Assembly (NCBI GenBank): GCA_033549025.1
Contig: JAWSUS010000004.1
Coordinates: forward strand, 96,001 to 160,000
Direction: 5' to 3'
DNA: 64,000 nt
Origin: Desulfuromonadales bacterium
GTDB lineage: Bacteria > Desulfobacterota > Desulfuromonadia > Desulfuromonadales > SZUA-540
Below, piece after piece: positions 1 to 64,000 of the stretch. A program made the position numbers and the translations under genes. The notes below the pieces were generated by a model. That model was not told where the DNA came from, ran no database searches, and was given only the letters and a program-made list of their open reading frames with translations. Position 1 is the stretch's first letter. Every line of letters begins with the position of its first letter.

Positions 1-2
1 TG

Positions 3-560
3 GTCGCTGCGCCAGTCCGCAGCAGTTCGGGCAACCTCTACGGCATGCTGACGGTTACCGAGATGCCTTTTATGGAACTGCACCGGGAAACCCTTCAGGT
101 TCTCGCTGTGCTGATCGCTTACGTAGCCGATCATGCCGAAGCGGTGGGGGCAGCCAAACCCATACTCGCGGTATACCCGGATTGTTCCGGGCCCTTCGCG
201 GCCGAATTGCTCAAGATGGTGCGCCTGCACCGTGAATTGGATGTGCCCAGTACTTTGGTCAGGGTATCCATTCCCATGATGCCCCAGCTGGAAAATATCT
301 GCACGGTGCTCAAGGATCAGCAGCGGGGGCTGGATCACACCTGGCAGCGACATACGCCCGCGGGAGTGCAGTTCATTACCCTCATGCCTTTTTCAGGAAT
401 GGGCGCCGCCGAGGGCTACCGGACCCGGATCAATGAAATCCTGGTGCGGCAGTTTCGGTTTTCTCTGCAGGACGAACCGGCATCCTTCCATTCCGTCATT
501 ATCGCCGATGCCGAACCGCTCGCGCAATTGGAGGATCTTCTCGAGGAGGTCAAGGTATGA
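3..560 (+). CDS. pelD: PelD-like c-di-GMP receptor, C-terminal part (5' end lies outside the window)
   Basis: Frame is open from position 3. It contains an RGLD (RxxD I-site) motif at 324-335 with no GGDEF, and lies directly upstream of pelE/F/G-like genes with an ATGA overlap. Confidence 0.75.
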   Translation, partial: VAAPVRSSSGNLYGMLTVTEMPFMELHRETLQVLAVLIAYVADHAEAVGAAKPILAVYPDCSGPFAAELLKMVRLHRELDVPSTLVRVSIPMMPQLENICTVLKDQQRGLDHTWQRHTPAGVQFITLMPFSGMGAAEGYRTRINEILVRQFRFSLQDEPASFHSVIIADAEPLAQLEDLLEEVKV

Positions 561-1564
561 GCTGGAGCCATCTGCTCCTCTACGCCCTGTTGAGTCAGGC
601 GGCGGCAGTGCTGGCACTCTTCAGCCCCTATCCTCCTGAAATACAGCTTTGGCTTTTTATTGCCGCTCACCTGATCGCGTCCCTGCTCCTTTCCGTTCTG
701 CTGCTGGCGGTCATGCCCCATCGTTTTGTCAGGCGGCGCAGTTGGGTTCTGCTGCTCTTTTTCACGATTTCCTTCTTTATCCCCGTCTTGGGCGGCCTGG
801 GGCTTGTCGGGGATATGTTTTATTTCCGAGTGACCCGCAAGGCGGCCAATCGACCTGAGTATCACAGTCTGAAACTTCCCCCTTTCTTGCAGGAAGGCTC
901 CCTCGTTGCCCAGGGCATGGGGGAGGGAGGAGCCTGGTCCCGACTACGCACCCTCGACTTGCCCCGTCCCCAGCGGTTAAAAGCCCTGCTGGCTGTGAGT
1001 GCGGTAGGCGGTCGCAAAATCAACCAGCTGCTTCGTCTTGCCACCGGGGATACGGATGACGAGATCCGCCTGCTGGCCTTCAATCTTTTTGACCGACAGG
1101 AAAAAGTCATCAGCCAGACCATCAGCGATAACCTCGGGAAGCTGAGGACGGCAACGGATCCGCTGCAAAAGGCGGAAGTCTGCCGCACTCTGGCCCTCGC
1201 CTACTGGGAGATGGTCTACAATGACCTTGCCCAGGCCGAATTGCAGAATTTTTTCGTCGAGCAGTCGTTGCAGTACGCCCGCCAGGCCTGTGAACTGGGC
1301 GGGGAGGAACCAGCCATGAGTCTGCTGATCGGCCGCATTTACCTGCGGCGGGGTCAGGTTGAAGTGGCTGAAAAGATGATTCAGAAAGCGTTGGCTCTTG
1401 GCGCACTTCCGGCCCGGACGCTGCCCTATCTGGCCGAAATAGCCTACTCTCGGCGTGATTTTCAGGCGCTGACGGAGTATCTGCGGCAGGAGCCGTCATT
1501 GAGACACAAGCCCGGAATCGGGCCCGTTGCGCAGTTTTGGGGGGATTCATCGTGGCAAGAGTGA
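557..1564 (+). CDS. pelE: PelE-like membrane protein with C-terminal TPR-like region
   Basis: N-terminal hydrophobic helices, a DDEIRLLAF motif and TPR-like helices; position between pelD and pelF. Confidence 0.75.
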   Translation: MSWSHLLLYALLSQAAAVLALFSPYPPEIQLWLFIAAHLIASLLLSVLLLAVMPHRFVRRRSWVLLLFFTISFFIPVLGGLGLVGDMFYFRVTRKAANRPEYHSLKLPPFLQEGSLVAQGMGEGGAWSRLRTLDLPRPQRLKALLAVSAVGGRKINQLLRLATGDTDDEIRLLAFNLFDRQEKVISQTISDNLGKLRTATDPLQKAEVCRTLALAYWEMVYNDLAQAELQNFFVEQSLQYARQACELGGEEPAMSLLIGRIYLRRGQVEVAEKMIQKALALGALPARTLPYLAEIAYSRRDFQALTEYLRQEPSLRHKPGIGPVAQFWGDSSWQE

Positions 1565-3081
1565 GATTTCCCAGGGCCGCCGAGGTCGACATCATGCTGC
1601 TGTTGGAGGGGACTTTTCCCTTCGTCAGCGGCGGCGTCTCCAGTTGGGTGAACCAGATGATACGCGGGTTCCCGCAATGGCGCTTCGGTGCGGTCTTTCT
1701 TGGCAGCCGGCGGGAAGATTACGAAGATTTCAAATACGAATTGCCGGATAACCTGATTCACCTGGAAGAGCATTATCTCCACGGTGACAAGCCTAAGCCC
1801 GTCGTCGCGCCCTGTCGTGGAGACGCCCAGGGTTTCGAGGTTATCCGGAATTTGCACGAATGGTTTCTCAACCCTCAACAAAGCTCCCTGCCGGAGGGGA
1901 TGAAAAGCCTGGGCTTTTATCGCGATTCTCGGCACGGCGTCGATTTCTTTCAGTTTCTCCATGCGGAAAGATCCTGGGATTTCATCGCCGAAAAGTATCG
2001 GACACGCTGCACCGACCCTTCCTTTGTCGATTATTTCTGGACCGTCCGCAATATGCACATGCCCGTATGGCAACTGGCGGAGATTGCCGCCAACCTGATT
2101 CCTGCCCGTCTTTACCACACGGTCTCCACGGGGTATGCCGGTTTTCTTGGTGCCCTTCTCCATCATGCGACCGGGCGCAAACTGCTGCTGTCGGAGCATG
2201 GCATCTACACCAAAGAGCGGCGCATCGACATTCTGCACAACGAGTGGATTCTGGACCGCCGCAATCCCCTGCAGAAAGATTTGACCGAGGTCAGTTACTA
2301 CCGGGAGTTGTGGATCCGCTTTTTCGAAACACTGGGCCGGTTCTGCTACGATGCGGCGGGTACGACGATTTCCCTTTTTGAAGGGGCACGCCAGCGGGAG
2401 ATTGCCGACGGCGCGCCGGCGGAGCGCACCCGGGTGATCCCCAACGGTATAGAGCTGTCGCACTTTTCTCCCTTGCGCCGACTGCGGCCCACGGCCCCCC
2501 CGCCCATCATCGCCCTGCTCGGCCGCGTTGTGCCCATCAAGGACGTCAAGACCTTCATCCGAAGCCTCCGTATTTTGTCCGCCCGCATTCCCGAGGTGCA
2601 GGGGTGGATTGTCGGACCGACGGACGAGGCGCCCCACTATGTGGAGGAATGTCGCCGCTTGGCCGAAAGTCTCGCCGTGGACGACCGGGTTCATTTTAAG
2701 GGGTTTATGGACCCGCGGGAGCTTTTCCCCCAGATCGGCCTGCTGGCTTTGACCTCCATCAGCGAAGGACTGCCCCTGGTGGCTCTCGAAGGCTATGCCG
2801 CCGGCATTCCGCTGGTAGCCACCGATGTCGGCTCTTGTCGCCAGCTGGTGGAAGGTTTGGGTGAGGAAGATGAAGCCCTGGGGCAGGCCGGAGCGGTGGT
2901 TCCCATCAACAATCCACAAGCCGTGGCCGAAGCCTGCCTGGCGCTGCTGTGCGATCCGGACGCCTGGCAGAAGGCGCAGGCGGCTGCCGTGGCCAGGGTG
3001 GAGCGTTTCTACACCCAGGAGAGGATGTTTGCTGAATATCGGCAACTTTACGAGGAAGGACTGGCACCGTGGCAGGCATAG
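1552..3081 (+). CDS. pelF: PelF GT4-family glycosyltransferase
   Basis: LLEGTFPFVSGGVSSW N-terminus, HTVSTGYAG, EHGIYTKER, GRVVPIKDVKTFI and SISEGLPL motifs. GTG start at 1552 chosen over 1537. Confidence 0.92.
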   Translation: MARVRFPRAAEVDIMLLLEGTFPFVSGGVSSWVNQMIRGFPQWRFGAVFLGSRREDYEDFKYELPDNLIHLEEHYLHGDKPKPVVAPCRGDAQGFEVIRNLHEWFLNPQQSSLPEGMKSLGFYRDSRHGVDFFQFLHAERSWDFIAEKYRTRCTDPSFVDYFWTVRNMHMPVWQLAEIAANLIPARLYHTVSTGYAGFLGALLHHATGRKLLLSEHGIYTKERRIDILHNEWILDRRNPLQKDLTEVSYYRELWIRFFETLGRFCYDAAGTTISLFEGARQREIADGAPAERTRVIPNGIELSHFSPLRRLRPTAPPPIIALLGRVVPIKDVKTFIRSLRILSARIPEVQGWIVGPTDEAPHYVEECRRLAESLAVDDRVHFKGFMDPRELFPQIGLLALTSISEGLPLVALEGYAAGIPLVATDVGSCRQLVEGLGEEDEALGQAGAVVPINNPQAVAEACLALLCDPDAWQKAQAAAVARVERFYTQERMFAEYRQLYEEGLAPWQA

Positions 3082-4439
3082 GCTTCGAACTGCGCAAACT
3101 CCTGCGCCGGGATACCTTTTCCGGGCTGATGATGGCCTATGCCTATGCCGGCGTCATCAGTTCCGGCCCCTGGGTTCTGTCCATTGTGGCCGTGCTGATT
3201 ATCGGCGTCTTTTCCGTACCGGTGGTGATCCCGCCTGATCTGGTCCGTCAGTTTCAGACCATTCTGACGACGATCATTGCAGCCAGCCTTATCCTCAGCG
3301 GATTGGTGCAGCTGTCTTTCACCCGTTATTGTGCTGACCGTATTTTTAAAAAAGAACACGGCCTGCTGCTGCCCAACCTCAACGGCCTGCTGTTGCTGGT
3401 GAATGTCTCGGCCGCTGTTCTGGCTATTCCCCTGGTCGTCTTCGTCTTTCCGGGGTTGAGCCTGTTGCTGCGTCTGCTCATCGTGGCCAGCTTTGTGACG
3501 GTGTGCAACGTCTGGATTGGCACGATCCTGCTGTCGGGGCTCAAGGCCTACAAGGCCATCCTGTTCAACTTTCTGCTCGGTTACGGGTCGGCCCTGGTGC
3601 TCGCCTGGGGGCTTCGTCACTGGGATTTGGAAGGCTTGCTGCTGGCTTTTCTCATCGGCCAGTTTCTGCTTTTCAAGGGGATGCTCTATGTCGTCTATCA
3701 GGGGTACCCTTCCCGGCATTTCATCCAGTTCGATTTCCTGCGCTCCGGGCGCATGTATCTTTCCCTGGTTTTCACCGGCTTTTTTTACAATATCGGCATC
3801 TGGATCGACAAAATCGTCTTCTGGTATCACCCGTGGACCAGTGAACCGGTGGTTGGCGTACTGCGCGGTTCGCCCATCTATGACCTGCCCGTTTTCATCG
3901 CCTATCTCGCCATCATCCCCGGAATGGCGGTCTTTCTCATGCGCATCGAGACCGATTTCGTCGAGTATTACGATCGTTTTTACGATGCCGTCCGTGAGGG
4001 AGGCTCCCTGGGCTACATCCAGGAAATGAAGGACGAGATGGTCCGTATCACCCGCGATGGCATCTATGACATCATGAAAATCCAGGGGATCGTCATTCTG
4101 CTCGTGGTGGTGGTTGGGGGCACCCTGCTGCAATGGGCCGGGATCTCCCGAATTCATCTGCCCCTGCTCCAGATCCAGGTGGTGGCTACCGGTTTTCAGG
4201 TGGTATTTTTGGGTCTGCTCAATGTCTTCTTTTACCTCGACCGCCGTAACCGGGTGCTCCTGCTCACCTGTCTCTTCATGGTGCTCAACGGGCTGCTGTC
4301 CTGGCTTTCCATTCAGCTTGGTCCCTTTTTTTACGGCTACGGATTCGCCCTCTCCCTCGTCATAGCCGTCAGTGTCGGTATGGTGCTGCTCGACCGTGAC
4401 CTTGAGCGACTGGAGTATGAGACCTTCATGCTGCAATAG
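3069..4439 (+). CDS. pelG: PelG exopolysaccharide flippase
   Basis: MAGIGFELRKLL start, SSGPW and YDLPVFIAYL motifs, multi-pass hydrophobic, ends YETFMLQ. Confidence 0.93.
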   Translation: MAGIGFELRKLLRRDTFSGLMMAYAYAGVISSGPWVLSIVAVLIIGVFSVPVVIPPDLVRQFQTILTTIIAASLILSGLVQLSFTRYCADRIFKKEHGLLLPNLNGLLLLVNVSAAVLAIPLVVFVFPGLSLLLRLLIVASFVTVCNVWIGTILLSGLKAYKAILFNFLLGYGSALVLAWGLRHWDLEGLLLAFLIGQFLLFKGMLYVVYQGYPSRHFIQFDFLRSGRMYLSLVFTGFFYNIGIWIDKIVFWYHPWTSEPVVGVLRGSPIYDLPVFIAYLAIIPGMAVFLMRIETDFVEYYDRFYDAVREGGSLGYIQEMKDEMVRITRDGIYDIMKIQGIVILLVVVVGGTLLQWAGISRIHLPLLQIQVVATGFQVVFLGLLNVFFYLDRRNRVLLLTCLFMVLNGLLSWLSIQLGPFFYGYGFALSLVIAVSVGMVLLDRDLERLEYETFMLQ

Positions 4440-4543
4440 AGTCTGCGGGGGTGGAATATTTGCACTCTCGTTTGGCGGTGCTAGTATGAAATCAGTCACG
4501 GATTTCCCGTGGTGGACAACAAATGAACAAGAGGGAGGCGAAG

Positions 4544-4903
4544 ATGAAACGTCGGTCTATTGTGGGAGCGGTGCTGGCGGCGGCGATCCTGGTTCCTGGT
4601 TCCGCCCTTCTGGCGCAGGAAGGCAAACCGCTGCAGGCGCAGGAGCAGATGCAGACGCAGGAACAGGCTCGTGAGCAGGTTTATGGCTGGGAACTGATGA
4701 CGGAAGAGGAGCGTCTGCAGCATCGGGAAAAAATGCGCACCATGACCACGGAGGAGGAGCGCAACCGTTACCGCCAGGAGCATCACGAGAAAATGCAGGA
4801 GAGGGCGAAGCAGCAGGGGGTGGAACTCCCCGCTGGGCCGATGCCCCATGGCAAGGGGATGGGGCCGATGGGTCCCGGCCCGAAAGGCGGCGGTAAATAT
4901 TGA
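4544..4903 (+). CDS. Small secreted Gln/Glu/Arg/Met-rich helical protein
   Basis: SD GGAGG before ATG 4544; signal peptide (ALLA|QE); repeated TEEER helix; Gly/Pro/Met tail. Confidence 0.7.
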   Translation: MKRRSIVGAVLAAAILVPGSALLAQEGKPLQAQEQMQTQEQAREQVYGWELMTEEERLQHREKMRTMTTEEERNRYRQEHHEKMQERAKQQGVELPAGPMPHGKGMGPMGPGPKGGGKY

Positions 4904-4910
4904 TGTACGA

Positions 4911-4938
4911 GAAAAGGCCCGGTTCGCTGGGCCTTTTC
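4911..4938. terminator. Bidirectional intrinsic terminator-like hairpin
   Basis: GAAAAGGCCC-loop-GGGCCTTTTC between convergent genes. Confidence 0.7.
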
Positions 4939-4953
4939 TCATGGGGGGGAGGC

Positions 4954-7536
4954 TTAGCGGTAGCAGAGGAGTTTCTGCGAAACCACATCGGCCAGCAGGT
5001 GCAGGCCGTCGCCGGCTAGCTGGCAGACGCGAACGACCCGGCGATATTTGCTGCTGGCCGGCATGAGGGCTTCCAGGCTGTTGGGCTGGGCGTCAAGCCA
5101 GGCTCGGTCGAAGGTGCAGGTTTTGTTCTCGGGGAAAATGGCCAGGTAAAAGATATCCGTTTCCACCAGATCCTGGAAGAAGTGAGAACCGAAGGAGAGC
5201 TCGGGCATGAGGCCACCACTGCTGAAGGCGACTTCGCCCAGCACCGCAAAGTTGTTGATCTCGGAAAATTTCACCGGGACCCCCAGGGCTGGCGTGGAGG
5301 TGCCCCAGCGCCCCGGACCCAGTAGCAGGGTGGGGCTCTCGTAACGGTCGCTGATCCGTTTGTTGAGGCGGCCGATCAGGCGGGCGACGTCGTATTTATC
5401 CGTCAGGGCGAGACGGGAGTATTCCTCCGCATCGACGGAAATGACGCGGGTGATCTTCTGGGAAAGATTGCCCCCCATGAAGTTCCCTTCGCTCTGGATG
5501 AAAATCCGCTCGGCCGGAACGCTTTCGGGGATTTCCACCTTAAGCTCCTGCCCCTTGGTCTGCAGCGGGCGGCACTGCACCACATTGATTTTCGGCGTTC
5601 CCTTGGGGGTGAAGTTCACGGTGAATTCGGCGTCGACGGGGTAGTCGTAGGCCTTTTCCAGGGTTTTCAGCAGGCGCTGCATCATGGGGGTGAAGTCGCC
5701 GTCCGCAAGAAGCCGGTCGAAGGTCAGCAGCCAGTATTCTTCCCCCTTGCGGCCTCGCTCGGCCAATCTTTTCATCGTTTCCTCGTCCCGCACGCCGTAG
5801 CGCTGGATAGGCAGGTCGGGGTTCTCCCGCAGTAGGGCAGCCAGATTGACCGTTTGCAGACTGTTCTCGTTGACGTTGAGCAGGTCGACGTCCCGCTGGG
5901 AGAATTTGCGGGTGTCCTCGAAGCCGGCGTGGGGGCGCTTGAGGGGGGAGTCGAGGGCGACGATGCGAGGATAGTCGCCCTCCACCCGATCCACGGCCCG
6001 GGTACCCAGGCCGAGAACGAGACGCAGCATGCCGGCCTGCGGGTCCATCCCCTTATCCCACACGAAGGTGTTGTAGGAGACGCCGACCCCGGCCAGTTCG
6101 GGGTAATAGAAGTGCTGGTGGTAAGAGCCGGAGACGCGCTGGATAAGCAGGGCCATCTGCTCGTCGAGATGGTCGAGGCCCCGCTGCTTGCGGTAACTCA
6201 GGGCGTCCTCGCTCATGGCGCTGGCGAAGATCTGGCGGATGGCTTCCTCGAGTTTTTCGTAGCGCTGTTCTGGGGTGCCCTGATTGACGCAGAAAAAACT
6301 GTCGTATTTGCCGGCGAAGGCGTTGCCGAAGCCATCTTCAAGCAGGGAGCTGGAGCGGACGATGATGGGGTATTGCCCGTAGTATTCCAGCATCTTGCGC
6401 AGGCTCTCCTGCACATACTCGGGCAGCTTGCCGTGCAGCATCTTCTGGCGCAGTTCCTCGGCGGCACTGAAGTAGCCGTCCTCGGTTTTCTGCTCCATGT
6501 AGAGCTTCCACCAGCCGTTATGGACGATGTAGGAGTAGTAGACGTTGGAGCCGACGAAAAAGGAATCGTGGGACTCGAGGTAATCGGACCAGTCGAACTC
6601 CTTGTCCCGCCGGAGAATATCACGGGCCAGCAGCATGCCGACGGTTTTGCCGCCGATAAAGCCGGTGCCGATCAGGCGCTTTTTGATGTTGAGCAGGTCC
6701 TGCAGGGAAAAAGTGCGCCGGGCCAGGGACAGCATGCGGTCGTCGCGGCCGATGAGGTGGTGGCAGAGATGGTCGACCATTTTCGCCTGTTCCTGGTGAG
6801 CGTCCGGCTGACGGGCGCACTCTTCGGCCTGCAGAAAGAGACGATGCCAGTGGTCCAGCTGCCGGGTGGCGCTGCTGCCGTCGGGATCGGCCAGGCGCGA
6901 CAGCATATTGGTGGCCTCATAGCTGTTGGCCAGGGGAATGAAGCGCTCCCCGTCCAGCCGGTGCGGCAGAAACATGGTGGGGGAGTGACGTTCCCACACC
7001 TTGAGGGGGTGAATGTGAATGCGGCCGTCGAAATTGTAGACATCAAGCAGAACCTGGGTCGTCTCGCGGATGCGGGCGATGGTCTGCAGCGAGTGGCGGT
7101 CGCGGATGAGGGCGAAGTAGGCGACGGTGTCGAGTTCGAAGAGGTAGGGGCAGGTCACTTGGAAGAAGTTGCCGATCATGTGATCCGTAGCCCAGGCCGA
7201 CAGCAGATCCGAGAGGCAGTCAAAGACATAGAACGCCCCGATGCCTTCCTCGGTGATGATGGCGTGAATGCGGCTGGCAAAGGGCTCGAAACCCCGTCGG
7301 GCATCAAGCTCGTGAATCATGACGTCGTCACCGGGCGGGACCAGCGGAGGGTGCTGGCCGAAGCGCATATAGACAATGCGCCGTCCCTTTTTTCGGGCGG
7401 CATCCACGTAAGGGGTGACGAACTGGCGGTAATCGTCGATATCGTCGACCTTCCACACCACGTTGTCACCGATGCGCAGATCGTCGAGGATTTCATCCAG
7501 TCCCTTGAATCCGGTGGTCACCCGTTGTGTTTTCAT
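4954..7536 (-). CDS. PEP/pyruvate-binding (PPDK_N-like) domain protein with a degenerate RecA/KaiC-like N-terminus
   Basis: IGGKTVG, IVRSSSLLEDGFGNAFAGKY, GLGTRAV, VQCRP, GPGRWG and FGSHFFQDLVE motifs; N-terminus TTGFKGLDEIL. Confidence 0.8.
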   Translation of the reverse strand: MKTQRVTTGFKGLDEILDDLRIGDNVVWKVDDIDDYRQFVTPYVDAARKKGRRIVYMRFGQHPPLVPPGDDVMIHELDARRGFEPFASRIHAIITEEGIGAFYVFDCLSDLLSAWATDHMIGNFFQVTCPYLFELDTVAYFALIRDRHSLQTIARIRETTQVLLDVYNFDGRIHIHPLKVWERHSPTMFLPHRLDGERFIPLANSYEATNMLSRLADPDGSSATRQLDHWHRLFLQAEECARQPDAHQEQAKMVDHLCHHLIGRDDRMLSLARRTFSLQDLLNIKKRLIGTGFIGGKTVGMLLARDILRRDKEFDWSDYLESHDSFFVGSNVYYSYIVHNGWWKLYMEQKTEDGYFSAAEELRQKMLHGKLPEYVQESLRKMLEYYGQYPIIVRSSSLLEDGFGNAFAGKYDSFFCVNQGTPEQRYEKLEEAIRQIFASAMSEDALSYRKQRGLDHLDEQMALLIQRVSGSYHQHFYYPELAGVGVSYNTFVWDKGMDPQAGMLRLVLGLGTRAVDRVEGDYPRIVALDSPLKRPHAGFEDTRKFSQRDVDLLNVNENSLQTVNLAALLRENPDLPIQRYGVRDEETMKRLAERGRKGEEYWLLTFDRLLADGDFTPMMQRLLKTLEKAYDYPVDAEFTVNFTPKGTPKINVVQCRPLQTKGQELKVEIPESVPAERIFIQSEGNFMGGNLSQKITRVISVDAEEYSRLALTDKYDVARLIGRLNKRISDRYESPTLLLGPGRWGTSTPALGVPVKFSEINNFAVLGEVAFSSGGLMPELSFGSHFFQDLVETDIFYLAIFPENKTCTFDRAWLDAQPNSLEALMPASSKYRRVVRVCQLAGDGLHLLADVVSQKLLCYR

Positions 7537-7606
7537 GCCGACTCCTTTTTATGATGGTCAGATTTGTCTGAAAAAATCGGGGATAAGGGTGCCTGTTTTT
7601 ATAGCA

Positions 7607-7622
7607 TGGCAGACCGCTTGCG
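7607..7622 (+). promoter_or_regulatory. Possible sigma54 -24/-12 element oriented toward mltA
   Basis: TGGCAG-ACCGC-TTGC (GG-N10-GC). A sigma70-like TTGACC-17-TATGGT is also present at 7651-7679. Confidence 0.35.
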
Positions 7623-7746
7623 GTCACGGTTTTCCTGATGGGTGGGCCGTTTGACCCCAACGGGGAAAAAGCTTATGGTAGATTCCTGCTAAGAAAACGT
7701 TGTCGAAATGAATAAGAAGGATCGGAACAGATCAGAAAGGGTAGCC

Positions 7747-8937
7747 ATGATGAGGAATTTTCGCCGCCGCTTAGTGGGCCTGGCGGCCTGCCTGTTGCTG
7801 GGGAGCCTGTTTGCCTGTGCGCCGCCCCCCAAGGTTGAACTTCCCGTGGAGGAAGCACCAGAGGAGGCGCCGCCGGTGCCGGCCCCTGTTCCTCCCTTGA
7901 CCCCCGTGGACTGGAGCGCGGTCGACGGCTGGGAACAGGACGCCCTGTCCCCCGCCCTGGAAGTGTTTATGAAGAGCTGCCGAAGCCTGCGCTGGCGGGA
8001 CGGCTGGCAGGAGGTCTGCCGCGAGGCGGCGGACCTCAACCCCTATGACCAGCCGGCCGCTCGCCACTTTTTCGAGACGCGCTTCCAGGCCTACCAGATA
8101 CGCAACGCCGACGGCAGCGATACGGGCATGATCACGGGCTACTACGCGCCCGATCTGCGGGGCAGCCGCCAGCAGACAGCCCGTTTCCGCTATCCCCTCT
8201 ATGCCGTGCCCGATGACCTGCTGGTGGTCGATCTGAGTTCCGTCTACCCCGAACTGGGCAATTACCGCCTGCGGGGCCGGGTGGAAGGGCGCCGGGTGGT
8301 CCCCTACTGGACGCGGGAGGAAATCGATAGTGGCAAGGCGCCTCTGGCCGGTCAGGAAATCTTCTGGGTAGAAGATCCTGTCGAGCTCTTTTTTCTGCAC
8401 ATCCAGGGGTCCGGCCGTATCGTGCTCGAAGGGGATGACCCGGTCATGGTGAATTACGGCGACCAGAACGGCCACCCCTACCGTTCCATCGGCAAGCTTC
8501 TGCTGGAGCGGGGAGCGATGACCCGTGACCAGATGTCCATGCAGAACATCGCCGCCTGGGCTCGCAAAAACCCCGACCAGGTCAACAGTCTGCTCGGCGA
8601 AAATCCCAGCTACATCTTCTTTCGCGAGCTGGCCGATGTGCAGAGCCCGCCGGGGGCCATGGGGATTCCCCTGACAGCCGGGCTCAGCCTGGCCGTCGAT
8701 CCGCGTACCATTCCGCTCGGCGCACCCGTCTTTCTACAGACGACCTGGCCCAGCAGCGATTTGCCCCTGCAGCGCCTCATGGTGGCCCAGGATACGGGCG
8801 GGGCCATCAAGGGAGCGGTGCGGGCTGATTTTTTCTGGGGGATGGGGGATGACGCCGGCGCCTACGCCGGACGCATGAAGCAGCAGGGCCGCCTCTGGGT
8901 GCTCTTGCCGAAGGATATGACGCCCCCCGGTCTATGA
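7747..8937 (+). CDS. mltA: Membrane-bound lytic murein transglycosylase A lipoprotein
   Basis: Lipobox LFAC; TGYY, HIQGSG, NPSYIFF and AQDTGGAIKG..RADFFWG motifs. Start is uncertain (7708/7747/7750). Confidence 0.9.
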   Translation: MMRNFRRRLVGLAACLLLGSLFACAPPPKVELPVEEAPEEAPPVPAPVPPLTPVDWSAVDGWEQDALSPALEVFMKSCRSLRWRDGWQEVCREAADLNPYDQPAARHFFETRFQAYQIRNADGSDTGMITGYYAPDLRGSRQQTARFRYPLYAVPDDLLVVDLSSVYPELGNYRLRGRVEGRRVVPYWTREEIDSGKAPLAGQEIFWVEDPVELFFLHIQGSGRIVLEGDDPVMVNYGDQNGHPYRSIGKLLLERGAMTRDQMSMQNIAAWARKNPDQVNSLLGENPSYIFFRELADVQSPPGAMGIPLTAGLSLAVDPRTIPLGAPVFLQTTWPSSDLPLQRLMVAQDTGGAIKGAVRADFFWGMGDDAGAYAGRMKQQGRLWVLLPKDMTPPGL

Positions 8938-9462
8938 GGCTGGTGGCGCCAGCAGCGGCCGGACCGCCGCCACGGTCTCCAGGGCGACCTGGCCGGCGCT
9001 CTTGCCGTCGCAGTCGAGGCGCAGATCGGCATGGCGCTGGTAGAGGGGGAGTCTTTTGCGGTAGAGGTCGTTCAGGGATTCTCCCGGCTCCATGACGACG
9101 CCGCGGGCGTCCAGGTCGTTGAGGCGCTCGACCAGTTCGGGGAGGGGGACATCGAGGAAAACGGCTATTCCCCGGCGCTTCAGGGCCGCCATGGCCGCGT
9201 CGCTGTAGACCGCCGAGCCGCCGGTGGCGATGACGGTCTGTTCGACCGCCAGATCGAGTAGGGCCTGTTCTTCCACCTGTTTCAGAACGCTCAAGCCTTC
9301 CGTTCGGATGATGGCCTGCAGCGTCCTCTTTTCACGCGCCTGAATCAGCACATCCGTATCGACAAAGTCCATGGCTAGCAGTTTGGCCACCACCACGCCG
9401 ACGGTGCTCTTGCCCGCTCCGGGCATGCCGATGAGCACGATATTGCTTCGCGGCCCTTCCAT
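8932..9462 (-). CDS. aroK: Shikimate kinase
   Basis: IGMPGAGKSTVG Walker A, DTD, VIATGGSAV and RLPLY motifs; ATG at 9462. Confidence 0.88.
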   Translation of the reverse strand: MEGPRSNIVLIGMPGAGKSTVGVVVAKLLAMDFVDTDVLIQAREKRTLQAIIRTEGLSVLKQVEEQALLDLAVEQTVIATGGSAVYSDAAMAALKRRGIAVFLDVPLPELVERLNDLDARGVVMEPGESLNDLYRKRLPLYQRHADLRLDCDGKSAGQVALETVAAVRPLLAPPAS

Positions 9463-9538
9463 CCTCTGCCCTTTCTCGTGGTTCCTGAAAATCGGGAACT
9501 CGGGCGCCCCCAGCTGGCGGCGCCCGAGATAAACCTCC

Positions 9539-10531
9539 TTAGTCTGCGGCGATCTGCAGCACGATTTTGCCGAAGTGACGGTCTTCATCCATCATGCGGT
9601 GGGCTTCCACCACGTCATCGATGGAGAAGGTCTTTTCGATGATGGGCACAATGCTGCGGTCGGCGAATTTGGGCAGCGCCCGGCGGGTGAATTCGGCCAC
9701 GATCTCCCCTTTTTCCGAAACGGGGCGCGAGCGCAGTACGCTGCCGATGATCTGTTGGCGCTTGACCATCATGAGGGCGAGATTGAGTTCCGCCTTGATG
9801 CCGCTGATGACACCGATAATGACCAGCCGGCCCTTGTAGCCGAGGGAGTTCATGTTGGGGGCGAGGTACTTGGCCCCCACGTGATCGAGGATGACATCGA
9901 CCCCCTTCTTGTTGGTAAACTCCTTGACCACCTCGGTGAAGTCGGGGGTCTGGGTGTAATCGATGACCAGGTCGGCACCGAGCTCTTTCACCCGTTCCAT
10001 CTTGCTGGGATGGGCGGTGACGATGAGCTTGGCGTTGGGAGTCAGAGCTTTGGCCAGCTGCAGCGCAGCCGTGTTGACGCCGCCGCCGCCGCCGTGCAGG
10101 ATGGCGGTCTGGCCGTCCTGCAGATCGCCGATCATGAAGACGTTGAGAAAAGCGGTGATGTACGACTCGCACACGCAGGCCGCCTCGGCAAAGCTCATGC
10201 TCTCGGGGATGGGCATCAGGTGGTTGGCGTAGGCCACGGCGTATTCGGCGTAGCCGCCGCCGCCCACCAGGCTCATGACCCGGTCGCCCGCCTTCCACTG
10301 GCTGACCTTGGGCCCCACTTCGGCCACCACGCCGGCCACTTCCAGACCGAGAATCTCCGAATCGCCGGGAGGGGGCGGATACTTGCCCTCACGCTGCACC
10401 AGGTCGGGCCGGTTGATTGAGGTGGCCATCACCTTGATCAGAACCTGGTTTTCACCGGGCACCGGCCGCTCCGCCTCACCCACGCGCAAGACCTCCACAC
10501 CACCAAAACCGTCGAGTTGAACTGCTTTCAT
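9539..10531 (-). CDS. NAD(P)H-quinone oxidoreductase, PIG3/zeta-crystallin (MDR) family
   Basis: MKAVQLDGFGG, NRPDLVQREGKYPPPPG, GGGYAEY and HFGKIVL motifs; SD GGAGG before ATG 10531. Confidence 0.88.
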   Translation of the reverse strand: MKAVQLDGFGGVEVLRVGEAERPVPGENQVLIKVMATSINRPDLVQREGKYPPPPGDSEILGLEVAGVVAEVGPKVSQWKAGDRVMSLVGGGGYAEYAVAYANHLMPIPESMSFAEAACVCESYITAFLNVFMIGDLQDGQTAILHGGGGGVNTAALQLAKALTPNAKLIVTAHPSKMERVKELGADLVIDYTQTPDFTEVVKEFTNKKGVDVILDHVGAKYLAPNMNSLGYKGRLVIIGVISGIKAELNLALMMVKRQQIIGSVLRSRPVSEKGEIVAEFTRRALPKFADRSIVPIIEKTFSIDDVVEAHRMMDEDRHFGKIVLQIAAD

Positions 10532-10788
10532 AATCCCTGCCTCCTTTGGGAAAGATGTCTGGCGAAAAAAGAATAAAACAGCGTGTTGATTATAGGGAAT
10601 CCCTGTGAGGTTGCAACCCCAAATGCGGATGAGAGATAGGCGGTAAGCAGGAAGCACAGAGTTATTTCTGGGAGGCTTGCAGTGCTAAAGAAAGCTGCTC
10701 GGGGTTGACAAACTCCCGATTTGACGTTAAAAAAGCGTCTTTATGAGCGAGCTTGCCATTGACTTTTCACCTGACAGGGGGAGTTTTT

Positions 10789-11463
10789 ATGAAAAAGGAT
10801 ATCCAGGAAAAAGGGGCCATCATTCAGCGCGACAAGGAGACCTATGCGGTGGCTCCCCACATTCCCGGCGGCATCACCAATCCGGCGACCCTGCGCAAGA
10901 TCGCCGATGTGGCGGAGAAATACGGGGCCCAGGCGCTGAAACTGACGAGCGCCCAGCGCATCGCCATTGTCGGGTTGCCCGAAGAGAAGCTGGATGAGAT
11001 CTGGGAGGAGCTGGGGGAGAAGCCCGGCGCCGCCATTGGTCTCTGTGTGCGCAGCGTCAAGATCTGCCCCGGCACCACCTTCTGCAAGCGCGGCCAGCAG
11101 GATTCCGTGACCGTGGGGCTGGAGATGGATGAGAAGTACCATGGCCTGCAGCTCCCCTGGAAGTTCAAGATGGGGGTCTCCGGTTGCATCAACGATTGCG
11201 CCGAAGGGTGCATCAAGGACGTCGCTCTTATTGGCACGCCCAAGGGCTGGAACGTGATGGTCGGCGGCAACGGGGGCGGGCAGGCGCGCCTCTCTTACAA
11301 GCTGCTCGAACATGTGCCTACCGACGAAGAGGCGCTGGCCGTGGTCGATCACATCATCCAGTGGTTCAAGGCCAAGGATCGCAAGTGTCGCCTCGGCAAG
11401 TTCATCGATGAGATGGGCATCGATGCCTTCCGCGACGAACTGCTGCAGGACTTCAAACCCTGA
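10789..11463 (+). CDS. Stand-alone nitrite/sulfite-reductase 4Fe-4S/siroheme-domain protein
   Basis: IQRDKETYAVAPHIPGG, LTSAQRI, CPGTTFC and KFKMGVSGCINDC, giving the four Cys of the NIR_SIR domain. Confidence 0.8.
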   Translation: MKKDIQEKGAIIQRDKETYAVAPHIPGGITNPATLRKIADVAEKYGAQALKLTSAQRIAIVGLPEEKLDEIWEELGEKPGAAIGLCVRSVKICPGTTFCKRGQQDSVTVGLEMDEKYHGLQLPWKFKMGVSGCINDCAEGCIKDVALIGTPKGWNVMVGGNGGGQARLSYKLLEHVPTDEEALAVVDHIIQWFKAKDRKCRLGKFIDEMGIDAFRDELLQDFKP

Positions 11464-11469
11464 GTTGTT

Positions 11470-11499
11470 AAAAAGGGGAGCCAAATCGGCTCCCCTTTG
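11470..11499. terminator. Bidirectional intrinsic terminator
   Basis: AAAGGGGAGCC-loop-GGCTCCCCTTT between convergent genes. Confidence 0.75.
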
Positions 11500-11502
11500 T
11501 TG

Positions 11503-12207
11503 TCAGGGCTGGGCGATGAAGCGGTAGCCGCGGCCGCGCACGGTGAGAAAATGAACGGGGTTGGCCGGGTCCGGTTCGAAGTAGCGGCGCAGGCGGACGA
11601 TGAAGTTGTCCAGCGTGCGGGTCTCCGTGTCCGGCGCCATGCCCCACACCAGCTTCAGCAGTTCAGCGCGGCTGAGAATTTCTCCTTCGCGATCGAAAAA
11701 GATACGCAGCATCTTGATTTCCAGCTCGGTCAGGCTGACCTCTCCGCGGGGGGTGGTGGCCGTCTGTTCCTGCAGATTCACCTTGTTGCCGCCAAAGGCG
11801 TAGAGATCGCCCGGCGGCAACTCTTCCTTGTACCATCCTGAACGTCGCAGCATCCCTTTAATCCGCAACAGGAATTCGTCCAGGCTGAAAGGTTTGGTCA
11901 GGTAATCGTCGGCCCCGGCGGCGAGGCCTTTGACGCGGTCCCGCTCCTGGGAGCGGGCGGTGAGGATGAGGATGGGCAGGCGCGGGCTCTTTTCACGGAT
12001 CTGCCGGCACACTTCGAGGCCGTCGATGCCCGGCAGGGAGAGATCGAGCACCAGCAGGGAGAAGGATTCCCGGTTGAAGGCGTCCAGGGCCTTCTCGCCG
12101 CTGCCGGCGTGGGTGACGGCGTAGCCTTCGGCTTCAAGGTTGAAAAGGAGCCCTCGGGCGAGGCTCGGCTCGTCTTCCACCAGCAGAATGCGGGCTTGGG
12201 GCATCAT
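11503..12207 (-). CDS. OmpR/PhoB-family response regulator
   Basis: ILLVEDE, LDLSLPGIDG, GADDYLTKPF receiver motifs and a winged-helix TVRGRGYRF end. Confidence 0.93.
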   Translation of the reverse strand: MMPQARILLVEDEPSLARGLLFNLEAEGYAVTHAGSGEKALDAFNRESFSLLVLDLSLPGIDGLEVCRQIREKSPRLPILILTARSQERDRVKGLAAGADDYLTKPFSLDEFLLRIKGMLRRSGWYKEELPPGDLYAFGGNKVNLQEQTATTPRGEVSLTELEIKMLRIFFDREGEILSRAELLKLVWGMAPDTETRTLDNFIVRLRRYFEPDPANPVHFLTVRGRGYRFIAQP

Positions 12208-13160
12208 TCCCTCTCCTTGACCGGTGAAGTCAGGGGGAGGGTGATGTGCACGGTGACTCCCTTGTTCAACCCCTCACTCTCGATCCAGACCTTGCCGCGG
12301 TGCAGCAGAATGACGGCCCGGATGATGAAGAGGCCCAGCCCGCTCCCCCGGATCGTCTCCCCGCCGGACTTGACCCGGTAAAACATGCGGAAGACTCTCT
12401 TTAGCTCTTTTTTCTCCAGGCCCCGGCCCTGATCGGCAAAGGTCAGGTGCGCCTGGTCCCCTTCGGCTTGAAGGGTCAATTTGAGGACAGGGGGGCCATT
12501 GCTGTAGAGCAGGGCATTCTCGAGAAGGTTGCGAAAGACGGCCTTGAGCCAGTCGGTGTCGGCGCGCACATGGATTTCGGGGGCGATGTCCAGCGCCATG
12601 GTGCCTGCCTTGGGCAGGGCGTACTGCTGGGGCCGAAAGTAGTTGCTGACCATTTCGGACAGGTTACAGGGAGTCAGGTTGAGTTTGAGTCCCCGCTGCT
12701 CCAGGCGGTTGGCGGCTAAGAGGTTGTTCACCAGGGTGTTCAGCCGGTCGGTGTCGGCCAGCATGGTGTCGAGAAAGGTATCCATCTGCTCCGGGTCGGG
12801 CTGGCGGCGGCGAATGGTTTCGAGGTGCAACTGGATGGAGGCGATGGGGGATTTGAGCTCATGGGTCACCTGGGCGATGAACTGGTGCTGGGCCCGGTAA
12901 AGGGCTGATTGCCTGCGCCAGTAGAGAAAGATGACGTAGACCCCGGCCAGAATGGCCCCGAGCAACAGCAGCCCCTCGATCAGGATGAGCCAGTCCCAGC
13001 CCCGCTGCAGCAGGTCGGGGCTGTATTGTTCGGCCAGGACGCGCAGGCGCCGGTGACTTCCCATGAACCAGGAAACCCAGGAGATGACGATGATCACCCA
13101 GATGAGCTGGACGGCGACAAAGGCGAAGAGCGGATTGATAACGCGGCGAAAGAGCTTCAT
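12204..13160 (-). CDS. Sensor histidine kinase with two TM helices and a short extracytoplasmic loop
   Basis: HELKSP H-box, NLLENALLY, DQGRG and GSGLGL; overlaps the regulator start. Confidence 0.92.
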   Translation of the reverse strand: MKLFRRVINPLFAFVAVQLIWVIIVISWVSWFMGSHRRLRVLAEQYSPDLLQRGWDWLILIEGLLLLGAILAGVYVIFLYWRRQSALYRAQHQFIAQVTHELKSPIASIQLHLETIRRRQPDPEQMDTFLDTMLADTDRLNTLVNNLLAANRLEQRGLKLNLTPCNLSEMVSNYFRPQQYALPKAGTMALDIAPEIHVRADTDWLKAVFRNLLENALLYSNGPPVLKLTLQAEGDQAHLTFADQGRGLEKKELKRVFRMFYRVKSGGETIRGSGLGLFIIRAVILLHRGKVWIESEGLNKGVTVHITLPLTSPVKERE

Positions 13161-13201
13161 GGGCCATCTTTATCATTTCGCGAGGCGGTGAACAAGACCT
13201 A

Positions 13202-13230
13202 TGTCACAAAGGTTTTACATAACTATTACA
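13202..13230. promoter_or_regulatory. Three 11-bp-period direct repeats (OmpR-family-type box)
   Basis: TGTCACA-N4-TTTTACA-N4-TATTACA in the divergent promoter region. Confidence 0.55.
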
Positions 13231-13307
13231 ATTGCCTTGGCCATCTTCTGCTAGGCTGTCTTCAGTTCAGAAACCGCCAGCGATGGCTGCAGCCAAGGAG
13301 ATTGACC

Positions 13308-14405
13308 ATGACAAAGCCTTTGACCATTGGTAAACATACGGCCCGTTTTCCCGTTATTCAGGGCGGAATGGGCGTGCGCGTTTCCGCTGGCCGCCTGGCC
13401 GGAGCCGTGGCCCGCAGCGGCGGCATCGGTCTGGTTGCTGCCGCCGGCATGGCCCTGAACAGCAGCCGCTACGACGGCAAAAACTACTTTACCGCCGATC
13501 CGCTCGCGCTGAAGGATGAAATCGCCAAGGCCTACGCCATGGCTCCCGACGGCATCGTCGGCACCAACTGCATGGTCGCCGTCACCAATTTCGATGAAAT
13601 GGTGCGGGCTTCCTGCGAGGGCGGCGCCAAGGTCATCGTCTGTGGTGCCGGCCTGCCCTTGAACCTTCCCGGCCTCACCACCGATTATCCCGACGTAGCC
13701 CTGATCCCCATTGTTTCGTCCGTCAAGGCGGCCGAGCTCATCGCCCGCAAATGGAAGAAGGGGTATGACCGTCTTCCTGACGCCGTGGTTGTGGAAGATC
13801 CGGACACGGCCGGTGGCCACCTGGGCGAGAAGCTGGAAAAAATCGGTGACGGCACCTACGATCAGTATGCGACGGTGCGCGGCGTCAAAGCCTATTTCCG
13901 CGAGGAATGGAATCTGGATATCCCCATCATCGCCGCCGGCGGCATCTGGGATCGCCAGGATCTTCTCAACGCGCTGGAGCAGGGCGCCGACGGCGTGCAG
14001 ATGGCCAGCCGCTTCGTCTGCACCGAAGAGTGCGACGCTTCGGACGCTTTCAAGGAAGCCTATCTGAACTGCCGTCAGGAAGATATCGGACTGATCATGA
14101 GTCCGGCGGGACTTCCCGGCCGGGCCATCAAGGCCAATATCGACAAGGTGCGTCAGCGGGACGTGGATCTGGATGTGCGCTGTCCTTCCGGCTGCCTGAA
14201 GAAATGCGCCTACAAGACCGACCAAGAGCGCTTCTGTATCGTCCACGCCCTCGACCGGGCCCAGCGCGGCGACGTGGAGACGGGACTGGTCTTCTGCGGC
14301 ACCAACGCCTGGAAGGCCGACCGCATCACCACGGTGCAGGCCATCTTCGACGAACTCTTCGACCTGGCGAAACAGGAGGCGGCGCCGCAGGCGGTCAATC
14401 ACTGA
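13308..14405 (+). CDS. Nitronate monooxygenase/FabK-family flavoprotein with a C-terminal Cys cluster (FabX-like)
   Basis: IQGGMGV, GAGLP, AGGHLG, AAGGIW and GVQMASRF motifs; CPSGCLKKC-x9-C; SD AGGAG before ATG 13308. Confidence 0.82.
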   Translation: MTKPLTIGKHTARFPVIQGGMGVRVSAGRLAGAVARSGGIGLVAAAGMALNSSRYDGKNYFTADPLALKDEIAKAYAMAPDGIVGTNCMVAVTNFDEMVRASCEGGAKVIVCGAGLPLNLPGLTTDYPDVALIPIVSSVKAAELIARKWKKGYDRLPDAVVVEDPDTAGGHLGEKLEKIGDGTYDQYATVRGVKAYFREEWNLDIPIIAAGGIWDRQDLLNALEQGADGVQMASRFVCTEECDASDAFKEAYLNCRQEDIGLIMSPAGLPGRAIKANIDKVRQRDVDLDVRCPSGCLKKCAYKTDQERFCIVHALDRAQRGDVETGLVFCGTNAWKADRITTVQAIFDELFDLAKQEAAPQAVNH

Positions 14406-14433
14406 AAAGGTTGAGTGAAAGCAAGATGATGAG

Positions 14434-14465
14434 AAGGCAGGAGCGATCCTGCCTTTTCCTTTTTT
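14434..14465 (+). terminator. Intrinsic terminator
   Basis: AAGGCAGGA-GCGA-TCCTGCCTT followed by a T-rich tract. Confidence 0.7.
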
Positions 14466-14567
14466 GAAAAGGGGCAGCACCCTGTATCCTAAGAGCTTGT
14501 CATTGCTGAGGGATATGGTGTAAGATCTGGCGGAGTTTTTAATCCGCAAAACCGATAAGGAGTCGGC

Positions 14568-15677
14568 ATGGCCAAGACGGAAGAGTTTATCCCCAAGTGG
14601 ATCGCTTGGGAAAGCACTCAGCGCTGCAATCTCAACTGTGTACATTGCCGCTGCTCTTCGGATCTGCAGTCCTCCGAGGGGGATTTCACTACCGAAGAGG
14701 CGTTCAAGCTGATTGACGACATCTGCGAGGTGTCCAAGCCGGTGATGGTACTTTCCGGCGGCGAGCCCCTCATGCGCAAGGATATCTTCGAGATCGCCCG
14801 CTATGGCACTGAAAAGGGGCTGCGCATGTGCATGGCCACCAACGGCACCCTCATCACCGACGAGGTCTGCCGGCAGATGAAGGAGGCGGACATCAAGATG
14901 GTCTCCCTCTCCCTCGACGGCTCCACCGCGGCCATCCACGACGATTTCCGCAACTGCCCCGGCGCCTTTGAGGGGACGATCCGCGGCGCCGAGACCCTCA
15001 AGCGCAACGGCATCAAGTTTCTCATCAATTCTTCCTTCACCAAGCGCAACCAGAAGGACATCGCCGCCACCTTCAAGCTGGCCAAGAGCCTGGGGGCGAC
15101 GGCCTGGTACATGTTCATGATCGTACCCACCGGCCGCGGCGAGGAGATCATGAACGAGCTCATCTCCAAGGAGGACTACGAGGAAATTCTGGCCTGGCAC
15201 TACGAACAGGAGAAGAACGAGGACGACATCCTCATGCGCCCCACCTGCGCCCCGCACTACTACCGCATCGTACCGCAGATGGCCAAGGCCGAAGGGGTCG
15301 ACTTTCAGCGGCGCAGCCTGACCTTTTCCACCGGCGGCGGCAAGGGCTGCATCGCGGCCCAGACCATCTGCCTTATCGACTGCTTCGGCAACCTCAAACC
15401 CTGCTCCTATTTCCACTCCTCCGTCGGCAACGTCAAGCAGATCCCCTTCAAGGAGCTCTGGTTCAGTTCCAAGGTGTTCAACGATCTGCGTGATTTCAAG
15501 AAATATCAGGGCAAGTGCGGCGAGTGTGAGTTCATCAACGTCTGCGGCGGCTGCCGGGCCCGGGCCGATGCCGTGTACGGAGACTACATGGCCGAGGAGC
15601 CCTTCTGCAACTACATCCCCAGCCGCACGCGCAAGCGCATGGAGAAGGAAGCGGCGGAGAACGCGGCAAAATCGTAG
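14568..15677 (+). CDS. ahbD: Radical SAM/SPASM heme biosynthesis protein, AhbD/NirJ-like (probable coproheme decarboxylase)
   Basis: CNLNCVHC radical SAM motif, [14 protein letters not shown] and SPASM Cys (CGEC..CGGC); first gene of the hemE-hemH unit. Confidence 0.72.
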
Positions 15678-15723
15678 GGGCGCAATTCATTGCGCCCTGG
15701 GCGGCATCGCATGGCGCCCCTAC
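15674..15723. repeat. Inverted pair of GTAG-type REP-like palindromes
   Basis: GTAGGGGCGCAATTCATTGCGCCC followed by an inverted copy ending CGCCCCTAC. Confidence 0.65.
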
Positions 15724-15757
15724 CGATGGTTTAATTTCACAGGAGGAACCGGATCAC

Positions 15758-16786
15758 ATGAGTACTGAATACAATTTCATCAAGGCCTGCTGGGGCCAGC
15801 CCGTTGACCGCACTCCCGTCTGGCTCATGCGTCAGGCCGGCCGCTATCTTCCCCAGTACATGGAGGTCCGCAAGAAGGTCTCCTTCCTCGAACTGTGCAA
15901 GACGCCGGAACTGGCTGCCGAGGTCACCATCCAGCCCATCGATTACCTGGGTGCCGACGCCGCCATCCTCTTTTCCGACATCCTGACCCCGGTGGAGCCC
16001 ATGGGGCTCAAGCTCGACTTCGTCCCCGGGCCGGTCTTTGAAAACCCGGTGCGCACCAAGGCTGACATCGACGCCCTGCGCATCCCCGTGATGGAAGAGG
16101 ACGTCCCCTATGTGCTCGAGACCATCAAGATCCTGCGCCGCGAGTTCGAAGGCCGCGTTCCCCTCATCGGTTTCGGCGGCGCCCCCTTCACTCTGGCCTG
16201 CTACATGGTGGAAGGCAAGGGGAGCAAGGATTTTGCCCAGATCAAGCGCATGATGTACGGGGCGCCCGAGCTCTATGCCGCCCTCATGGACAAGGTCACC
16301 GAGATGGACCGCCAGTACCTCAACGCCCAGATCGCCGCCGGAGCCCAGGCCATCCAGATCTTCGACACCTGGGGCGGCATCGTCTCCCCTCTCGATTACG
16401 AAAAGTACATCCTGCCGTACACCACCAAGCTCATCAACGGCCTCAACCGCAAGGACATCCCCATCATCCACTTTGTCAAGGGATCGGGGACCATGCTCGA
16501 TATCGTCAAGAAAGCCGGCTCCGACGTGGTCGGGCTCGACTGGCATCTCGGCCTCGGCAAGGCCCGGGACATTCTCGGCGCCGACATCGCCGTACAGGGG
16601 AACCTCGACCCCACGGTCCTCTACGCCCCCAAGGCGCACATCGAAACGGAGGTCAAGCGCATCCTCGATGAGAACGCCGGCCGACCGGGCCATATTTTCA
16701 ACCTCGGCCACGGTATCCTGCCCACGGTCGACCCCGAGCACGCCAAATTCATGGTCGACTGCGTGCACCGCCTCAGCCAGAAGTAA
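15758..16786 (+). CDS. hemE: Uroporphyrinogen decarboxylase
   Basis: PVWLMRQAGRYLP, AAILFSDIL, QGNLDP and FNLGHGI motifs. Confidence 0.96.
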   Translation: MSTEYNFIKACWGQPVDRTPVWLMRQAGRYLPQYMEVRKKVSFLELCKTPELAAEVTIQPIDYLGADAAILFSDILTPVEPMGLKLDFVPGPVFENPVRTKADIDALRIPVMEEDVPYVLETIKILRREFEGRVPLIGFGGAPFTLACYMVEGKGSKDFAQIKRMMYGAPELYAALMDKVTEMDRQYLNAQIAAGAQAIQIFDTWGGIVSPLDYEKYILPYTTKLINGLNRKDIPIIHFVKGSGTMLDIVKKAGSDVVGLDWHLGLGKARDILGADIAVQGNLDPTVLYAPKAHIETEVKRILDENAGRPGHIFNLGHGILPTVDPEHAKFMVDCVHRLSQK

Positions 16787-16793
16787 CGCGTAC

Positions 16794-16848
16794 GGGGTGA
16801 GGCGAGAGACGAGGTCATAACGCCTCTCGCCTCACCCCTCACCCCTCT
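16794..16848. repeat. Hairpin built from 7-nt repeats
   Basis: GGGGTGA GGCGAGA ... CGCCTCT CGCCTCA CCCCTCA CCCCTCT between hemE and hemH. Confidence 0.6.
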
Positions 16849-16863
16849 CGGGTTATAGCCATC

Positions 16864-17841
16864 ATGGATTCTGACAAACCGATCGGCATTGTTCTGCTCA
16901 ACATGGGAGGACCCGACTCGTTGGAGGCGGTGGAGCCCTTTCTCTACAACCTCTTTTCCGACCGGGAGCTGATCCGCCTGCCGCTGGGGGCTTTGCTGCA
17001 GCGTCCTTTCGCCCGGCTGATCTCCTTCTTTCGGGCCAAAAAGGTTCGGTTGAATTATCGCGCCATCGGCGGCAAAACGCCCCTGCTCATGTGGACGCAG
17101 CGGCAGGCCGAGGGCGTGGCCAGGGCTCTGGGCACCTCCTTCAAGCCTTATGTGGCCATGCGCTACTGGCATCCTTTCGCCCTGGAGACCCTGCGCCAGA
17201 TGCGGGCCGACGGGGTGGAGCGGGCTGTGGTGCTCTCCATGTATCCCCATTACACCGGCGCGACGGGAGGGAGCAGCCTCAACGACTTTCGCCGCGCCGC
17301 CCGCGAGAATCATCCCGACCTGCAGTTTACCGTCATCGACCAGTGGTACGACTGGCCGGGTTACCTTGACGCCCTGGCCCAGCGCGTGCGGGAGGGGCTG
17401 GAGCAGTTCCATGAGCTGCGGCGGGACGACGTGCAGATCCTCTTTTCCGCCCATGCGCTGCCGCAGAAGTTCATCGACCGCGGCGATCCTTATCTCGAAC
17501 ATATCCTGGCTACGGTCAAGGGGGTGATGGAGCGGGTGGGTGAGCGTCCCTGGCATCTCGGCTTTCAGAGCCGCAGCGGTCCCGTCACCTGGATGGAGCC
17601 GGACACCGTCGAGGTCATCGACACCCTGGCGGCGGAAGGGCACAAGGCCGTCCTCATGGTGCCGATCTCCTTCGTTTCCGACCACATCGAAACCCTGCAC
17701 GAGATCGACATCGAGTATGCCGAACACGCCTACAAGGCCGGCATCCCCTCCTTCCAGCGGGTGCCCTCTTTAAACGATCACGACGATTTTATCCAGGCCC
17801 TGGCCGGACTGGTGCGCGACACTCTGGAGAAACCGGCATGA
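16864..17841 (+). CDS. hemH: Ferrochelatase
   Basis: LLNMGGP, FSAHALP, GFQSRSGP and FVSDHIETLHEID motifs. Confidence 0.95.
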   Translation: MDSDKPIGIVLLNMGGPDSLEAVEPFLYNLFSDRELIRLPLGALLQRPFARLISFFRAKKVRLNYRAIGGKTPLLMWTQRQAEGVARALGTSFKPYVAMRYWHPFALETLRQMRADGVERAVVLSMYPHYTGATGGSSLNDFRRAARENHPDLQFTVIDQWYDWPGYLDALAQRVREGLEQFHELRRDDVQILFSAHALPQKFIDRGDPYLEHILATVKGVMERVGERPWHLGFQSRSGPVTWMEPDTVEVIDTLAAEGHKAVLMVPISFVSDHIETLHEIDIEYAEHAYKAGIPSFQRVPSLNDHDDFIQALAGLVRDTLEKPA

Positions 17842-18020
17842 AAACCTGCGCCATCTGCGGCAAGACCTTCGACCCCGAGGCTCCGCTCGATAATCCCAGT
17901 GAACAGGCCGGTCTGCACATGGCCCGCGAGCTCTATGACGATGCCGACCAGCTCTGCCCCCAGTGCCTGTCCAATCGCGGCACCCTGGGGATGATGTACT
18001 GCACCGAGTTCTACGGTTGA
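17838..18020 (+). CDS. 60-aa Cys-rich (2x CxxC) protein coupled to hemH
   Basis: ATGA overlap with the hemH stop, SD GGAG, CAIC and CPQC motifs, terminator immediately after. Confidence 0.7.
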   Translation: MKTCAICGKTFDPEAPLDNPSEQAGLHMARELYDDADQLCPQCLSNRGTLGMMYCTEFYG

Positions 18021-18041
18021 AAATCGTTTCAGCGCCCAAGC

Positions 18042-18076
18042 AAAAAGGGCCTCCCGCAGTGGGGAGGCCCTTTTTT
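18042..18076. terminator. Bidirectional intrinsic terminator
   Basis: AAAAAGGGCCTCCC-loop-GGGAGGCCCTTTTTT. Confidence 0.8.
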
Positions 18077-18966
18077 CATAGCCCGTTTTTTTGCAGCTCT
18101 TCCAGCAGTTTTCGCTGCCTGTCGGTAAGTTTCTGCGGCACTTCCACCTCGATGATGGCGTAGAGGTCGCCTTTTTCCTGCTTGCCGCTACCGGGCACCC
18201 CAAAGCCCTTGAGGCGGATCTTCTTGCCGGCCGAGGTGCCGGCGGGCACCTTGACGCGTTTGGGGCCTTCCAGGGTGGGAACCTCCACCGACGTACCGAG
18301 ACAGGCGCCGCTGAAGGGAACCTGCACGCGGGCGTAGAGGTCCTGGCCCTCGCGGGTCAGGGCGGGGTCCGGATCCACCTTGATTTCCAGGTAGAGATCG
18401 CCGGGCGGGCCTCCCATGGGGCTGGGGCCGCCCTTGCCGGCAACACGCAGCTTCTTGCCCGGCTCGACCCCGGCGGGGATGCGGACCTGCAGGTGCTCCA
18501 CCTGGTCGCCCTGTTTGTAGTCGACCCGGCGCTCGCCGCCGAGGACCGCCTGGCGAAAGGGGATGGTAAGGGACATCAGGTAGTCCTGCCCCTTGACCGC
18601 CTGCCGGCGGGTGGAGCCGGTGAAGGGGGCTTTGCGGCCGCCGCCGAACAGGTGGCTGAAGATATCGTCGGTGCCGAAACCGAATTCGCGGAAGATATCC
18701 CCCACATCGAAGTCGCGGTAAATGTCTTCCTGGCTGTAGCGCTGGTGGAAGCCGGTCGAGCCGAACTGGTCGTACTGCTTCTTTTTGTCGGGATTCGACA
18801 GCACGGCGTAGGCCTCGGTAATCTCCTTGAAGCGCTCTTCCGCCTTCTTGTCGCCCGGATTTTTGTCCGGATGGTATTTCAGGGCCAGCTTGCGGTAGGC
18901 CTTCTTGATCTCTTCGGCTGAGGCCTCCTTGGCCACGCCGAGCACGTCATAGTAATTCTTGGTCAT
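18076..18966 (-). CDS. DnaJ class II (CbpA-like) co-chaperone
   Basis: J domain with HPD, G/F region and C-terminal domain; no zinc finger. Confidence 0.9.
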
Positions 18967-19267
18967 GCGGTCTCCTGCTTATGTAGAGCCTGTGTCGGAA
19001 CTTACTATAATTACGCCTGCCCGCTGCGTCAAGCGCGCCCGGTCAAAATGCAGGGGTAAAGGCACATTCCTTGCTTTGTATGGAGCCTGAATGTGACGCA
19101 GGACGGTCCGCCAAGACAGAGAGTGCAGGTTCCGCTTGACCCCGCCGGTGGGCTGTTCTATGTTTTTTCGTGCGGGTGTGGGTTGAAAATACCCATCTTC
19201 CCGGTTATTTGACCAGGTCGGTCCAGGTCCTTTGAATCCATTCCATCCTCCAACCCAAGGAGCTACG

Positions 19268-20677
19268 ATGCGCGTCGCCATTATCGGAGCCGGTATTTCC
19301 GGTCTGTCCACGGCTTTTGCCATTGAACGCCTGGCCCGCGAGGCCGGCCTCGACCTGCAGACGGTCATTTTTGAAAAGAAGGAGCGCACTGGCGGCAAAA
19401 TTCACAGTATCCAGGAAGAGGGATATCTGTGCGAGTGGGGGCCCAATGGCTTTCTCGACAACAAGCCCATGACCCTTGAACTCTGCGACCGGCTGGATAT
19501 CCGCGGCCAGCTGGCCCGCTCCAACGACAACGCTCGCAAGCGTTTCATCTATTCGGAAGGACAGTTGCACCGCCTGCCGGAAAACGGACCGTCCTTTCTG
19601 AAATCCCCGCTGATCTCCTGGCCAGGCAAGCTGCGTCTCGCCTGTGAGACGCTGATTCCCGCCTACCGGGGTGACGATGACGAGACCCTCGCGCATTTTG
19701 CCCGCCGCCGCCTGGGCGAGGAAGCCCTCGACAAACTCATCGCCCCCATGGTTTCCGGTATTTTTGCCGGCGACCCGGAGACCATGAGCCTCAAGAGCTG
19801 TTTCCCCCGCATCCATCAACTCGAACAGGATTACGGCGGCCTGATCAAGGCCATGCTCAAGCTGGCCAAAAAGAAGAAGGCCGAGCGCAAAGCCGGCAAG
19901 GTCGTGGCCAGTGCCGCCGGCCCTGGTGGCGTTCTCACCTCATTTGTCGGCGGCATCCAGGAGTTGACCGATCGTCTGCAGCAGGCCGTCACCGGCGAAC
20001 TGCGCACGGGGGTGGGTGTCAACGGCATCCTGCCCAAAAAAGGAGGATTTGAGCTGCACCTGGAGGACGGCTCCATCGAAGAGGCGGAGATGGTGGTCAG
20101 TGCCGCTCCCGCCTACGCCCTGGCCGGCATGCTGGAAGAGTCCCTGCCCGAGGTAGCGCAGACGCTCAAGGAGATCCCCTATGCCTCCATGAACGTCGTC
20201 TGCTTCGGCTACGCACGGGAGCAGATTGCCCGGGACCTGGACGGCTTCGGCTACCTCATTCCCCGCAAGGAAGGGCGCCACACGCTGGGCACCCTGTGGG
20301 ATTCGAGCATTTTCCCCAACCGTGCCCCCGAAGGGCATGTCCTTCTGCGCTCCATGATGGGCGGCGCGACCCATCCCGGCGCCTTCGAGCTGACCGAAGC
20401 GGAGGTCAAGTCGCGCGTGATGGAAGACCTGGCCACCATCATGGGGATCAAGGCCGAGCCGCAGTTTGTGCGCATCTTCCGCCATCGCCGCGCCATCCCC
20501 CAATATGTGGCCGGTCACGCCAGCAAATTACTGGCGCTGGACGAGAGGCTGGGGGCATGCCCCGGGTTGTTCTTCACGGGCAACGCCTATTTCGGGGTGG
20601 GGCTCAACGACTGTGTCAACGCCTCCAACCAGATGGCAGAAAAAGTGCTGGACCATGTCCGGGCCACCAAGGTCTGA
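19268..20677 (+). CDS. hemY: Protoporphyrinogen/coproporphyrinogen oxidase, HemY family
   Basis: IGAGISGL FAD motif, EWGPNGF, GFGYLIP, AIPQY and GVGLNDC motifs. Confidence 0.92.
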   Translation: MRVAIIGAGISGLSTAFAIERLAREAGLDLQTVIFEKKERTGGKIHSIQEEGYLCEWGPNGFLDNKPMTLELCDRLDIRGQLARSNDNARKRFIYSEGQLHRLPENGPSFLKSPLISWPGKLRLACETLIPAYRGDDDETLAHFARRRLGEEALDKLIAPMVSGIFAGDPETMSLKSCFPRIHQLEQDYGGLIKAMLKLAKKKKAERKAGKVVASAAGPGGVLTSFVGGIQELTDRLQQAVTGELRTGVGVNGILPKKGGFELHLEDGSIEEAEMVVSAAPAYALAGMLEESLPEVAQTLKEIPYASMNVVCFGYAREQIARDLDGFGYLIPRKEGRHTLGTLWDSSIFPNRAPEGHVLLRSMMGGATHPGAFELTEAEVKSRVMEDLATIMGIKAEPQFVRIFRHRRAIPQYVAGHASKLLALDERLGACPGLFFTGNAYFGVGLNDCVNASNQMAEKVLDHVRATKV

Positions 20678-20692
20678 GAATTCTCCGGATTG

Positions 20693-21640
20693 ATGCGTCC
20701 AATCAACCCTTCAGCCGCAACCGCTTTGGCGGGACGGGATGTCGGCCGAATCATCGGCCTGGTGGTGGTCTTCTACCTGGCCTGGGTGGGATTTTCTCTG
20801 GGCGTGCAACAACTGCCGGCACCCTCCATGCTCGAGGATTTGCTCCCCCTGCTGACTCTGGGGCTGCATCTGGGCTTCGCCGCTCTGGCCCTGGCTCTCT
20901 TCCACCGCACTTTCAGTCGGATATTCAAGGCCCATCCCCGCCTGCGCCTGGCGCTGATGGCCTTCTGCGTCCTGGTGGCCCTGGCCTTGTTCGGCGGCAG
21001 TCGCTGGCTGGTGCTGCCACCGTCGGTTTTTGTCGATCTGTTCGGCACGGCCAACCTGCTGCTGCTGGCCATGGTGCTGGGGAGCTGGATGACGACCGCC
21101 TTGAGCCGTCCGGCCGAGTTGGTCCCCGTTTGCCTGGTGATGTCGCTGGTCGATATTTTCAGCGTGAGTCGCGGCCCCAGTCGCATCATTGCCGGCCGCA
21201 TCGAGGAGTTCTACCTGAAGGGGAGGGAGGGGCTGGCCCCGGCCGGCGACTTTCTGCTCATCAAGATGACGCTCCCCGGCGACGCGGCCACCTTTCCCGT
21301 CTTTGGCGTATCGGACTGGATCATCGTCGCCTTTCTGGCCTTGGCCGCCGCCCGCTTCGGCTATAACGACAATCTGCTGGGACCCGGCCTCGCCACCCTG
21401 GGTGAGAGCAAAAGACCGGCGCTCTACTTCCCCCTGCCGGCAGCCGCCCTGCTGCTTGCCGTACTGCTGGCCCAATTTGCCGGCGTCTTCCTGCCGGCCC
21501 TTCCCTTTATTTCCGTACTCTTTCTGACCTTTCTCTTTGTGCGTTATCCGGCCAGCCGTCAGCTGCTGCGCACCGACTGGATGCTGGTGCTGACCTCCTT
21601 TGCGGCCATGGCCGCTCTCATGCTGCTCCCTTTGCGGTAG
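20693..21640 (+). CDS. Polytopic membrane protein with presenilin/SPP-like motifs (VDIFSV, FGVSD, PALP)
   Basis: Many hydrophobic segments; two intramembrane Asp motifs plus a C-terminal PALP. Function is inferred. Confidence 0.6.
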   Translation: MRPINPSAATALAGRDVGRIIGLVVVFYLAWVGFSLGVQQLPAPSMLEDLLPLLTLGLHLGFAALALALFHRTFSRIFKAHPRLRLALMAFCVLVALALFGGSRWLVLPPSVFVDLFGTANLLLLAMVLGSWMTTALSRPAELVPVCLVMSLVDIFSVSRGPSRIIAGRIEEFYLKGREGLAPAGDFLLIKMTLPGDAATFPVFGVSDWIIVAFLALAAARFGYNDNLLGPGLATLGESKRPALYFPLPAAALLLAVLLAQFAGVFLPALPFISVLFLTFLFVRYPASRQLLRTDWMLVLTSFAAMAALMLLPLR

Positions 21641-21720
21641 CTTCTCCGCTCATAATAAAGAAAGGCCGACATACGCCGGCCTTTTTGCTTAAAATCCCTC
21701 TGCCTCTAACGTGCAGCGTG

Positions 21721-22362
21721 TCAGGCATCCCATTTGCTGTGGCGATGCTCGGCGTAGTCGCGGCGCACCTTGCCCGTGAACATGGTGGGGAGGAGGGGAC
21801 GGTTGGCCTTGATCAGAAAAGCGCCGAGATGGGCGACGAACAGGCCGAGGAAGGCCATGGTCGCCAGGGTGTGGGTCAGGGTGACCACCTGCAGAAAGGT
21901 CGGATCCAGCGTGATGACGCCGGTGTTTTTGTAGACCTTGATCAGGCCGGTGGCGATGAGCAGCAGCGAAGTGAGACCCATGGCCGCGTAGGCGAGGCGC
22001 TGTTCGGCCAGAAACTTGCCGCTCGGCGGCTCTTCCTGGCCCGTCAACATGGCCTTGATGATCTCGACGCTCTCTTTGACATCCCCTTTTTGCGGGACGG
22101 CGGCGAATTCGCGGCGGCGCAGATGAAAGACCAGGTGAAAAAAGACGGCGACGGTAAAGACTATGGCCGCCAGATAATGGATGACCTGCTGGACCAGAAA
22201 ATCCGAAGCCCAGCCCAGTCCCGGCAGTTCGTTGACATAGAAGCGACCGTACAGAGGCATGGTACCGAAGCCGGAAAAGATCAGAACCAGGCCGCTGATG
22301 GCCACGGCCCAGTGAGTCAGGCGCACGGCGCCATCATGACGCAATACGTAATTATTTTTCAT
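21721..22362 (-). CDS. Di-heme cytochrome b membrane subunit (FdnI/PhsC-like)
   Basis: RLTHW, VIHY, GKFLAEQRLAY, LTHTL and VAHL His-bearing TM helices; ATG 22362 overlaps the upstream Fe-S gene. Confidence 0.85.
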   Translation of the reverse strand: MKNNYVLRHDGAVRLTHWAVAISGLVLIFSGFGTMPLYGRFYVNELPGLGWASDFLVQQVIHYLAAIVFTVAVFFHLVFHLRRREFAAVPQKGDVKESVEIIKAMLTGQEEPPSGKFLAEQRLAYAAMGLTSLLLIATGLIKVYKNTGVITLDPTFLQVVTLTHTLATMAFLGLFVAHLGAFLIKANRPLLPTMFTGKVRRDYAEHRHSKWDA

Positions 22363-23326
22363 CGTTCTTCTCCCGTTTCGATACCGTGGCGGCAAAGGCA
22401 CCGACGACGCCGGCCACCGGGGCGAGCAGGGCCGCCTTGGCCAGGGCGCTCTGCTTTTCCAGGGCGTTTTCAGGGTTATGCAAGCGCATGACCTTGGCGG
22501 AATCAGCCCCTTGTCGCAGGGCGACATCGATCTGGTCAAAGGGCACTTTGGAAACATACAGGGTCGCGGTGCCGCCGTGTTCCGTATTGCCATAAAGGTG
22601 ACCGGAGTAAGAAGCGGCCAACGCCTCCGCCTGTCGCAGAATATCCTGGCGGTGTCCAATGTGCATGGCGCCACGAGGGCAGGCCGTCATGCAGGCGGGC
22701 TTTTCGCCTCGGGCCAGATCGTCGCGGCAGAGGTCGCATTTGTACATGACGCCGCCGCCGACGGGAGCGGGGTCGAGATAGGTATAGACGCCGACGCCGG
22801 CCTGACGCTGGGGCACATCCCAGGGGCAGACGGTGCGACACTTGGCGCCGCCGAAGCAGAGGGACGGGTCGATATGCACAGGCCCGTCCTTGTCCTTCTT
22901 GGCGGTGCCGAAGGGGCAGAGCTTGACGCAGGGGGGATTGTCGCAGTGCATGCAGCGGCGCGGGATGCTCAGTTCCTGTGGCTGGCCATCGACCTCGACG
23001 GCGACCTTCTGCACGAAGAGCCAGTTGTAGGGGGTCAGGCGTTCCGTCAACTCGCGGCGGCCGCTCCAATCCTCATGGGATTTTTGGGGCCAGTAATCCT
23101 TGAGCATGGCCGGATCGGGCTCGGGAAAGCGGGAGGCGTTGTGCTGGCGGCAGGCCGACACACAGGCTGGCGTGTCCTTGCCGGGGCAGCCGTCGCAGCG
23201 GGTGAGATCGATCAGGGTGGCGTAGGAATCGTCGGCAAGAGCCGCCTGCGCCCGGCCCTTCGGGACGACCGTGGCCGCGGTGGCCGCTGCCATGCCGGCC
23301 AGAAAGCTTCTGCGGGAAAATTTCAT
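22352..23326 (-). CDS. Tat-exported 4Fe-4S dicluster electron-transfer subunit (FdnH/PsrB-like) with C-terminal TM anchor
   Basis: SRRSFL Tat motif; four Cys groups CDGC..C..C, CMHCDNPPCVKLCP, CFGGAKCRTVCP and CDLC..CMTACP. Confidence 0.88.
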   Translation of the reverse strand: MKFSRRSFLAGMAAATAATVVPKGRAQAALADDSYATLIDLTRCDGCPGKDTPACVSACRQHNASRFPEPDPAMLKDYWPQKSHEDWSGRRELTERLTPYNWLFVQKVAVEVDGQPQELSIPRRCMHCDNPPCVKLCPFGTAKKDKDGPVHIDPSLCFGGAKCRTVCPWDVPQRQAGVGVYTYLDPAPVGGGVMYKCDLCRDDLARGEKPACMTACPRGAMHIGHRQDILRQAEALAASYSGHLYGNTEHGGTATLYVSKVPFDQIDVALRQGADSAKVMRLHNPENALEKQSALAKAALLAPVAGVVGAFAATVSKREKNDEK

Positions 23327-23383
23327 AGACACCTCTTTTTCATTTCTTGCGGAAAGTTCAATGGGCTTTGTTTTGGCTGAAAT

Positions 23384-23395
23384 GAACGTTCGTTC
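23384..23395. promoter_or_regulatory. Palindromic operator GAACG-TT-CGTTC (copy 1)
   Basis: Perfect 5-2-5 palindrome about 58 bp upstream of the Fe-S gene; near-identical copy at 34650-34663. Confidence 0.6.
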
Positions 23396-23415
23396 GGTGC
23401 GAGTAGGTAAAAAAT

Positions 23416-24012
23416 CTATCTGCTGACCGATTTCCAGGAACATTGCCAAACCGGTTCGAAATAACGCGATACCTTGTCTTGGATAAGACCGTCCAGGAAA
23501 AGATAGACCATGCGCATGGGGCCTCCAAACAGGCTGGTAACCGCCACGATGGGATCCATAACCGCGATTTCCCCATTATCCATCCCTTCCTGAACCATCT
23601 GTTTCATCAGGGCGAAAGGGCTGGACGAACAGATGGGGACGCCGTCCGACATGAACTCGCGATGGCGGGCGTTCAGGATAAACTCCGTGGCCGCCGGCTG
23701 GTTGTCCGCCATGGAGAGCAGCAGAGCGATCGCCGCCCGGCAGCGCTCATAGGCGCTGGTGTGTTGGGCCAGAATGTTGCGCATGGCCTCTTCCATTTGT
23801 GTCAGCAGGTCGTGGTGGATCGCCTTGGCGATGGCTTCTTTGCTGGCAAAATGGTGATAGATGGAGCCGATGCTGATGTCCGCTTCCTTGCGGATATCCT
23901 GTACGGAGGTATTGAAATAGCCGTTACGGGAAAAGAGCCCCAAGGCCGTATCGAGAATCAGCCTCCGGGTCGCATCGGGTGTGGATGTTTTTGTCCTGGC
24001 CTCAGTCGTCAT
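23416..24012 (-). CDS. TetR/AcrR-family regulator
   Basis: GYFNTSVQDIRKEADISIGSIYHHFASKE HTH. Confidence 0.92.
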   Translation of the reverse strand: MTTEARTKTSTPDATRRLILDTALGLFSRNGYFNTSVQDIRKEADISIGSIYHHFASKEAIAKAIHHDLLTQMEEAMRNILAQHTSAYERCRAAIALLLSMADNQPAATEFILNARHREFMSDGVPICSSSPFALMKQMVQEGMDNGEIAVMDPIVAVTSLFGGPMRMVYLFLDGLIQDKVSRYFEPVWQCSWKSVSR

Positions 24013-24093
24013 AAAAGTCAGCGGCGTTTGGCAGGCTGGCCCACCAGATCTTTAATCAGTATTTATAGCTCTAGGTTTATATATTGAAAAGTG

Positions 24094-24122
24094 AATATAT
24101 AGAAAGGGCAGCCCCAGGTCAA
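24094..24122 (-). promoter_or_regulatory. sigma70-like promoter of the tetR gene
   Basis: Minus strand TTGACC-17 nt-TATATT; the -10 overlaps the palindrome TATATATT-N8-AATATATA (24078-24101). Confidence 0.55.
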
Positions 24123-24136
24123 GCTTTTAATGAGAC

Positions 24137-24970
24137 TCAGGGAGTGACCGCTTCCAGCGGTGACAGGGGGGGGATGTCCAGGGTCTGCACGAGTTGGGAA
24201 AACTCGCCGTCTTTGAAGACGATGGGTAGCATGCGGGTGAGGGGGCGAAGCTTGCGGGGGTTTTTGAGCCAATCCTCCAGGTCTTTTTCGGACCAGGGCG
24301 CATCCTTGCCCGGTTTTTCAGGGCTGCGCGGATAATAGGGGGTGAGTAGGCCGGAGAGGTTGGGGGCCGTTTCACCCTCACCGAGCCCACCCTCTTTCAA
24401 GGTGAGGGCGCGGTGACAACCGCCACAGCGTTTGGCGAAGATGTTTTCCGAGGCGGCGCCTTCTTTCTCGAAGTGAATGACCAGCGGCGTCTCGGCGAGC
24501 GATGGCGGGGCAGCGGCCCCTTCTTTAAGCAGAAGCGTCACCATGGCAGCAAGATCATCAGGCCCGAAACGGAAGTCGGGCATCAGGGCCACGGGTTGGC
24601 GGATACTCTCTTCCAGTTCCAGCGGTGGCGTGACGGCGGCGGCGCGGTCAAGATTGCTGGCCAGGGTGGTGCCCTTGCCGCCCAGAGTGTGGCAGCGCCG
24701 GCAGCCGGCCTGGTCGGCCAGGGTGGTGCCGCGTTTTACCACGGGAGAGTCGGTCTGGTTGAAGGTGGCATGGCGGCCGGGCACGAAGCGGTCATGAGCG
24801 ATCTCCTGGCGCTTGGTGCCGGGGTGCCCGCGATGGCAGTCGGTGCAGGTGCCCTGACCGTCAAAATGAGTCTCATGACAGCGCAGGCACAAGGGTTGAC
24901 CGGCTGCGCAGGAAGCGCCCACGGGCATAGCCAGCAGAAAAAGAATCAGAAAGGCAACACGAAAGCCCAA
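24137..24970 (-). CDS. extS: Tetraheme c-type cytochrome, ExtS-like
   Basis: 4 CxxCH (CLRCH, CTDCH, CRRCH, CGGCH) and a signal peptide; last gene of the ext-type cluster. Symbol assigned by gene order. Confidence 0.7.
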   Translation of the reverse strand: MGFRVAFLILFLLAMPVGASCAAGQPLCLRCHETHFDGQGTCTDCHRGHPGTKRQEIAHDRFVPGRHATFNQTDSPVVKRGTTLADQAGCRRCHTLGGKGTTLASNLDRAAAVTPPLELEESIRQPVALMPDFRFGPDDLAAMVTLLLKEGAAAPPSLAETPLVIHFEKEGAASENIFAKRCGGCHRALTLKEGGLGEGETAPNLSGLLTPYYPRSPEKPGKDAPWSEKDLEDWLKNPRKLRPLTRMLPIVFKDGEFSQLVQTLDIPPLSPLEAVTP

Positions 24971-25359
24971 TTTTCACCTCGAAAAAACATGGCAATCAGC
25001 GTCAGGGTCAAAATGCCGAAGAAGGCGACCAGGCAGAGGGCGGTGGCCAGACGCTGATCACGGCCAAACCAGCGAGCGCGGGTGGCCGGAGGCGATCCTG
25101 GCAGGAAGGGGAGCAGCAGAAAGACCAAGGCACCGACGATGATGAGATAGACCAGGTACTTGGAATAGCTCACCAGTTCCTGGGTCCACAGCAGGAACCA
25201 GGCGGATTTGACGGGATTGGGCACGGTGGCGATGTCAGCCGGCCCCTGCAACGGAGCGGGGAGGAGCAGGGCCAGCCCCATGAGCACGAGGCAGGTGACC
25301 CATGCCGCCCTTTTGATGAGAGGAAAGAAACCCTCGGTGCTGAAAACGTATTTTTTCAT
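24946..25359 (-). CDS. extQ: Cytochrome b subunit IV-like membrane protein, ExtQ-like
   Basis: PAPLQGPAD..PNPVKSAWFLL and three TM helices; ATG 25359 overlaps the cytochrome b stop. Confidence 0.75.
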   Translation of the reverse strand: MKKYVFSTEGFFPLIKRAAWVTCLVLMGLALLLPAPLQGPADIATVPNPVKSAWFLLWTQELVSYSKYLVYLIIVGALVFLLLPFLPGSPPATRARWFGRDQRLATALCLVAFFGILTLTLIAMFFRGENWAFVLPF

Positions 25360-25982
25360 AGGTAGGGCAACACTCCCTTGTCTCGCCGGATGCGGTAAAA
25401 ATGCAGCAGGCAGAGGGCGAGCATGCAGGCCGGCACAAAGACGATATGCAGGGCGTAAAAACGCAGCAGCGACAGCTCGCCGCCGACCTCGTCGGGCACC
25501 AGAATCCGTTTCAGCGCCGGGCCGCCGGGTACCGTGGCTAGCAGCTCCATCCCCGTCTGCGTGGCCCACAGGGCGAGCTGATCCATGGGCAGCAGATAGC
25601 CGGTGTAGGCGGCGAAGACGGCCAGGCAGAGCAGTCCGAAGCCGATAATCCAGTTCAGCTCCCGCGGCTTGCGGTAGGCCCCGGTGAGAATCACGCGCAG
25701 GGTATGTAGGAAGATAAAAATCAGCAGCGCGTGGGAGCAGATGCGGTGCAGGCTGCGGATATAGCCGCCCAGAAAGACGCTGCGCTCCAGGGCCAGAATC
25801 GACTCAAAGGCCTTCTCCGGGGTCGGCTGATAGTAGAAGATCAGCAGCAGGCCGGTGACGATGAGGAGCAAAAAGGCGGTAAAGGCCAGTCCCCCCAGGC
25901 AAAAGGTATAGGTCATCCGCAGGTTGCGTCGCAACACCACGCGAGGGAAGAGATGGGCGATAAAGTCTCTATACACGCTCAA
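25356..25982 (-). CDS. extP: Cytochrome b (N-terminal b/b6-type), ExtP-like
   Basis: CLGG, TGLLLIFYY, RSLH..LHTLR, NWIIG, TGYLLP and RFYALH..LLHF motifs. Confidence 0.85.
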   Translation of the reverse strand: MSVYRDFIAHLFPRVVLRRNLRMTYTFCLGGLAFTAFLLLIVTGLLLIFYYQPTPEKAFESILALERSVFLGGYIRSLHRICSHALLIFIFLHTLRVILTGAYRKPRELNWIIGFGLLCLAVFAAYTGYLLPMDQLALWATQTGMELLATVPGGPALKRILVPDEVGGELSLLRFYALHIVFVPACMLALCLLHFYRIRRDKGVLPYL

Positions 25983-26381
25983 TCAGGCCTTTCCGCTGTA
26001 GATCGTCAACAGGTCGCCACGTTCTTCCAAAGCCAACCGCCGCAGGGGCTCGTCGGCCGGGCCGGACAGTACGGCGCCGTCGCGGGCAAAGAGGCTGCCG
26101 TGACAGGGACAGACCAGGTTCGTGGGGGTGACCGACACCGTACAGCCCAGATGGGTGCAGGTCAGGTCCAGGGCGAACACCTCTTCGCCCTGACGGATGA
26201 CGGCCACCCGTGCCTGGCGAAAGACCAGGGCGCCGTCGGGGGGGATGTCACCTCGTGGGACCTCCAGCAACACCTGCTGCGGGGCGGCCTTGGGAAAGAG
26301 AAATTTGCCGACCAGCAGAGCCAGCCCCGAAAAAGTCAGGGTTTTGAGGAGGTATCGACGCTTTCGACCAAACTTTTCCAT
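25983..26381 (-). CDS. extO: Rieske [2Fe-2S] protein
   Basis: CTHLGC and CPCHGS boxes; KRRYLL Tat-like start at ATG 26381. Symbol assigned by gene order only. Confidence 0.8.
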   Translation of the reverse strand: MEKFGRKRRYLLKTLTFSGLALLVGKFLFPKAAPQQVLLEVPRGDIPPDGALVFRQARVAVIRQGEEVFALDLTCTHLGCTVSVTPTNLVCPCHGSLFARDGAVLSGPADEPLRRLALEERGDLLTIYSGKA

Positions 26382-27568
26382 TTTTCGATATAAGCCTTGG
26401 TGTAGGTGGACGTCGGTGTGCTCAGGCGCTCGTAGCGTTCTGGCGTCATGAACTGGCCGTTGACCAGGGTCTGTCCTTCCTGACTCCAGAAAGAGGGCAA
26501 CGGCAGACCGTCGCGCTGCAGTTCGTAGATACGGTCTCGGGGGTCTTCCAGCAGAAAGCGGCGCGGATTGTCGTGGCAGGCCTCGCAGGTCGCCGTGCCG
26601 CGACGGATGGTATGGGGAAAGAAGGCTTTCCACTGGGCGGCGACCAGGGCGTTTTCCACCCGATTCGGATCATCCTTTTGGCGCAGGTCCGAGTAAAAGG
26701 CGATGAACTGGGGCCGGATTGGGCTGACCTTGCCGCGACTGTTCAGCCCCAGGGGGGGCGCGTTCTGCTGGCGCAGATAGGCGCTCTGCACATATTCATC
26801 GGCCGGATTCTGCTTGAGATTGAAGTACTCGCGGTTGGGGTTGTTCCCCAGTCGCAGGAAAAAGCTGCCGTATTCCTGGGGTGCCCAGCTGGCGTGGCAG
26901 GCAGTGCATTCCAGTTGTTCCCGATGGGCGGCGATGCGGTGCTCGACAATGGTCGGGTCCGGTTCATGGCAGTCCGTGCATTCCTTGGCGCTGAGACGGC
27001 CGTCCACCAGGCTCTGCATGCTGTGGCAGTCGCCGCAGCTCAGCCCCGCTTCCTCATGCACGTCGGGGCGCATCTTCAGGTAGGCTTGGCCGTCGACGAT
27101 TTCGCCCCGCTGGTAGCGGTTGTGATTCTCTCGCGGCGCCCGTCCGAAAAAGTCGGCGCCGACAAAATAGCCCTGGTGACAGCGGTGGCAGGTGTCCGAA
27201 GTCGGGCGCGTGAGGGTATGGATGTCCGCCCCGTGGCAATCAGCGCAGGAACTTACATGGCAGTCGGCGCAGTTCTTTTGGAAAAAGTCAGCGTCATGGG
27301 CTCCGAAAGCGCCGTGTACGAAGGCCTTCTCAGCGCTGCGGGTGGTCATGGCCTGGGTAAATATAGCTTCATAGCCGCCGTGGCAGTCCGCACATGCCCG
27401 TGCCCCGTCGCGCACCGGGCCGGCGTCGCCTGTCGTATGGCAGTCGGCGCAGCTGAGGTCGCCATGGGCGCCGCTGAGGCGTTTTGTGGTGGGGTCGGCC
27501 ACGGCCGCCCCGCAGAGGCTAAGGCCGAGCAGGCACAGAGCGCTCAAGGCAGCGATCCAGCGCGCCAT
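26336..27568 (-). CDS. extN: Multiheme c-type cytochrome (9 CxxCH), ExtN-like
   Basis: 9 CxxCH counted; signal peptide; PHTIRR..CEACH C-terminal pattern. Symbol assigned by gene order. Confidence 0.8.
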   Translation of the reverse strand: MARWIAALSALCLLGLSLCGAAVADPTTKRLSGAHGDLSCADCHTTGDAGPVRDGARACADCHGGYEAIFTQAMTTRSAEKAFVHGAFGAHDADFFQKNCADCHVSSCADCHGADIHTLTRPTSDTCHRCHQGYFVGADFFGRAPRENHNRYQRGEIVDGQAYLKMRPDVHEEAGLSCGDCHSMQSLVDGRLSAKECTDCHEPDPTIVEHRIAAHREQLECTACHASWAPQEYGSFFLRLGNNPNREYFNLKQNPADEYVQSAYLRQQNAPPLGLNSRGKVSPIRPQFIAFYSDLRQKDDPNRVENALVAAQWKAFFPHTIRRGTATCEACHDNPRRFLLEDPRDRIYELQRDGLPLPSFWSQEGQTLVNGQFMTPERYERLSTPTSTYTKAYIEKWKSLVESVDTSSKP

Positions 27569-29402
27569 AGTCGAGTTCCTTTTGGTAGATGGGGTCTTTG
27601 GGGTTGTCGTGGCAGACCAGACATAGGTTGACCGCCAGCACTTTCTTCACCTCTGCCCCATTGAGGGGCCGGGAGTTCTCGCGGGTGATGGCGGAAAAGG
27701 CCTTTACCTTGCCGTTCTCCATCGTCAGATAACCGTCCAGAGGCTTGCTGTCTGATTTTTCGCACAGCAGGGTCCCTTCGATGGTGGCGCCCTCGATGAC
27801 ATGCTGCCCAAAACCGAGGAAAGACGGATTGCCATGACACTCGGCGCAGCCGACAGCCCGGGTGCCGGTGTTGTGGCTGTAAAAGGGGGCGAAACGCAGC
27901 TGTTGGCGGTCGCCGAAGCGGGCCACGTACTCGTCCTTGCTCTTGCGGCCGTCGCGTTCGATGACGGTGACGAAGGTCTGGCAGCCCGGTGTCACCGGCG
28001 AAACCTTCCCGCGCTGGTTCAAGGCCAGGGGGAAGGGGTAAAGCATGCGAAAATCTTCTGTTTCGCTGAAGGCGCCGGGGGTGTCGTAGCCCTTGACAAA
28101 ATCGCGAGCGTTGCGGGTGAGGTCGTACTCGGTGTGACAACCGTAGCACTGCACCACCGTACGCGAATGGCAGCTGTAACATTCGAGGCGGTCGTGGCCG
28201 ACGATGGTGTGCTCCGGCGTGTCGGTGATGACCTTCGATTCATGTAGCTTACCGCTGCGCTTGCCCTGCAGCCAGATCTTGCCGTCCTGCTCGAAGACGT
28301 TGGCGTATTTGCGCCTCTTGGCTGTCAGCACCATGTTGGCGCCGTAGGTCATGGGCAGCTTGTAGCTGCGCGATTCTACCAAAGCGCTGTCGTTCTCACG
28401 GCTGATGGCTTCCAGCCGTGGGTGCTCCCGGGCGCCGCCGTGACAGTCTTCGCAGGCGGTCTCCGTCTGCAGATACATATTCTCGTAGGCGTAGCCATCC
28501 CCCATGACATCGCGGGAGGTGTGGCAGTCGATGCAGTCCATCCCCTTGGCGTGGTGGATGTCGGGGGCGATGCTGGTGACGTTGCGCACGCTGCCGATGA
28601 GTTCAGGGCCGGGGATGGCGTCTCGGGTGGGCACCAGGCTGTTGTTGCCGTCATTAAGGCCCTGGTAGGAGAGGGCGATGCGCCCACTGCGGTTGTGACA
28701 GCGGAAGCAGACCTTGTTGTCGGGCAGGGCGGCCATTTCATGGCTGGCCGAATAGGGCCACTTGCCATGCACCGTCTCGTCGCCGCCCTGGTAGGTGGCG
28801 TTGTCGTTGTAGGGGAAATGGCAGGCGGCGCAGCCCGCGCCATGGCTGCCCGTCCAAATCTGATTAGCTTCCTGGCCGACGTGGCAGAGTGAACAGCCCT
28901 TGCGATAGAGTTCACCGGCGAGATTGTTGAGGTCTTTGACGGGGTGCAGTTTTTGCGGGTCGCCCTTGGCGTCAAAAACCTCCTCCTGGCGGGTGCCGTA
29001 CAACTGGCCGTCTACACCCTCCCAGGTGAGTTGGGCGTTTTTGATGATGCCGGTGTTGGTGTACATCAGGTTGGAGCGGACCCGTTTCAGTTGGCTCTCG
29101 TGGCAGCCGCCGCAGCCCTTGTCCCAGAACGCGGGGTCTGCCGGATTCTTTTTGCCGAACATGCCCCGGTGGGCGGCGTCCTTGTTGTCGGTGCCGGGGT
29201 CGCCGCCGTGACAGGTCGTGCAGGCGCCGTGGGTGGGGGAGGCGAGCTCCAGCCCCTGGTGGCAGCTCTCGCAGCGGGACTCCTCGTCCTGGCTGGTGGT
29301 GCAGCCGATGGCGGATAAAAGGAGCAGGACAGCCAAGGCCCAATATGACAGAAGACGATGCAGCGGCATAGATTCAGTAATGATGGATGATGGCGATTTC
29401 AC
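27519..29402 (-). CDS. extM: Dodecaheme c-type cytochrome lipoprotein, ExtM-like
   Basis: 12 CxxCH counted; lipobox-like AIGC. Start is uncertain (29402 or 29369). Confidence 0.82.
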   Translation of the reverse strand: MKSPSSIITESMPLHRLLSYWALAVLLLLSAIGCTTSQDEESRCESCHQGLELASPTHGACTTCHGGDPGTDNKDAAHRGMFGKKNPADPAFWDKGCGGCHESQLKRVRSNLMYTNTGIIKNAQLTWEGVDGQLYGTRQEEVFDAKGDPQKLHPVKDLNNLAGELYRKGCSLCHVGQEANQIWTGSHGAGCAACHFPYNDNATYQGGDETVHGKWPYSASHEMAALPDNKVCFRCHNRSGRIALSYQGLNDGNNSLVPTRDAIPGPELIGSVRNVTSIAPDIHHAKGMDCIDCHTSRDVMGDGYAYENMYLQTETACEDCHGGAREHPRLEAISRENDSALVESRSYKLPMTYGANMVLTAKRRKYANVFEQDGKIWLQGKRSGKLHESKVITDTPEHTIVGHDRLECYSCHSRTVVQCYGCHTEYDLTRNARDFVKGYDTPGAFSETEDFRMLYPFPLALNQRGKVSPVTPGCQTFVTVIERDGRKSKDEYVARFGDRQQLRFAPFYSHNTGTRAVGCAECHGNPSFLGFGQHVIEGATIEGTLLCEKSDSKPLDGYLTMENGKVKAFSAITRENSRPLNGAEVKKVLAVNLCLVCHDNPKDPIYQKELDYGALDRCLERSVPARP

Positions 29403-29486
29403 GAGATGAAAAGACTTCCGGTATCTTAACCGAAGTCCTCCGGGACAACCAGTAAAAAGGTCGGCGGTGAAGCGTCGATGTTCACG

Positions 29487-29536
29487 AAAAAAAGCGGCTG
29501 ACCGGATATCTCAGCGGGAAGAATCCGGCCAGCCGC
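29487..29536 (-). terminator. Intra-operon terminator-like hairpin after extKL
   Basis: Minus strand GCGGCTGGCCGGAT...ATCCGGTCAGCCGC followed by T7. Confidence 0.65.
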
Positions 29537-29579
29537 GCATGGCAAGGTGGTTCATTGTCAGGAGGGCTACGGCCAGTGC

Positions 29580-30896
29580 TTAAAGTTTACTGACCTTCAC
29601 CGTTTTGACCTCTTCCTTCCAGAGGAAGGGGTCGCTCTGCTTGTTGCCGTAAGGCAGATACCAGAGCTGCACTTTCAGTTCCATTTCCGTTTGCCCTTCG
29701 GGGAAGCGGATTTCAAAGTGTTCCTTGACTTTCTTTCCCGGGTGTAGCCCGGTGTCGGCAATGATGCCGCTCTTCTCGTAGGGGCCGCGGCCCATTTCGT
29801 CGCCCCGCGCAAATTTCTGCGGGATAGGCATGTAGATCTTGTCCTGATTGTAAACTTCCTGACCATCCTTCGTTGTAGCGATTACCGACAGAACCAGTCG
29901 GTTGGGGGTCGGTCAGCCATCGGGGATGGCGTGGCCGGTGCGGTTGGTCATGGCCACGTCAAGCATGACCTGAGGCACCACATTACGGCCGTCACGCCAG
30001 TTCATAGCATTGGCATGGACTTCAAACTCCACGGCCCGATCCGCCATGCCTTTGTCGCGGTAGCTCTGCATGTTGTGGCCGAGCCCGCTCTCTTGCATGT
30101 GACACTCCTGGCAGGTCTGGTCGCCGCCGCCGGCTACGTAGGACCAGAGGTAGCTGCCATAGGCCGTGGCGCACTGAGTGGGGTTGTCCAGCTCCAGGTT
30201 GGGCCCGAGGCCGTGACACTGGCCGCAGAGGATCGACTCCTTCATGATGGGGCTGGCCTTCATGACCGGGAAGTCGGCATCCATGTGTTCGCCGTCCACG
30301 TTACCGTAGACCACGCCGGCCTGCGGATAGCCGTCGGCCCACTTGTGGGTGATGGCCATGCGGTTGTGGCAGACCAGGCAGTTGATGTTGAGCTTGAGCA
30401 GGGTTTCCTTCTTGGCTTCGAAGGTCTTCATGTCGTCTTCGGCGTAGGCGTTCATGAAGTCGTAGATGGTGCCGACGAATTCCTTGGCCACGGCGTCGGT
30501 GGCGTCAGCCAGCTGGGGCAGGTGGCACTTGGCGCAGCCCATCAGGTGTTCGACTTCGACATCCTTGGGGTCGGTGACGCCCGAATAGGCCCAGGACATA
30601 AAGCCGTTGGTAAAGGCGGTCTTGAAAGTGGCGGCGGTACGGCCGGTGCCGTACACCGAGCGGGAGTGAGCCGATTGGGCCCACTCGTCATGCGCCTCCT
30701 GGTGGCAGTCGACGCAGGAGCTCGAATCGTACATGTCGATCAGCTCCTGCAGGGTGTTCGCTTTGCCTTTTTTGGCGGCGATGGTGCCGTCCTTGCCGAT
30801 GCCCGCCGCCTCGCTGGGAGAGGGAGCCAGGCCAAAGGTGGCAGCCGCCAGGAAAGCGAGACCCCAGATACTAAGAGTCCTTCCTGTCGCGTTCAT
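29580..30896 (-). CDS. extKL: Five-heme c-type cytochrome selenoprotein ExtKL (in-frame UGA = Sec at 29913-29915), 438 aa
   Basis: ORFs 29913-30896 and 29580-29831 are in one frame and join without another stop: [40 protein letters not shown]. 5 CxxCH; SECIS-like hairpin 10 nt downstream of the UGA. Confidence 0.9.
29884..29902 (-). promoter_or_regulatory. Bacterial SECIS-like stem-loop
   Basis: mRNA ACCGAC-UGGUUCU-GUCGGU, starting 10 nt after the UGA, with G in the apical loop. Confidence 0.75.
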
Positions 30897-30937
30897 ATCC
30901 GTTCCATTTCATATTTGGGTTGTTTGGTGCAGTTCAG

Positions 30938-30981
30938 AAAAAAATCAGGGCAGATCAGGCCCATTTAAGCCCGACCTGCCC
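30938..30981 (-). terminator. Hairpin with U-tract between extJ and extKL
   Basis: Minus strand GGGCAGGTCGGGC-loop-GCCTGATCTGCCC then TGATTTTTTT. Confidence 0.5.
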
Positions 30982-30993
30982 CGAGGGTGGGAA

Positions 30994-31236
30994 TTAGCAG
31001 CCCATCAGCATGTCTTTGCCTTTTTTAGGGGCGGCTTTCTTCTCTTCTTTTTCTTTCTTTACTTCCACTTTCACGGCATCGCCGACGCTCACGTCAGCCG
31101 CATCGCCTTTTTCCACTTCAATAGTGACCGTTTTGCCGCTGACGGCGGTGACCTTGCCTTTAAGCTCGGCTTCGTCAGCGAAGGCGACGCCGGCGCTCAG
31201 CAGGGTGATAGCGGTCAGAATAAGCAGTTTTTTCAT
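30994..31236 (-). CDS. extJ: Small periplasmic protein ExtJ-like with C-terminal GC
   Basis: Signal peptide (AFA|DE), small beta-rich core, Lys/Glu linker, ends MLMGC. Confidence 0.82.
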   Translation of the reverse strand: MKKLLILTAITLLSAGVAFADEAELKGKVTAVSGKTVTIEVEKGDAADVSVGDAVKVEVKKEKEEKKAAPKKGKDMLMGC

Positions 31237-31268
31237 GGTTTCTCTCCTTTTTTACTATTCAGCAGAGG

Positions 31269-32453
31269 TTAAAAAATCAGCTGCAGCTGGGCAGCCAGGG
31301 TGTTGATATCCTCGGTCTTCTCGCCACCGAAGAACCCTTCCTGGTCGAAGTCTGCCACAGAATACTCAACAGTCAACTTGAGATCCTGGCCGCGCAGATA
31401 ATAGTTGAAGCCAGCGGCGTAGGCGGTGATTTCCTGGTCAACCACATTGTTCAAGGTGGCAAAAGACCAGTCTTCATAACGGGCGAAGATCTGCAGCGGA
31501 GTGTTGGGCAGCATGTAGCCGGCCTTGTAGTAAGAGCCGTTTTTCTCGCCGTTGATGCCGGTGAGGCCGGTAGCGGTGTTGGTCTGGTAAGCGTCGTCGA
31601 GATCATAGTCGACGTAGGCGCCGGACAGGGTGAAGGTGCCGACATCTTCGACCGGATACTCGAAGAAGCCGTCCACGGTCCAGGCGGCGTAATCGACGGA
31701 ACCGCTATTGGGAGCTTCGTACTCGACGTCAGACTCGAACTGGTAGGCGGCGCCCACGGTGAGGACCTTCTTCTCGCCCATGTAGGTGCCTTTGTAGCCG
31801 TAGCCGGTCTCTTTGTCGAACAGGCTCACATGACCGCGTGCGCTGTAGCGCAGGTTCGATTTGGGGGTGGAGTCGCTGTCGTTGCGGCCGTTCATGGCGT
31901 CAACGCGGTACTGGAACATGCCGTCAGCCAGATTGCCCCACACGGCCACCCCTTTGTCGCGGGTGCTGACATAAGGGGCGCGGATGAAGTACGACCGGTC
32001 GAGGGTCAGGGGCGCCTCGCAGGCTTCGAGGTTTTCACGGGTCAGGTTGTATTTGAACTGACCGACCCAGATGTTGACCTGCTCGTTGAGCTTGAAGCGC
32101 ATGACGGCATCCAGAATGCGGAAATCCGAGTTGTCGCCGTCACTGACGGAAATAGATCTGATGTTGTTGTCCTCGTTGAATTCGGTCTGCACATAGAGGC
32201 CGAAGTTGGAGCCGTAGGCGCCCATGAGGGCCAGACGGTTGCGACGGAAGTTGAACTCGCTGGCCGACTCGTCATTGTTCTCACCGGCGCCGGTGTCACG
32301 ATGGTTGAACTGGAACTGACCTTTGTACTCCAGTTTGAGCAGGCCCTGGTCCTCGGGACCAAACTGCCAGACGGGTCCGGCCACGGCCGTAGAGGCCAAC
32401 AGCATCATGCCCGCGAGGGAAGTTACGATATGACGTAGTTTCACGGTATTCAC
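31269..32453 (-). CDS. extI: Outer-membrane porin (OprO/P-like), ExtI
   Basis: Signal peptide, FNFRRNRL, amphipathic strands and C-terminal QLQLIF; lies between rhodanese and extJ. Confidence 0.85.
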   Translation of the reverse strand: MNTVKLRHIVTSLAGMMLLASTAVAGPVWQFGPEDQGLLKLEYKGQFQFNHRDTGAGENNDESASEFNFRRNRLALMGAYGSNFGLYVQTEFNEDNNIRSISVSDGDNSDFRILDAVMRFKLNEQVNIWVGQFKYNLTRENLEACEAPLTLDRSYFIRAPYVSTRDKGVAVWGNLADGMFQYRVDAMNGRNDSDSTPKSNLRYSARGHVSLFDKETGYGYKGTYMGEKKVLTVGAAYQFESDVEYEAPNSGSVDYAAWTVDGFFEYPVEDVGTFTLSGAYVDYDLDDAYQTNTATGLTGINGEKNGSYYKAGYMLPNTPLQIFARYEDWSFATLNNVVDQEITAYAAGFNYYLRGQDLKLTVEYSVADFDQEGFFGGEKTEDINTLAAQLQLIF

Positions 32454-32496
32454 TCCTTTATGGAAAGTTCCGAATTTCAGATATAGCTCAAATTAC

Positions 32497-33891
32497 TTAG
32501 CACAGAGGCGCATCGCTACCGCTAACAGGCGTAGCCGGACCACTTTCGGCGCCGCCACTGGAAATATAAGCGTCATCCGTCGTTTCAACCTGGTTGGTTT
32601 CGGCCGCGCCCGGCGCGTACCAGTTCTCAAGGTCAGCGCTGAAGGGAGTCCGGTAGATGTCGCTAATTGTCAAGGGGACTATAGAGTCATCTGCGAGTTT
32701 CTTTGTGTTACCGTTTGTAGCATTGTACGAAGGTCCTGTTGTCCCGTCGGTGGAGACCACGTATTGCGAAAGATCCCAAAGGCTCCCAATGGGAAGTCCA
32801 GCGCCGGTCACACTATCGTATCCATCTTCGGCAACGGTGCCGGTAATGGCGGCGTACTGGCCCGCGGTGCTCCAAGAGCCGTCAAAGACCTGGACGGGGC
32901 TACCGAGGATGGCTTCAAGTGCGAAGTAGATCGGGGTGCAGGAGTAGCCGGAAGTGCAGTATGTGATAACTGGCAGGCCCGGTTCCCAGCCCACGGCTTC
33001 AAAAAGGCTTGTAAGATCGTTGGTGGTGTCGGCGTCATCGTCGCTGACAGGCTTGAATTTGCCGTCAGAGCCGAAAAGGGTCCCTTGGGACAACGCTACG
33101 CCGCCAGCGGGGCGACCTTCAAAAACGACGAAATTGCTACCCATTAGGGAGCCAGTCGCGGCTGTACCGTAGAACCCGGAGGTTGTAGAGGTCAGGGAGG
33201 CGCGGGCGTCCATAGTCAGGTAATCGACGCCGTTGACTTCATCTGAGTCCAGTTTGGCAATGAGTTCACCGATGGAAACGCGCAGGTCGCTGTTCAGGGT
33301 CCCCAGATTCTTGACGCTGTAAGTCGAGGGTGTAGGCTCTGGAACTTCTGCAGTCAGTTCAAAACCATCAGCAGCCCAGGCATTATAGCCCCCGTTAAGC
33401 ACTTTCAGGCGTTCCTGAGGGAATCCCCAGTAGCGGAATGTCCAGTAGACGCGGGTTTCAAGATACATAGACCCGGAAGTGACGAAAACGATAGTGGTGT
33501 TCTCGTCGATTCCCAGGCGCTGGATGACGGCGTCCATTTGCTCGCCGGTGGCAACCATTGATCCTGCTGGAGCCAGGCCATCAAGGCGGGTGCCGCGCAA
33601 TTCATTGGTGCCAACACGACAGGCTCCGGGTATCCGGTCACCACTGCTGCCGTACTCGAGGATAACAACCTTATCGTTGAAACTGCTGTCAGTATTGACC
33701 AGGCCCTGATCAATCCAGGCCTTAAGGGTAGCTGGTTCAATAAGTACATCTGTGGCTGAGCCAGCCACCGGGGTGTTGGTGACGGTCGTTGGGGTATCAT
33801 AGCTGTCCGACCCGCAACCCCACATGACCACAGAGGTCAGCAGAGCCAGGGTCACCATCATAAACGATTTTCTGAACGTGCTCAGATTCAT
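32497..33891 (-). CDS. extH: Tandem-rhodanese lipoprotein ExtH-like
   Basis: Lipobox VMWGC; RVYWTFRYWG, LNGGYNAW, active-loop YCTSGY and FDGSWS motifs; ends with Cys. Confidence 0.82.
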   Translation of the reverse strand: MNLSTFRKSFMMVTLALLTSVVMWGCGSDSYDTPTTVTNTPVAGSATDVLIEPATLKAWIDQGLVNTDSSFNDKVVILEYGSSGDRIPGACRVGTNELRGTRLDGLAPAGSMVATGEQMDAVIQRLGIDENTTIVFVTSGSMYLETRVYWTFRYWGFPQERLKVLNGGYNAWAADGFELTAEVPEPTPSTYSVKNLGTLNSDLRVSIGELIAKLDSDEVNGVDYLTMDARASLTSTTSGFYGTAATGSLMGSNFVVFEGRPAGGVALSQGTLFGSDGKFKPVSDDDADTTNDLTSLFEAVGWEPGLPVITYCTSGYSCTPIYFALEAILGSPVQVFDGSWSTAGQYAAITGTVAEDGYDSVTGAGLPIGSLWDLSQYVVSTDGTTGPSYNATNGNTKKLADDSIVPLTISDIYRTPFSADLENWYAPGAAETNQVETTDDAYISSGGAESGPATPVSGSDAPLC

Positions 33892-34045
33892 GATTAGGTG
33901 CCTCCAAAGTTAGATTCGATACCGCTTGTGTTCGTTACCTTGGTCCAGTTTGTTAAGGTCCTTTCCCGGGCAACCTCCTTTCTCATTTGTGTTTTGCCGA
34001 TGTTCAACTCGTATGGCCGGCCACCGAGGCGCGGCCTCTCAGTGC

Positions 34046-34633
34046 TCAGATCGCCTTGATTGCCGCCCAGGCGTTCTCGATAATCAGGTCGCCGATCTCC
34101 GTCAGCGGTTCTTCCAGTACACAGATCAGGCGCAGTTCGGCGGCGCGCAGGATGACGCCGGTGTAGGCCGCGCCCAGAATGTAAACCTCGCCCGCTTTGA
34201 TCTCGCCGTCTTCGATGCCTTTACGCACGATAGTCTGTACCCGTCGAAAAGGATCGGTGAAGCAGAGGGGCGGTTCTATCGATTTGAGATCGCCCTGGTT
34301 GATGAAGAGCATGTAGCCCATCATGTCAGGGTCGTTCTCGGTAATCTCGAAAATCAGCCGGGCAAAGACCGCGAGTTTGTCCCGGGCGGTCTTCTTGTCT
34401 GCCAGGCGTTGGTCGAATTCCTGGTAAAAGTCGTCCAGGGTCTGCTTGCGTATAAAGCTGACCAGGTTCTCCTTGCTGCCGAAGTGGTGATAGATCGCAC
34501 CGGTGCTGGTGCCCGAGGCCTTGACGATCATGGGAATGGAAACATGGTGAACGCCATTCTTGACAAAAAGACTGCGGGCAACTTTGACGATTTGGTCATG
34601 CTTAACTTGTGGTTTGGGAAGGGTTGTAGCCAC
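34046..34633 (-). CDS. TetR/AcrR-family regulator at the head of the ext cluster
   Basis: SIPMIVKASGTSTGAIYHHFGSKE HTH; GTG start with GGAG SD. Confidence 0.88.
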   Translation of the reverse strand: MATTLPKPQVKHDQIVKVARSLFVKNGVHHVSIPMIVKASGTSTGAIYHHFGSKENLVSFIRKQTLDDFYQEFDQRLADKKTARDKLAVFARLIFEITENDPDMMGYMLFINQGDLKSIEPPLCFTDPFRRVQTIVRKGIEDGEIKAGEVYILGAAYTGVILRAAELRLICVLEEPLTEIGDLIIENAWAAIKAI

Positions 34634-34649
34634 CTAAATAACTCCAGAA

Positions 34650-34663
34650 AGAATGTTCGTTCT
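34650..34663. promoter_or_regulatory. Palindromic operator AGAATG-TT-CGTTCT (copy 2)
   Basis: One mismatch from the 23384-23395 core; immediately downstream of a sigma54-like site. Confidence 0.6.
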
Positions 34664-34676
34664 GTTTTTCTCTGAG

Positions 34677-34693
34677 AGCATAATTTGTGCCCA
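34677..34693 (-). promoter_or_regulatory. sigma54 -24/-12 promoter of the tetR-ext unit
   Basis: Minus strand TGGGCAC-AAATT-ATGCT (GG-N10-GC). Confidence 0.55.
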
Positions 34694-35022
34694 AGAAATG
34701 GTCGAATGGGGCGTTTTAATAGATTGGGATGTTTGAATTCTTGTTAAATCCACATGTTGCGGTGTTTTAATGTCTTTACAGTTTTATCTTGGAAGGGGCG
34801 GGACTGTGGTGTCGCCTGTGCCGCGATTTTGCTGGGAAGGCTGCTTTGGTGGTAAACCCGTGGAGGGAGTGGTCAGCTTGATTGCGGCTGGTCATTTGGC
34901 TGCATTATACAGGTTAAATCACGGAGTCAAGCGAGGCTAAGATATTGTTATATAAGTATTTTTGTTTATAGAGGTATTTGGATTAAGCGAATCGTTTGAC
35001 GCTGCCCAGGCAGAAATGGCCC

Positions 35023-35050
35023 TTGACAGGATGGGCGGAAAAGGTATGAT
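35023..35050 (+). promoter_or_regulatory. sigma70-like promoter of the mob/mod operon
   Basis: TTGACA-16 nt-TATGAT. Confidence 0.55.
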
Positions 35051-35087
35051 TTTGCCGTTGTGCAAAATACGCATATCGGAGGATAGC

Positions 35088-35672
35088 TTGGCAGAATTCG
35101 AGGATGTGACCGGCGTCTTGCTGGCTGGTGGGCAGAGCCAGCGCATGGGGCGTGACAAGGCGACGCTGCCTGTTGGCGGGGTACCGCTTTACCGGCGCGC
35201 CCTGAGGGTGCTGCGGAGCCTTTTCGCCCAGGTTCTCATCGCCGGCGACCGCCCTGATCTGGCTGGCGAGGGTGTGCCCTGCTATGGCGACATCTATCCC
35301 GGCAGCTCCCTCGGCGGGCTCTATACGGGGCTGCTGCGGGCAAGCACGCCCTTCATATTCGTCGCGGCCTGCGACATGCCCTCGCCCGACCCTGCTCTTA
35401 TCCGCAGTCTGCTGTCCTGGCGCCGCGACTTCGACGTGGTGGTGCCGCGCACGCCGGCGGGGCTGGAGCCCCTCTTCGCCTGCTACGGCAAGGGGTGCCT
35501 GGCACCCATGGAAGAGCTGCTGCGGCAGGGCCGCTACCGCATTTACGATTTTTACGACCAGGTGCGCGTTCGTTACGTGGAGGCGGACGAACTGCCCTCC
35601 GGCTGGCAGCAGGCCCTGCGCAACGTCAATACCCCCGCCGACATGGCGACCATCAAGGAGGAACTGTCATGA
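35088..35672 (+). CDS. mobA: Molybdenum cofactor guanylyltransferase
   Basis: LLAGGQSQRMGRDKA, ACDMP, EPLFACY and NVNTPAD motifs; TTG start after GGAGGA. Confidence 0.9.
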   Translation: MAEFEDVTGVLLAGGQSQRMGRDKATLPVGGVPLYRRALRVLRSLFAQVLIAGDRPDLAGEGVPCYGDIYPGSSLGGLYTGLLRASTPFIFVAACDMPSPDPALIRSLLSWRRDFDVVVPRTPAGLEPLFACYGKGCLAPMEELLRQGRYRIYDFYDQVRVRYVEADELPSGWQQALRNVNTPADMATIKEELS

Positions 35673-36178
35673 ACGTACCCGTTGTTTCGGTCGTGGCCAA
35701 AAGCGGCACCGGCAAGACGACCCTGCTGGAGAAGCTCATTGCCGGCCTGAAGGGGCGCGGCTACCGGGTGGGGGCGCTCAAGCACGACGCCCACCGCTTC
35801 GAGATGGATCACGAGGGCAAGGATTCCTGGCGGCTGACCCAGGCCGGCGCCGCCACCACCGTGATCACCTCGCCGGCCAAGATTGCCATGATCAAGATGA
35901 ACCGCGACGCCCAGGAGCCGCCGCTGGAGGAGACGATCCAGCGGCTTTTCGCCGATGTGGACATCGTGATGACCGAGGGCTTCAAGAAGAGCGCCATGCC
36001 CAAGATCGAAGTGCACCGCACCGCCCGCAGCGAACGTCTGCTCTGCCGGGATGAAGAGCACGACCCCACCCTTATCGCCGTGGCCTCCGACGCCGGACTG
36101 CAGCTGGATGTGCCGGTCTTTCATATCGATGACGCCGAAGCGATCTGCGATTTCATCGAAGCGCGGTTTTTGCGGTGA
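35669..36178 (+). CDS. mobB: Molybdopterin-guanine dinucleotide biosynthesis protein B
   Basis: SGTGKTTLLEKLI, KHDAH, GKDSWR and EGFK motifs. Confidence 0.92.
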   Translation: MNVPVVSVVAKSGTGKTTLLEKLIAGLKGRGYRVGALKHDAHRFEMDHEGKDSWRLTQAGAATTVITSPAKIAMIKMNRDAQEPPLEETIQRLFADVDIVMTEGFKKSAMPKIEVHRTARSERLLCRDEEHDPTLIAVASDAGLQLDVPVFHIDDAEAICDFIEARFLR

Positions 36179-36510
36179 CCACTGTGCAGGCCCGTTCGAA
36201 AGTCTGGCTGGAGGTCGACGGTCAGCCGCTCTTGGGAGATGGCCGCGAACGCCTTCTGCGCCTGGTGCATGAAACGGGCTCCATCAGTGCGGCGGCCCGG
36301 GCGATGGGCGTCTCGTACCGCAAAGCCTGGACCCAGCTGCAATGCATGGAGGACCTGCTGACTTGGCCGTTGCTGGTGCGGCAGAAGGGTGGGGCGCAGA
36401 AGGGGAAAACGTCCTTGACGCCTGAAGCCCTGGAGCTGTTGCAGCAGTTCGACGACCTCAAGCAAGGGGTGCGCGAGTTTGTCGATGCCCGCTATCGGGA
36501 GGTCTTCTGA
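36175..36510 (+). CDS. modE: ModE-type winged-helix protein lacking molybdate-binding domains
   Basis: GSISAAARAMGVSYRKAW and GG..G...LT; only 111 aa. Confidence 0.8.
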   Translation: MTTVQARSKVWLEVDGQPLLGDGRERLLRLVHETGSISAAARAMGVSYRKAWTQLQCMEDLLTWPLLVRQKGGAQKGKTSLTPEALELLQQFDDLKQGVREFVDARYREVF

Positions 36511-37289
36511 TGGGCCGTCTTCTGCTGCGGGTGCTGCTTGGCCTTGTCTTGATTCTGCCGGGCCGGCCGGCATGGGCTGACGAACTTATGGTCTTTGCCG
36601 CCTCGTCCCTGACCGAGGCCTTTACGGAACTCGGCCGGCAGTATGAGCAGGTGCATCCCAACACCCGGGTGGTCTTTCATTTTGCCGGCAGCCAGGCTCT
36701 GGCCGCCCAGATCAGCCAGGGGGCGGCCGTCGATGTCTTCGCCGCCGCGGACGACCAGGTCATGAGCCGCCTGCGGCAGCAGGGGCTGGTCGAAGCGCCC
36801 GCCTTCTTTGCCGGCAATCGTCTGACGCTCATCGTCTCCCGGCAGGCCGTTCAACCGATACCGGACCTCGCTTCGCTGGCCCGACCCGGCAATCTGCTCA
36901 TCCTTGGTGCCCCTTCGGTACCCGTCGGTCGCTACACCCAGCGGCTGCTGGATCGCCTGGCGTCTGACCTGGCCTATGGGCCGACCTTCGTGGCGGGCGT
37001 GCGCCGCAATCTGGTCAGCGAAGAGGCGAGCGTCAAAGCGGTGGCCACCAAGGTGGCGCTGGGCGAGGCCGATGCGGGGGTGGTCTATGTTTCGGACCTG
37101 ACCCCCTATCTGCAGGAGCGGGTGCGGGTTGTCCTTCTCCCGGAAATTCATGTCCCCCCGGTGCGTTATCCCGTCGCCCTGGTGGTCGATTCTTCCCGTA
37201 AGGTGTCCGCCCGGCGTTTTATCGATTATCTGCGCTCCCCCCAGGGACAGCAAATTCTGGCCGCCCACGGCTTTTTACCGGCGAGGTAG
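36510..37289 (+). CDS. modA: Molybdate ABC transporter substrate-binding protein
   Basis: VFAASSL, FAGSQALA, VPVGRY and EADAGVVYVSD motifs. Confidence 0.9.
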   Translation: MGRLLLRVLLGLVLILPGRPAWADELMVFAASSLTEAFTELGRQYEQVHPNTRVVFHFAGSQALAAQISQGAAVDVFAAADDQVMSRLRQQGLVEAPAFFAGNRLTLIVSRQAVQPIPDLASLARPGNLLILGAPSVPVGRYTQRLLDRLASDLAYGPTFVAGVRRNLVSEEASVKAVATKVALGEADAGVVYVSDLTPYLQERVRVVLLPEIHVPPVRYPVALVVDSSRKVSARRFIDYLRSPQGQQILAAHGFLPAR

Positions 37290-37292
37290 GGG

Positions 37293-38162
37293 ATGAAGGC
37301 ATCCGGGCCAAATCAGCCGGCGCCCTGGCAGCCGCTGGATTTCCACCCTGAACGCAGCCGGCGCCGACGACGCACCGCCTGGCTGTTCAAGGCAGGGCTG
37401 TTCGCGGCCACGGCCCTCCTGGTGCTGCTGCTCCTTCTTCCCGTCGCTGCTCTGTTGCTGCACGTGACTCCGGCCCGCCTGCTGGAACTGCTGACCGCCG
37501 CCGACGTGGCCGCCGCTCTGCGGGTGACGCTGCTCTCCTCGGCTGCTTCGACGCTCCTGATCTTTCTGCTGGGGCTGCCGGTGGCCTACGCCGTCTCTCG
37601 CCACCTCGGCCGGGGGCGTTTTCTGCTCGACAGCCTGCTGGAGCTGCCCATGGTCATGCCGCCCGTGGTGGCCGGTCTCGCCCTGCTGCTGGCTTTCGGT
37701 CGCCGGGGACTGGTCGGCGTCTGGCTGGCGGAGCTGGGCATTCAGCTCCCCTTCACACTGGCGGCGGTAGTGCTGGCCCAGCTCTTCCTGCTCACCCCCT
37801 ATTTCGTCAAGCGGGCCGTCGTCCTCTTCGACGGGGTCGACCGGCGGCTCGAAGAGGCCGCCATCCTGCTGGGGGCCGGCCCCTTCCGCACCTTCTTTTC
37901 TGTCAGCCTGCCCCTCTGTCGCCGTGGCCTGCTGGCCGAAGCGGTCATGGCCCTGGCCCAGGGGGTCGGCATGTTTGGGGCCGTCATCCTCTTTGCCGGC
38001 AATCTGCCGGGACGGACGCAAACCCTGTCCCTGGCCATCTACAGCACCTTCGAGGGGAACCCTGAAAAAGCTTTTGCCCTCTCCGCTCTGCTGCTGGTGC
38101 TGTCCTGTCTCCTGTTGCTGTGCTTCCGTCTGATCTCCCGCCCCTTGGCGCAGGAGGGCTGA
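37293..38162 (+). CDS. modB: Molybdate ABC transporter permease
   Basis: LPMVMPPVVAGLALL, EEAA..LGA and FAGNLPGRTQTL motifs. Confidence 0.9.
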   Translation: MKASGPNQPAPWQPLDFHPERSRRRRRTAWLFKAGLFAATALLVLLLLLPVAALLLHVTPARLLELLTAADVAAALRVTLLSSAASTLLIFLLGLPVAYAVSRHLGRGRFLLDSLLELPMVMPPVVAGLALLLAFGRRGLVGVWLAELGIQLPFTLAAVVLAQLFLLTPYFVKRAVVLFDGVDRRLEEAAILLGAGPFRTFFSVSLPLCRRGLLAEAVMALAQGVGMFGAVILFAGNLPGRTQTLSLAIYSTFEGNPEKAFALSALLLVLSCLLLLCFRLISRPLAQEG

Positions 38163-38163
38163 G

Positions 38164-39237
38164 ATGGCGACGCTGCGTTTCGACCTGACCTGCCCCTTGC
38201 GGGACTTCACCCTGCAAGCGGCCCTTGAGGTTCCCAGCGGTGTGACGGTGTTGATCGGCCCCAACGGCAGCGGCAAAAGCACTCTGCTTCGGTTGCTGGC
38301 CGGCCTGACAACGCCGGGTGACGGGCAGGTACGCATCGACGATCACATCCTTTACGATGCCGCCCGCCGCTTCAATCTGCCCCCCCAGGATCGCGGTCTG
38401 GGCATGGTCTTTCAGGACCTGGCTCTCTTCCCTCATCTGAACGTGGGCCAGAACCTGGCTTTCGGCTTGCGCGCCCGCCGTCTGCCGCGCCGGGAGCAGG
38501 ACAGCCGCGTGGCCGCCATGCTCGAACGCCTGGGGCTGCGGGAGCTGGCGGCGGAGCCGGTCGGGGCCCTGTCGGGTGGCCAGCGGCAGAAGGTGGCCCT
38601 GGCCCGGACCCTCATGGTCGCGCCCCGGGCGCTGCTGCTCGATGAGCCGACGGCGGCGCTGGATCAGGGGAGCCGCTGGGAGATGAGGCGCTGGCTGGGG
38701 GAGATTCTGATGCAGTTGCCCATCCCGACGGTGCTGGTCAGCCACGACCCGGCCGACGCTTCCTATTTTCGCAAGCGTCTCGCCGTGCTCGAGCAGGGGC
38801 GCATCAGCCAGCAGGGGAGCTACCATCAGCTGCTCCATTCGCCCACCACCCCCTTTGTCGCCCAGTTTGCCGGGGTCAATTTTATCCCAGGCCGGGTGGT
38901 GGATAGCGGCGGCCAGACCGCCTTTCACAGTGACGGCGGCGTGAGTTTTCTGGCCCCCTTCGAGCAGGTACGCCCGGGCCCGGCCTGTCTGACTATCTAT
39001 CCCTGGGAGGTCGCCCTCTATCGCGCGGTGCCTGAGGGTAGCCCCCGCAATATTCTGCCGGGGGAAGTGACGGAGATCATCACTGTGGGGGATACGGTGC
39101 GCGTCACCGTGAGCGGACGGGAGAAGCTGGTCGCCGAGATCAGTTATCGGGGATTTCTCGGTATCGGCCCCCTGCAGGTGGGGGAGACAGTCTATGCCAT
39201 CTTCAAGGCGCGGGAGACGCGCGTGGAAAATACCTGA
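38164..39237 (+). CDS. modC: Molybdate ABC transporter ATPase with TOBE domain
   Basis: GPNGSGKS, LSGGQRQ and LLLDEP motifs; C-terminal SPRN..FKA TOBE-like region. Confidence 0.88.
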   Translation: MATLRFDLTCPLRDFTLQAALEVPSGVTVLIGPNGSGKSTLLRLLAGLTTPGDGQVRIDDHILYDAARRFNLPPQDRGLGMVFQDLALFPHLNVGQNLAFGLRARRLPRREQDSRVAAMLERLGLRELAAEPVGALSGGQRQKVALARTLMVAPRALLLDEPTAALDQGSRWEMRRWLGEILMQLPIPTVLVSHDPADASYFRKRLAVLEQGRISQQGSYHQLLHSPTTPFVAQFAGVNFIPGRVVDSGGQTAFHSDGGVSFLAPFEQVRPGPACLTIYPWEVALYRAVPEGSPRNILPGEVTEIITVGDTVRVTVSGREKLVAEISYRGFLGIGPLQVGETVYAIFKARETRVENT

Positions 39238-39251
39238 AACGAGGGAAATAG

Positions 39252-40463
39252 ATGCTGAACTATTCGGAAGCCCTTCAGATTGTCGGAAAAACGGTCCAAC
39301 CCCTGCCACCCCGCCTGCTGCCCCTGGCCGAGACGGCCGGGCTGGTTCTGGCCGAAGAGACCTTCTCCCGCGTCGACCTGCCGCCGGCGGATAATTCCGC
39401 CATGGACGGCTACACCTACGGGTTCGCGGGGCAGCAGGCCGGAGCCCGCCTGCCCGTCACCGACTTCATCCCGGCGGGGGCAATGCGGACGGCGGCGGTG
39501 CCGGCCGGACACTGCGTGAAGATCATGACCGGGGCGCCTCTGCCGCCGGGCTGCGATACCGTAGTGCCGATTGAGGAGACGGAAGAGAGTGACGGCCAGA
39601 TGCGTCTGCTCAAGGCCGGCCGTCAAGGGGAGCATGTGCGCACCTGCGGGGAAGAAATCCGTAAGGACGAGCCCCTGCTTTCGGCAGGTACCCGCTTGGG
39701 GCCGGGAGAGATCGGCTTGCTGGCGGCGGCCGGCGTGGCGCAGGTGCGCGTTTATCCGCGGCCGCGGGTGGCGGTTCTCTCCACCGGCGACGAACTGGTG
39801 GAGCTGGGCGCTGCCATGCGGCCGGGGCAGATCGTCAATTCCAATAGCTATCTGCTGACCGCCCGCCTGCGGGAGCTCGGCTGCGAGGTGGTGACGCTCG
39901 GCATCGGCGGCGACGAGCCCGAGGCTTTGCGCGCCCTCATGCAGGAAGGGCTGAAAGCCGACCTGCTGGTCACCTCCGGCGGCGTCTCCATGGGGGACCG
40001 CGACCTGGTGCAGGAGGTGATGCAGGGGCTGGGTTTCTCTCTCGGATTCTGGAAAGTGGCGATCAAACCGGGCAAGCCGGTGCTTTTCGGCACGGTGGGG
40101 GCGGTTCCGGTGTTCGGCCTGCCCGGCAATCCCGCCGCTTCGGCCGCCACCCTGGAGATTTTCGTCGCCCCCGCCGTGCGTCTCCTGGCCGGTGCCGCCG
40201 ATCCCCTGCCGCCCCGACTGCCGGTGCGTCTCGGCGCAGACATTCCCGCCGGCGGCAAGCGCGAGACCTTTCTGTGGGGATGTCTGCGCTGGGCGGAGGG
40301 AGGGTATTGTTTCGACCCCAGCCAGCGGCAGGGCTCCGGGCAGAACCGCAGCCTGCAGGGGGCGCACGCCCTGCTGGCCGTGCCGGCCGGGGCGCCGCCG
40401 CGCTCGTCCGGGACAACGGCCGAGGTCCTGCTCCTGCGTCTGCCCCCCGGCGGCGCCCTCTGA
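39252..40463 (+). CDS. moeA: Molybdopterin molybdotransferase
   Basis: SAMDGY, IMTGAPLP, STGDEL, SGGVSMG, KPGKP and LPGNP motifs. Confidence 0.93.
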   Translation: MLNYSEALQIVGKTVQPLPPRLLPLAETAGLVLAEETFSRVDLPPADNSAMDGYTYGFAGQQAGARLPVTDFIPAGAMRTAAVPAGHCVKIMTGAPLPPGCDTVVPIEETEESDGQMRLLKAGRQGEHVRTCGEEIRKDEPLLSAGTRLGPGEIGLLAAAGVAQVRVYPRPRVAVLSTGDELVELGAAMRPGQIVNSNSYLLTARLRELGCEVVTLGIGGDEPEALRALMQEGLKADLLVTSGGVSMGDRDLVQEVMQGLGFSLGFWKVAIKPGKPVLFGTVGAVPVFGLPGNPAASAATLEIFVAPAVRLLAGAADPLPPRLPVRLGADIPAGGKRETFLWGCLRWAEGGYCFDPSQRQGSGQNRSLQGAHALLAVPAGAPPRSSGTTAEVLLLRLPPGGAL

Positions 40464-40615
40464 GGTTTTCTGGCCGCCTGTCTGGTCAAATCACCGGGTA
40501 CCCACTGTTTCCCCCGAAATTGCCGCCAATGGAACATACGTGGGTGGACTTCCAATGGCCTAAATTGTCATAAAAATCCCGCATGAAACGGTAAAATGGT
40601 TTTTCTGCCTTCAAC

Positions 40616-40631
40616 TGGTGTGGTATTTGCT
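40616..40631 (+). promoter_or_regulatory. Possible sigma54 promoter upstream of the hybrid kinase
   Basis: TGGTGT-GGTAT-TTGCT (GG-N10-GC). Confidence 0.4.
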
Positions 40632-40711
40632 AGTTTTAATTTGTTTTTCGTGACAATTGACCATGAATTGTCGACGGAATGGTGGTCTTGGTCTCATGGC
40701 AGGGGGGGGCA

Positions 40712-43420
40712 ATGAGCCTCAGCATCAGGAGCAAGCTTTTTTTCGGTTTTCTGGCGGTGGCCGTCCTGGCGGCGACTTCGGGCTTCTTTGCCCTAAGCGC
40801 CAACCGGCAGATCGTCGGCTATTTCGAGGGAGGGGAGAGCCATTTCCGCTCCAACGTGGCCGCCGCCACCGAGGTGGCCAGCCATGCCAAGCGCCTTGAA
40901 AGCCATCTGCTCCTCTATCTGTCGCTCCATAACATCGAGGACCGCGCCGCCGTATTCTCCTTTTATGAGGCGATGGGCAAAGAGTTGGCCACCCTGGAGG
41001 CCCAGGTGGAGAACCCCGAGGCCCGCCGTTTTTTGGAGACCCTTCATCGCACCCGGGAAACGGTCAAGCACTGGGCGCTGACCGCCATTCTGGCCCATGA
41101 CGAAGAGCTGGATGGCTCCAGCGAATTTGTGCTGGCCCGTCACAACACCGCCTTGCGCAACCTGAGCGATGCCGTCGATCATCTGGCGGCCAGCGCATTG
41201 CGTATCGCCCACCTCGAAACCAATTTCCTTAACAAGCAGGAAGCCATCACGGCGGCAACGACCGTGGCCAGTCTGGCCAAAAAGGCCGAGAGCAGTCTGC
41301 TCTTTTTCCTTTCCCTTGGTTGTGAAGAGGACCGGGCTGATTTTTTTGATTTCAATCTGGACTTGACCCGAAACATCACTATTTTGCGGGATCGGGTCAA
41401 GGAGCCCTATGGGCAGGCCCTTCTCGACCGCATCGCCGCGGGCGAGCGGAACATGTTTCTGGCCGGACGGCAGCTGGTGGAAATCCGTGATGCCGGGGTG
41501 GTCGGGGGGCAGTTCGATTACCACAAAAACGACAGGCTGCTGCGTGACCTGCACGAAGCGGCGGCCAGCATCCGCTCCTTGGGCAACCAGATGGCGGACT
41601 ATGAAGTCGGCCTGGAAAGCCAGCTCAAAGCCGGTGCCGTCGAGAAGGCGCAGCGCACCATTTTCCTGGTGTCGCTGGTCATGGGGGCCGGGGTGGTCCT
41701 AGCGCTCGGGCTGGGCTATGCCATCTCTCATTCCCTGTCCCTGCGTTTGCAGAAGCTGAAAGCGGCGGTCAGCGACATCGGCCGCGGCCATCTGGAAACG
41801 GCCGTCCCCGTTGACAAGAAGGACGAGATCGGCGAGGTCGGCACCGCCATCAACCTGATGGCGCGCGACCTGCACCACACGCTGGTGTCACGGCGCTATG
41901 TCGAAAACATCCTCCATTCCATGATGGATATGCTGCTGGTCTTTTCCTCCGATTTGAGCATCCAGGTGGTCAACCGTTCGACCCTGCATCTCCTCGGCTA
42001 CCGGGAAGAAGAACTCATCGGCCGCTCTTTTGTTGACATCGTCGGTACCGGTTTTAACGACATGATCAGCCGCAATCTTTTCCATGCCGGCTTTGTCTCC
42101 AATATCGAACTGCACTTTCTGAGCAAGGGCGGCGAGCGGATTCCGGTGCTCTTCTCCGCCTCGGTCATGCGGGATGAGGGGCGCAGCGTAGAGGGCGTGG
42201 TCTGCGCCGCCCGAGATATGACCGAGATCAAGCGGGGGGAGGAAGAGCGCGCCCGCCTGCAGGCCCAACTCATTCAGGCCCAGAAAATGGAGACCGTCGG
42301 CACCCTGGCTGGCGGCATTGCCCATGATTTCAACAATATCCTGACGCCCATTCTGGGCTTCAGCGAGTTGTGCAAAGGGGAAGTGCCTGGCGACAGCCGG
42401 GCGAGCCAGTGCCTCGACCATGTTATCAACGCCGCTCGCCGCGCCCGCAATCTGGTGCAGCAGGTCTTGACCTTCAGCCGGCGCACCGAGGGCCGCCGCC
42501 GTCCCGTCGATCTGCGGCAGGTGGTCATCGAGGCGATGGAATTTCTGCAGGCCTCCCTGCCCAAAAAAATCGGCCTCCGTCAGCGACTGGGGAATGACCT
42601 GCCTCTGGTCATGGCCGACCCGACCCAGATCCACCAGGTGCTGATGAACCTGGGGACCAACGCCCTGCAGGCCATGCCCGGCGGCGACGGCGACATCGAG
42701 GTCATTCTCGAAAAAGCGCATGTCGATGCCGCCCAGGCCAGAATCTATCCCGAACTCAAGCCGGGTGACTACCTGCGGCTGAAAGTCCGCGACAACGGGC
42801 AGGGGATGAGCGAGGAGACCTGCAAGCGGGTCTTCGAACCGTTTTTCACCACCAAGGATGTGGGGCAGGGGACGGGGCTGGGGCTGTCGGTGGTCCACGG
42901 CATTATTAAAAGTCACGGCGGTCATATCGCCGTGCAGAGTACCGCAGGCAAAGGGACCACCTTCACCATTCTGTTGCCGGTCGCCATAACCTCTGAGGAG
43001 GAGGGGGCGCCTGCCATGGCCAGTGCAGCGGCCGGGCAGGGTCACATTCTGCTGCTGGATGACGAGGAGATCGTGCTCTTGCTGGTGGAGGAGATGCTGG
43101 CGGCGCAGGGATACCAGGTGTCCGCCTTCACTGGAGCCGATGAGGCCCTGGAGGCCTTTGGCCGGCGCCCGCAGGATTTCGATCTGGTCATCACCGATCT
43201 CTCCATGCCGGACCAAAACGGCCTGGAAGTGGCCCGCCAGATCAAGGGGATCCGCCCTGAGTTGCCCATCGTGCTGCTGAGTGGATTTGTCGGAACCATA
43301 TCCCCGGAGGAGAGCGCCGCAGCCGGCATCGACCGCTTGCTCATGAAGCCAATCGTGGCCGCCGAACTCCATGAAACAGTCGGCGACCTGCTGGCCGGCG
43401 GGGTAGAGGGCAAGGGATAG
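40712..43420 (+). CDS. Hybrid sensor kinase (duplicated periplasmic sensor, HAMP, PAS, HisKA, HATPase, REC)
   Basis: GIAHDFNNIL, EPFFTTK, GTGLGL and LLLDDE..TDLSMP..KP motifs; two TM helices. Confidence 0.92.
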   Translation: MSLSIRSKLFFGFLAVAVLAATSGFFALSANRQIVGYFEGGESHFRSNVAAATEVASHAKRLESHLLLYLSLHNIEDRAAVFSFYEAMGKELATLEAQVENPEARRFLETLHRTRETVKHWALTAILAHDEELDGSSEFVLARHNTALRNLSDAVDHLAASALRIAHLETNFLNKQEAITAATTVASLAKKAESSLLFFLSLGCEEDRADFFDFNLDLTRNITILRDRVKEPYGQALLDRIAAGERNMFLAGRQLVEIRDAGVVGGQFDYHKNDRLLRDLHEAAASIRSLGNQMADYEVGLESQLKAGAVEKAQRTIFLVSLVMGAGVVLALGLGYAISHSLSLRLQKLKAAVSDIGRGHLETAVPVDKKDEIGEVGTAINLMARDLHHTLVSRRYVENILHSMMDMLLVFSSDLSIQVVNRSTLHLLGYREEELIGRSFVDIVGTGFNDMISRNLFHAGFVSNIELHFLSKGGERIPVLFSASVMRDEGRSVEGVVCAARDMTEIKRGEEERARLQAQLIQAQKMETVGTLAGGIAHDFNNILTPILGFSELCKGEVPGDSRASQCLDHVINAARRARNLVQQVLTFSRRTEGRRRPVDLRQVVIEAMEFLQASLPKKIGLRQRLGNDLPLVMADPTQIHQVLMNLGTNALQAMPGGDGDIEVILEKAHVDAAQARIYPELKPGDYLRLKVRDNGQGMSEETCKRVFEPFFTTKDVGQGTGLGLSVVHGIIKSHGGHIAVQSTAGKGTTFTILLPVAITSEEEGAPAMASAAAGQGHILLLDDEEIVLLLVEEMLAAQGYQVSAFTGADEALEAFGRRPQDFDLVITDLSMPDQNGLEVARQIKGIRPELPIVLLSGFVGTISPEESAAAGIDRLLMKPIVAAELHETVGDLLAGGVEGKG

Positions 43421-43435
43421 CCCAGGTCGCCGCGT

Positions 43436-43936
43436 CTATTTCTTGCGGCGAAAGACATCCGTCTTGAGGCTGGAGACGCGATCGAGAAAGAGGAACCCGT
43501 CAAGATGGTCCAGCTCGTGCTGGATGGCCACTGCTTCGAACCCGCTGGCCTGGATCACCGTTTCACGCCCCTGCCGGTCGAGAAACTGCACCACCACCTG
43601 CTCGGCCCGACTGACGTTGCCCGTGTAGTCCGGCACGCTCATGCACCCCTCGCGCATGGTACTGCATCCCGCCTTTTCCAGAATCACCGGATTGACCATG
43701 ACCAGCAGGCCGTGATTGTTCTCCCGCCCCAGTTTCGACTTGGAAACATCGACAACGACGGCGCGGCGGGTGACGCCGATCTGCGGCGCCGCCACCCCCA
43801 CGGAGTGCCCGGCGGCAACCATGGTGTCGAGCAGATCCTGGATGAGCGTGTCCACCGAGGCGTCGAACGCCTCGATCGGGGCGCAGACGGTTTTAAGAAT
43901 CGGGTCGGGGTAAAGAAGGATTTCCTGTACGGCCAT
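43436..43936 (-). CDS. def: Peptide deformylase
   Basis: GVAAPQIG, EGCMSVP and QHELDHLDG motifs. Confidence 0.95.
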   Translation of the reverse strand: MAVQEILLYPDPILKTVCAPIEAFDASVDTLIQDLLDTMVAAGHSVGVAAPQIGVTRRAVVVDVSKSKLGRENNHGLLVMVNPVILEKAGCSTMREGCMSVPDYTGNVSRAEQVVVQFLDRQGRETVIQASGFEAVAIQHELDHLDGFLFLDRVSSLKTDVFRRKK

Positions 43937-43939
43937 GGT

Positions 43940-44479
43940 CTAGAGCTCGACGGGGGTGATGGAGCGAACGTTGATGTCCACCTGCAGTTCATCCTTGAGG
44001 CCGGCCATGATCGCTTTCAGGCTGTCCTCGTCCTGCCCTTCGGGGAGCATCGCTTCGAGCATCATGACATAGACCGGGCGCTCCTCGCTGCCGACCAGTT
44101 TGGTATTGAGGTCGGTGATGTTGATCTGCCGGCGGGCCAGTTCCTGGGTGACGCGATAGACGATGCCGGGTTTGTCCGAACCGTAAACCGAGATCATGCA
44201 GATTTCGCCGCGCATATCGGCACGAAGCTCGCCTCCCGGTTTGAGTACGCGCACAAAGACGGAGAGGCCGCTCTCTTCAATGCCGGCGAAGGCGTCGAGA
44301 AAGGGCTGCTTGCCGTCGATGTCGGGGCTGGAGACGATGAGGATCATGGCGAACTGGCCGCCGAGCAGGGTGCAGCTCGAATCGGCGATGTTGCAACCGA
44401 GGCGGTAGAGAACTTCGGTAACGTCGGCGACGATGCCGGGCCGGTCGCGGCCAATGATGGTCAGGGCAAAATAGTGCAT
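43940..44479 (-). CDS. Double ACT-domain protein (GcvR-like)
   Basis: Two ACT repeats, GRDRPGIV and GSDKPGIV; ATG 44479. Confidence 0.85.
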   Translation of the reverse strand: MHYFALTIIGRDRPGIVADVTEVLYRLGCNIADSSCTLLGGQFAMILIVSSPDIDGKQPFLDAFAGIEESGLSVFVRVLKPGGELRADMRGEICMISVYGSDKPGIVYRVTQELARRQINITDLNTKLVGSEERPVYVMMLEAMLPEGQDEDSLKAIMAGLKDELQVDINVRSITPVEL

Positions 44480-44732
44480 GGCGGGCTCCACAGACAGGGG
44501 TGAATAGATCAAGGCTTTTTCTAGCATGAACCGTCCCGCTTGCCAAGGTGAACAATGCCCATTGCATAGAAAAAGCCCCTGCCGGTTCGACAGGGGCCAT
44601 GACATTACAATGGAACAGGTTCTGCTGGCTAACCGCTAAAAAAAGCCCCGCCAGGCGGGAGCCGATTACATCAGATAGGTATTACGGGGCATTGGCAACA
44701 TATCTGTCGATGCCCCGTTTCTTATGGCCCGG

Positions 44733-46085
44733 TTACCGAGTGAATGCCGTTGTTACCCTTGTCGCAGTGAGTTCTTGAGCGGTTGCTGCCAACTGGTTTT
44801 CTACAGCCTGGATGGCCTTTTGATACCTGAAGACCTCTGGTGCCAGTTGCGCTGCCCGTTGATATTCCTGTAATGCTTTATGCAAATTGCCGTTTTTCTC
44901 ATTCGACCTGCCAAGCCAATAGACCGCTGAGGCGTTGTCCGGAAATTTCCTGACGTTTAGATTGGCTATTTCCACGCTGCCCTGCAAATGATCCGCAGAC
45001 CGTCTTTCATTTCCCATCAACTCGTAAGTTTCCACCAGTGAAAGATGTGATGCAACGCTGAGCGGCTGCCTGGCAAGAGTATCAAGGTCCGCCTGCTCTG
45101 CTTTTTCAAGGAAATTGCGGGCCAACTGTGGATCGTTCAATTTGGTGTAGCAAACGAACAGATTGCGCAATGCCGAGGCATTGATCGGTTCCTCTTTATG
45201 CACCAGCAGATATAATTGCGCGGCACTGTCCCATTGCTCATAACGCTTGTAGCGATCAGCAAACTTCTCCACACCATTGTAGAACCGGGCTTCCATTTTT
45301 GGTTTCTGGATAGGTGAATAATAACTTGCGGTGGTGGCAAAAAAGGCGAGAAGAGTTACACCAAAGACCAATGAACCGGTTTGCCCGGCCAACCGCTTCG
45401 AATCCGCCGCAGGCCACTCAGGAATATCCTTAAGTTCCTGCTGCCTGTGCGCGGAAAGCAAAAAATTGAAGCACATGGTGGCCAGCGCCAGCGGGATCAG
45501 TATTTCAGCAATTTCAGCCTCGTTGAACTGAAGAAGTCCAAGCTCAAGCACGGCGCTGAATACAAAAAAGGGCCAAAGGTAAAGTGGCGGGTGCGGCAGG
45601 CCTTTATTGCTGAACCAGACGGCTAATCTCCAGCGTAAACCCAAAAGGAGAGGGAACAGCAGCCCATAAACGACCAACCCCAGAGCGATCAGATATTCCA
45701 TCGATTGCTTCAATGTGGTCTTGAACGGACCGGTGAAAAAATTATGCAGGTTGGTCTCATTTTGCAGATTATGTGTTCGAAAAAAATCGGGAGTTGTCAG
45801 ATTGAAGATTCTTTGGCCCCAGGAAATTTCTTCACCGACAACATAGAAACAGGCCAATGCCAAAATCGCAAAGAAGAGCCGGTAGTTCGACTTGCCACAG
45901 GCAACCCGAACCGAGAGCAGCATGGTTGCGGCAAAGAGAAAGACTTGGGCCCACTCGCCGATCAGATCTTCGTAAGTCGCAACGATATACGCCAGAGGAA
46001 ACCTTGCCGCCATGAGAAAATAACCACCGGCAATAACGACAAACAATCCCCAGGCAAGGAGTTTGTGGGGTTTGGCCAGTTTCAC
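44733..46085 (-). CDS. Multi-pass membrane protein (GEEISWGQR family) fused to TPR repeats
   Basis: YEDLIGEW, GEEISWGQRIF, QNETNLHN and EAEIAE in the TM region; TPR-like C-terminus. Confidence 0.75.
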   Translation of the reverse strand: MKLAKPHKLLAWGLFVVIAGGYFLMAARFPLAYIVATYEDLIGEWAQVFLFAATMLLSVRVACGKSNYRLFFAILALACFYVVGEEISWGQRIFNLTTPDFFRTHNLQNETNLHNFFTGPFKTTLKQSMEYLIALGLVVYGLLFPLLLGLRWRLAVWFSNKGLPHPPLYLWPFFVFSAVLELGLLQFNEAEIAEILIPLALATMCFNFLLSAHRQQELKDIPEWPAADSKRLAGQTGSLVFGVTLLAFFATTASYYSPIQKPKMEARFYNGVEKFADRYKRYEQWDSAAQLYLLVHKEEPINASALRNLFVCYTKLNDPQLARNFLEKAEQADLDTLARQPLSVASHLSLVETYELMGNERRSADHLQGSVEIANLNVRKFPDNASAVYWLGRSNEKNGNLHKALQEYQRAAQLAPEVFRYQKAIQAVENQLAATAQELTATRVTTAFTR

Positions 46086-46196
46086 CGCAACCCTCCCGGA
46101 ATTAGTTGTGAGTGAGTTGGCAGCATCCTGTCACCACCTGTGCGATTGTCTTGCCGATGCCGAATGGCCAGGGGGAGTACTCGTCCTGGCTCTCTT

Positions 46197-46236
46197 TTCA
46201 AAACGGCTGCCGGGCATTTCCGGCAGCCGTTTTGAA
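46197..46236. repeat. Perfect 17-bp inverted repeat
   Basis: TTCAAAACGGCTGCCGG-GCATTT-CCGGCAGCCGTTTTGAA between co-oriented genes. Confidence 0.8.
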
Positions 46237-46249
46237 TCAGCTTGAACTG

Positions 46250-46651
46250 TTAGTAGTGATCGCTGTCGGCGCTATCATCACTGTCACTGTCGTGATGGTA
46301 ATCCACAAAATCATAGGTCGGAACTTCGGAATTCGGGCAATCGCCGTTCACTTCAACTTTGGCCTGCCAGTAGACGCCTGTCGCGTAAGCGGGTGCATTC
46401 CAGGTGTACTCAACCGCAGTGGTACGGCCTTCGCTCAACCAGGCTTCTTTGCAGAGCTGGCCAATCTTGACTCCGGCATTGTCGAAACCGGTCATTTTGA
46501 CAGCGGCCCGAACACTTTGAGACGTTGTATTCTTTACCGAAGCTTTGACGGTTGCAGCCTGGTTGAACTTCACCTGGGTTCCGGCGTGAGCCAGAGTGAT
46601 ACTTACGAAGGCGATGAACATCGCCAGTAAAATCAGTTTTGCTGTTTTCAT
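46250..46651 (-). CDS. Small secreted beta-rich protein with an Asp/His/Ser tail
   Basis: SD GGAGG; signal peptide (AHA|G); two Cys; ends DYHHDSDSDDSADSDHY. Confidence 0.72.
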   Translation of the reverse strand: MKTAKLILLAMFIAFVSITLAHAGTQVKFNQAATVKASVKNTTSQSVRAAVKMTGFDNAGVKIGQLCKEAWLSEGRTTAVEYTWNAPAYATGVYWQAKVEVNGDCPNSEVPTYDFVDYHHDSDSDDSADSDHY

Positions 46652-46704
46652 TTGTTCCTCCAGATCGTTCATCTCTCGTTACAGGATTCGTCGATTCAAA
46701 CCAC

Positions 46705-48138
46705 TTACGGTACGACCGCAGTCGGGGCTTCGATGAAGACAATAAAGTCTCCCGGGGCAACCGTGCCCGGCTCCGTCGAAGCGGTGGCGGCGTCGAAGGT
46801 CGGGGTGATGCGGATGGTGAAGCTCGCGTTGCCGTTGCCGTCAGCGGTCGGCCAGTTGCCGGCATTACCAACGGCGATAAAGGTGTTGATATTCACGTTG
46901 GCAAAATCGTCGATGTCACCAGGGATCCAGAGCGGATTGCTGTCCCAGGAAGCGACAACATCAGCTGGAATCACCGTACGGTTCAGGGCCGGATTCAACG
47001 GTTCGATGCCGGCAGAGGGAGCAATGGTCCACGTGCCGTCACCGTTGTCAACCGGAACCAGCGACGAACGATAGGTGACCCATTCACCCTGGCAACCTTC
47101 TGCGGCATTAACCTGGGCTACTTCCTCGTTAAAGGCGCCATCACAATGCCCCATGAGGGCATTGTCCGTGTAAACGATGCCATCCATATCAAAGTAGATT
47201 GCACCTTTCAGATTGCTCGAAGGCATCCACTCACCGAACAGGTCCTGATGCGCCGGATGCATTCCCACCGTGCGGATAAAGGTTTCGCCCGCCTCAAGAG
47301 CAAAATTGGCGCGAACGTAGGGGTTAAAGTAGCCCGCCGAGGTATGATGTTTGTCCGGTGCGCCGAACAGGCCGTGCGCCAGCAGTGAATCAAGTTCACC
47401 CTGATTGGCCATGCTGCTCGCAGTCGGATTGTCATTGCTGTGTTTGGTCCCGTTCTTCAAAGCGAAGGCCAGTCCTTGGCCCGGCTGGGCTTCGGTGAAG
47501 ACCCCATTGACCAGGAAGCCGAGCTGCTGGGTGTAGCCGGAGACACGTTGCCCGGTCTGGTTCCCGTACTTCTGCAGGATACGGTAGAGATCTTCCTGAC
47601 CGTTGTCGCTGACGTTGAACGTTAAATCGACGGGAGCGTCAAGAACATAACTGACAACCTTGAAGCGCTTGCTTGACTGCCAGGGATCCGAACATTGCTT
47701 GAGATCAACCCCCCACCAATCGCTCATCTGTGTAGCCTCAGGCGTTGAGTCAGGGTTCCAACCGGCAGACATGATGCAGTTGTCGCCCGTCACATCATCA
47801 CCGGTCACGATACTGAGACCGGGACCCTGGGTGTCGCGCTCTTTCCAGGTCATGGCCCCGTTCGGCAACAGAGTTGTTCCGCCGGCATACTTGGAGTAAC
47901 CACTCGGCATAAAACCGCCCTCAGCGATGGCACCCGTGTTCGGATCGAGCAGGGACCCGGGTTCAACATAATTGTACTGATCAAAAACAAAACCGGGATC
48001 AGTCACATTGGTCGGGGCACCGGGGGTTGCATTGGACATGTCCCAACTACTGATCTCGGCGGCCGCAGAAAAACCGGCCGTTCCAAAGAGGGCTATTAAA
48101 GCCCAGGCAAACGTAAAGAACCTCTTTCTGCATTTCAT
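46705..48138 (-). CDS. Secreted protein resembling the choice-of-anchor F family
   Basis: Signal peptide; pattern KRFK..PVDLTFNV..YRILQKYGNQTG..QLGF..GLFG..GYF recognised from memory; SD GGAGG. Confidence 0.6.
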   Translation of the reverse strand: MKCRKRFFTFAWALIALFGTAGFSAAAEISSWDMSNATPGAPTNVTDPGFVFDQYNYVEPGSLLDPNTGAIAEGGFMPSGYSKYAGGTTLLPNGAMTWKERDTQGPGLSIVTGDDVTGDNCIMSAGWNPDSTPEATQMSDWWGVDLKQCSDPWQSSKRFKVVSYVLDAPVDLTFNVSDNGQEDLYRILQKYGNQTGQRVSGYTQQLGFLVNGVFTEAQPGQGLAFALKNGTKHSNDNPTASSMANQGELDSLLAHGLFGAPDKHHTSAGYFNPYVRANFALEAGETFIRTVGMHPAHQDLFGEWMPSSNLKGAIYFDMDGIVYTDNALMGHCDGAFNEEVAQVNAAEGCQGEWVTYRSSLVPVDNGDGTWTIAPSAGIEPLNPALNRTVIPADVVASWDSNPLWIPGDIDDFANVNINTFIAVGNAGNWPTADGNGNASFTIRITPTFDAATASTEPGTVAPGDFIVFIEAPTAVVP

Positions 48139-48309
48139 TGGATGTGCCTCCTGTGCTGTGTCGTTCCATTTGAGGTCTGTTCGGGCTGACCATTAGCCCT
48201 TGAATGTCGAATTCTCCAGCGCCGGAAAGACGGATCCCTTCGCCAGAAACTTTCGATACACCCTGCAGGATGTCTCTCCGAAACGTTGACGGAGTTTCGG
48301 CGGATACAT

Positions 48310-48325
48310 AGCACCAGCTGTGCCA
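48310..48325 (-). promoter_or_regulatory. sigma54 promoter of the 48138-44733 unit
   Basis: Minus strand TGGCAC-AGCTG-GTGCT. Confidence 0.6.
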
Positions 48326-48736
48326 GTCGTTTCATTGAGAATGGCTGCGCGTTGATGAAAGGAGGTTTGTTGAGAAATGTTATCGAAAGAACTGCTTGTC
48401 GAAAGCTGGGCGTTATGTTGCGATCACGGCGTTGAAAATAAAAAGATTTTCCCACAGACAAAGCCTGTATCTGAAGAAAAGGGCGCTAGGGGTTTTGTAG
48501 GGTTTTCCCCTTATTTGACATTAATTACCGTTAAGTATTTATGGCGGGACTTGCGGGGGTATTGGTGCTGGTGAATTCCCCGTCAGTAGGGGGAAAACAC
48601 CATTGGATCTGACTAATCTTGAGTTTTGCCCATAAAAATGGAGGTGCTGTGACAGGTATGTTATCCGTCTTTCTTGCGCCGGCATGTTGCCTCTGTTAGC
48701 ATGCAGCGTCCTTCAACGAAAGGGAGGTGAAACGGA

Positions 48737-48940
48737 ATGAAGTACGATGTGGAGAACATTCAGGAGCGTCTGGTTGAACTGGAAATACGCTATACCCACC
48801 TGTCGCAGCAAGCGGAAGAACTTAATGATGAGGTGATTCTCTGTCACCGGCGCCTCGATGGGCTGGAGCGTGAAAATCGTCGCCTGCAGGACGCTCTGAA
48901 ATCCCTGGCGCCCGACACCCCCGAATCGCCCGACGAATGA
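48737..48940 (+). CDS. slyX: SlyX-family protein
   Basis: ERLVELEIRY..EELND coiled coil; strong SD GGAGGTG. Confidence 0.75.
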   Translation: MKYDVENIQERLVELEIRYTHLSQQAEELNDEVILCHRRLDGLERENRRLQDALKSLAPDTPESPDE

Positions 48941-50550
48941 GCCGGTGGCCCGGGCAGGATCTGCTGCTCATCCATCCGCCGGCCGCCAAGCCCGCCGAGC
49001 CTCCCCTGGGGATGGCGTCCCTGCTGGGCCATCTGCGCGGTCACGGCTTCACGGTGGCCGCGCTGGACGCCAACCTGGAGGCCTATCTCTATCTGCTTGA
49101 AACCTCCCGGCTGGAAGGGGCGCTGGGGCCTTCGCCTTCCCGCGCTCTGCAGCGGGCCGTACGGCATGCCCGCTCTTCCCTCGACCTGCTGCGTTCCCCG
49201 GAGTCCCTGCAGAGCTTCGCCCGCTACTCCACGGCAGTGCATCATCTCAATCAGGCTCTGTCCGTCTACAATGGGGAGGGGGGGCGGGAGCGCCTGACCC
49301 TGGGGGATTACCAGCACGGGGATCTTTCCGAGTTTTCTCCCGCCGACCTCGACCGGGCGGCGGCGGGTGAGGTATCCACGCTTTTTGCCCCTTACTTCCG
49401 GGAGCAGGTGCTGCCGCAGCTGGAAGAACAGCGGCCGCGCTGGGTTGCCCTCTCCGTCAATTACCGCCACCAGGTGCTGCCCGCCTTCGAGCTGGCGGGC
49501 ATGATCCGCCGGCAGCTGCCCGACATCGGCCTGGTCGGCGGCGGCGGGATGTTCACCTCCTGGAAGCCGTTTTTGCAGCAGGGCCGGCAGCGTTTTACCT
49601 GCTTCGACCACATCGGTTTCGGTCCCGGCGAGGCGGTGCTGGGCCGGCTGCTGGACGGTCCGAACCCGGCTGGCGCCTATGACCTGGAGGACTCTTCCGC
49701 TATCGCCTTCACGCCGGATTACAGCTTCGCCCCCTTCGCCCGTTATCTCTCCCCCGTGCCGGTGCTGCCACTAGCCGCCTCTCGCGGCTGCTACTGGCAG
49801 AAATGCCTGTTCTGCCCCGAAGCCACCTCGCCGACCCATCCCTGGGCGGCGGTGGGGGATGCCGACTTTGTTCCCTGGCTGCTGGAGCTGAGCGCCCGCT
49901 ACGGCACCGGGCATCTTCATCTCTCCGACAACGCCATCCCGCCGCGCCTGCTCAGGGCGATGGCCGCGCGGGCGGACGAGATGGCAGCGCTGCGCTGGCA
50001 TGGTTTTGTGCGCTTCGAGAAAGCCCTCCTTGACCCCCACCTCGTGCAGGATCTGGCCGCCGGCGGCTGCCGCCTGCTGCAGCTGGGGCTCGAAAGCGGC
50101 TCCCAGGCCGTGCTCGATCGTCTGGGCAAGGGGACTCGCCTGACCGATGTCTCCGCTATTTTGCGCAACCTGCAGCGCGCCGGCATCGCCACCTACGTCT
50201 ACATCATGCTCGGTACCCCCGGCGAGACCGAAGCCGATGCCGAGGCGACCCGGCGTTTTCTCGAAGAGCACGCCGAGGCCGTGACCTTTCTCAATGTGGC
50301 CATCATGAACCTGCCGCGCCAGTCGGAGATGCTGACCCGCCCCGACGACTTCGGCATCGAAGGTGCCAGACTTCCCGCCGACCGCGAATCCCTGGGACTC
50401 TACGAGACCTTTCAGGCCTCTTCCGGCTGGGGGCGCCGCGAGGCCCGACGGTTTCTGCAGCAACGCCTGCTGGCCTCGCCGGCGGTGCGGGCCATGGTCA
50501 ACCGAGTGCCCCCCCTCTTTACCTCCAGCCATGCCTTCCTGTTTTGCTGA
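48937..50550 (+). CDS. B12-binding-domain radical SAM protein
   Basis: HPP..PPLGMASL, SRGCYWQKCLFC, GLESGS and GTPGET motifs. Confidence 0.85.
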   Translation: MSRWPGQDLLLIHPPAAKPAEPPLGMASLLGHLRGHGFTVAALDANLEAYLYLLETSRLEGALGPSPSRALQRAVRHARSSLDLLRSPESLQSFARYSTAVHHLNQALSVYNGEGGRERLTLGDYQHGDLSEFSPADLDRAAAGEVSTLFAPYFREQVLPQLEEQRPRWVALSVNYRHQVLPAFELAGMIRRQLPDIGLVGGGGMFTSWKPFLQQGRQRFTCFDHIGFGPGEAVLGRLLDGPNPAGAYDLEDSSAIAFTPDYSFAPFARYLSPVPVLPLAASRGCYWQKCLFCPEATSPTHPWAAVGDADFVPWLLELSARYGTGHLHLSDNAIPPRLLRAMAARADEMAALRWHGFVRFEKALLDPHLVQDLAAGGCRLLQLGLESGSQAVLDRLGKGTRLTDVSAILRNLQRAGIATYVYIMLGTPGETEADAEATRRFLEEHAEAVTFLNVAIMNLPRQSEMLTRPDDFGIEGARLPADRESLGLYETFQASSGWGRREARRFLQQRLLASPAVRAMVNRVPPLFTSSHAFLFC

Positions 50551-50631
50551 ACAGGCCATTGACAGGGCGTTTTTCAGGGTGTTAGTCTTAATCGCTTAAG
50601 TTCCCGACACCCGACGAGGAGGAAGAAGATC

Positions 50632-51987
50632 ATGGAAAAAAAGCTGGAGATGCTCCTCGATACGGTTAAAAAACTGATTCGCCGCGGGGCCTACCCCAAT
50701 CTCACCAAGGTTATCGCCAAGACCCATCCCGTCGATATCGCCCACCTGTTCCGCTACCTCGATCTCAAGGAGCAGCGCATCCTCTTCAACCTGATCGAAG
50801 AGGCCGAGACGGCGGCTTACGTCCTTTCCGAACTCGACCACAGCGTCGGCGCCCAGCTGCTCGAACAGATCGAGACGGAGACGATCACCGAAGTTCTGCA
50901 GGAGATGCCCTACGACGACGCCGTCGACATCATCCGCAACATGCCGGAGGAACTGGCGGAAGAGATCCTCAACATCATGCAGGACGAGCACTCGGAGGAG
51001 ATCGAGCAGCTCCTGCGCTACGATGAGGATACGGCCGGCGGCATCATGTCGACGGAGATCTTCTCCCTCAACCAGGATCTCAGCGTCAAAAAGGCCGTCG
51101 AGTCGCTGCAGCAGGCCGAGGACGTGGAGATGGTCTTCTACCTCTACGTCACCGACGAGAACAACCACCTGGTCGGGGTGCTCTCCCTGCGTCAGCTGCT
51201 GACCGTGCCGCCGTCAACCCTGCTCAAAGACATCATGATCCGCGACGTCATCAGCGTTCGCACCGACATGGACCAGGAAGAGGTCGCCCTGCTGGTCGCC
51301 AAGTACAACATTCTGGCCATCCCCGTCGTGGATGACAGCAACAAGCTCATGGGGATCATCACCGTCGATGACGTTATCGACGTCATGCGGCAGGAGGCCA
51401 CCGAAGATATCTACAAGATGGCCGGCGCCAGCGAGGAAGAGCTGCTGTACGGCTACAAATCTTTCAAGATCGCCCGTCTGCGCCTGCCCTGGCTGGTGAC
51501 CAACCTCTTCGGCGGCGTCGTCACCGGCTATCTCATGTGGCGCTTCAAGGCCACCCTCGAGCAGGTCATCGCCCTCATCTCCTTCATCCCGGTTATCACC
51601 GGCATGGGCGGCAACGTCGGCGGACAGTCCGCCACCATCGTTGTGCGCGGCTTCGCCACCGGTCGCATCGATTTCTCGACCCTGCGCCAGGTTTTTTTCA
51701 AGGAACTGCGCGTGGGGATGATCATGGGGGCCGTCTGCGGCTTGGTCGTCGGCCTAGTCGCTTTCATCTGGCACCACAATATCTATCTGGGCCTGGTCGT
51801 CGGTCTGGCCATGGTCACCGCCATGACCGTGGCGGCCACCATGGGGGTTGTCGCCACCTCCTTCTTCAAGAGAATCGGTATCGATCCGGCCATCGCCTCC
51901 AGCCCCTTCGTGCAGACCGCCAACGACATCACCGGCATCCTGATCTATTTCGGCACCGCCACCATGTTTCTCAGCTATCTCGCCTAG
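50632..51987 (+). CDS. mgtE: Magnesium transporter MgtE
   Basis: TAGGIM, CBS pair, RLPWL, MGGNVGGQS and DPAIASSPF..ND motifs. Confidence 0.95.
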   Translation: MEKKLEMLLDTVKKLIRRGAYPNLTKVIAKTHPVDIAHLFRYLDLKEQRILFNLIEEAETAAYVLSELDHSVGAQLLEQIETETITEVLQEMPYDDAVDIIRNMPEELAEEILNIMQDEHSEEIEQLLRYDEDTAGGIMSTEIFSLNQDLSVKKAVESLQQAEDVEMVFYLYVTDENNHLVGVLSLRQLLTVPPSTLLKDIMIRDVISVRTDMDQEEVALLVAKYNILAIPVVDDSNKLMGIITVDDVIDVMRQEATEDIYKMAGASEEELLYGYKSFKIARLRLPWLVTNLFGGVVTGYLMWRFKATLEQVIALISFIPVITGMGGNVGGQSATIVVRGFATGRIDFSTLRQVFFKELRVGMIMGAVCGLVVGLVAFIWHHNIYLGLVVGLAMVTAMTVAATMGVVATSFFKRIGIDPAIASSPFVQTANDITGILIYFGTATMFLSYLA

Positions 51988-52052
51988 GAATCGCGCCGGA
52001 ACCTTATTGGCAACCAACTAAGATCTTGGCCGTGGGAAGGACTTTTTAGTCA

Positions 52053-54029
52053 ATGGGTATCGCAGCGGATATCGTCATCATCATCGTTGCCGGTCTGCTC
52101 GGGGCGCTGGTCGCCCATCGCCTGAAGCAGCCTTTGATGCTGGGCTATATCCTGGCCGGCGTTTTGGTTGGCCCCTTTACCGGGGGGGTCTCGGTGGCGG
52201 ATGCCCATGACATCGAAAAGCTGGCCGAAATTGGCGTCGCCCTGCTGCTTTTTGCCCTGGGCCTCGAGTTTTCGCTGAAAGAGCTGCGGCCTGTCCGCAC
52301 GATCGCCCTGGTGGGGACGCCGCTACAGATCCTGCTGACCCTGGGCTTTGGTTTTTTCATCGGCCGCTGGCTGGGCTGGGACAGGGTGCCATCCTTGTGG
52401 CTGGGGGGCGTGGTCTCCTTTTCCAGCACCATGGTCATTCTCAAGACCCTGATGAACCAGGGGGTGATGGGAACCCTCTCCAGCCGCGTCATGATCGGCA
52501 TCCTCATCGTGCAGGATCTGGCCGTGGTGCCGATGATGATCATGCTTCCCCAGTTGAGCGATCCGGCCTCGGGGTTGCCGACCCTCGGTTTTGCCGCCAT
52601 CAAGTCGGCGGTCTTTCTGGCTTTCATGCTGCTGCTCGGCACCAAGCTGCTGCCGAAACTGCTGGCCATCATCGCCCGCTGGGATTCACGGGAGCTCTTT
52701 CTGCTCTCCATCACCGCCATCGGCCTCGGCATCGGTTACGCCACCTATCTGGCCGGGCTCTCTTTCGCCTTCGGCGCCTTTGTCGCCGGCATCGTGCTGA
52801 GCGAATCGGATTACGGCCACCAGGCCCTGAGCGACATCATCCCCCTGCGCGACCTTTTCGGTCTGCTCTTCTTCACCTCCGTCGGCATGCTGCTCAATCC
52901 GGCCTTCGTCATGGCCAACTGGTTCGAAGTGCTCGCCCTCGTCCTGATGGTGGCGCTCGGCAAGGGGGTCATCATGGGGGTCTTGGCGCGCGGCTTCGGT
53001 TATGGCAACGTCATCCCTCTGGCGACGGGGCTGGGCATGTTCCAGATCGGCGAATTTTCCTTTCTGCTCGCCCAGGAAGGCTACGGGATCGGCGCCCTGA
53101 GCCTCGATCAGTATTCCCTCATTCTGGCGGCCACCATCATCAGCATGTTCCTGACGCCCGTCGTGTCGGGACTGACGGCCCCGCTCTATGCCCTGCGCCA
53201 GCGCTTCGGCAGCAACGATACGCTGGAGGTCATCAATCTGCCGGCCGAAGAGCTCAAGGACCACATCGTCGTGGTCGGCGGCGGGCGGGTCGGTCAGCAT
53301 GTGGCCCGGGTGCTGCGTCAGATCGATGTGCCCTTCGTCATTGTGGAGGTCAACCACCGGCGCTTTGAGGAATGCAAGCGGGCCCGGCTGCCGGCTATTT
53401 TCGGCGACGCCAGTCAGAACATCGTCCTTGAAGCGGCGCGGATTCACAGCGCCCAGCAGCTGCTCATTACCGCCCCGGCGGTCATTTCGGCCCAGTCCAT
53501 CGTCCGGCATGTGCGGCAGTTTTATCCCGATCTGAACATCGTTGTGCGCGCCCATGGGGAGGATCAGATGCGCTCCCTTTACGAGGAAGGTGTCTACATG
53601 GTCATCCTGCCGGAACTGGAGGCGGGACTGGAGATCGCCCGTCAGGCCCTTCTTCACCTGAAGATGCCCATTCCGGTCATCCAGCGCTATACCGACGCCA
53701 TCCGCCGCGAACTCTATCACCCCCTCTCCGAAGGGCGGGACGACCATCAGGAGATCCGTCAGCTGCGGCGGGCTGGTGACCTGCTGGAGTTGAGCTGGGA
53801 GCGCCTGGCCGCCGGCAACCCCATGGTGGGCAAGAATCTGCGGGATTTGGAGGTCAGGCGCCGCACCGGCGTCTCCATCGTCGGCGTCATCCGGCAAGGG
53901 GAATTTCTCCCCAACCCTGAAGCCGATTTCCATTTCGCCGAAGGCGATCTGATCGCCACCATCGGCAATACCGCCCAGCGGCAGGCCTTCAATGCCGCCA
54001 TGATGAAAAAGGCGAGTCCGACGACCTGA
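52053..54029 (+). CDS. CPA2 cation:proton antiporter with TrkA-N and TrkA-C domains
   Basis: [30 protein letters not shown] and GGGRVG motifs. Confidence 0.9.
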
Positions 54030-54051
54030 AGTGCCAAGGAGCTGAGGATTC

Positions 54052-54462
54052 ATGTCTGATCGGCGGACGAAAATAATCGACAGCAGGGTGCTCAGGCTGC
54101 TGCTTACCGCAGCCGGGCTGGTCAGTACGGCACTGGCAGTGCTCGGTATCTTTCTGCCCCTGCTGCCGACCGTGCCTCTGCTTCTGCTGGCCGCCGCCTG
54201 CTTCGCCCGGGGCTCCGAACGCTTTCACAACTGGCTCCTCGACCATCCCCACCTGGGACCGATGATTCGTGGCTATCTCGATGGTCAGGGGATCCCCCTG
54301 CGCGCCAAGATCACCGCCATCACCCTTATCTGGATCAGCATTCCCGTTTCCGTTTTTTTTCTCATCCCCCTCTTCTGGGTCAAAGTCTTCCTTATCGCCA
54401 TCGGCCTGTGCGTCACCATCTATCTGCTGCGCCTGCCGGTATGCGAGGGGGGCGAAGAATAA
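54052..54462 (+). CDS. YbaN/DUF454-family membrane protein
   Basis: GIFLPLLPTVPLLLLAAACFARGSERFHNWL. Confidence 0.88.
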   Translation: MSDRRTKIIDSRVLRLLLTAAGLVSTALAVLGIFLPLLPTVPLLLLAAACFARGSERFHNWLLDHPHLGPMIRGYLDGQGIPLRAKITAITLIWISIPVSVFFLIPLFWVKVFLIAIGLCVTIYLLRLPVCEGGEE

Positions 54463-54465
54463 CCG

Positions 54466-55569
54466 TCAGAACGCTAAAGCCAGTTGGGCGGTGACCTGGT
54501 CCCGGCGATCCAGCCCGATGCCTTCCTCGTTGAAGCCGAATCCCCGGCTGAATTCGGCGCGCAGATATTCGAGAGACAAGGTGGCGTTAGGCCAGGGGCT
54601 CCAGGACAGATCCAGACCGTACTGCCGCCGCGGCTGCCCGAGAAATTCGTCGCTGCCTTCCCAGCGCAGGGCCAGTTGGAGATCGTCACGCATGGTCCAG
54701 AAGGCCTCCACATTCCAGGCTGTCGGTTTGTCGCCCATTCCATTTCCGTCGCCGTCGAGATCTGCGGCCGCGAAAGATCGCGTCGCTCCCAGAATCTCCG
54801 CTAAAATCCCGCCCCTGTTGCCGGCGGCCAGCACAAAGGCGCTCCAGCCGGGCACACGGCGTTCGTAGGTCGTCACGATGGCCGCGTCGCTGTCGGCCAG
54901 GTCGGCCAGGTAGCTGCCGCCGAATTCAATCCCGTCCCGGGGAGTGAAAATCAGGCTGGCGCCCCAGTCGCGGATATGGTCTTCCTCTTCCAGGCGCTCG
55001 CTGTCACCGTTAAAGGCAAACAGGGACAGGGAGAAGAGGTCCCGGTCATAGCCGAGCAGAGTCGCCGTTTCGCGGGTTTCCCCCAGTTCGAGGGTCAGCG
55101 GATCGCTGATGAAATGACTGTGGTAGACGCCGAAGGGAAGATAGATGCGGCCGATTCGCCCGAAAAACGGGTCCAGGTTGAAATCGACCGAGGCCTCGTC
55201 CACCTCGAAATCAGTAGTATCTTCTTCATAGAGGAAGTTGATGCTGCCTCGGACCCGGTCGGTGAATGTCATCCCCAAGCCGAGTTGGGTCGTGGCCAGC
55301 ACCAGGTCGCTGCTGCTTTGGGTTCGGCCGTCGTCCAGATGCATCTTGGCAGCGGTTGCCTCCACTTCCAGCAGGCCGGAAAAAGTCAGTCGTTCCCCCA
55401 GGGCAGTCGCCAGGCCGGCGGCCTTTTTTTCGGCCAGCGTGTGGTAGAGCTCGCTCTGCCGGCGCTCCAGATCTGCCAGGCGCTCTTCCAGCGTAGCGGC
55501 CGCCGCCTGGCTGAGAAGAGAGAGGGAGAGCAGGACGGACGTTAACAGAATGATCACAGGGTTTTTCAT
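54466..55569 (-). CDS. Outer-membrane porin, LbtU (siderophore porin)-like
   Basis: Signal peptide, coiled coil, SGLLEVEA, GRIYLPFG..HFISDPLTLELGETRE and C-terminal QLALAF. Confidence 0.78.
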   Translation of the reverse strand: MKNPVIILLTSVLLSLSLLSQAAAATLEERLADLERRQSELYHTLAEKKAAGLATALGERLTFSGLLEVEATAAKMHLDDGRTQSSSDLVLATTQLGLGMTFTDRVRGSINFLYEEDTTDFEVDEASVDFNLDPFFGRIGRIYLPFGVYHSHFISDPLTLELGETRETATLLGYDRDLFSLSLFAFNGDSERLEEEDHIRDWGASLIFTPRDGIEFGGSYLADLADSDAAIVTTYERRVPGWSAFVLAAGNRGGILAEILGATRSFAAADLDGDGNGMGDKPTAWNVEAFWTMRDDLQLALRWEGSDEFLGQPRRQYGLDLSWSPWPNATLSLEYLRAEFSRGFGFNEEGIGLDRRDQVTAQLALAF

Positions 55570-55623
55570 GTAACAGGGCCTCCATGGGATTGAATCGCTT
55601 CCTGAAAAGTCAGTATATAAAAA

Positions 55624-55638
55624 CGAAAACCGATTTCA
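55624..55638. promoter_or_regulatory. Fur-type box upstream of the porin
   Basis: CGAAAAC-C-GATTTCA, two mismatches from the 56395 palindrome. Confidence 0.55.
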
Positions 55639-55639
55639 A

Positions 55640-56305
55640 TTAGTGGGTCAAAAAAAAGCTGTTGCCGCCGGTGAGCGAGGATTGTCCGGTGACCTGGTGG
55701 GCCAGTCGACGGGCCATCCGGTTTCGGCAGTGGGTGAAGCGTTGGGCCAGTTGCAGGCTGCGGCGAGGATCACCGTAGATTCGCCAGAGACGCTGGCAGC
55801 TGAAGGGGAGGGAGACCCACCCCATGAAAGCGGCGACATCCTTGAGAGGATAACCGAGAAAAACACCGATTTCATGCGGGAAACCGTCGCCGGCCTGCAG
55901 GCGCTCCTGCAACTCGGCCAGAACGCGATCCGGGTGAAAGGGCGCCTGATAACCAGCCCGGCGCAACACGGCCATGACGTTGGGGCGGGAGAGGAGAGCC
56001 GCGAAGACCTCGGGCCGGTAGACCAGCAGCAGCAAGGACTCGCCGCGGTCAATCAGGACGCTGGGGGTGAGGCCGCTGTCGGCCAGCAGGTCGTCGCCAT
56101 GCTGCTTCCAGAGCTGATAGAGATTGCGTCCGCAGGGCTGGGGTCTGTTGGCAATATTGATGAGGTTGGCCGGCTTGACGCCATCGAGGATTTCGGCCGT
56201 CTCCAGAGCCAGAAACGCCGCGCAGCACGCGCGTTCATCGAGGAAGAGAGGGGCCAGATGATTCCAGCCAAGATGCTTTGCGGGGTGAGTGGCTGCCGCA
56301 GACAT
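55640..56305 (-). CDS. DUF3793-family protein
   Basis: GVKPANL and FPHEIGVFLGYPLKDV..F..WRIYG motifs. Confidence 0.85.
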   Translation of the reverse strand: MSAAATHPAKHLGWNHLAPLFLDERACCAAFLALETAEILDGVKPANLINIANRPQPCGRNLYQLWKQHGDDLLADSGLTPSVLIDRGESLLLLVYRPEVFAALLSRPNVMAVLRRAGYQAPFHPDRVLAELQERLQAGDGFPHEIGVFLGYPLKDVAAFMGWVSLPFSCQRLWRIYGDPRRSLQLAQRFTHCRNRMARRLAHQVTGQSSLTGGNSFFLTH

Positions 56306-56394
56306 GAGAAACCTCCATGTATTGATAGAAAACAGGGGTCAACGACCACGGTTTCGAGGCTACGTTAACAGGGGCTGCCAAGTCAAGATAAAAA

Positions 56395-56409
56395 TGAAAA
56401 CCGTTTTCA
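56395..56409. promoter_or_regulatory. Fur-type box
   Basis: Perfect 7-1-7 palindrome TGAAAAC-C-GTTTTCA in the divergent promoter. Confidence 0.7.
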
Positions 56410-56568
56410 AAAAGTCGAGCTCCCCAGTCTGTCCAGGGTATGACGGCGGTGCTCTGGATGTTTTTCCGGGATAGTAGCCATGCGGCGACGGGCGGTCGGC
56501 ATCCCCTTGCACTGCTGCCGAAAAAGATTAGAGTTTTATGAAGTGTGAGGTGGCGAAAGGGGGAAGGT

Positions 56569-57885
56569 TTGAGCTACGTCTTTTCCGGGCTGTTCTGGAT
56601 TGGGATCTATCTGGCGCTAGTGATGGCGCCGCTGCTGGTGCTTCTGCTTGGTCCCATGCCCGCTGGCAGCGGGTTCTGGTGGGACTTTTCTCTTGCCCTG
56701 GGCTTTGCCGGTACGGCCATGATGGGTACGCTTTTCGTGCAGACGGCGCGTTTCCGGCGCCCCTCTGCCCCTTTCGGCATCGATATCGTCTATTATTTTC
56801 ACCGGCAGAGTGCGCTGGTGGCCTTTGCGTTCATTCTGCTCCATCCCCTGTTGCTGCTGGCCCGTGAACCGACCCTGTGGTCTCTTTTCCGTCCCGGTCT
56901 GGCCCCCTGGCACTTCTGGGCCGGCGTGGCTTCCCTGGCCGTTCTTTTTCTGCTGCTGACCAGTTCGCTCTGGCGCAAACCGCTGGGAATCGATTACGAC
57001 CGCTGGCGTCTGGGGCATGCTGTACTGGCCGTGTTGACCCTCGGTCTGGCCATCGCCCATATCGTGGGGGTGGGGCACTATGTCGCCACTCCCTGGACCA
57101 AAATCCTGTGGGGGGCGATCTCCCTGTCCTGGCTGCTGCTGCTGGTGACCGTGCGGCTCATCAGACCGGCCATGCTGCTGCGCCGTCCCTACCGGGTCAC
57201 GGGCGTGAGCGCCGAGCGGGGCGATGCCTGGACGCTGCGGGTCGCTCCCGAAGGGCACGACGGCTTCAACTTCCTGCCCGGCCAGTTCGCCTGGATCAGC
57301 CTCGGGGCTTCTCCTTTCGCCCTCAAGGAGCATCCCTTCTCTATCGCCTCCAGTGCCGCAAAGACGGGCGAGCTGCACTTTACCATTAAGGAACTGGGGG
57401 ACTTCACCCGCCGCATCAAGGAGGTGGAAATCGGCACGCCGGTCTACGTGGATGGCCCCTACGGCTGTTTCAGTCCCGACCGGCAACCGGCCGGCAGCTA
57501 TGTCTTTGTGGCCGGCGGCATCGGCATTGCCCCGATTATGAGCATGCTGCGCACGCTGGCGGATCGCGGCGACCGCCGTCCGCTGCTCCTCTTTTATGCC
57601 TACAATACCTGGGATCGCACGACCTTTCGGGAAGAACTGGAGATGCTGCGGGAGCGCCTTGATCTTCAGGTTGTTTTCATCCTGAACGACCCTCCTCTCG
57701 ACTGGCAGGGCGAGGTGGGGCTGCTCACGAAGGAACTGCTTGGCCGCCATGTGCCGCCGCCTCTGGCGGCCGCGGAGTATTTTATCTGCGGCCCGGTGGC
57801 GATGATCCACCTGGCGGAAAAATACCTGCATGAATTGGGCGTTCCGCTGCGGCAGCTTCATTCCGAACTGTTCGATCTGGTCTGA
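56569..57885 (+). CDS. Ferric reductase-like transmembrane protein with FAD/NAD(P)H-binding domains
   Basis: His-bearing TMs (FHR, LHP, GHA, AHI), EHPFSIAS, DGPYG, AGGIGIAP and ICGP motifs. TTG start 56569 preferred over 56545. Confidence 0.87.
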   Translation: MSYVFSGLFWIGIYLALVMAPLLVLLLGPMPAGSGFWWDFSLALGFAGTAMMGTLFVQTARFRRPSAPFGIDIVYYFHRQSALVAFAFILLHPLLLLAREPTLWSLFRPGLAPWHFWAGVASLAVLFLLLTSSLWRKPLGIDYDRWRLGHAVLAVLTLGLAIAHIVGVGHYVATPWTKILWGAISLSWLLLLVTVRLIRPAMLLRRPYRVTGVSAERGDAWTLRVAPEGHDGFNFLPGQFAWISLGASPFALKEHPFSIASSAAKTGELHFTIKELGDFTRRIKEVEIGTPVYVDGPYGCFSPDRQPAGSYVFVAGGIGIAPIMSMLRTLADRGDRRPLLLFYAYNTWDRTTFREELEMLRERLDLQVVFILNDPPLDWQGEVGLLTKELLGRHVPPPLAAAEYFICGPVAMIHLAEKYLHELGVPLRQLHSELFDLV

Positions 57886-57910
57886 ACGAGGAATAGAGAA
57901 GGAGGCAACC

Positions 57911-58003
57911 ATGCGACTTTTACTGGCCAAGTTGCTGGCCTGGTCAACCGGGGGGATCATTCTGATCCTGGCCGGACTCTTCGCTCTGACGCAGAACAGC
58001 TGA
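57911..58003 (+). CDS. 30-aa single-TM small protein (not in the ORF track)
   Basis: AGGAGG SD 5 nt before ATG; MRLLLAKLLAWSTGGIILILAGLFALTQNS*. Confidence 0.55.
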   Translation: MRLLLAKLLAWSTGGIILILAGLFALTQNS

Positions 58004-58141
58004 TCTTTTCCTGTAACTTCCCTGGCCGGGGACATTCCGTTTGATCTCGGCCTGCCTCCCGGCTATGATACGCCCTGCGGGCCGACCGTTTTTTTTCTTG
58101 TGGTTCGTCAATCTCTTCTCACCTGAAAACGGCACTTTTTT

Positions 58142-58900
58142 ATGCAGCTCCTGCGCAGCGAAGCGATCATTCTGCGGCACGTCGACTACGGTGAAGCGGA
58201 CAGGATCGTGACCTTTTATACGCCCGAGCTCGGCCTGCTCAAAGGGTTTGCCCGCGGCGCCCGCCGCAGTCGCAAGCGCTTTGGGCCGGCCCTGGAACCC
58301 TTTGCGCAGGTGATGATGCATTGGAGCCCGCCGGGGCGGGGACAGCTGCTGTCGCTGAAGGAGGCCGAGCTGGTCGATCTGCACGCCGGTTTGCGCGCCG
58401 ACCTGTTGGCGCTGGCCCTGGCGGGCTATGGCTGCGAACTGGTGGAAGAGTTGCAGGGGGAAGAATCGGGGCATCCGCAGGTTTACGGACTGCTGCAGGC
58501 TTTTCTGCACCATCTGGCCGCCGCCGGCGGCTCAGCGGAAGCCCGGCTGCTCTTCGAGCTGCGTCTGCTGGAACTGGCCGGCTACATCCCCCATCTGCTG
58601 CACTGCTCCGAATGTATGGAAACCCTCAAGACGGAGACCGTTTTTTTCGACGCCTCCCGCGGCGGCAGCCTCTGTCCGGCCTGTGAGGGCGCGCGCGGCA
58701 GCCTCTCGGTCAGCCTGCTGACGCTGGGAACCCTGTCCCGCATTCTGCGCGCTCCCCTGGAAAGCTTCGAGGGCTATCGCCTGAGTCCGGCTACGTTAAC
58801 GCAGGGGGAGAGGATGCTCACCGCGGCCATCGGCCGGCACCTGCACCGCCGACTCAAGTCGCTGGTTTTTCTGCAACAAGTTGCTGGTGGAAGCGGCTGA
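58142..58900 (+). CDS. recO: DNA repair protein RecO
   Basis: YGEADRIVTFYT, ARGARRSRKRF and zinc finger CSEC..CPAC. Confidence 0.93.
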   Translation: MQLLRSEAIILRHVDYGEADRIVTFYTPELGLLKGFARGARRSRKRFGPALEPFAQVMMHWSPPGRGQLLSLKEAELVDLHAGLRADLLALALAGYGCELVEELQGEESGHPQVYGLLQAFLHHLAAAGGSAEARLLFELRLLELAGYIPHLLHCSECMETLKTETVFFDASRGGSLCPACEGARGSLSVSLLTLGTLSRILRAPLESFEGYRLSPATLTQGERMLTAAIGRHLHRRLKSLVFLQQVAGGSG

Positions 58901-58941
58901 TCCCCCGCCAGCGGAGGTCCTGTCGCCTCTCAGAAATTGCC

Positions 58942-58970
58942 TTGACAGGCCCGGGGTCAGGGGCTAAAAT
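58942..58970 (+). promoter_or_regulatory. sigma70 promoter of glyQS
   Basis: TTGACA-17 nt-TAAAAT. Confidence 0.65.
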
Positions 58971-59054
58971 TCAGCTTTTTAAATTTGTATACAGTATACC
59001 AATAAACAGGCCCTGAAGAGGGGGCGTAAACTGTTTTGACGGCCTGGAGGCATC

Positions 59055-59924
59055 GTGACTTTTCAAGATCTCATTCTTTCCCTGCAGAATTACTGGGCCA
59101 AGCAGGGCTGCATCATTCAGCAGCCCTACGACATGGAAAAGGGGGCAGGTACCTTCAATCCCGCCACTTTTCTGCGCGTTCTCGGCCCCGAGCCCTGGAA
59201 GGTAGCCTACGTGGAGCCGTCCCGCCGCCCCACCGACGGCCGCTATGGCGAAAATCCCAATCGACTGCAGCACTACTACCAGTTTCAGGTCATCATGAAA
59301 CCCTCTCCCCTGAACATTCAGGATCTCTACCTCGATTCCCTCAAGAGCTTCGGCATCAACCCGTCGCAGCACGACATCCGCTTTGTCGAGGATGACTGGG
59401 AATCGCCGACCCTGGGGGCCTGGGGGCTGGGGTGGGAAGTGTGGCTCGACGGCATGGAAATCACCCAGTTTACCTACTTCCAGCAGGCCGGCGGCATCGA
59501 TCTCAAGCCCGTTTCCGGTGAGATTACCTACGGCTGCGAGCGTATCGCCATGTATCTGCAGGGCGTGGACAACGTCTACGATCTCGAGTGGGTCAAGGGG
59601 GTCAAGTACGGCGATGTGCATCATCAGGGCGAGGTGGAGTTCTCTACCTACAACTTTGAAGAGGCCGACGTCGACATGCTGCTTAACCTCTTCACCATGT
59701 ACGAGAAGGAATGCATCCGCCTGGCGCAGCGCGGCCTGGTCCTGCCGGCCTACGACTACGTCATGAAATGCTCCCACGCCTTCAACATGCTCGATGCCCG
59801 CGGCGCCATTTCCGTGACCGAGCGTGCTTCCTACATCGGCCGGGTGCGCAACGTGGCGCGGCTCTGCGCCGAAGGGTACGTGGCCCAGCGAGAGAAGCTT
59901 GGCTTTCCGCTGCTGAAGAAATGA
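59055..59924 (+). CDS. glyQ: Glycine--tRNA ligase alpha subunit
   Basis: [33 protein letters not shown] and [12 protein letters not shown] motifs. Confidence 0.98.
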
Positions 59925-59971
59925 TTGGCCGGGGCGCACCCGCGTCCCGGTATCCTCTTACCGGAGATACC

Positions 59972-62038
59972 ATGTCTGCTGAACTTTTTCTTGAAATCGG
60001 TACCGAAGAGATTCCGGCCGGCTTTCTGCCGGCGGCCATGCGCGATATGGAACGCCTGCTGCGCAAAGAACTGGAGAACGCCCGCATCTCCTTCGGCACG
60101 ATCCAGACCTTTGCCACCCCCCGTCGTCTGGCCATCGCTGTGGCCGACGTGGAAACGGAACAGCCGCGCCAGGAGCTGACCCTCTCCGGGCCCTCCGTCA
60201 AGGTCGCCTTCGATGCCGACGGCAATCCGACCAAGGCGGCCCTCGGCTTTGCCCGCGCCAACGGTGTCGATGTTTCCGAGCTGCAGCAGGTGGAGACCGA
60301 AAAAGGGGCCTATCTGTTCATCTCCAAGGTCGAGGAAGGCCGCCAGACGGCCGATCTGCTGCCGGAGATGCTGCCCCGTCTGATCGGCGGCATCCCCTTC
60401 AAAAAGTCCATGCGCTGGAAGGATCTCGACATTCGCTTTGCCCGGCCCATGCACTGGATTGTCGCCCTCTACGATGGCGTCGTCGTTCCCTTTACTTACG
60501 GCAACCTCGAGAGCGGCAACCTCTCGCGGGGGCACCGGTTCATGGCCCCGGCGACCTTCCCGGTGACGGGTCTGGCCAGCTGGCTTGAGGCGTGCGAGCG
60601 CCATTTCGTCACCCCCGAACCGGCCAAGCGCCGCGACCTCATCGCCCGCGAGATCGAGCGCGTCGCCCACGCGGCCGGCGGGGAGGTCAATACGGATGAG
60701 GCTCTGCTCGACGAGGTTTCTTACCTCGTGGAAGACGCCACCCCCATCATCGGCTCTTTCGAGGACAAATACCTGCAGCTCCCCCGCGAGCTGCTGATCA
60801 CCACCATGCGCGAGCACCAGCGCTATTTCACCCTGGTCGACAAAGAGGGGAAGCTGCTGCCCCGCTTCATCACCATCTCCAACACCCGGCCGGAAGACCC
60901 GGCCGTGGTCGCCCGCGGCAACGAGCGGGTCTTGCGGGCCCGTCTTTCCGACGCCATGTTCTTCTGGACCGAGGACCAGAAGGTCAAGCTGGAAACCCGT
61001 CTCGAGGCGTTGAAGAACGTAGTCTATCAGGCTAAGCTCGGCACCAGCTACGAGAAGGTCATGCGCTTTCGCGAACTGGCCGCCCTGCTCGCCGCCCAGC
61101 TGTCCCCTGCCGACAGCGCCCTGACCGACCGGGCTGCCCTGCTGGCCAAGTGCGACCTGGAAACCGGCATGGTGTATGAGTTCCCCGAGTTGCAAGGCAT
61201 CATGGGGCGCGAGTACGCGCTGCTTGAAGGGGAGGACGCCCGGGTGGCCCGCGCCATTCATGAGCACTATCTTCCCGTCGAAGCCGGCGGCGAGCTCCCT
61301 TCCGATCACCTAGGGGCCTTCGTCTCCATCGCCGACAAAATCGATACCATCTGTGGCTGCTTCGGCGTCGGCCTTATTCCCACCGGTTCGGCCGACCCCT
61401 ATGCCCTGCGGCGCAGTGCCATCGGCGTCCTCGCTATCCTGCTCGACCGGGGCTATCGCCTCTCGCTGACCGCGCTGGTCGGCAAGGCCGTCGATCTGCT
61501 CGCCGCCAAACTTACCCGTCCGGCCGACGAGGTGAAGAAGGACGTCCTCGAATTTATCCGCCTGCGTTTCTTTAATATGCTGACCGGCCAGGGACAGCCC
61601 CAGGACGTGGTCGACGCTGTGCTGTCGGCCTCCTTCGACGATGTCATCGACGCCCAGGAGCGCGTCAAGGCGCTGGCCGCCCTCAAGGGACGGGAAGATT
61701 TCGAGCCGCTGGCCGTGGCCTTCAAGCGGGTGGTCAACATCATCAAGGGAGGCGTGAATACGCCGGTGAACGCCGACCGTTTCGAAGCCGCCTGCGAGAA
61801 AACCCTGCATGCCGAAGTGCAGTCGACCGCTGCCCGCGTCGCCGCCGCCACCCAGGCCGGGGACTACGCCGCTGCCCTGCAGGCCATCGCTGCGCTGCGC
61901 GGGGCCGTGGACGACTTCTTCGAAGGGGTGATGGTCATGGCCGAGGATGAAGGCGTGCGAATAAACCGGCTGGCCCTGCTGACAGGGGTCGCCCGCCTCT
62001 TCGAAAACATCGCAGATTTTGCCAAGATAGCCGCCTAG
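59972..62038 (+). CDS. glyS: Glycine--tRNA ligase beta subunit
   Basis: LEIGTEEIPA, TPRRL, GNERVLRARLSDA and EFPELQGIMG motifs; ATG 59972. Confidence 0.97.
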   Translation: MSAELFLEIGTEEIPAGFLPAAMRDMERLLRKELENARISFGTIQTFATPRRLAIAVADVETEQPRQELTLSGPSVKVAFDADGNPTKAALGFARANGVDVSELQQVETEKGAYLFISKVEEGRQTADLLPEMLPRLIGGIPFKKSMRWKDLDIRFARPMHWIVALYDGVVVPFTYGNLESGNLSRGHRFMAPATFPVTGLASWLEACERHFVTPEPAKRRDLIAREIERVAHAAGGEVNTDEALLDEVSYLVEDATPIIGSFEDKYLQLPRELLITTMREHQRYFTLVDKEGKLLPRFITISNTRPEDPAVVARGNERVLRARLSDAMFFWTEDQKVKLETRLEALKNVVYQAKLGTSYEKVMRFRELAALLAAQLSPADSALTDRAALLAKCDLETGMVYEFPELQGIMGREYALLEGEDARVARAIHEHYLPVEAGGELPSDHLGAFVSIADKIDTICGCFGVGLIPTGSADPYALRRSAIGVLAILLDRGYRLSLTALVGKAVDLLAAKLTRPADEVKKDVLEFIRLRFFNMLTGQGQPQDVVDAVLSASFDDVIDAQERVKALAALKGREDFEPLAVAFKRVVNIIKGGVNTPVNADRFEAACEKTLHAEVQSTAARVAAATQAGDYAAALQAIAALRGAVDDFFEGVMVMAEDEGVRINRLALLTGVARLFENIADFAKIAA

Positions 62039-62062
62039 GAAACTAGGCGGCTCTTTTATTTT
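62029..62062 (+). terminator. Intrinsic terminator after glyS
   Basis: AGCCGCCTAG-GAAA-CTAGGCGGCT followed by a T-rich tract. Confidence 0.75.
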
Positions 62063-62128
62063 CAGTAAAAAACGGTGCCTGAAATGGCGCAATTGTTTAT
62101 TTTTACTAACCTTTGAGGAGGAGTACCC

Positions 62129-64000
62129 ATGGCAACGAAGTACGTTTATTTCTTCGGCGACGGCAAGGCCGAGGGAAAAGGGGACATGAAAAACCTGCTG
62201 GGCGGCAAGGGGGCCAACCTGGCCGAAATGACCTCGATCGGTCTGCCCGTGCCGGCCGGTTTTACCATCACCACCGAGGTATGCACCGAGTTCTACAAGA
62301 ACAACCGCCAGTACCCCGCCGAACTCAAAGGGCAGGTGGAAGAAAACCTGAAAAAGGTCGAGACGCTGATGGGCAAGAAATTCGGCGACGCAAAAAACCC
62401 GCTGCTCGTCTCCGTGCGCTCCGGTGCCCGCGCCTCCATGCCGGGCATGATGGACACCGTCCTTAACCTCGGCCTCAACGACCAAACGGTGCAGGGCATC
62501 ATCGAACAGAGCGGCGACGCCCGTTTCGCCTACGACTCCTATCGCCGCTTCATCCAGATGTACTCCAACGTCGTCCTTAATCTCGACGGCGACATTCTCG
62601 AACATATCCTCGAGCAGATGAAAGAGCAGCGCGGGGTCCAGCAGGACACCCAGCTGACCGCCGACGACCTCAAGGAAATGGTCATCCTCTTCAAGAAGAA
62701 GGTTCGTGAAGAGATGGGTCGGGACTTCCCTGAAGATCCCCAGGAGCAGCTGTGGGGCGCCATCGGGGCCGTCTTCGGTTCCTGGATGAACCCCCGCGCC
62801 ATCACCTATCGCAAGCTCAACGGCATCCCTGCCGAGTGGGGAACCGCCGTCAACGTCCAGTCCATGGTCTACGGCAATATGGGCGACGACTGCGCCACCG
62901 GCGTGGCTTTCACCCGCAACCCCTCTACCGGCGAGAACGTCTTCTTCGGCGAGTTCCTGGTCAACGCCCAGGGCGAGGACGTGGTGGCCGGCATCCGCAC
63001 CCCGCAGCCCATCAACAAGGCGGGCGGCGACGGTACCCTGCCTTCCATGGAAGAGGTCATGCCCGTCTGCTACGACCAGCTTATGAAGGTGCAGCAGACC
63101 CTGGAGAAGCACTACCGCGACATGCAGGATATCGAGTTCACCATCGAGAAGGGCAAGCTCTACATGCTGCAGACCCGCAACGGCAAGCGCACCGCCAAGG
63201 CGGCCGTGAAGATCGCCGTCGACATGGTGCGCGAGGGGGTCATCAACGAGAAGGAAGCCGTCCTGCGCGTGCAGCCCGAACAGCTCGATCAACTGCTCCA
63301 TCCCTCCCTCGATCCCAAGGCCTCCAAAACCATCATCGCCAAGGGCCTGCCCGCTTCTCCCGGCGCCGCCAGTGGTGAAGTCGTCTTTTCGGCCGACGAG
63401 GCCGAAGAAGCGGCCAAGATCGGCCTCAAGGTCATTCTTGTCCGCGTGGAGACCAGCCCCGAGGACATTCACGGCATGCACGCCGCTCAGGGCATCCTCA
63501 CCGCCCGCGGCGGCATGACCTCCCACGCCGCCGTTGTCGCCCGCGGCATGGGCAAGTGCTGCGTGGCCGGCTGCGGGGATATCAAGGTCGACTACAAGAC
63601 GCAGCAGTTCGTCGCCCGCGACGGCGTCGTCATCAAGAAGGGGGATGTCATCACCCTCGACGGTTCCACCGGCGAAGTCATGAAGGGTGAAGTTCCCACC
63701 GTTCAGCCTGAGCTGACCGGCGATTTCGGCGCCCTCATGGAGTGGGTCGATTCCTTCCGTCGCCTCAAAGTGCGCACCAACGCCGATACCCCCAACGACT
63801 CCAAGGTGGCCCGCAACTTCGGCGCCGAGGGCATCGGTCTGTGCCGCACCGAGCATATGTTCTTTGAGGCCGAGCGCATCATGGCCGTGCGCGAGATGAT
63901 TCTGTCCGAGGATATCGCCGGTCGCAAGGGCGCTCTGGCCAAGATCCTGCCCATGCAGAAAGGGGACTTCCTCGGCATCTTCCGCGAGATGAAGGGCCTG
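62129..64000 (+). CDS. ppdK: Pyruvate, phosphate dikinase (runs off the window; absent from the ORF track)
   Basis: ATG after [34 protein letters not shown], in-frame [13 protein letters not shown] (His at 63524) and [11 protein letters not shown]. Confidence 0.97.

Follow-up and report, generated by a model that had tools for sequence, protein, structure and literature searches.

Does the in-frame TGA that interrupts a multiheme cytochrome gene on the minus strand of a Desulfuromonadales contig end the protein, or is it read as selenocysteine, and what would the complete product do? The question was raised by a stretch of 64 000 nucleotides (the window), in which a sequence-only reading had joined a 327-aa ORF with five CxxCH motifs to an 83-aa ORF beyond the TGA, as one hidden selenoprotein of 438 aa, of the ExtKL type and in an operon of ext layout. 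The features at the gene itself are as follows.

29580–30896, minus strand: mccSep/extKL, predicted 438-aa five-heme selenoprotein through read-through of one in-frame TGA
29772–29774, minus strand: K375, equivalent to K372 of MccSep, 3' of the TGA
29884–29902, minus strand: SECIS-type hairpin, 6-bp stem, 7-nt loop, -8.1 kcal/mol
29913–29915, minus strand: in-frame TGA, codon 328, opposite U325 of Geobacter sulfurreducens MccSep
30099–30716, minus strand: five CxxCH heme motifs, a span that includes R86, H125 and C242
30171–30173, minus strand: C242, predicted distal ligand of heme 2, matching C239 of MccSep

Identity of the interrupted gene

Both ORFs were found as that reading had described them. 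The 327-aa ORF (30896–29913, minus strand) closes with GHAIPDG and the TGA, and a further 110 codons continue in the same frame, passing through the 83-aa ORF, to a TAA at 29582–29580, for a total of 438 residues; the TGA (29915–29913) is the only internal stop in the minus-strand frame from 30896 to 29580, and the CxxCH motifs, at residues 61, 121, 173, 224 and 262, all precede it. The read-through protein scored 621.5 bits (cut-off 250) over profile positions 13–422 of 423 against NCBIfam NF040886 ('multiheme c-type cytochrome (seleno)protein ExtKL'), of which it is the sole match in its own genome, and its residues 13–436 aligned (E 5e-190) with PDB entries 9WT8 and 9WT9, the MccSep protein of G. 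sulfurreducens. In this alignment codon 328 faces the Sec (X) and the U325A residue, and five catalytic positions are all kept, R86, H125, C242, codon 328 and K375 corresponding to R83, H122, C239, U325 and K372, the roles of which are taken from PMC13510729; by this match, H125 would be the proximal and C242 the distal ligand of heme 2. K372 is required for full MccSep activity (PMC13510729), and its equivalent K375, like the whole Ig-like domain, lies past the TGA and therefore exists only after read-through. The N terminus (basic, hydrophobic, then Ala) is signal-peptide-like and aligns with the cleaved signal of MccSep. We conclude that the window gene is orthologous to MccSep (ExtKL), within a characterized family of which it is an unremarkable representative.

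The hidden gene proved to be no novelty, since the recoded family is already known from a curated NCBIfam model and from biochemistry, structure and genetics published in 2026, to which the window gene adds one ortholog. The selenocysteine, structure and polysulfide-reductase activity of MccSep were reported in Sci Adv (PMC13510729; this and the other papers are cited here from the accessible parts of their text), and a review of 2026 lists the ExtKL pair among the selenoprotein families. According to PMC13510729, in which the family comprises 637 listed sequences and the analysis covered the Sec/Cys set of homologs, Geobacter MccSep is a single 49-kDa product with a Se peptide seen by MS, carries 0.96 Se and 4.9 Fe in each subunit, and forms a tetramer, the structure of which was solved at 1.75 Å. 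It reduces polysulfide and, more weakly, selenite, with a sevenfold preference for polysulfide; the U325C protein loses most activity, a deletion mutant is impaired in growth on S0, and the purified protein handles free polysulfide by itself. How polysulfide enters the periplasm, which components transfer the sulfur and what donates the electrons were left open in that report. Sequence, residues, machinery and conservation are the evidence gathered here, and Sec, hemes, tetramer, activity and phenotype come from the Geobacter ortholog only; it is from these that we infer Sec insertion and function in the window organism. The practical use of recognizing the recoding lies in correct annotation and in the prediction of Se-dependent sulfur respiration in this organism.

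Decoding of the TGA codon

The sel genes that the sequence-only reading had proposed to look for are present in the genome that holds the window: selA (624 bits), selB (384 bits) and selD (362 bits) all exceed their cut-offs and are adjacent on contig C5, selD itself holding one internal TGA, and a tRNA-Sec with a TCA anticodon lies on contig C3. Three further selenoprotein candidates of this genome, picked by motif and then confirmed by family scan, also become whole when a TGA is read through, namely a SelW-like gene, which at 81.8 bits falls slightly short of its cut-off of 88, and two genes for formate dehydrogenase alpha subunits.

The codon is conserved well beyond the window. The NF040886 cut-off is exceeded in 18 of 61 related genomes (own included), with one TGA in all 18 matches, and in 35 of 301 genomes of a phylum sample, where 39 of 41 matches have one TGA and two paralogs in one genome have none. 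Tandem MccSep paralogs were seen in G123 (C12:96118–98740), where two have no stop at all, and in G216 (L101), where both have the TGA. At all 49 loci read, a subset of the matches made up of the own locus and the best-scoring loci of the near and phylum sets, the column of codon 328 holds TGA and never TAA or TAG. Downstream conservation was as predicted, mean identity to the window protein being 0.72 before the TGA, 0.71 over the next 27 residues and 0.68 beyond.

The database homologs number 1402, and of the best 120 among them 103 stop exactly before this column, as would be expected if standard gene callers split the gene in the manner foreseen by the earlier reading, and 17 are full-length, four of them with Cys and 13 with G, T, V, I or A. 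These 13 (P0076, P0077, P0082, P0085, P0089, P0093, P0094, P0097, P0100, P0102, P0117, P0118 and P0120) group together in the protein tree as a single clade (100/99) next to that with Cys, and they retain all five hemes as well as the His and Cys of heme 2; the fold thus exists without a chalcogen residue. The clade falls outside the Sec/Cys set of PMC13510729. The sequence-only reading had expected U or C at this column, which agrees with the TGA at 49 of 49 loci and with the four Cys homologs, but not with the 13 members of the separate clade; homologs with neither residue had been named as counter-evidence, and such homologs do occur in part, without refuting the recoding.

Were the TGA a true stop, the locus would hold a heme-domain gene and a separate 83-aa protein, or else a pseudogene or a sequencing error. 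The 83-aa ORF does have an ATG start, gene callers end the protein at the TGA, and the study that flagged the stop-codon pair GSU2937 and GSU2936 in 2007 found no SECIS and left open a conserved operon as the alternative (PMC1914089). The 27 codons between the TGA and that ATG are, however, conserved like the remainder, TAA and TAG never take the place of TGA, the Cys homologs run through, and the Geobacter gene yields the one 49-kDa product with its Se peptide (PMC13510729), and we regard a true stop as extremely improbable. Just as little likelihood attaches to a reading of UGA as another residue (Trp or Cys) through a variant code or leakage: nothing in its favour was found here, though natural Cys versions exist in the four full-length homologs noted above, and ordinary window genes end in TGA (extM, extO and extP doing so in overlap with the next start), the Sec machinery is complete, and U325C costs the ortholog most of its activity. 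Machinery, fixed TGA, the Sec column of the solved MccSep and the conserved downstream region all agree with the recoding that had been claimed, and the TGA at codon 328 is almost certainly read as selenocysteine.

A SECIS-type hairpin in two registers

The hairpin was located at 29902–29884, with the 6-bp stem ACCGAC/GTCGGT and the loop TGGTTCT that had been described; it begins 10 nt past the UGA, and the loop follows after 16 nt. Its claimed bacterial SECIS geometry stood as far as the consensus of PMC13188914 is concerned (loop 3–9 nt, stem 4–16 bp, G in loop position 1 or 2, spacing 16–37 nt, energy of -7.5 or below), to which it conforms by our own script with a 7-nt loop, 6 bp, G at loop position 2, -8.1 kcal/mol and a spacing of 16 nt, the lower limit of that model. 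Energy and covariation, however, lent the claim nothing. The folding energy is within the range of shuffled sequences (z of -1.48, -1.34 and +0.09 in three folding windows, where 17, 22 and 106 shuffles out of 200 fold equally well) and was rejected as SECIS proof, and compensatory change was found at none of the six stem pairs among 18 distinct rows, the stem columns being invariant within the clade. A loose genome-wide scan for TGA followed by a hairpin was rejected for listing selenoproteins as too unspecific, because some hairpin was found at 1549 of 21 268 TGA stops with long flanking frames in the own genome (7%).

An equally stable, model-conforming hairpin arises in 18 of 5000 synonymous recodings of residues 329–342. 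Codons 333–337 are identical in all of 20 related genes (one duplicate dropped and two divergent loci left out), as against 3 of 106 comparable codons elsewhere, and at the nine degenerate codons of 329–338 one codon occupies 94% of rows compared with 61% for 106 others; the rows are kin, and the figures are descriptive. The region of codons 333–337, the most frozen of mccSep in this set, has CGA among its invariant codons, though CGA makes up 11% of Arg codons in these genes. By the recodings and the frozen codons, the hairpin is more than chance once protein coding is considered.

Comparison of 46 distinct post-UGA 45-mers separated two registers. All 20 45-mers coding L-S-V/A have the window-type hairpin (-5 kcal/mol or below) and none the other form, whereas none of the other 26 has it and 23 of these form a bulged hairpin, with a bulge position that moves among rows and a loop that again starts UG and lies two codons further downstream. 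Within this distal set (L024, L042, L047 and L049–L071) 92% of cells pair, and its one compensatory change was equalled in 130 of 500 shuffles. In a 35-row protein tree built without the SECIS-coded residues, which needs two register changes as against 11.9 for shuffled labels, 16 proximal rows and one distal row form a clade (100/99) nested among distal rows, so that the distal register is probably the older. We infer that outside the window's clade, in the rest of the phylum, the SECIS hairpin sits two codons further downstream. No statement of two registers was found in the literature searched; in its accessible parts, PMC13510729 folded 30 nt downstream per clade, and the difference may already be partly visible in its clade folding figure. 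The two registers offer a natural pair for the study of how SelB reads spacing.

The ext cluster and its surroundings

The genes around mccSep are as follows.

24137–24970, minus strand: extS, four CxxCH
24946–25359, minus strand: extQ membrane protein
25356–25982, minus strand: cytochrome b, extP-like, 241.6 bits, below the cut-off of 290
25983–26381, minus strand: Rieske protein, in the extO position
26336–27568, minus strand: extN-type cytochrome, nine CxxCH
27519–29402, minus strand: extM, 12 CxxCH
30945–30984, minus strand: terminator-like hairpin of 18 pairs with a T run, between extJ and mccSep
30994–31236, minus strand: extJ, 80 aa, signal-peptide-like N terminus, Lys-rich tail, final Gly-Cys
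31269–32453, minus strand: extI outer-membrane porin, 650 bits (cut-off 150)
32497–33891, minus strand: extH rhodanese-like lipoprotein, 464 aa, with Cys26 lipobox-like, Cys312 active-loop-like and C-terminal Cys464

The extHIJKLMNOPQS cluster is complete, with ten genes in order on one strand, an order that has been described for Desulfuromonadia (PMC5877670, PMC6148476); together with the NF040886 match this upholds the assignment to an ExtKL type in an operon of ext layout. Those relatives that have names are Desulfuromonadaceae and Desulfuromonas, and the host most likely belongs to Desulfuromonadales. The ExtN model gave the ExtN-type cytochrome a slightly lower score than NF040968 ('iron-sulfur subunit ExtO') did, and the Rieske gene matches no Ext model; because a nine-heme cytochrome prefers NF040968 while the true Rieske gene does not match, the name of that model looks misapplied. 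By eye, a GC-rich hairpin of the type at 30945–30984, often with a T run, lies directly 3' of extJ in about 19 of 22 related loci, where it could leave the extHIJ message more abundant than that of mccSep, or stabilize message; no sigma-70-like promoter was found between 29380 and 31300.

Directly after extS, on the same strand, positions 21721–24012 hold a TetR gene, a twin-arginine-type 4Fe-4S protein and a formate-dehydrogenase-gamma-like cytochrome b, with no catalytic subunit adjoining; the 4Fe-4S protein and cytochrome b are a possible second quinone link. The two flanks of the cluster extend over 15758–20677 and 34962–40463, one holding the heme synthesis genes hemE and hemH with an oxidase-like ORF, and the opposite one holding genes that resemble, by eye, what we take to be molybdenum cofactor and molybdate transport genes. 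Parts of extH–extM are covered at 88% likeness or more by contigs of one DNA run and three metatranscriptome runs (two studies); these contigs are mixtures of relatives and were rejected as evidence of expression, strand or level.

Predicted function

The recoded MccSep/ExtKL ortholog very probably reduces polysulfide (and selenite) in the periplasm, in the service of sulfur respiration. The exported protein would receive five c hemes, Sec328 would attack the sulfur chain, Cys242 on heme 2 would form a bridged intermediate, and electrons passing through the heme chain would release sulfide. The co-encoded Rieske protein, cytochrome b and multiheme ExtM–S proteins may serve as a quinol-linked electron source, and ExtI, ExtH and ExtJ may bring in substrate. 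We consider it improbable that the recoded protein instead serves selenite/tellurite reduction or some other electron transfer. Selenite is also turned over by MccSep (PMC13510729), loss of extI by deletion impairs selenite/tellurite reduction and Fe(III) induces the cluster (PMC5877670), and NCBIfam names the neighbours a 'selenite/tellurite reduction operon'; set against this are the sevenfold preference for polysulfide and the growth defect of the deletion mutant on S0 (PMC13510729), the rhodanese neighbour, and active-site residues all identical to those of MccSep. Given that PMC5877670 also ties the cluster to induction by Fe(III) and to selenite/tellurite reduction, the substrate in the window organism is not fixed.

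Terminal cysteines of ExtJ and ExtH

Both ExtJ and ExtH end in cysteine, and tails were compared for the window genes and loci L009–L022 and L072–L093. Of 33 distinct ExtJ segments, 12 run off the edge of their locus; the other 21 are complete, and each ends in Gly-Cys; the search profile lacked the tail, though 19 of the 21 built that profile and were chosen for the terminal Cys, and the 19 loci with a tblastn ExtJ match are all among the 21. All 14 database homologs of ExtJ (one being the window's own) likewise end in Gly-Cys, so that no counter-example was seen among the complete copies and these homologs. For ExtH, searched without its tail, all 20 complete segments finish in Cys (Gly-Cys in 19, Leu-Cys in that of the window), carried on a Gly/Pro/Ser-rich tail. 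By way of background, 26 of 1508 long frames of the own genome end in Cys. The terminal Cys of ExtH is better kept than its rhodanese active-loop motif, which is not recognizable in 9 of 21. Of the 61 genomes, 18 have MccSep and 43 lack it; ExtJ occurs in 16 of the former (one copy being a fragment) and in 2 of the latter, ExtH in 15 and 1. A second ExtH-like rhodanese gene, with a 686-aa frame ending Gly-Gly-Gly-Cys, lies elsewhere in the own genome (L093, G000:C2:65266–69072), and in some relatives, one of the same genus, ExtH is doubled, at about 845–900 aa (L080 and L084–L086; G001, G028, G029 and G014).

The terminal cysteines on flexible tails suggest a persulfide relay to MccSep. In such a relay ExtI would admit polysulfide, sulfane sulfur would be held on the C-terminal Cys of ExtH, a rhodanese lipoprotein of the outer membrane, and of ExtJ, which is small and soluble, with flexible Gly/Pro- or Lys-rich arms as a reductive counterpart of the SoxY arm, Sec328 of MccSep would strip the persulfide, and ExtM–S would give quinol electrons. 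Alternatively, these cysteines might bind a metal or tie ExtH, ExtI and ExtJ to one another. Purified MccSep acts on free polysulfide alone (PMC13510729), which speaks against a relay, as does the neighbourhood of distant MccSep loci, 11 of 12 of which show no gene resembling ExtH or ExtJ on the same strand over a distance of 6.5 kb; a relay is therefore not needed family-wide. The broader proposal, that the cluster encodes an entire periplasmic sulfur-respiration line in which sulfur comes to the selenoenzyme protein-bound via ExtH/ExtJ and not only as free polysulfide, is put forward tentatively, at somewhat less than an even prospect.

ExtJ and ExtH gave no SoxY family match in NCBIfam or Pfam. 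Foldseek and VIA searches of the PDB with ExtJ gave no match, the query being a low-confidence model (pLDDT 63, pTM 0.38), and for this weak model the Atlas returned only ExtJ clusters and a CusF-like lead below 0.9. Membership of the SoxY family was rejected, as neither sequence nor fold kinship was found, and the likeness is to be taken as 'works like'. A complex prediction of ExtJ with two MccSep halves, Sec and hemes omitted, scored 0.02 and gave no verdict. No statement of a relay or of the terminal cysteines was found in the literature searched and the PMC13510729 supplement (subscription papers, including a 2019 ExtI/ExtH paper, lay outside the scope), and the accessible parts of PMC12915048 and PMC12545173 yielded nothing relevant. 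A relay, if true, would fill both gaps left by PMC13510729, sulfur delivery and electron donor, and the invariant terminal cysteines reduce the question of sulfur delivery to two single-codon tests.

Comparison with known systems

With MccSep of G. sulfurreducens (GSU2937–2936; PDB 9WT8–9WTC) the window protein shares the five CxxCH motifs, a heme 2 ligated by His and Cys, the Sec column in PDG-U-PTPNR, the R and K helpers, the signal-peptide-like N terminus, the in-frame UGA with a hairpin downstream and the gene order. It differs in length (438 aa versus 450 aa), in a shorter loop near residue 400, in Ala243 in place of the dispensable Cys240 and in divergent residues at about 139–165; a functional difference is not visible. 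All ten genes, their order and their single strand are shared with the extHIJKLMNOPQS clusters of Desulfuromonadia (PMC5877670, PMC6148476), but ExtN of the window has nine CxxCH compared with the ten reported, and, unlike in the described clusters, TetR genes flank and the 4Fe-4S protein and cytochrome b follow.

The likeness of MccSep to SoxAX, which works with SoxYZ, and to TsdA lies in His/Cys heme chemistry and is an analogy only, drawn by PMC13510729; Sox, unlike MccSep and the ext system, runs oxidatively and without Sec. In SoxY, sulfur is held on the carrier Cys of a swinging arm (PMC6335251), and it is again by analogy only that we liken ExtJ and ExtH to it, sharing as they do a conserved Cys that ends a flexible C-terminal arm (ExtJ 21/21, ExtH 20/20).
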